Assembly: GCA_039208735.1 (NCBI GenBank)
Contig: JBCCQY010000150.1
Span: 1-23,275 of the forward strand
Length of the DNA: 23,275 bases
Direction of reading: 5' to 3'
DNA from: Myxococcota bacterium
Lineage (GTDB): Bacteria > Myxococcota_A > UBA796 > GCA-2862545
Made by a program: the position numbers and the translations under genes. The notes beneath the pieces are model-generated. The model was not told the DNA's origin, did no database searches, and was given only the letters and a program-made list of their open reading frames with translations. Shown in pieces: positions 1 through 23,275 of this stretch (its first letter is position 1; every line of letters starts with the position of its first letter).

Positions 1-741
1 CATGGCCTGGGCTACGATGTACACGGGGTCCGAAATGCCATGCCGTTCGGCAAACTCGTCCGTACACAAAAGGGCCGCGGCGGCGCCGCACGTTGGAGGG
101 CAACACTGGAAGCGGGTCAGCGGATCGAAGATTTCGGGGCTCGCCAGAATCTCGTCGACGCTGAGTTCCTCTCGGAACAGGGCATAGGGATTCTTTGCCG
201 CGTGCTTTCGAGCCTTTTCCGCGATCTTTGCAAAGGTCTCTCGCTTCGTGCCGTGCTTCCAGCGATATTCGCGTCCCGCACCACCGAACATCTGTGCGGC
301 CGGTGGGGCAGCGTTCACTCCCTGGACCGCTTGCATCACGTTGACGTGCGCCTCGAGGGGGTTGGCGCGATCCGTCCACTTGGCGCCGAGGGCGCCCCGC
401 TCCATCTGCTCGAAGCCCACGGCGAGCACACAATCGGCGATCCCGCCTGCAACGGCCTGGCGAGCGAGCATGAGGGCGGTGGACCCGGTGGAGCAGTTGT
501 TGTTCACATTGAAGACGGGAATGCCCGTGGTGCCCACTTCGTAGACGGCACGTTGGCCACAGGTGGAATCGCCGAACACATAGCCCGCATAGGCTTGTTG
601 TACGGTTTCGAAAGGCACTCCTGCATCGTCGAGAGCGGAACGGATGGCCTTGGAGGCCATCTGCCAGTACTCCTCGCTCTTGCCGGGTTTCTGAAAGGGG
701 ACCATCCCCACACCGATCACATTGACGCGCTGCATGTTCAT
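1..741 (-). CDS. SCPx-type thiolase (lipid-transfer protein family), 3' end runs off the window
   Basis: Not in the ORF track because it is truncated. My minus-strand translation from ATG 741 reads MNMQRVNVIGVGMVPFQKPGKSEEYWQMASKA...YVFGDSTCGQRAVYEVGTTGIPVFNVNNNCSTGSTALMLARQAV...LAVGFEQM...HAAKNPYA...LTRFQCCPPTCGAAAA, open to base 1. NNNCSTG (catalytic Cys) and QCCP..GAAAA are typical of SCPx-type thiolases. ATGA overlap with the upstream stop at 738-740. Confidence 0.92.
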   Translation of the reverse strand, partial: MNMQRVNVIGVGMVPFQKPGKSEEYWQMASKAIRSALDDAGVPFETVQQAYAGYVFGDSTCGQRAVYEVGTTGIPVFNVNNNCSTGSTALMLARQAVAGGIADCVLAVGFEQMERGALGAKWTDRANPLEAHVNVMQAVQGVNAAPPAAQMFGGAGREYRWKHGTKRETFAKIAEKARKHAAKNPYALFREELSVDEILASPEIFDPLTRFQCCPPTCGAAAALLCTDEFAERHGISDPVYIVAQAM

Positions 742-3254
742 GCTCCCTTCATCCAAGAAAGATCTCGTGCGTGATCGAGCTGCCCGTCCACCCGCAAGGC
801 TCCTCGTTGATAGAGGTCGACCTCGTGTTCTTCGCCGCGCACAAATTGTTCGAGGGCTTTATCCGTCAGGGTGATGACGGTGTTGGCGGAGGTCTCCGCT
901 CCGGCTTGCACCGTGCCTGCACCAAAGTCGATGGTCCACGTTCCGTCGGGCTCCGTGATGTTCACGGTCAGGATCCGGTCCGTTGCGGGCGTGACATTCA
1001 GGGCGGCAAAGAAGCCGGGCGCAAACGCGTCTCGGGTTGGCGAGGCCACAGGAGAGGGCGCCGTGGTGGCCAGACCCGCGGTCACCGACGAGAAATCCAC
1101 CTTCCCCAGAAAGTCGAGGCGCTGCGAGGCCATCACGTCGCCGCTTACCTTGAGGTCTCCCCCGAAGTACATCTTGGTGGCGTCCTTTTCGCCCTTTAGC
1201 ATCGCGATGAGATTGCTTTGGGCAAGTTCCAGGGTGCAATCCGGCTTGGCCCCTCCGCCGGCGGTGAGGGTGGCTTCGCGGAGGTCCAACGTCCAGTCTG
1301 CATCTGGGTCCTTGAGGGCAAAGCGGTACACCTTGCCGACGGCTTTTGCGGTCTCCGCGTTTGCGCTTAGCCAGCTTCGCAGGACTTTGAAGTAGTCCGC
1401 ACTGGTGGGGCCCGTGCTCAGAACCGGATCGGCCTTGGGTTTTGGAGCCTTCTTGGGAATGGTTTCGTAAAGTGTGACGGCCGCGTTGCTCAGCACGACC
1501 TCGTCGCGTTCCTTCACCTTGGTTTGGAAGATCACGGTGTGACCCTCTTTCCACATTTCCGTCACCAGCGTTTCGCCGGGAAAGACGGTCTTCGCGAACC
1601 GCACCTTGATGCTTTCGAAGTACCGTGGATCGCCATCGGGAGCGCACTTCGAGAGGACATGGCGGGTGGCAAACCCAAGGGTGCACAATCCGTGCAGGAT
1701 GGGTCGTTCGTAGCCCACCGCTTGGGCGAAGTTGGGGTCAACGTGCAGGGGATTCCAATCCCCGCTTAGGCGATACAGCAGCGCCTGATTTTCGGAGGTT
1801 CGTTCTTCGACGACAAAGTCTGGGTCACGGTCTGGCGTTGGATTCACCTCGCCCGTGGGCCCACGGTCGCCCCCCCATCCGCCAGCTCCGCGAATGAATG
1901 CGGTCACCACGTTGGTAACCAGCAGGTCCCCGTCCTCGTCGAACGACTCAAACGTCGTCTCGATGAGCGCACCCTTGCCTTTGTCGTAGATGTTGGTGAT
2001 TCGCGCCCGGTGCGTGAGGGTCGCCTTGGGTGGAAGAGGCCGCTCAAGCTTGGTCATCTGTTCGCCATGCAACAGCCGGTCGAGTCCGTAGTGAGTCCCG
2101 GGTGCGGTGATGCCTTCGCGTGCCATCGTGAGGAACTCGTTGGTGGCCAGGACCACGCCATAGCTGGGCGCGGCTCTGAATCCCTCACCATGGGACTCGT
2201 AGACCATCGAGAGTTCGGGCCCGTTCGGATCTTGGGCTGCCCCGATGCCGAGTGCGTACAGCGCGAGATCTCGCTCGTCGTAGCTCGAGGTTCGCTCGGG
2301 GTACCGGTAGCCCAGCGCCTCATCCACATCGATGAATCGGTTGCCCCCTCGGGTAGGGCCGCGCTGCACGTTTTCCACGATGGGCTGCAGCGACTCGGTG
2401 ACCGTGGTGGGGTGCGTAGCGCCATCGAAATCGGTGATGGTGTCGAACGCATCGCGGACCATTTCGGGTGTGAACGTACGTCCGAGGCGCCACATCTTGC
2501 CTTCCGCGCGTTCCCAGCGGAGCTTGCCGAAGTAGCCCCCGCCCACCTCAAACAGCCCGCCCGTCTCATCGCACGACTCGTGGCACAACCACACCACCAG
2601 TGGGGAGACGTGGGCCGGATCGAGCGCTTCGAGCAGGTCGGGAGGCAACAGGGATTCGGTGAGGCGACTCCCCGCGAGTGGTGCGATGGTGTTGACGTTC
2701 ACGCCCTTGTTGCGCCCTTCGAGCGCGAGCGTATTCGTAAACCCGTGCAGCCCGAGCTTGGCCATTGAGTAGTTGGACTGACCAAAGTTGCCGTAGATGC
2801 CTGCAGCGCTCGCCGTATTGATCACGCGACCGTAGCGTTGCTCGCGCAGGTGTGGCCACGCGGCATAGGTCACCCGCATGGCCCCCAACACGTGCACTTG
2901 GTACACGAGGTCCCAGTCTTCGGGGCTCATCTTGTGAAAGGTGACGTCGCGCAGGATGCCTGCATTGTTGACGACCACGTCGATCTGCCTGTAGGTGTCG
3001 AGCGCGGTTTGGACGATCTTGGCGCCTTCGACCACGGAGTCGTAGTTGGCGACCGCTTCACCGCCTGCTTCACGAATCTCCTGAACCACGGCGTCCGCCG
3101 CTCGCGTGCCGCCCCCGCCCCCGTTGGGGTCGCCGCCCAGATCATTGACCACGACCCGGGCACCGTGCTTCGCGAAGAGCTTGGCGTGGCTGCGCCCCAG
3201 GCCGTTGCCCGCTCCGGTCACCACTACCACGCGTCCGTTGAAGTCAAGATCCAT
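738..3254 (-). CDS. Multifunctional enzyme type 2-like fusion: SDR (3R)-hydroxyacyl-CoA dehydrogenase + MaoC/hydratase-2 double hot-dog + two SCP2 sterol-carrier domains
   Basis: TGAGNGLG Rossmann motif, NNAG, YSMAK catalytic motif; hydratase-2 motif YRLSGDWNPLHVDP and PILHGLCT; two C-terminal SCP2-like repeats (WTLDL...DCTLEL...MYFGGDLKVSGD and WTIDF...NTVITL...LYQRGALRVDG); GGAGG RBS upstream of ATG 3254. Confidence 0.92.
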   Translation of the reverse strand: MDLDFNGRVVVVTGAGNGLGRSHAKLFAKHGARVVVNDLGGDPNGGGGGTRAADAVVQEIREAGGEAVANYDSVVEGAKIVQTALDTYRQIDVVVNNAGILRDVTFHKMSPEDWDLVYQVHVLGAMRVTYAAWPHLREQRYGRVINTASAAGIYGNFGQSNYSMAKLGLHGFTNTLALEGRNKGVNVNTIAPLAGSRLTESLLPPDLLEALDPAHVSPLVVWLCHESCDETGGLFEVGGGYFGKLRWERAEGKMWRLGRTFTPEMVRDAFDTITDFDGATHPTTVTESLQPIVENVQRGPTRGGNRFIDVDEALGYRYPERTSSYDERDLALYALGIGAAQDPNGPELSMVYESHGEGFRAAPSYGVVLATNEFLTMAREGITAPGTHYGLDRLLHGEQMTKLERPLPPKATLTHRARITNIYDKGKGALIETTFESFDEDGDLLVTNVVTAFIRGAGGWGGDRGPTGEVNPTPDRDPDFVVEERTSENQALLYRLSGDWNPLHVDPNFAQAVGYERPILHGLCTLGFATRHVLSKCAPDGDPRYFESIKVRFAKTVFPGETLVTEMWKEGHTVIFQTKVKERDEVVLSNAAVTLYETIPKKAPKPKADPVLSTGPTSADYFKVLRSWLSANAETAKAVGKVYRFALKDPDADWTLDLREATLTAGGGAKPDCTLELAQSNLIAMLKGEKDATKMYFGGDLKVSGDVMASQRLDFLGKVDFSSVTAGLATTAPSPVASPTRDAFAPGFFAALNVTPATDRILTVNITEPDGTWTIDFGAGTVQAGAETSANTVITLTDKALEQFVRGEEHEVDLYQRGALRVDGQLDHARDLSWMKGA

Positions 3255-3361
3255 GGGATCCTCCAGGACGAAGCCTAGACCTGGAAGGGGGGACTGCCCA
3301 TGACGGCCGCTTCAGGAATAATTGACCTAAGTGACCCCTCGAGTCATCACGAAGGCGGCCT
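3255..3361. promoter_or_regulatory. Divergent promoter region between the MFE-2-like operon and the AraC gene; possible regulator sites
   Basis: 107-bp gap between divergent starts; repeated TGAC cores (3301, 3323, 3332) and a near-perfect inverted repeat GGCCGCTTC (3305-3313) / GAAGGCGGCC (3351-3360). Function is inferred only. Confidence 0.35.
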
Positions 3362-4366
3362 ATGCAGTCCGTTCCGGGCCCACCCATCGATCTTGCGTAT
3401 GTGCGAAACCTACTCGCGGGGGCAGAAGCGCAGGGGCTGTCGGGAACGGAGCTCTTGCGCGAGGAAGGAGTGTCCGAGCTGCGTCCGGGTGCGGTGACGC
3501 CGTTGCTGTTTGTGCAGTTGGCCCGAAGGGTACAGCGTACGCTCGGCGACGAGGGCACCGGATTGCTCGCCCGACGGTTGCCCAGCGGAACGAGCGAAGT
3601 GCGATGCTGCTTTGCGAGCTACGGCAAGAACTTGGTCGAGGCCTATCAGCGCTTGGTTCAGTTCGAGCAGGTCCTGGACTGCGGGCTGGAGCACGCACTT
3701 CAGGTGCGCAAAGACATCGTCGTGCATGTCGTTCGGCCAACGGCCTCCGTGCTCAACGAGCTGGCCTTCGAAACGGCGTTGGTGTTGCACCATCGCCTTG
3801 TGGAGTGGCTGGGGGGCACCCGGTTGCCCATCAATCGGGTTGCGCTTTGCTACCCTCGGCCAGACCATGCACGCAGCTATCGCCTACTCTTTCGTCGGGC
3901 GGCACTCGCGTTTGACCAACCCGAGTGTCGGCTCGAGATGCCTCGTGCGGTGCTCGAGCGCTCGGTGAAGCGGACCGAGGCGCAGGCCATTCAGTGGGCC
4001 CGTCGGGCACCTCTCGACGCGTTTTTGCCGACGCAAGGGATCGATGGCGTAGCCCTTCGAGTGGCCTCGTTGCTCGAACGTCGGTTGCGCGAGGAGGGCG
4101 ATTTACCGGATATGGCCGGGGTTGCAAAGGCATTCGGGTGGACCGTACGCGTGCTGCGACGTCGGCTCGCCAATGAAGGCGAGGCCTTTCGTGCGCTTCG
4201 GAGTCTCGTTCGTCGTGATGCGGCGATTCGACTGCTCACGACCACCGATCGCTCCGTTGAGCAGGTGGCATTCGACGTCGGCTTCACCTCGGCGAGCCCG
4301 TTTGTGCGAGCCTTTCGCAGCTGGACGGGCCTTTCGCCGGGGGCCTACCGGCGGAGTGCACTGTGA
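3362..4366 (+). CDS. AraC-family transcriptional regulator (OruR-like N-terminal ligand domain)
   Basis: 334 aa; C-terminal double HTH (VAKAFGWTVRVLRRRLANEG; SVEQVAFDVGFTSASPFVRAFRSWTGLSPGAYR); divergent from the lipid catabolic genes. Confidence 0.92.
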   Translation: MQSVPGPPIDLAYVRNLLAGAEAQGLSGTELLREEGVSELRPGAVTPLLFVQLARRVQRTLGDEGTGLLARRLPSGTSEVRCCFASYGKNLVEAYQRLVQFEQVLDCGLEHALQVRKDIVVHVVRPTASVLNELAFETALVLHHRLVEWLGGTRLPINRVALCYPRPDHARSYRLLFRRAALAFDQPECRLEMPRAVLERSVKRTEAQAIQWARRAPLDAFLPTQGIDGVALRVASLLERRLREEGDLPDMAGVAKAFGWTVRVLRRRLANEGEAFRALRSLVRRDAAIRLLTTTDRSVEQVAFDVGFTSASPFVRAFRSWTGLSPGAYRRSAL

Positions 4367-4469
4367 ACAGGCCGGTTAGCGGTCGCTGAGATCGTTGAGG
4401 AGGTCGACGAGCGCGTTGGACGGTTCCGGGTTGACGGACTACGTCAGTCACGTGCAGCACTGTGGTTCC

Positions 4470-4618
4470 AACCTTGTTTTCTTCGTGGCCAGCGCATGGC
4501 GTCGCGCAGGTTCGGACCCGCAGGTGCCCCTCGCCGGGGTTCCTCCATCACGTTGATGGTGTTGGCTGCGCTTGCGCAAGGGAGCCCTGGGTCGTTTCGA
4601 CCCGGGGCTTTTGTTTTT
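4470..4618 (+). ncRNA. Candidate structured small RNA (unassigned family)
   Basis: No credible ORF. Nested pairing CCTTG(4472-76)/CAAGG(4577-81) and a 12-bp helix CGTGGCCAGCGC(4484-95)/GTGTTGGCTGCG(4559-70) with four G-U pairs that work only on the + strand; internal hairpins GGT-TCGG-ACC, GCCCC-TCGCC-GGGGT and CCATCA-CGT-TGATGG; ends in an intrinsic terminator. Confidence 0.4.
4582..4618 (+). terminator. Rho-independent terminator
   Basis: GAGCCCTGGGTCG-TTT-CGACCCGGGGCTT stem-loop followed by TTGTTTTT. Confidence 0.82.
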
Positions 4619-4653
4619 GGAAGTCGTGCCGCGGGTCCTCTCGTTGGGTTGGA

Positions 4654-4731
4654 TGATTCTGTATCTTGTCTTTGATAAGTAAGCTTTAAATTTAGTAATT
4701 TGCTTGCGTGGCCGTTCGAGACGGCTACATT
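4654..4731 (+). promoter_or_regulatory. Probable sigma70-type promoter with AT-rich upstream element
   Basis: Very AT-rich tract (TTTGATAAGTAAGCTTTAAATTTAGTAATTT) followed by TTGCGT(4704-09)-N16-TACATT(4726-31); the spacer is itself a palindrome (GCCGT-TCGAG-ACGGC); strong GAGGAGG RBS downstream before GTG 4802. Confidence 0.5.
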
Positions 4732-4801
4732 CAATCCGGGTTGCGAACCGCACACGGGGTGCGGTTGGACCCAGTGAAGATGCCTACGATGAGGAGGTCC
4801 C

Positions 4802-5372
4802 GTGGGACACATGGTTTCGAAACCGTCTCGAATGTTCCATTGTGTGACATACGGAACGAAGACCACTGCCGAAGTGCGCGACGCCATGTCGGCGAAGATC
4901 GAACTTCTTCGGGCGAGGGTTGTGGAACGGGATGAACGAATGAAGCGCGTCCGTAACGAGTACCAAATCGACGCCGAAAGACTGGCCATCCTGGTGATGC
5001 GTTACCAAGAAGATACGGAGTTTGTCTCTTATGATCGGCAAGGAGCCGGCGATGACGAGACATTGATTCCCGCGGGCGTGATCAGGCTGCAGGAGCCGCA
5101 GGCGACGAAGCCTGAAGCGCGTAGGGCTGCAGGAACAAATGAACAAATGGCCTGGCACCTTGGTTCTGTGACGAAGCCCAGCGCTGATCGCCAACCTTGT
5201 GCGCGAACGGGAAATGATCGATTCGGAACGTAGTCAGATCGACAAGCTCTCCTTGGTGCTGCGGAATCTCCACGACCAGGAGCCCTACGTCGACGATCGG
5301 ACCGGTGAACTTAAATACCGGGCGTGCGTGCACGACCTCGACGATCAGGAACTCGAATACCTAGGATTCTAG
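4802..5372 (+). pseudogene. Hypothetical coiled-coil protein gene (154 aa when restored) interrupted and frameshifted by a 106-bp insertion
   Basis: GAGGAGG RBS then GTG 4802; frame reads ...DETLIPAGVI up to 5083. Deleting 5084-5189 continues in frame as ANLVREREMIDSERSQIDKLSLVLRNLHDQEPYVDDRTGELKYRACVHDLDDQELEYLGF, with TAG at 5370-5372. The ORF-track call 4802..5233 is the frameshifted product. Confidence 0.75.
5079..5189 (+). mobile_element. Miniature structured non-coding insertion element (copy A), 101 bp between TGATC direct repeats
   Basis: TGATC at 5079-83 and 5185-89; two arms, each stem-GCAGGA-hairpin-GACGA-stem (TCAGGCT/AGCCTGA; GGGCT/AGCCC inside AGCGC/GCGCT); interrupts an ORF; homologous architecture at 18867-18948. 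Confidence 0.75.
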
Positions 5373-5399
5373 TTCGCCTTCAGTATCGGCCCACCAAGC

Positions 5400-6449
5400 T
5401 CACGCTTCATCGTAGCTTGGCGAAAAGATGATGATGCTCTCGCCTAGCCCGTAGCGCAATGCAAACGTGTCGAGGCGCGCCAGCGAGCCTGCGTTGAGCA
5501 CCGTGCCCCGGGCCAGGAGGAGTCGTCCTGCATTGTCTTTCAGGTCGGCCGCGAGTCGCATGCCGGTTTCGAGTTTGCTAATTGGAATCTCGATGGTCGG
5601 TGACGGTTCAGAGAGGTACGCGAGCAACGCCCGGACGTGTTCACGAGGGTGCAGCGCCGCGCAGTAGGCCACGGCAGTCTGGGCGGAGTCCCCAAGCTCT
5701 CGGCGGGCCAAGAAATCTCGAGCCATGGCGACGGTGCGCACCACCCACACGTCGCTCTGTTGGCTGCGGATGGCGTCTGCAATCTCTTCGAGGCGTGGAA
5801 TTTCAGCCACCAGGTTGGCCGAGATCTCGATGCCGCGACGAGAGGTCCAACGCTCTGCCAAGGGGCCCCCAATGGCGAGCATGCCCAGGGGCGCGAGCAG
5901 CGCCGTCGCTTCGATTTCCCAGGTGACAGGAACGCCCGCGCCCCTAGCCACTCCAACGACCACATCACGGAGTTGCTGGCTACGGCCACCGACCTCGGGG
6001 TCAACCATGGCTAGGACTTGCCGCAGCACGCGTAGGCTGCCCATCAACGTGCGCTCGAGAAGCTCCTGTTCTGCGTTGCGAAGGCGAGCCCATTCTTCGG
6101 CGTCGCGAACCGCGGTGAACAGGGCGTTCTGACCCGTTGGCTTGATGAGGAAGCGAAACACGCCGCCTCCGTTCACCAGGTTCATCATGTCCTTCAGGTC
6201 TGCCTGGCCCGACAACAAAATGCCGACCGTCTTGGGGTGCCGTTCCTTCATTTGATTGAGGAACGTGGCCCCGTCCATCCGCGGCATGCGCATGTCGGAG
6301 ATCACAATGTCGAAGGCGGTTTCTTCCGCCGCCTCGAGACCCTCTTGGCCGCTGGATGCGACCTGGACGGCGAATTCCCTTCGTAAGGTTCGCCGCAGGC
6401 CAGCCAGGATGTTGGGTTCGTCGTCCACGCAGAGGATCGAGGTCTTCAT
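5400..6449 (-). CDS. Response regulator (receiver domain + degenerate HD-GYP-like helical output domain)
   Basis: MKTSILCVDDEPN...IVISDMRMPRMDG...ILLSGQAD...FLIKP receiver motifs. The C-terminal region resembles RpfG-type regulators but has no HD or GYP motif. Start moved from 6512 to ATG 6449. Confidence 0.85.
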   Translation of the reverse strand: MKTSILCVDDEPNILAGLRRTLRREFAVQVASSGQEGLEAAEETAFDIVISDMRMPRMDGATFLNQMKERHPKTVGILLSGQADLKDMMNLVNGGGVFRFLIKPTGQNALFTAVRDAEEWARLRNAEQELLERTLMGSLRVLRQVLAMVDPEVGGRSQQLRDVVVGVARGAGVPVTWEIEATALLAPLGMLAIGGPLAERWTSRRGIEISANLVAEIPRLEEIADAIRSQQSDVWVVRTVAMARDFLARRELGDSAQTAVAYCAALHPREHVRALLAYLSEPSPTIEIPISKLETGMRLAADLKDNAGRLLLARGTVLNAGSLARLDTFALRYGLGESIIIFSPSYDEA

Positions 6450-6527
6450 AGGTCGCGCATCGGTTCGATGGCGCGGGTGTTTCACCTGGATCTGATCCGA
6501 TGGAGTCCGCAAAGTTCCCTAAGGTGG

Positions 6528-7688
6528 ATGAGCAAGCAAGCCCTCGAACACCAGCTTCGCAAAACCAAGGAACGAATTCGGATGGCGCAGGTCTTCGATG
6601 CGAAGATGCGCGAGATCGACCTGGCCCATCGGGCGCAGCAGCAGCCTAAGCCTCCCCATCAACGAACTGGCTGGCCCCACGCTGAAGTGAAGCCTCGAGA
6701 ACGTGAGCGCCGATCCGAGAAGGCGAACATGAACATTCTTCTCGTTGATGATGAGCCCCATATTCTCTCGGCTTACCGGCGTTCGCTCCGGCGCTTCCGG
6801 CATTGGGACTGCCGCTATGAAAGTGGTGGCGAAGCCGCCCTCGGTGCCATCGCCGAGGGGCAGGTCGACGTCATCGTGACCGACATGCGCATGCCGGGGG
6901 TCGGTGGGCTCGACGTGTTGCGGTCGGTCCAGTTGAACCACCCAGAGATCGTGCGCCTGGTGCTGTCGGGCTACGCCGAGGACGAGTTGCTGGTGGGCAC
7001 CGAGAACCTCGCGCACCGTTACCTGCACAAGCCGTACCCGTGTCCCGACCTCATCGAGCTGCTCGCGGAACTTGAGACGGCGATCGCTGGCCTGGGCGTT
7101 CGCGACTTACGATCCATTGTGGGCGGGGGCGACCGCTTGCCTACCCCCCCCGAGTTGTTTCCCAAGCTCCTTGGTGGGCTGGCCCAAGGCGAGTTCGAAA
7201 AGGTGGTCGAACTCATCGAGTCGGATGTGGGCCTTGCCACGCTCATCCTTCGCATTGTGAACTCCGGCTTTTACGGCGTTCCTCGAGTTGTCGTGTCGAT
7301 TCGAGAGGCCACCACGATGCTCGGCATTCGGGTGCTGAACCACGTGGTTTCGTTGTGGGCCATGGGTACGGCGATGGCGGTCGCGCCTGAACGGGTGCGC
7401 GACCTGAGTGCGCGAGGCATCGCAGTGGCAGAAGCGATTCGAGCCCAGCACCCCGATGACCACACCGCGATCAGTGCTGCATTGGTGAGTGGTGCGGGTC
7501 CGATGGTGATCGAGGCATTCGGCTTGAACGACGACCCCGATAAAGTGGCAGCGGCCTTTCTGTTGCTGTGGGGGGGCCCGCTGTCGATCGTCTGTACGCT
7601 CGACGGTGTTCGACGCGAAGAACCCACGGGAAGTGCAGCGGTGTTGCGAGAGGCCCGAACGCTCGTCGATCAGAGCAGGTCGCAGTAG
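6528..7688 (+). CDS. Response regulator with HDOD domain
   Basis: NILLVDDEPH...IVTDMRMPGVGG...LSGYAE...YLHKP receiver; LPTPP...IESDVGLATLILRIVNSGFYG...SIREATTMLG HDOD signature. Start is uncertain (ATG 6528 or ATG 6729). Confidence 0.85.
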   Translation: MSKQALEHQLRKTKERIRMAQVFDAKMREIDLAHRAQQQPKPPHQRTGWPHAEVKPRERERRSEKANMNILLVDDEPHILSAYRRSLRRFRHWDCRYESGGEAALGAIAEGQVDVIVTDMRMPGVGGLDVLRSVQLNHPEIVRLVLSGYAEDELLVGTENLAHRYLHKPYPCPDLIELLAELETAIAGLGVRDLRSIVGGGDRLPTPPELFPKLLGGLAQGEFEKVVELIESDVGLATLILRIVNSGFYGVPRVVVSIREATTMLGIRVLNHVVSLWAMGTAMAVAPERVRDLSARGIAVAEAIRAQHPDDHTAISAALVSGAGPMVIEAFGLNDDPDKVAAAFLLLWGGPLSIVCTLDGVRREEPTGSAAVLREARTLVDQSRSQ

Positions 7689-8221
7689 TCCAGCGGATCA
7701 GCGTACAGCACGAAGTCTCGTTGCTCGGTCACGCCCGTCCCAGAGTCCACGTCTGTCGCCGTCACCTCGACCTCAAACGTCTCCCCGTCGAGCGAGCAGA
7801 GGAATTCGAGGTTGGTTTGCGGCGTGGGATCGTGGTCATCGAGAAACGCTCGAACGCCTGCGAACGTGCTCGTGCACTCATCGACCGCTTCCGCATCGAC
7901 GTAGGTGACCGACTGGTCACCTGCGATGCGGAGGCCATCGCTTTTCCGTGTGACGACCGGCGCAATGGCAAGCCACGTGCCTGTGGTGCTCGCAAGCCCG
8001 CTGATGTCGATGTGCCAGCCCCCTTGGGCCCCGTGCACCATGGTGATGGAATCGCCATTGGTCAGGGGCCGGTGCACGTCGAACCCGCTGCCGAGTTCGA
8101 ACGTCATCGGACCACAGCGATCCTCCACGATCGTGCCCGTGTCCTCCCTCGAGGGGGACGGAGCATCGTCAGCGACCGGAGCATTGGTGCAGGCCATCGA
8201 CCACAACAGCGCGATCATCAT
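7670..8221 (-). CDS. Hypothetical lipoprotein
   Basis: MMIALLWSMAC signal/lipobox; HGAQGGWHI motif that I associate with myxobacterial lipoproteins; ATGA coupling to the upstream gene. Confidence 0.75.
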   Translation of the reverse strand: MMIALLWSMACTNAPVADDAPSPSREDTGTIVEDRCGPMTFELGSGFDVHRPLTNGDSITMVHGAQGGWHIDISGLASTTGTWLAIAPVVTRKSDGLRIAGDQSVTYVDAEAVDECTSTFAGVRAFLDDHDPTPQTNLEFLCSLDGETFEVEVTATDVDSGTGVTEQRDFVLYADPLDYCDLL

Positions 8222-9636
8222 TCGTCAGGACCCTCGATGTCTTCGCCGAGTTCCAGCGTACGCACGTAGACGTCCTGCGTGCCATCCCGATCATCGGTCC
8301 ACGCGAAGATCGCGGTGCGACCAAGCACGACCAGGTTCAGGTCCTCGCGGATGGCTTCACCATTAGGGCCCGCGTCGGCGCGGAAGTCGCGCTCCTGAAA
8401 CGCCCCGTCGGCGCCCATGAAGTTGTAGTAGATGTTGTTGAAGATTTGGCTGCGGCCGTTCTGGATCGCGAGCCGGTCGTCCAACCAGGCCACCACAGGG
8501 CCATCGGCGCCCACGGCAAGCTGCGGCCGGAGTGCCACGGCGGCGCCGGGGCCCTCGCCGCGGTCGACCCGCACGTCTTCGTCTCCCATGGGGGTGCCGT
8601 TCTCAAGCGTGCGGAAGTGCAAGTCCGCGCCCCCCGAGCGCTCGTCGATCCAGACGGTATGGACCGCTGCGCCATCACTGATGCAGCGGGGAGCCTGGCT
8701 GGTGTTGAACCCGGGATTGTCGGACTCGAGGGTGCCCGGCGTCGCCGCCCACTGACGTCCGTCGATCGAGGCGTTGAACAAGATGTCGTCGCCCTCGCCG
8801 TTCCGGGCGTCTGACCACACCGTGACCCCACCGCGGTCCGTGGCACACACCTGGGGGCCTAGCGAGAGGTGCTGACCAGGGTCGTCTCCCCGATCGAGGC
8901 GGGTTTCGATGGGGGCCTGGAAGGTGGCGCCTCCGGTGGAGCTTCCTTGCAGGTAGATGTCGGATCCCCCGTTGCGAGTATCTTCCCACGCCACCCAAAG
9001 GGCGTTCGGGCCAATGGCCAAGGCGGGCTGGCCCGAGAAGGCTTCGCCGAGCTGGTCTGAACCGAGGCGTGACGGAGTGGCGTACGACATGCCAAGGTCC
9101 GCACTGCGGCTGAACAAGATGTCGTACGCGCCGTAGCGGTCGTCGGCCCAGGCCACGCCTACAAGGTCCCCGTTGATGGCAATCACGGGGTCCTGCGCGT
9201 TCGAAAACGCCTGCGGGTCGTTGTCGACGAGTACGTCTTCTTCGGCAAACGTTCCGTCGCCGACCAGTGCATTGGCGTAGACATTGGTGTGGCCGATGTC
9301 GCTGTTGCGATCGTCCAGCCATACGGCCACGACCCCGTCGTCCGAACACGCCACGGCGGGCTCCGAAACGACGCCATTGCCGTGGCTCACCCGCGTCGGA
9401 ACCTCAAACCACGTGTCTCCGAGGTTGTCGGAGCGCGTCATCCATAGGTCGGCAAGGTTGGGCCCACGTCGATCATCGACCCAAAACACAAAGACCGTAC
9501 CGGACTCTGTGGCACACATTCGCGTGGAATGGCTGTCGACCCCCAGCGTGTCGTCGGCGCCATCCAGTCGAATGTCGTCGTCGAGAACCTGATTGGAATC
9601 CGGTGAGCACCCTAGCAGCAGGGTTGTGAGCAACAT
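8218..9636 (-). CDS. Lipoprotein with BNR/Asp-box beta-propeller (sialidase-like fold)
   Basis: GGGAGG RBS then MLLTTLLLGC lipobox at 9636; repeated blades (WxDxR...DI/L) and Asp-boxes SDNLGDTW, SADLGMSY, SSTGGATF, SIDGRQW. The ORF-track extension to 10830 is antisense shadow. Confidence 0.8.
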   Translation of the reverse strand: MLLTTLLLGCSPDSNQVLDDDIRLDGADDTLGVDSHSTRMCATESGTVFVFWVDDRRGPNLADLWMTRSDNLGDTWFEVPTRVSHGNGVVSEPAVACSDDGVVAVWLDDRNSDIGHTNVYANALVGDGTFAEEDVLVDNDPQAFSNAQDPVIAINGDLVGVAWADDRYGAYDILFSRSADLGMSYATPSRLGSDQLGEAFSGQPALAIGPNALWVAWEDTRNGGSDIYLQGSSTGGATFQAPIETRLDRGDDPGQHLSLGPQVCATDRGGVTVWSDARNGEGDDILFNASIDGRQWAATPGTLESDNPGFNTSQAPRCISDGAAVHTVWIDERSGGADLHFRTLENGTPMGDEDVRVDRGEGPGAAVALRPQLAVGADGPVVAWLDDRLAIQNGRSQIFNNIYYNFMGADGAFQERDFRADAGPNGEAIREDLNLVVLGRTAIFAWTDDRDGTQDVYVRTLELGEDIEGPDE

Positions 9637-9732
9637 GCGACCTCCCTCGCCCCGAGCATGCCCGATGACCCGCGCGAGTGTCGCGTCGACGGATCGTTCA
9701 TGGGCCAGGCATACTGCGGCGGGAGGTTGCAG

Positions 9733-11511
9733 ATGGTGTGGTGGGGTGTGGTTGCGTTGGTTGCAGGACAAGCCCAAGCCGCGGATCTCGAAACCTGGAT
9801 CATCGCGTGGGCGACCGAACTCGATGGGGATCGGGGGTCCGATGGCCGTGACGAAGTGCTCGATCTCGCCATTGACCAAACGCAGCACGTGACGGTGACG
9901 GGCTTTGTGGATGGGGACCCCGGCGAGGGGCGTACAGGCTTGTTGGCGACGTTCGAGCGAAATGATGGCTCGGTGCTCTGGAATATCCGTGAGGAGGCGG
10001 GCGTGTTGCCCAACGCCACCGACGACGTGCTCACCGCGGTGGACTTTGCACCAGGGAGCAACGATTTGGCGTGGTGCGGTCAACTTGCCGGCATCGACAG
10101 CCCCAAACCCACCGATCCGCGGACGGCCTACCATGTTGACGCCCGTGAGCCCGACAAGTTCGGCATTCACTACGAGTCGATGCCGCTGTGGAATGAAGCG
10201 TTTGAGGTGGTTCCCGGTTCGATGGGTGACCAGGCGTGTCGCGGGCTTGATCGCGCTGGATTGACCTTGTTCACCACCGGCGATGCCGCCACGCCGGAGG
10301 GCGGTCGTCAATGGATCACGCGCATCTACAACGCGACCACGGGTGACGTCCAAGACGGGGGGACGTTTGCGTTGCCAGACCCCGCTGCGGTCGAGCGCGG
10401 CGAGGCGATCGCGGGGGATGCGGCTACCGGGAACTTCGTCGTGGTGGGTTCTTCGGCCTTGCCGAACGCGAATTCCAGCGCCGTTATCCGCTTCATGGAG
10501 GCCGGTGGCACGCAACGCTGGTCGGATCGCATCGCGAGTCCCGGTGACGGACCGGCCCGTTTTCACGACGTGGTCTACGACGTCACGCGAGGGTTGGTGG
10601 CCGCCGTAGGGACGGTGCAGCGAGGGAACGAGGCTGCGTCCGACATCCAAGGGATCGTGCGGGTTTATGCCGCGGCCGGAGCCAACGGTGAGCCCGCGGT
10701 GCAGCTCGAACTCGAACTCGGCAGTGCGGCCGGCGATGACTACGCGACCTCGGTGGCTTTCGATCAGAGTGGTCGGTTGGTGGTGGGGGGCAGCGTCGCG
10801 GATGCCACCACGGGCATCGAACGGTGGCAAGTCCTACGGCTGTCCGAGACCACGGGGGCGGTCGAAGGCGATTGGGAAGGCCCCGTGACGTCTGGGCATT
10901 CGCGGATTCAGGCGTTGGCGCAACGCGATGAAGTCCTCGTGGTCGGGGGCTTTGTGGACCGCGGAAACACCGTCGATGCGGCGGTGACGATGCTCGGTCC
11001 TGACCGTGATGGCGACGCCACGGCCGACATCGCGGATCAGTGTCCTGACGATCCCAACAAGATTCTGCAGGGCGTGTGTGACTGTGGCACGCCCGATGAA
11101 GATCGAGATGGGGACGACTTCGAGGACTGTATCGATCGCTGTCCTGACGACCCCAACAAGACCACCCGGATGGGGGAGTGCGGATGTGGGGTTCCCGACG
11201 ATGACACTGACAACGACGGCATCCTCGACTGTCTAGAGACGTGTCCGAACGACCCCAACAAGGTGGAGCCGGGGGCGTGTGGCTGTGACGTGCAGGACAT
11301 CGACCGGGATCGCGACGGCGTCGCGGACTGCAACGACGCGTGTGAAGCCACACCAGATGGTGCCGAAGTGGGAACGGACGGGTGTGAAGCTCGTGGTGCC
11401 GGATGTGGATGCCAAAGCGTTACACCGATTTCGGCACTGTTGGCGCCACTGTGCCTCATCTTGATCAGCGTTACGCGACGGCGTCATGGACAGACAAACC
11501 GAAACATTTGA
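9733..11511 (+). CDS. Secreted surface protein: beta-propeller + thrombospondin type-3-like Ca-binding repeats + MYXO-CTERM-like anchor
   Basis: GGGAGG RBS at 9721; signal peptide MVWWGVVALVAGQAQA; DxDxDG/CPDDPNK repeats; C-terminus GCGCQS-hydrophobic-RRR. Confidence 0.8.
   Translation: MVWWGVVALVAGQAQAADLETWIIAWATELDGDRGSDGRDEVLDLAIDQTQHVTVTGFVDGDPGEGRTGLLATFERNDGSVLWNIREEAGVLPNATDDVLTAVDFAPGSNDLAWCGQLAGIDSPKPTDPRTAYHVDAREPDKFGIHYESMPLWNEAFEVVPGSMGDQACRGLDRAGLTLFTTGDAATPEGGRQWITRIYNATTGDVQDGGTFALPDPAAVERGEAIAGDAATGNFVVVGSSALPNANSSAVIRFMEAGGTQRWSDRIASPGDGPARFHDVVYDVTRGLVAAVGTVQRGNEAASDIQGIVRVYAAAGANGEPAVQLELELGSAAGDDYATSVAFDQSGRLVVGGSVADATTGIERWQVLRLSETTGAVEGDWEGPVTSGHSRIQALAQRDEVLVVGGFVDRGNTVDAAVTMLGPDRDGDATADIADQCPDDPNKILQGVCDCGTPDEDRDGDDFEDCIDRCPDDPNKTTRMGECGCGVPDDDTDNDGILDCLETCPNDPNKVEPGACGCDVQDIDRDRDGVADCNDACEATPDGAEVGTDGCEARGAGCGCQSVTPISALLAPLCLILISVTRRRHGQTNRNI
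11041..11345 (+). repeat. Three coding tandem repeats (99-102 bp period) encoding CP[DN]DPNK..GxCxC..DxDxDG
   Basis: TGTCCTGACGATCCCAACAAG (11041), TGTCCTGACGACCCCAACAAG (11140), TGTCCGAACGACCCCAACAAG (11242). Confidence 0.8.
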
Positions 11512-11588
11512 TTGACGCTTCGGTCTTCGGGCGGGCATCGTCCTCGCGTTGGAGATCGTTTCTGGGGCACGACGTCAAAGGAGGAAGC

Positions 11589-12530
11589 ATGCGAGGAACA
11601 CTGTTCGCTGCACTGGTCCTGATGGGTTGCAATGAGCCTTCGATCGGTGGTGATGGGGATCGCGAGTACGACATTCGCGAACTCGAGCGTACGCGTGATC
11701 AGGTGACGGATAGCTTCGAGCAGCCGCCGCCCACGTCGGCCGACGTGCTGTTTGTCATCAGCAACTGGTGGTCGGATGGCCAGCTTCGTCAGGAGCTGAT
11801 CGACAGCTTCGACGACCTGCTCAACGTCTTCTTGGGAAGCGGCATCGACTACCACATCGGTGTCATCTCGACCGACACCGACCACTTCCACGAGAACGGC
11901 AAGCTCCACGAAGCCGATGGGGTTCGTTGGATCGACCCCGAGACGCCGAACCCGCTTGAGACCTTCGCGACGATGGCGTCGATGGATGCGCAGGGTTGTG
12001 TGGGCCCCCGTCGTCCCCGCGATGCCACCTGGCTGGCCCTCGAAGTTGAAGAAGACTCCTGGAACGCAGGCTTCCGTCGTGACGACGCGTCGCTGCACAC
12101 CGTGTTTGTGAGCGATGCGGGCGACGAATCGTACCGGTTGTCGGTCGACGAGTTCATTCGCTGGTACGACGGTTACACCGCGACGCCCGAGGTCGACACC
12201 CTTTCGACGATCATCGACCCCCTTCGCGACAACGAAAATCCCTATGTCACCACCATGGTCGGTGGCGCTACGCACCACATCGATGACCGTCCCTGGCGCA
12301 ACGTGCTCCTCGAGATCGGCCTGCGTGCGCAGGTCCTGAACCAGGAGTTCATGCTGTCGGCGGTACCCGTGCTCGACACCATCGTCGTCGAAATCTCGCA
12401 CCACGAACAGACGCAGCGTCTGTCGCTGGGTGATGATTTCACCTACAGCGAGAGCCGCAACTCGGTGCAGCTCGTCGACTACCAGCCGCCCACCGGCGCG
12501 TCGATCGACATCAGCTACGATCGCCGCTGA
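11589..12530 (+). CDS. VWA-like lipoprotein with degenerate MIDAS
   Basis: GGAGGA RBS; MRGTLFAALVLMGC lipobox; DVLFVISNWWSD, YHIGVISTD, GFRRDDASLHTVFVSD and a C-terminal FTYSESRNSV...PPTGASIDISY module typical of myxobacterial VWA lipoproteins. Confidence 0.72.
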   Translation: MRGTLFAALVLMGCNEPSIGGDGDREYDIRELERTRDQVTDSFEQPPPTSADVLFVISNWWSDGQLRQELIDSFDDLLNVFLGSGIDYHIGVISTDTDHFHENGKLHEADGVRWIDPETPNPLETFATMASMDAQGCVGPRRPRDATWLALEVEEDSWNAGFRRDDASLHTVFVSDAGDESYRLSVDEFIRWYDGYTATPEVDTLSTIIDPLRDNENPYVTTMVGGATHHIDDRPWRNVLLEIGLRAQVLNQEFMLSAVPVLDTIVVEISHHEQTQRLSLGDDFTYSESRNSVQLVDYQPPTGASIDISYDRR

Positions 12531-12543
12531 GCGGTTCTGAGCG

Positions 12544-13200
12544 CTACTCGGTGAGCAAGGCCTCGATCGCCTCGTCGAATTCGGCGATCGTGCCATTGCC
12601 ACCAGCGAAGAAGCGGATGTACCCGAACTGGTCCACCACGTAGGTCATGGGCGTCGGGATGGTCCCTCCGCGAGACCACGCTTTCTTCGCTTCGCCAGAG
12701 ACATCGCTCACCACCGGGTGGGTGATGGTGAACTGGCTCGTCCAGGCCTCGATGTCGTCGGTGGTGGGGGTGTCACCAAAGACGTCTTCGTGAATCAAGG
12801 TGATGACCTCGACCGGATCGTCGGCACGTTCGACCGAGTACTCCTGGAACTCTGGCGCAGCCTGACGACACGTGCCACACCACATCGTGACGAACTCAAG
12901 CAGCACGATCTGCCCTTCGTAGTCCGCCAGGCGAATCATCGTGCCGTCGGCGGCAGGGAGTTCGAAGCCCGGCGTGCACATGTTGGCATCGACCCCTCGG
13001 ATCGCCTCGGAGTCCTTGCTGCAGGGCACCGGATCGGGTTCGGGCTTGGGATCGGGGTCCGGGTCCGGGTCGGGGTTGATGTTCGTGGATGGGTCAGGAT
13101 TGGGGATAGGCGTCGTGTTCTCGGTTTCCCGAATGTCGGGCTCAGTGCAGCCAAACGCGAGACCGAGAAGGGCGAGCGCCATCGAGGATGGGTTCCGCAT
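12544..13200 (-). CDS. Redoxin (TlpA/AhpC-TSA-like) thiol-disulfide oxidoreductase lipoprotein
   Basis: GGAGG RBS; LAFGC lipobox; Pro/Asp linker; FELPAADGTMIRLADYEGQIVLLEFVTMWCGTC (CxxC); PTPMTYVVDQFG. Confidence 0.85.
   Translation of the reverse strand: MRNPSSMALALLGLAFGCTEPDIRETENTTPIPNPDPSTNINPDPDPDPDPKPEPDPVPCSKDSEAIRGVDANMCTPGFELPAADGTMIRLADYEGQIVLLEFVTMWCGTCRQAAPEFQEYSVERADDPVEVITLIHEDVFGDTPTTDDIEAWTSQFTITHPVVSDVSGEAKKAWSRGGTIPTPMTYVVDQFGYIRFFAGGNGTIAEFDEAIEALLTE
13030..13077 (-). repeat. Hexamer microsatellite-like tract encoding an NPDPDPDPDPKPEPDP linker
   Basis: Repeated (T/G)CCGGG-like units inside the redoxin CDS. Confidence 0.7.
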
Positions 13201-13245
13201 CGCTTCCTCCAGCCCCTCCACTATGGCGCCGGGTTCGGCGAACCG

Positions 13246-14262
13246 CTACGGCGAACCCAGCTCGTGGCCTTTCGAGCCAGTCCCGAGCTGATCGAGCAAC
13301 GCTTGCCAAGTCTGTCTTTCGTGCTCCAGCGTGAATCGAGGGGCCAGCGCGCGGACGGACCTTTCGAGTTCAGCGAGGGTCGAACGGTCGGATTCTAGTC
13401 GTAAGAGCCAGGTACGTAAGGCCTCTTCGTCGCCTACGGGAAAGGTCGCGGGCCACTGCCTGCCCAACAGTCCCAGATTCCCGTCAATCTCGCTCGCGAC
13501 GATGGGGGTCCCGGCGGCAATCGCTTCTGACACGACGTTTGCACCGCCCTCAGCCCGTGAACTCACCACCAGCACTCGGGCGCGGGCCAGGTGATCCTGA
13601 ACGGTTGGCGCGTCCACTCCGCCCAGCCAGCGAAATCGTGGGTTCTCGGAAGCCTCGGTGCGGGCCCTTCGCTCCCACGTCTCATCGAGCGCATCACCGA
13701 GCAACGTCACCCGGATCTGTGACGTTTCGGGGAGCCGGCGAACGGCCATGGCAGCTCGCAACGGATCTTTGACGTCTCGGAGGTGCGCGATCACCAACAC
13801 GTCGAAGACGTCCGACGAGGCCGGCTTGCGGCCGACAGTGGGCGCGGATTGATGGATGACATGGAGCTTCGGACGAAATTCCTCGGGGAGGGCCTGGGCG
13901 AGTCGATCGTGAAGTCCCACCAAAGCATCGGCCATCGCCATGGAGGCCCGTGTCGGTTCGGGGTCGCGTTCGAGGTAGTCGTAGACGTCCGTGCCGGTCA
14001 GCGCGACGATCAGAAGTCGTTTTGGATGTTGGCTTCGGAATGCAGCGATCGACGCACGGCTTCGCCAGGCGTGGAGGGCGACCATCGCATCGCATGGCGT
14101 GCCGTCCCATTCCGTGTCGATGCCGACGTCGTGGCCGAGCGCCCCGAGCAGTTCGGCCCATCGGTGGGCGGTGGTGCGGTTGCCCGCTTTCGAGTCCGGC
14201 AAGGCCGGGGTAATGACCTGAATCGTCCGGGACCCGCCCCGTGGGAGGCTTGCCTTTGCCAT
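13246..14262 (-). CDS. senB: Selenosugar synthase SenB-type glycosyltransferase (GT-B fold)
   Basis: Family motifs ITPA...GNRTTAHRW, ALHAWRS, LTGTDVY, HLRDVKDP, SRAEGGANVVSEA, GNLGLLG; adjacent to a SenA-like gene; RBS-like GGAG..GAGGG before ATG 14262. Confidence 0.88.
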   Translation of the reverse strand: MAKASLPRGGSRTIQVITPALPDSKAGNRTTAHRWAELLGALGHDVGIDTEWDGTPCDAMVALHAWRSRASIAAFRSQHPKRLLIVALTGTDVYDYLERDPEPTRASMAMADALVGLHDRLAQALPEEFRPKLHVIHQSAPTVGRKPASSDVFDVLVIAHLRDVKDPLRAAMAVRRLPETSQIRVTLLGDALDETWERRARTEASENPRFRWLGGVDAPTVQDHLARARVLVVSSRAEGGANVVSEAIAAGTPIVASEIDGNLGLLGRQWPATFPVGDEEALRTWLLRLESDRSTLAELERSVRALAPRFTLEHERQTWQALLDQLGTGSKGHELGSP

Positions 14263-14279
14263 TGCCCTCAACTCCCCGC

Positions 14280-15578
14280 ATGCCTGCCGAGGAGCTTATC
14301 GCCTGGATGCGGAGCGCTCGGGACCGCACGCTGCAGATCTGCGCGATCGTGCGGGGCGAAGAACTCTTGGGACCGATGCTCCCCATCGTGAATCCGTTTC
14401 TGTGGGAAGTGGGCCACGTGGGGTGGTTCTACGAGCGATTCGCGTTGCGTCTGCTCGATGGTCGGCCCTGGATCCTTGGCAACTCGGAACAGCTCTACAA
14501 CTCAAGCGCGATTCCTCACGATGTGCGCTGGGGACTCCCTCTGCCCGATCTGGATGCGACCCTGGGCTACCTGGAGCGCGTCCAGCAGGCGATGGAAGAG
14601 CGGCTCACGTCCGACCTGGCGAGTGAGGCCGACACCTACCACACGCTGCTCACCTTGTTTCACGAGGACATGCACGGCGAGTCGTTTGCGTGGAATCGGC
14701 AGACCCACGGTTGGGCGATGCCGCAACCGGAACTCGAGCAGGTTGGCGGAGGACCTTGCCCCGGTGACGTCGAGGTGCCTGGTTGCATCCACGCGCTAGG
14801 ATCGGTGAACGACGGCACCCAGTTTGTCTTCGACAACCAGAAGTGGGCGCACGATGTCGTGGTCAAGCCCTTCCAGATTGCGCGAGCCCCGGTGACCAAC
14901 GAGGCGTTCGCGGCGTTTGTCGATGACGGCGGCTACCGAGAGCGGCGATGGTGGTCCGAAGCAGGGTGGCGCTGGCGCGCTCAAGCCGAGGCGAACCACC
15001 CTGTGTACTGGACCCAGGACCCGTCCGGGTGGTTCGTGCGCCTTTACGACCGGGTGCTTCCATTGCCCGCTCATCAGCCGGTGGTTCACGTTGCTTGGTA
15101 CGAGGCCGAGGCCTATTGCCGGTGGGCGGGCCGTCGGTTGCCCACCGAAGCCGAGTGGGAAGTGGCCGCTTCGCGGGTTCCGACGTCCAACGGTGAACTC
15201 GCTCCCGGGAAGCGTCGGTTCCCTTGGGGAGGCACGCCCCCCGTTGCAGAGCAGGCGAACCTCGATGCGCGGCACTTGGGTTGTGTCGAGGTAGGCGCGT
15301 TTGCGGGGGCCGACAGCCCGCTTGGATGCCGCCAAATGATCGGAAACGTGTGGGAGTGGACCCAGACGCCCTTTGCGCCGTTCCCGGGGTTCAGCCCAGA
15401 TTCATACGCCGACTACAGCGTGCCGTGGTTCGAGGATGGGCGAAAGGTCCTGCGGGGCGGCTGCTGGACCACCCGTAGTCGCATGATCGACAACGAATAT
15501 CGCAACTACTTTACGCCCGACCGGCGCGACATCTTCGCGGGATTTCGAACCTGTGCCGTGGAGGAGGCCTCGGTTTGA
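14280..15578 (+). CDS. senA: Selenoneine synthase SenA-type non-heme iron enzyme (EgtB family: DinB + FGE-sulfatase domains)
   Basis: VNPFLWEVGHVGWFYE and FHEDMHGE (3-His iron site), YNSSAIPHDVRW, FVFDNQKWAH, RRLPTEAEWE, GNVWEW, DYSVPWF, YRNYFTPDRRDIFAGFRTC. The senB neighbour favours SenA over EgtB. Confidence 0.85.
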   Translation: MPAEELIAWMRSARDRTLQICAIVRGEELLGPMLPIVNPFLWEVGHVGWFYERFALRLLDGRPWILGNSEQLYNSSAIPHDVRWGLPLPDLDATLGYLERVQQAMEERLTSDLASEADTYHTLLTLFHEDMHGESFAWNRQTHGWAMPQPELEQVGGGPCPGDVEVPGCIHALGSVNDGTQFVFDNQKWAHDVVVKPFQIARAPVTNEAFAAFVDDGGYRERRWWSEAGWRWRAQAEANHPVYWTQDPSGWFVRLYDRVLPLPAHQPVVHVAWYEAEAYCRWAGRRLPTEAEWEVAASRVPTSNGELAPGKRRFPWGGTPPVAEQANLDARHLGCVEVGAFAGADSPLGCRQMIGNVWEWTQTPFAPFPGFSPDSYADYSVPWFEDGRKVLRGGCWTTRSRMIDNEYRNYFTPDRRDIFAGFRTCAVEEASV

Positions 15579-15627
15579 CATGCACCAAGAGGCATGGATG
15601 GCGTAGGCTCGCGTGGGGGAGACAGAC

Positions 15628-16473
15628 GTGGTGATGATTTTCGCTTGGGTTGCGTGCACCGCCAGCGTGCCAGACGATGCGCCGCCGCCGCTTCGGTTCT
15701 CAGCCATTCCAGACCACGACACCACGCTGCTCAAGCAGCGGTTCGACCCTTTTGCGCGCCACCTCGAAGCGCAGCTGGGCGTTCCCGTCGAGTACGTTCC
15801 GGCCACCGACTACCTCGCCGCGGTCGAGATGTTCAAGAACGGTGACGTCCAGCTCGCGTGGTTTGGGGGACTCACCGGGGTGCAGGCGCGTCGGGCGGTT
15901 CCGAAGGCCCGCGCCATTGCGCAAGGCGTTGAAGATCAGGCCTTCCGGTCGCACTTCATTGTCCATCGCTCGGTCGACATCGAGGCGAACGAGGACTTCC
16001 CCGCCGGACTCAAGGGCCGGACCTTCACCTTCGGAGCCCCTGCGTCGACCTCGGGTCGCCTCATGCCTGAGCACTTCATCCGGGAGCATACGGGCTTGGC
16101 CCCCGACGCGTTCTTTGCGTCGCCGGTCGGATTTTCCGGAGCCCACGACAAAACGGCGCGACTCGTGGCGAGCGGGCAAGTCAACGCTGGCGTGCTCAAC
16201 TACCAGACCTGGGATGCATTAGCGGCAAAAGGCGAGGTGGAAGGCGCTAAGATCGTTTGGACGACCCCAACCTACGCCGACTACAACTTCACCGCCCACC
16301 CCGACCTTGAACGCTACGGCGACGGCTTTACGGCGCGCCTGCAGAAGGTGCTGACGGACCTGCGCGAACCTGCACTGCTCGGGGCGTTGAGCCGTTCCCA
16401 GCTCATTTCTGCCTCCAACGAGGACTTCGCGGCCATTGAGCGCGTGGCCATGTCGCTCGACATGGTGAGATAG
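15628..16473 (+). CDS. PhnD-family ABC substrate-binding lipoprotein, putative selenate/selenium-compound type
   Basis: FSAIPD, QLAWFGGLTGVQAR, FTFGAPASTSGRLMP, FSGAHDKT, WTTPTYADYNFT motifs of the selenium-associated PhnD-like subfamily; Cys lipobox. Start at GTG 15628, GTG 15631 or ATG 15634. Confidence 0.82.
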   Translation: MVMIFAWVACTASVPDDAPPPLRFSAIPDHDTTLLKQRFDPFARHLEAQLGVPVEYVPATDYLAAVEMFKNGDVQLAWFGGLTGVQARRAVPKARAIAQGVEDQAFRSHFIVHRSVDIEANEDFPAGLKGRTFTFGAPASTSGRLMPEHFIREHTGLAPDAFFASPVGFSGAHDKTARLVASGQVNAGVLNYQTWDALAAKGEVEGAKIVWTTPTYADYNFTAHPDLERYGDGFTARLQKVLTDLREPALLGALSRSQLISASNEDFAAIERVAMSLDMVR

Positions 16474-17213
16474 TGTTCGCCCTCGAGGACGTTGGCGTGC
16501 GCTATGCGAACACGGTGGCGCTAACCGGGATTTCGCTTCGACTGGCGCCCCGCGAAGTGGTGGGACTCATCGGTCCTAGCGGGGCGGGTAAGACCACGTT
16601 GCTTGGGCTGCTCAATGGCACGGTGCAAGCGAGCGAAGGCCAGGTGACGGTCGATGGGGCGGTCGTGGCGAGCCTGCGACCGCATGCGCTGCGGAACCTG
16701 CGGGCCAGCATCGGGGTCATTCCGCAGCAATTCGACTTGGTGCCCGCTCTCAACGCAGCGCAGAACGTCCTGCTCGGCCAACTCGGGCGTCAGGGGTGGT
16801 GGGGAGGGGTGCGGGCCCTCGTGGCCCCTCGACGCGCAGACCTTGAGGCGGTTCATGCCCTGTTGGGACGCCTGGGCATTGGCGACAAGCTGTTTCATCC
16901 AACCGATTCGTTGTCGGGTGGAGAGCAACAGCGGGTGGCCATCGCTCGAGCGCTGTTCCAGGAACCACGCGCCTTGCTGGCCGATGAACCCGTGGCGAGC
17001 GTCGATCCGGTGAGGGCGCGCGAGGTCCTCGACCTGTTGCGTGTCGTAGCCGAGCAAGCAGGCGCGACCTTGGTGATCAGCCTGCACGATCTCGCGTTGG
17101 CGCGCACCTTGCCCCGACTGATCGGCCTGCGCAACGGCACGGTGGCGTTCGACGGTGCACCCGACCAGTTGGATGACCCAGCGGCCGAGGCGCTGTACCG
17201 GCCGTCCGCGTGA
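16473..17213 (+). CDS. PhnC-like ABC transporter ATP-binding protein
   Basis: Walker A GPSGAGKT, LSGGEQQRVAIAR, Walker B LLADEP, SLH; 1-nt overlap with the binding-protein stop. Confidence 0.92.
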   Translation: MFALEDVGVRYANTVALTGISLRLAPREVVGLIGPSGAGKTTLLGLLNGTVQASEGQVTVDGAVVASLRPHALRNLRASIGVIPQQFDLVPALNAAQNVLLGQLGRQGWWGGVRALVAPRRADLEAVHALLGRLGIGDKLFHPTDSLSGGEQQRVAIARALFQEPRALLADEPVASVDPVRAREVLDLLRVVAEQAGATLVISLHDLALARTLPRLIGLRNGTVAFDGAPDQLDDPAAEALYRPSA

Positions 17214-17986
17214 CGCGATTGCGCTGGTGGGGCCTTGCGTTGGGAGCCGTGGTCGCCGCGGGATTTCTCGGTCTCGACCCTCGCGAACTGTGGCCGAACA
17301 CGCCAGGTCTCCTGGCCGAGATGGTCTACGCGGCCGTCACGCCGGCTCTCGTCGATGAAGCAACGGGAACCGTGCCCTTGCTGCCGGTGGTGGGCGAAGC
17401 CGCGCTCATGACGGTGGCCATCGCCGCCGCGGCCTTTGGCATCGCGCTGCTGGTGGCCGTACCCTTGGGTGCGCTGGCTTCCACGCGATTCAGCGGCGGA
17501 GGCGCCACCTGGGTGGTGGTGCGAGGCCTCATCGCGGCGATGCGGTCGGTGCACGAACTGCTCTGGGCCATCCTGTTGCTAGCCGCATTGGGGCTGTCGA
17601 CGGGGAGCGCGGTGTTGGCGCTGGCCATTCCCTCGGCGGGCACGCTCGCCCGGGTGTTCGGGGACTTGCTCGATGAGACTCCCGAAAACGGTTCTCGGGC
17701 CTTGCGTTCCACGGGCGCATCCGAACTTCAGGCCCTGGTGTTTGGTGTGGTGCCTCGGGCCATGCCCAACCTCATCGCCTACGCGTTGTACCGCTTTGAA
17801 TGCGCGGTCCGATCCTCGGCGGTGCTAGGGTTCTTCGGCTTTCCGACCCTCGGGTACGGCATCGCGAGTTCGGTCGACGCGGTCCACTTCCATGAAACCT
17901 GGACCTACCTCTATGCCCTGTTCGCCCTTGTCGTCGGGCTGGAGCGCTGGAGTGCAGGGGTTCGCCGACGGTGGGTGCGCACATGA
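17210..17986 (+). CDS. PhnE-like ABC permease
   Basis: Hydrophobic; RSVHELLWA, EAA-like loop ALRSTGAS, YRFECAVRSSAVLGFFG; GTGA overlap. Confidence 0.88.
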   Translation: MTRLRWWGLALGAVVAAGFLGLDPRELWPNTPGLLAEMVYAAVTPALVDEATGTVPLLPVVGEAALMTVAIAAAAFGIALLVAVPLGALASTRFSGGGATWVVVRGLIAAMRSVHELLWAILLLAALGLSTGSAVLALAIPSAGTLARVFGDLLDETPENGSRALRSTGASELQALVFGVVPRAMPNLIAYALYRFECAVRSSAVLGFFGFPTLGYGIASSVDAVHFHETWTYLYALFALVVGLERWSAGVRRRWVRT

Positions 17987-18837
17987 CGCTCGACGAACTG
18001 CGCCGCAATCGGCCCAGGGATCCCTTCCTTCAGGTCTCCGCGATGGCCTTTGTGGCGCTCATCGTGGGATCGTGGCTGTTCGTGGACTTCGATTGGCCCG
18101 AGCCCGGCCGAGCGTGGCGAAACCTCCTGCGGTTCGCCGAGGAGAGCCGCCCGACCCTGACGTTTGCCTGGTGGGCGCAGACCGTCCGCTTCGATGTGGT
18201 CGCGAACACCGTGGCTCTCGCGGTGGTGGGCACGGCCCTGGCGACGGTGGGAGGCGCGCTTTCGGTCCCCGGCGCTTCGCGCAAACTCACCGAGCCCACG
18301 CCTTGGTTGCCCGACGACCGGCCTTGGGCGCGCGCCTTTGGCGGCCTGTTGCGGGGGGCGGTCCGGCTGGGGCTCGTCTTCTTACGGGCGATTCCCGAGT
18401 ACGTGTGGGCCTTCTTGCTCGTTGCGCTCTGGGGGTTGTCGCCTTGGCCTGCGGTGCTCGCGCTGGGGCTGCACAACGGGGGCATTCTCGGCAAGTTGTT
18501 CACCGAGACCGTCGATGACCTCGAACCCGCCGCACCACGAGCCCTTGCCGCATTGGGGGCCGGGCGTTTCGCCATCGCCACCGCAGGGGTGCTGCCGCAG
18601 GTTCAACGGCGCTGGTTGCTCTACGTCTTTGTTCGCTGGGAGAGCTGCATTCGTGAAGCCACGGTGGTCGGCCTCGTAGGCGTCGTGTCCATCGGCTGGG
18701 CGATCCGCGAAGCGCGGGCTCGGACCCACTACGACGAGATGGTTGCCTTGATGCTCGTCAGCGCCTTGCTCATCGTGGGAGCCGATGCGCTTTCGCTCTG
18801 GTTGCGGTCGCGCGGCCGAAGTCGGTGGCAGAGATGA
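17983..18837 (+). CDS. PhnE-like ABC permease (second subunit)
   Basis: RAIPEYVWA, GILGKLFTETVD, RWESCIREATVVGLVG; ATGA overlap at 17983-17986. Confidence 0.88.
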   Translation: MTLDELRRNRPRDPFLQVSAMAFVALIVGSWLFVDFDWPEPGRAWRNLLRFAEESRPTLTFAWWAQTVRFDVVANTVALAVVGTALATVGGALSVPGASRKLTEPTPWLPDDRPWARAFGGLLRGAVRLGLVFLRAIPEYVWAFLLVALWGLSPWPAVLALGLHNGGILGKLFTETVDDLEPAAPRALAALGAGRFAIATAGVLPQVQRRWLLYVFVRWESCIREATVVGLVGVVSIGWAIREARARTHYDEMVALMLVSALLIVGADALSLWLRSRGRSRWQR

Positions 18838-18872
18838 TCCGGTTGCAGGCTCGAAAGGACGAAGGCTGATCA
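18835..18872 (+). repeat. Single-arm, degenerate copy (C) of the TGATC-bounded hairpin element
   Basis: TGATC-CGGTT-GCAGG-CTCGAAAG-GACGA-AGGC-TGATCA; same core motif with an imperfect outer stem. Confidence 0.6.
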
Positions 18873-18948
18873 CCGCTGGCCTTCGGCGCTACGCGCCTGC
18901 AGGCTCACGCGGTCAGCTTTCGTCGCTCACGCTCCTGCAAGCTGATCA
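18867..18948 (-). mobile_element. Miniature structured element (copy B), two-arm, between TGATCA repeats 76 bp apart
   Basis: Minus strand: TGATC-AGCTT-GCAGGA-GC(GTGA)GC-GACGA-AAGCT-GA-CCGC-GTGA-GCCT-GCAGG-CGC(GTA)GCG-CCGA-AGGC-CA-GCGG-TGATCA; colinear with copy A, with covarying stems. Confidence 0.7.
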
Positions 18949-19776
18949 CCGGATCTCCATGGTGAATCCATCCCAGACGACGCCACCGCGAGCGTCCACC
19001 ACGACGACCCAGCCCTCCACCACACCGGGCTCGGACGGTGCCGTGAACTGCGTCGTGGCTCTTCCGTCAGCCAGTTCGACGCGCGACTGCGACAACCCAC
19101 CGGCCGTGGTGTAGAACGAGGCCGTCAAGGTCTCGATTCGGTCGAACAAGGCCGATTCTTCGGCCACGTAGACGACGTAGGGCTCGGCATCTTCGGGAGC
19201 CGTTCGCACCCCGAGGGTCACCGTTTCCCCGACACCGAGGCGTTCCGGCACCAACAGGGCCTCGATGGTGGGGTGTTCGTTTTCGACGTAGCGGTCCTCA
19301 AACGCATCGAAGATGACCCTGGTCGCTCCTGACAAATCGCATCGAATGCGTTGAAAGCCAAAGGCGCGCGCGGCTTCCGTGGCGGCTTGGTAGGGCAGGA
19401 AGTACCCACCTGTCGGGTCGGGGTCGGCGGGGCGGCGGGGCGGTTCGTCGCCTTCGACGGGGGGAGGGTTGGGGCCGAAGCGTGCGCACGCGTCGCCCGG
19501 AATCACGGTCGCGGCGGTCACCGAAACCAACGCGTCGCCTTGGGCGCAGGCTGCCGTGACTGCGGTGCGCTCATCGACCGTGCGCGGCTCTTCACAGTAG
19601 GACCACTGCACCGAGGAAGGCATGGGTTCCTCGGGCGACACGGCGAGCGCCTCGAGCGTGATGGGCGCATTGGGGCGGGCCTCGGCGGGAAGGCCTCGCA
19701 CGGCGAGGATTCGAGGTTCATCGACTCGTCCCGCCCGATCCTCGAAGGTCGGCAGGCATCCGATGAGCCAGATCAT
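18946..19776 (-). CDS. Hypothetical lipoprotein accompanying the TonB-dependent receptor
   Basis: MIWLIGC lipobox at 19776 (TGATG overlap); PRILAVRGLPAEARP N-terminal and WVVVVDARGGVVW C-terminal motifs; Cys-rich middle. Confidence 0.75.
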   Translation of the reverse strand: MIWLIGCLPTFEDRAGRVDEPRILAVRGLPAEARPNAPITLEALAVSPEEPMPSSVQWSYCEEPRTVDERTAVTAACAQGDALVSVTAATVIPGDACARFGPNPPPVEGDEPPRRPADPDPTGGYFLPYQAATEAARAFGFQRIRCDLSGATRVIFDAFEDRYVENEHPTIEALLVPERLGVGETVTLGVRTAPEDAEPYVVYVAEESALFDRIETLTASFYTTAGGLSQSRVELADGRATTQFTAPSEPGVVEGWVVVVDARGGVVWDGFTMEIR

Positions 19777-21809
19777 CAAAACACCACCTCCACGCCCAGC
19801 ACCGGCACGATGGGCAAACCGCGGATCGTGCCGCGCTCCCGGTAATCCGCGCTGTAGAAGATCTCTTCGACGTTCGCTCGATTCGTCACATTGACCACGT
19901 CGAGCCAAAGCCGGGTTCGCCCGATTCGCGTTGGGGGCGCCCACGCGATTCGGGTCGACAACGACAAGAACATGGGCAGGCGCTCGCTGTTTTGCGGCCC
20001 AAAGATCGGGTCGAACGATTGCTGTCGGGCATCAAAGATCGCACCCTCCACGGGTGTACGCGGAAAGCCTGACGTGACTTCGAGGCGAGCGCCCAGTTCG
20101 AAGGGCTCGGGTTGCCAGCTCGCGGCCAGTTGCAGGTTGAACGGTTGGTCGAGGTCGAACCTGCGCCACGGGAGGTCCGCACCGTTGCGTCGCTCCGAGC
20201 GTTGCCAAGTCGCAGAGAGGCTCGCGACGGCTCGCGGCACATTCACCCGCATCGTAAGCTGAGCACCGATCGCCCGGCCCTCTCCCGCGTTGACCAACGC
20301 GCTGGCAAGCGCCGGCGTGGGGCTGGGGGAGCGGACGGCAAGATCGCGTTGGCGAACGCGAAACGCCAGAAGTTCGGCGGTCCAGCGGGCGAGCGGACGC
20401 GTGAGAACGCCGGCCACCGCATGCCACGCCTCACCATGGTCGAGTTGCGGATTGCCGAAGATGGGCGAAAGGTCGCCGGCATCGGGAGGCTGGTGCAAAC
20501 GTCCGCCAGCGGCGATGAGCGAGACCCGCGGAGAGAGGCGCAGACGAGCTTGGAGTCGGGGATCTGTGAAGACCCGAAGCCGCGTGAAGCCGACGGGCGG
20601 CTCGGTGGGGCGAACCGGCAGAATTCGGCTGCCGTCGGTCACCGAAGGCTCGAGCCGGAGCCCTGGCTCGAGGCGGATCGCCCCGAAGTCGAAGCGTGCG
20701 GAGACAAACCCGCCCACCCCGGCCTGCCGTGCCGACCACACGTCCAGGTTCACGCGATTGCCCGGCGGCTGACCGAACACCTGGACGTCCCCCTCGCGCG
20801 CGGGGAGGCTCAATGCGCCGTCGCGCAACACCTCGGTGGACTGGAGTTCGGCGTCGAGGCCCCCCCGAAGGCGCAAGGGCCCGTGCGTTCGCTCATGGAC
20901 GAGCAGGGCTCCGAGGCTCGTGGCGGTGCGCTGCTCTTCGGCGGTCACGTCCCGGAAGTCGAGGAAGACGGTGTCGCGGTCGAGGCCCCCCCAAAGGAGC
21001 AACGACGTGCGTTGAAGGGTGACCGGGTGCCGAACGAGCCGAATCCCCACCCGATGAAACGCCACGTCGGTGCGCTCAGTGAAACCCGCATCGGGGGTCA
21101 GCGCTGGAATGCCGCGTTCGGTCCGGTCGCCGCTGCCGAAGGCCAGCACGGTGAGGGTTCCGCCCTGGGAAGGGCCGTGGAGCCGCGCTTGGTAGTCCCA
21201 GGTGTCGGGAATGGGGATGAGTTGTTGGAGGTCGGCGGGCAGAAATCCGTCCGCGAGGCGCCCGAGGACCCCAACGCGGCCTCCTCCCGCCAGGGTGACG
21301 GAACCCAGTTTGACGTGAGCGCTGCCGCCCACATCGATGGGATCGGCGTGCAGGCGGAACCCCGCGTTCGTATCGGGCGGGCCTTGGGTATTGACGGCAA
21401 CCACGCCGCCCAGGCCGCGACCGTAGCGGGCACTTGGCGCCCCAGGCACTAGGCGAATGGTCTTCACCGCGTGACTTGGCAGAATCGACCGCAATCCCCC
21501 GCGATGAAACAGCCGAGGCACGGGAATGTCGTCGATGTACAGGCGGGTGGCCGTCGGTGAACCGCCCCAGATGGTAAGCCCGTCCTGCCCAATGGGGTTT
21601 CGGGCCACTCCGGCAACCGTCTGCACGGCCTTCACGGCGTCGCCTTGAACGCCCGGAACGCGCTCCGCTTCTTCGGCTTGGATCGTCCGTTCGGTCGCAT
21701 CCTCGCGGGATTCGATCTCGGACTGCCCGATCACCACGATCTCGTAATCGTCCTCGGCGACCGGCTGGGCCACGGCCGTCAGCCACGTCGAGGACCAAAG
21801 CCCAATCAC
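19776..21809 (-). CDS. TonB-dependent outer-membrane receptor
   Basis: TonB-box-like YEIVVIG; plug (VPGVQGDAVKAVQTVAGV...LYIDDIPV...SARYGRGLGGVV); beta-barrel ending LDVVNVTNR...GVEVVF (terminal Phe); GTGA overlap gives start 21809. Confidence 0.88.
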   Translation of the reverse strand: MIGLWSSTWLTAVAQPVAEDDYEIVVIGQSEIESREDATERTIQAEEAERVPGVQGDAVKAVQTVAGVARNPIGQDGLTIWGGSPTATRLYIDDIPVPRLFHRGGLRSILPSHAVKTIRLVPGAPSARYGRGLGGVVAVNTQGPPDTNAGFRLHADPIDVGGSAHVKLGSVTLAGGGRVGVLGRLADGFLPADLQQLIPIPDTWDYQARLHGPSQGGTLTVLAFGSGDRTERGIPALTPDAGFTERTDVAFHRVGIRLVRHPVTLQRTSLLLWGGLDRDTVFLDFRDVTAEEQRTATSLGALLVHERTHGPLRLRGGLDAELQSTEVLRDGALSLPAREGDVQVFGQPPGNRVNLDVWSARQAGVGGFVSARFDFGAIRLEPGLRLEPSVTDGSRILPVRPTEPPVGFTRLRVFTDPRLQARLRLSPRVSLIAAGGRLHQPPDAGDLSPIFGNPQLDHGEAWHAVAGVLTRPLARWTAELLAFRVRQRDLAVRSPSPTPALASALVNAGEGRAIGAQLTMRVNVPRAVASLSATWQRSERRNGADLPWRRFDLDQPFNLQLAASWQPEPFELGARLEVTSGFPRTPVEGAIFDARQQSFDPIFGPQNSERLPMFLSLSTRIAWAPPTRIGRTRLWLDVVNVTNRANVEEIFYSADYRERGTIRGLPIVPVLGVEVVF

Positions 21810-22681
21810 GGAACCTCGAACTCGGCGAGCCAAAGTCCCGGTACTTCCCCTTCGGCGAAGTGAACGCGGGAGTCGAAGGGGTACTGGGTGGTGCCGGCTC
21901 TCGCGACGACCTCGCTGTCGAGCTGTGCGACGGCCACCATGTTCACCGCAGGATGATCGCAGGGCGAAAAGAGGTGTGCGAAAATCTGGTATCGCCCCGA
22001 TGGCGGGGGATTAAGCCAGATGATGTTCTCGCGGTTGCGCAGATCAAGCCTGCACTGCTGATTCGAGTCGAAATCCAGGTAGCCGCCTTGCATCCATCCA
22101 TCGGGGTCCGCGATGGGTCCGTTGGGCGCGGGCAGGCTGTTGAGGTCTTTGGCGCCGATCACCACTCCGTCGGGGTCGACCACGTGGAGGTCCACATCGG
22201 CGGGGGCATCCCAGGCGAGCGACACGAGAAGGACGGCCGGGGGCAGATCGTCGCGCAGTAGCAGTTCGGTCTCGAAGACCGGACCGAGGCGTCCGTCTGC
22301 GTCAGCCGCGGCCAACCGCAGGGGGATCCGGTCCTTTGGCACTGCATGGGAAATCGAGAGTTCGGCCGAAAACTGCAGCTCATCGGCGACCACGAAATCG
22401 AACCCTTGGGCGGGCAGGACCCAGTGATCATCGTCGCCTTCGGCCTGAAGGTGCAGCGCTACGCCGCCGGGCGCCAGCCGACCATTCAACGCCACGCCGG
22501 TCTCGCCTCGGAGCACTTCGGGTTGGGGTCGAAGGACCTGTGAAACGGTCGGTCCGCCTCGGTCGGGGCCGATCGGTCCGTTCTGGAGTTGGGCTCCCGC
22601 CACTTGGATGGACAGGTCCAGGCCCGGTCCAAACTGGGACACCGAAGACGTACAGCCCCACAGGGCGAGCATCCAGGCCAT
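21806..22681 (-). CDS. Hypothetical lipoprotein with YfaP-like domain
   Basis: MAWMLALWGC lipobox; VSLAWDAPADVDLHVVDP...LDFDSN...ENIIW...PPSGRYQI pattern. Confidence 0.75.
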   Translation of the reverse strand: MAWMLALWGCTSSVSQFGPGLDLSIQVAGAQLQNGPIGPDRGGPTVSQVLRPQPEVLRGETGVALNGRLAPGGVALHLQAEGDDDHWVLPAQGFDFVVADELQFSAELSISHAVPKDRIPLRLAAADADGRLGPVFETELLLRDDLPPAVLLVSLAWDAPADVDLHVVDPDGVVIGAKDLNSLPAPNGPIADPDGWMQGGYLDFDSNQQCRLDLRNRENIIWLNPPPSGRYQIFAHLFSPCDHPAVNMVAVAQLDSEVVARAGTTQYPFDSRVHFAEGEVPGLWLAEFEVP

Positions 22682-23275
22682 CAGAAGCGAACCTCCAATC
22701 GGACGCGGACCGCGTCGTTGGCAAGCTGAGCCGGTCGTCCCTGGGCATCCCGGCCAAGCGAATTCTGCTGGAGTTCGAGTTCTCCAAGCAGCCGCAAGCG
22801 TGTGACTTCAGAAAGAGCGTGCTGCAGTGAAATTCCAGCTGTCACGGTGCGAAACCGGCGTCTGGTGACCACCACGTCCCCACCAAACTGCTCGAGGGCA
22901 TCGAGGTTGGGGTCGTACTGTTCGAACCGCACGCCGGCGGTGACATGTCGCCCGATGTCTTGGGTGGCTCCGACGAGCCATCCCACACTGCGTTGGTCCC
23001 GGCCGAGCAGGACGGGGTCGGCCGGCGCCACGATGCGGTCGATGTTGACGCCAATGGCCATCTCGCCGAACACGAACAACTCGCCAAGTACGGGCAATTC
23101 GGCCCAAACCTGGACGTCTCCCCCCACCGCGAAGCGGTCGAAGTTCTCGGAGGGGCGGCCCGCAGAGCCGGGAATGGGAATCAGCTCGGCCAAGATGACC
23201 CGGCCGTCTTCGTTGAGATCTCGCCATTCGAAGGAGTCTTTCGTAGGCGCGGTCCCTGCGCTGAACCCGGTTCCG
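22681..23275 (-). CDS. Porin-like outer-membrane beta-barrel protein, 5' end outside the window
   Basis: Frame is open to the window edge (GTGFSAGTAPTKDSFEWRDLNEDGRVILAELIPIPG...); amphipathic strands and C-terminal VRLEVRF; DLNEDG EF-hand-like loop. Confidence 0.72.
   Translation of the reverse strand, partial: GTGFSAGTAPTKDSFEWRDLNEDGRVILAELIPIPGSAGRPSENFDRFAVGGDVQVWAELPVLGELFVFGEMAIGVNIDRIVAPADPVLLGRDQRSVGWLVGATQDIGRHVTAGVRFEQYDPNLDALEQFGGDVVVTRRRFRTVTAGISLQHALSEVTRLRLLGELELQQNSLGRDAQGRPAQLANDAVRVRLEVRF

Follow-up and report, generated by a model that had tools for sequence, protein, structure and literature searches.

The 23,275-nucleotide stretch of DNA analysed here (the window) carries copies of a cassette family in which the unit was shown to be one or two folded arms flanked by halves of the palindromic hexamer TGATCA. 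The element is genuine and has been mobile, and its insertions were shown to fall at sites resembling TGATCA, for a net addition of the cassette body plus one hexamer. A first-pass annotation of the window had proposed a multi-copy, site-specific, non-autonomous element conserved in its fold and had called for a genome-wide scan for further copies; approximately 90 loci in the source genome, empty sites and stem covariation upheld the proposal.

Cassettes of the window and of the source genome

Copies A and B, their stems and their TGATC ends were confirmed where that annotation had placed them, as were five arms with a TGCAGG...CGAA core (at 5088, 5128 and 18844 on the plus strand and at 18939 and 18901 on the minus strand). 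The features of the window are:

4802..5372, plus strand: gene interrupted by copy A; conserved, of unknown function, 153-155 aa in intact relatives
5079..5190, plus strand: copy A, M2-type cassette with two arms; its body (100 bp) is enclosed by TGATCA and TGATCG, and the net insertion is 106 bp
5082..5115, plus strand: copy A arm 1; closing stem of 7 bp, GCAG-GA core, GCA mini-hairpin
5116..5187, plus strand: copy A arm 2; outer GCGC stem, GTAG at 5121-5124, GGCT/AGCC stem, GCAGGA...GACGA core around a long AT-rich insert
18835..18872, plus strand: third cassette, degenerate and single-arm, tail-to-tail with copy B (covariance-model E 9e-4)
18835..18837, plus strand: TGA stop of the ABC-transporter permease gene 17971-18837, supplied by the left hexamer of the array
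18867..18948, minus strand: copy B, M1-type cassette with two arms and TGATCA at both ends
18876..18907, minus strand: copy B arm 2; loop GTA, Watson-Crick form of the arm 1 core
18913..18945, minus strand: copy B arm 1; loop GTGA, tandem GA form
18946..18948, minus strand: TGA stop of the convergent ORF 18946-19944, supplied by the right hexamer of the array

The search pattern of the earlier annotation matched the window 3 times against 0.04 expected from 100 shuffles, and a covariance model recovered four of the five arms, missing the long-loop arm at 5128. The fifth arm was part of the third, degenerate cassette, which has TGATCA 18867-18872 in common with copy B. Site specificity of the junction, originally described as TGATC, was upheld, but the real junction is the palindromic hexamer TGATCA rather than TGATC alone; in copy A, the sixth base of the hexamer is contributed by the target (G at 5190). 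Similarly, the supposed lack of terminal inverted repeats applied to two-arm cassettes, in which these measure 4-6 bp only, but not to single-arm units, which have 7-bp self-complementary ends (TCAG..CTGA). The window contained no transposase, as had been stated, and none lay beside any copy examined.

In the source genome (G000, an uncultured marine bacterium; assembly 92.7% complete), 94 classified cassettes and 127 arms were counted. The commonest units were head-to-tail two-arm cassettes (35, 19 and 5 copies) and single arms; type M1 was the most abundant (35 full copies), M2 was present in 5 full copies, and arm 1 of copy A was also found alone as the short cassette M2s (4 copies). The two-arm cassettes look like dimers with a decayed inner hexamer. 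Three cassette types meet at TGATCA in any orientation: among 26 junctions, 22 were exact TGATCA, with 19 inverted and 7 tandem. Tandem arrays were noted at approximately 10 loci, where bits of flanking DNA had been carried along. Because the hexamer is palindromic and regenerated at each end, later units can join earlier ones either way round, building mosaics.

The cassette family was nearly restricted to the source lineage, and contigs of a relative strain in sequencing runs X2 (from another study) and X3 also bore cassettes. The full TCAG-arm-CTGA pattern had no match in viral or metagenome collections, from which close records may be missing, literature searches returned no description of the family, and Rfam covariance models gave 0 matches in the window at E 1 and nothing at gathering score across the arms of 15 outside loci.

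Empty sites, target hexamers and effects on genes

Empty sites were found for the gene split by copy A, for an AAA protein and for a paralog on C214, which lacks the array of its counterpart. Copy A lies inside a gene rather than between genes: a conserved gene of 154 aa is split, with the frameshift at the codons for PAG-VI-ANLV and the five bases TGATC on both sides of the insertion. In the AAA protein, a 63-bp cassette accounted for exactly 21 extra residues, and this 63-bp cassette (M3) lay in frame, on the same strand and in the same frame, in four ORFs, so that a single repeat adds the same 21-residue insert to four proteins. The G002 permease ortholog was rejected as an empty allele; it is cassette-free, but its neighbour differs and identity is 53%. 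Among 15 of 34 joints in the X2 and X3 contigs, none skipped copy A or B. One X3 contig aligned only from 5185 onward and was uninterpretable.

Surviving copies were shown to occupy three kinds of position: stop codons, intergenic DNA and in-frame sites within proteins. Outer ends began on a stop codon in 34 of 110 cases compared with 59 of 3200 background sides, and, for ends at stops, the structured strand was the sense strand in 21/66 vs 5/59 (p 0.003; for M1 only, 16/37 vs 1/29). Cassette orientation showed no bias with respect to local GC skew, a weak proxy. The stop-codon and sense-strand biases would fit a fold that works as RNA at the 3' ends of mRNAs, in stability or termination; such an element would have spread through recombination or reverse transcription and been maintained by selection. 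The good fold of copy B as RNA and the related arms, low in copy and at fixed gene ends, of Reyranella-type genomes would fit as well. This explanation is nonetheless improbable: insertions that break genes exist, the reverse transcriptase genes of G000 are unlinked to cassettes, most loops are GNA loops of three bases and four-base loops other than GNRA are common, and the sense bias would presumably arise too were insertion directed at the displaced non-template DNA strand.

Mismatches counted at the six hexamer positions of cassette ends in G000 were 7, 6, 0, 4, 0 and 3 at the 5' end (n=52) and 0, 0, 0, 2, 0 and 6 at the 3' end (n=29), placing the crossover inside the hexamer at a position that these counts do not fix exactly. 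In G003, a genome of the same genus, the junction of a sister family was GAATTC rather than TGATCA; both palindromes have a central AT. In G003, the target-side half of the hexamer varied at both insertion ends, which suggests that there is no true target duplication, and the central bases differed between the two ends of single insertions. Although the hexamer is repeated in G000, variant bases were not copied to the opposite end in either genome. These observations weigh against a classical MITE, moved by DDE cut-and-paste with duplication of GATC or TGATC(A) and with the fold secondary. The direct repeats at both ends, the TGATC on both sides of copy A and the single-arm units with 7-bp inverted ends would fit such an element; terminal inverted repeats of 15-30 bp were not found, the two commonest cassettes have inverted ends of just 4-5 bp, and the internal non-canonical cores are much more conserved than the ends, making a MITE scarcely probable. 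An origin by restriction-site repair was dropped because TGATCA is not avoided in G000 (ratio 1.08) and the central mismatches of G003 do not fit sticky-end capture.

Fold of the arm and candidate mobilising enzymes

The core GCAG-GA-stem-loop-GAC was present in 56 of 109 arms and its GC/GCC form in 45 more; GCAG itself, located inside an outer stem, was invariant in 102/109. An A/A versus C/C swap was seen in 104 of 105 arms, and 97 of the 105 paired at four or five of five stem positions when no stem filter was applied. Isolated arm-2 feet (n=38) read GTAG in 9 cases and GTCG in 16. The earlier claim that the fold is conserved while the stems vary was substantiated by compensatory changes at 4 stem pairs, in an alignment that was pre-filtered for paired stems and contained related copies that are not independent. 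Folding programs gave z = -2.6 (DNA) and -3.7 (RNA) for copy B and z = -1.0 (DNA) and -2.1 (RNA) for copy A, the DNA fold of which differed from that drawn in the first-pass annotation. Support for the conserved fold thus rests on covariation, not on folding energy.

Loops were GNA in 74 and GNNA in 20 of 105 arms (94/105 in total), including the non-GNRA loops GTCA and GCCA. Sequences of the form GCGNAGC/GCGNNAGC are described as DNA mini-hairpins that are weaker as RNA (PMC13037366), and GNA/GNNA loops are a signature of single-stranded-DNA mini-hairpins.

The arm core also recurred in REP-like repeats of unrelated bacteria. It was found inside inverted-dimer repeats with CGTC/TGTC-type ends at five loci (L104, L105, L107, L113 and L143), and a GAGC-GNA/GNNA-GCGAC hairpin flanked Y1-family (RAYT-type) genes in two other genomes (L298, L306). 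One structural arm is reused by repeats in genomes of myxobacteria-like, alphaproteobacterial and Bacillus type, and this suggests a recognising protein common to them.

On balance, we favour a non-autonomous REP/BIME-like element that an HUH (RAYT-like) enzyme mobilises in the form of a folded DNA single strand. TnpA-REP is described as working on folded single strands, cutting 5' or 3' of the hairpin and joining strands (PMC8266576). By this mechanism, the arm would fold on one DNA strand into a GNA/GNNA mini-hairpin on tandem G.A or G-C pairs with bulged GCAG/CGA, and would be bound by an HUH Y1 (RAYT/TnpA-REP-like) enzyme that is encoded elsewhere, lost or unassembled. The enzyme would nick inside the hexamer at both cassette ends, most likely close to its centre, releasing a single-stranded circle with a junction that again reads TGATCA; this circle could then trade strands with another TGATCA, and tandem arrays could arise from run-on copying at a nick. 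Copy number, lineage restriction, empty sites, the junction census, the loops and the hairpins that flank Y1 genes together make an HUH enzyme somewhat probable. Against it, no Y1 or RAYT gene was detected in G000 by three methods, which at 92.7% completeness is no proof of absence, neither Y1-like gene of G003 has arms at its flanks, and the canonical GT[AG]G foot reads GTAG in just 9 of the 38 isolated arm-2 feet. The lack of GC-skew bias and the strict six-base target also count against it, and no circle or excision was seen.

Mobilisation is presumably in trans. The earlier annotation had advised looking for longer copies or dense clusters beside an HUH/RAYT, GIY-YIG, recombinase or RT gene; no such linked gene was found in G000. 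Among 47 plus 30 Y1 loci of related genomes there was no convincing arm (the best being one inside the gene and one partial). An Ssn nuclease was not found in G000; its two GIY-YIG matches lay in open reading frames 831 and 986 aa long, with no arms nearby, and each of G001-G004 had one long-frame match. IS91-type fragments, like the RTs, were unlinked to cassettes. Pfam scans of 40/194 ORFs near 20 G000 loci and of 49/86 ORFs near G001 and G003 loci returned unrelated cellular families only, and ORFs between 10 close cassette pairs, read by eye, were unrelated cellular genes without a recombinase motif. Resolvases were present in the three arm-bearing genomes and missing from the two others, but a role as the mover was rejected, since they are ordinary enzymes and the two negative genomes are 80-82% complete.

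Conservative site-specific recombination at the palindromic core, by a tyrosine recombinase on folded single-stranded (integron attC-like) sites, by a serine recombinase that works through the central AT or by an enzyme of IS110 type, would account for the precise gain of body plus one hexamer, for all three junction orientations and for the central AT of both sister palindromes. IS110 elements are reported to be able to mobilise non-coding modules alone (bioRxiv 10.1101/2025.01.17.633520), and G000 encodes IS110 (4), tyrosine-recombinase (8) and resolvase (2) matches. Such recombination is unlikely, since no cassette or arm lies within 1.5 kb of any of them, a matched core would forbid the unequal central bases of G003, and the arm core is common to REP-type repeats. 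It is also rather doubtful, if slightly less so, that the cassettes form a distinct class of self-stacking single-stranded DNA, with joined ends that spell their own palindromic target, a mover that belongs to none of the families searched (RAYT, Ssn and recombinases), and a target re-programmed between sister species (TGATCA vs GAATTC in G003) while the core was kept; if true, this would be a natural insertion system that is retargetable, orientation-free and scar-regenerating.

Comparison with known repeat systems

The first-pass annotation had set the element apart from REP/RAYT types, a distinction that found no support in that form: the core layout matches that of GTAG-1/2 REPs, described as a degenerate GYAG tag plus stem-loop (PMC3733652), the core occurs in REP-type dimers, and the arrays are BIME-like. 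GTAG REPs and BIMEs with RAYTs (E. coli, group 2; Pseudomonas, Stenotrophomonas and Marinomonas, group 3) are similarly described as 20-40-nt imperfect hairpins with one structured strand, with a tag, two bases, a short stem-loop and a 3-base tail, and with heterodimer mosaics, tandem clusters and stop-codon-supplying ends (PMC3733652; PMC8266576). Like them, the cassettes are dispersed, multi-copy imperfect palindromes with inverted-heterodimer mosaics and tandem amplification. They differ in that GCAG, their invariant tetramer, is inside the outer stem, in that a conserved palindromic hexamer bounds the cassettes and is also their target, and in that no copies flank a tnpA-REP gene, none having been found in the G000 assembly. 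For TnpA-REP, C|T or C|A dinucleotides have been reported, and a palindrome of six bases kept to either side of the cut is a tighter requirement than these.

REPINs are likewise described as miniature mobile units of REP-like arms that form ordered tandem clusters with flanking DNA and insert beside existing copies (PMC3116915), whereas the spreading units here are single arms or head-to-tail two-arm cassettes; the inverted doublet is not the replicative unit, and inverted pairs differ among loci. CGTC REPs and NTS/SRM repeats with Ssn GIY-YIG nucleases (PMC11893778) resemble the family in having the arm core in inverted-dimer repeats, but 0 of 90 loci matched the degenerate SRM motif and no short stand-alone GIY-YIG gene was found beside the repeats in G000. 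Rickettsia palindromic elements also insert in frame into proteins (PMC3733652), yet the cassettes lack the CGTC tag, differ in sequence and have a fixed hexamer target. The ends of IS200/IS605 elements, and non-autonomous derivatives of these, are described as recognised through single-strand hairpins and as going to short motifs with no true duplication (PMC6006769; PMC8266576), features that the cassettes would share; the cassettes, however, have one motif at both ends in any orientation, and no autonomous parent element carrying TnpA and matching ends was found in G000.

The arm core is not new, and the best reading is that the family is REP-like, with REP membership not proven; what is unusual is the combination of a palindromic-hexamer target with modular stacking. 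The family bears on how REPs and BIMEs spread, are cut and are assembled into mosaics. It offers clean boundaries, namely a six-base target, verified empty sites, units with known ends joined in every orientation, and a sister family that keeps the core but has another target. Given the enzyme, these allow direct tests of where the cut falls, what the fold does and how the target is chosen.

Copies in the window and fold of the arms

The two copies proposed by the first-pass annotation, together with their stems, were borne out with the layout it had described, and its search pattern matched three times in the window as opposed to 0.04 times expected by chance. The cassettes in the window are:

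5079-5190, plus strand: copy A, a two-arm cassette of type M2, inside a gene
18867-18948, minus strand: copy B, a two-arm cassette of type M1
18835-18872, plus strand: degenerate single-arm cassette, the third pattern match, with a TGATCA in common with copy B

An Rfam search of the window gave no match and, in agreement with the earlier statement that it lacks a transposase, none was encoded among the 30 of 125 ORFs scanned. The window also contained divergent head-to-head response-regulator genes with HD/HDOD-type output domains (5400-6512, minus strand, and 6468-7688, plus strand).

Among 105 arms found by the arm core alone, 97 had 4-5 of 5 stem positions paired, across seven fully paired stem types, and the loops were GNA in 74 and GNNA in 20. 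Two core positions changed jointly between A/A and C/C in 104 of the 105, which we take to be an exchange of tandem G.A pairs, of the sheared type, for G-C pairs. Double-sided changes were noted at four stem pairs in 49 distinct arms from the source genome and outside, a set of related copies pre-filtered for pairing, and covariation exceeded all shuffle and slide controls except one, which was the number of doubly changed pairs (39 of 500 shuffles). Energy folding gave support for copy B and weak support for copy A. Since GCGNAGC and GCGNNAGC are described as DNA mini-hairpins in the accessible text of PMC13037366, the mini-hairpin sequences of the arms favour single-stranded DNA over RNA. 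That the cassettes are an RNA element is very unlikely.

Size and distribution of the family

The source genome (G000; 9.4 Mb, 64% GC, 288 contigs, 92.7% complete) yielded 72 loci with at least 2 motif types out of 92 candidates in a motif scan, 90 of 123 loci at E<1e-3 by blastn and 127 arms among 150 candidates scored with a covariance model. By alignment to three reference bodies, 94 cassettes were classified, of which the long ones were M1 (35), M3 (19) and M2 (5) and the short forms or fragments M1 (18), M3 (13) and M2 (4). M3 is without the GCAGG core and is made of GCAAGC-(G/A)NA-GCTTGC hairpins; thus, the family-wide features are hexamer ends and mini-hairpins. Two CRISPR-like repeats in this genome, one with 31 copies at a period of about 73 bp (C57:16283-18590) and the other with 22 copies spread over contigs C104, C111, C120 and C206, had no relation to the cassettes.

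The exact start motif occurred 33 times in G000 and once among 40 relatives, there without an arm, while the arm core occurred 84 times in G000 and once among 400 genomes of the phylum, there without a closing stem. The covariance model, with 48 candidates scored per genome, gave matches, mostly single and weak, in 25 of 149 genomes of the order. Among four same-genus genomes, it detected 38 arms in G003, 6 in G001 and none in G002 and G004. The same cassettes were also present in sequencing runs of a relative strain, one run being from another study. A record titled Enterobacteriaceae (L096) has the same sequence as a G001 locus (L309), so its title is probably wrong.

The G003 family (39 matches) retained TGCAG...CGAA with a shorter hairpin, and its units were joined at GAATTC. 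In G003 (L339, contig C354), units of about 51 bp with TGCAG...CGAA form a long and degenerate tandem array, probably a coding repeat.

Insertion sites and junctions

The cassettes form a genuine miniature element that is site-specific and has been active recently. Deleting copy A with one hexamer from the sequence brought back a reading frame, and three intact relatives (153-155 aa) were continuous across the site, where the target was TGATCG. A 63-bp M3 cassette in a gene for an AAA protein added exactly 21 residues compared with 10 of 10 aligned homologs, and this peptide was present in 0 of 119 homologs. For M3, the comparison with homologs covered this protein; the encoded peptide recurred in the same frame and strand in three further ORFs. 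On contig C214, a paralog carried a single TGATCA at the position where the filled copy holds a two-cassette array, and in a repeat-protein gene on C172, paralogs about 70% identical aligned across the cassette junction. The closest named homologs of two interrupted genes carried the label Myxococcota. Repeats of 80-200 bp are numerous within C214, and the array there lies in one of the two copies of a duplicated gene. A further M3 cassette (C1:116669-116736), lying in reverse orientation and in frame within the putative signal peptide of an amidase, reads there as a hydrophobic stretch.

Cassette-to-cassette junctions in G000 were exact TGATCA in 22 of 26 cases and were oriented tail-to-tail (12), head-to-head (7) or in tandem (7), the last fewer than expected (p 0.03). 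The sequence between the two arms of long cassettes reads as a decayed hexamer, and these cassettes therefore look like fossil dimers. At about 10 loci, M1-like units followed one another in tandem with other spacers. Targets reconstructed from 36 arrays, selected for near-perfect hexamers at both ends, were TGATCA in 23, with an outer-base difference in 11 and an internal difference in 2. Outer ends started at a coding-like ORF's stop codon in 34 of 110 cases versus 59 of 3200 background sides, as called by our own codon model of limited sensitivity, and the sense strand at these ends was usually the structured strand.

In G003, judged by eye, the last three bases of the hexamer (TTC) were kept at 9 of 11 outer 5' ends, the first three being variable, and among 10 outer 3' ends a single one continued with TTC. 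This uneven keeping, in small numbers of decayed copies, argues for a cut that would fall near the hexamer middle without true duplication; that the cassettes are DDE-type MITEs is very unlikely.

Candidate enzymes and comparison with known repeats

In the 92.7% complete G000 assembly, no Y1/RAYT gene was found by Pfam or NCBIfam, and none in all six frames with a profile built on 39 Y1 cores that other genomes supplied. No short GIY-YIG gene was found in G000, and the SRM motif, as given in the accessible text of PMC11893778, was noted in 0 of 90 cassette loci. That no enzyme was found is the chief gap and weighs most against classing the family as REPs. Genes for IS110, IS91-type, tyrosine or serine recombinases and RT were present, unlinked to cassettes, and movement by site-specific recombination is a rather unlikely reading. 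We lean towards cassettes that work like REP/BIME DNA and would move as folded single-stranded DNA via an HUH enzyme. The two Y1-like genes of G003 (L417, L418) are divergent, carry C-terminal extensions and have flanking repeats of their own, which bear no relation to the cassettes.

The arm mini-hairpin flanked Y1-family genes elsewhere:

L306:1100-2800: Y1-family gene with flanking inverted GAGC-GNA/GNNA-GCGAC hairpins
L298:1340-2050: Y1-family gene with the same flanking hairpins

The hairpin foot at L306 was GTAC, not GTAG. The arm core of G000 also occurred in an abundant, intergenic repeat of about 110 bp in Bacillaceae/Planococcaceae (L060, L065-L071 and many of L060-L174), for which there was no Rfam match at gathering score and no description in a literature search, in inverted dimers whose ends are GTAG or of the CGTC/TGTC type, and in low-copy Reyranella-type gene-end elements with covarying closing stems. 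A closing stem was present in 50 of 51 metagenome matches of the core, partly fixed by the search pattern. The Reyranella-type elements (L092, L100, L127, L137, L139, L196-L246) showed nested covarying stems around the arm, each genome having 1-2 exact copies at orthologous loci that recur; the L206 32-mer type equals a G000 arm variant except for loop or foot bases.

The arm core runs in the order GCAG, two bases, stem-loop and three-base tail. The same order is described for GTAG-1/2 and Marinomonas group-3 REPs in the accessible parts of PMC3733652 and PMC8266576, and by these descriptions the layouts are alike. A literature search found no published description of the cassette family. New are the palindromic-hexamer junction that is also the target, the way in which several types of cassette stack freely, the different hexamer in a sister genome and the in-frame insertion, more than once, of a single 21-residue peptide.
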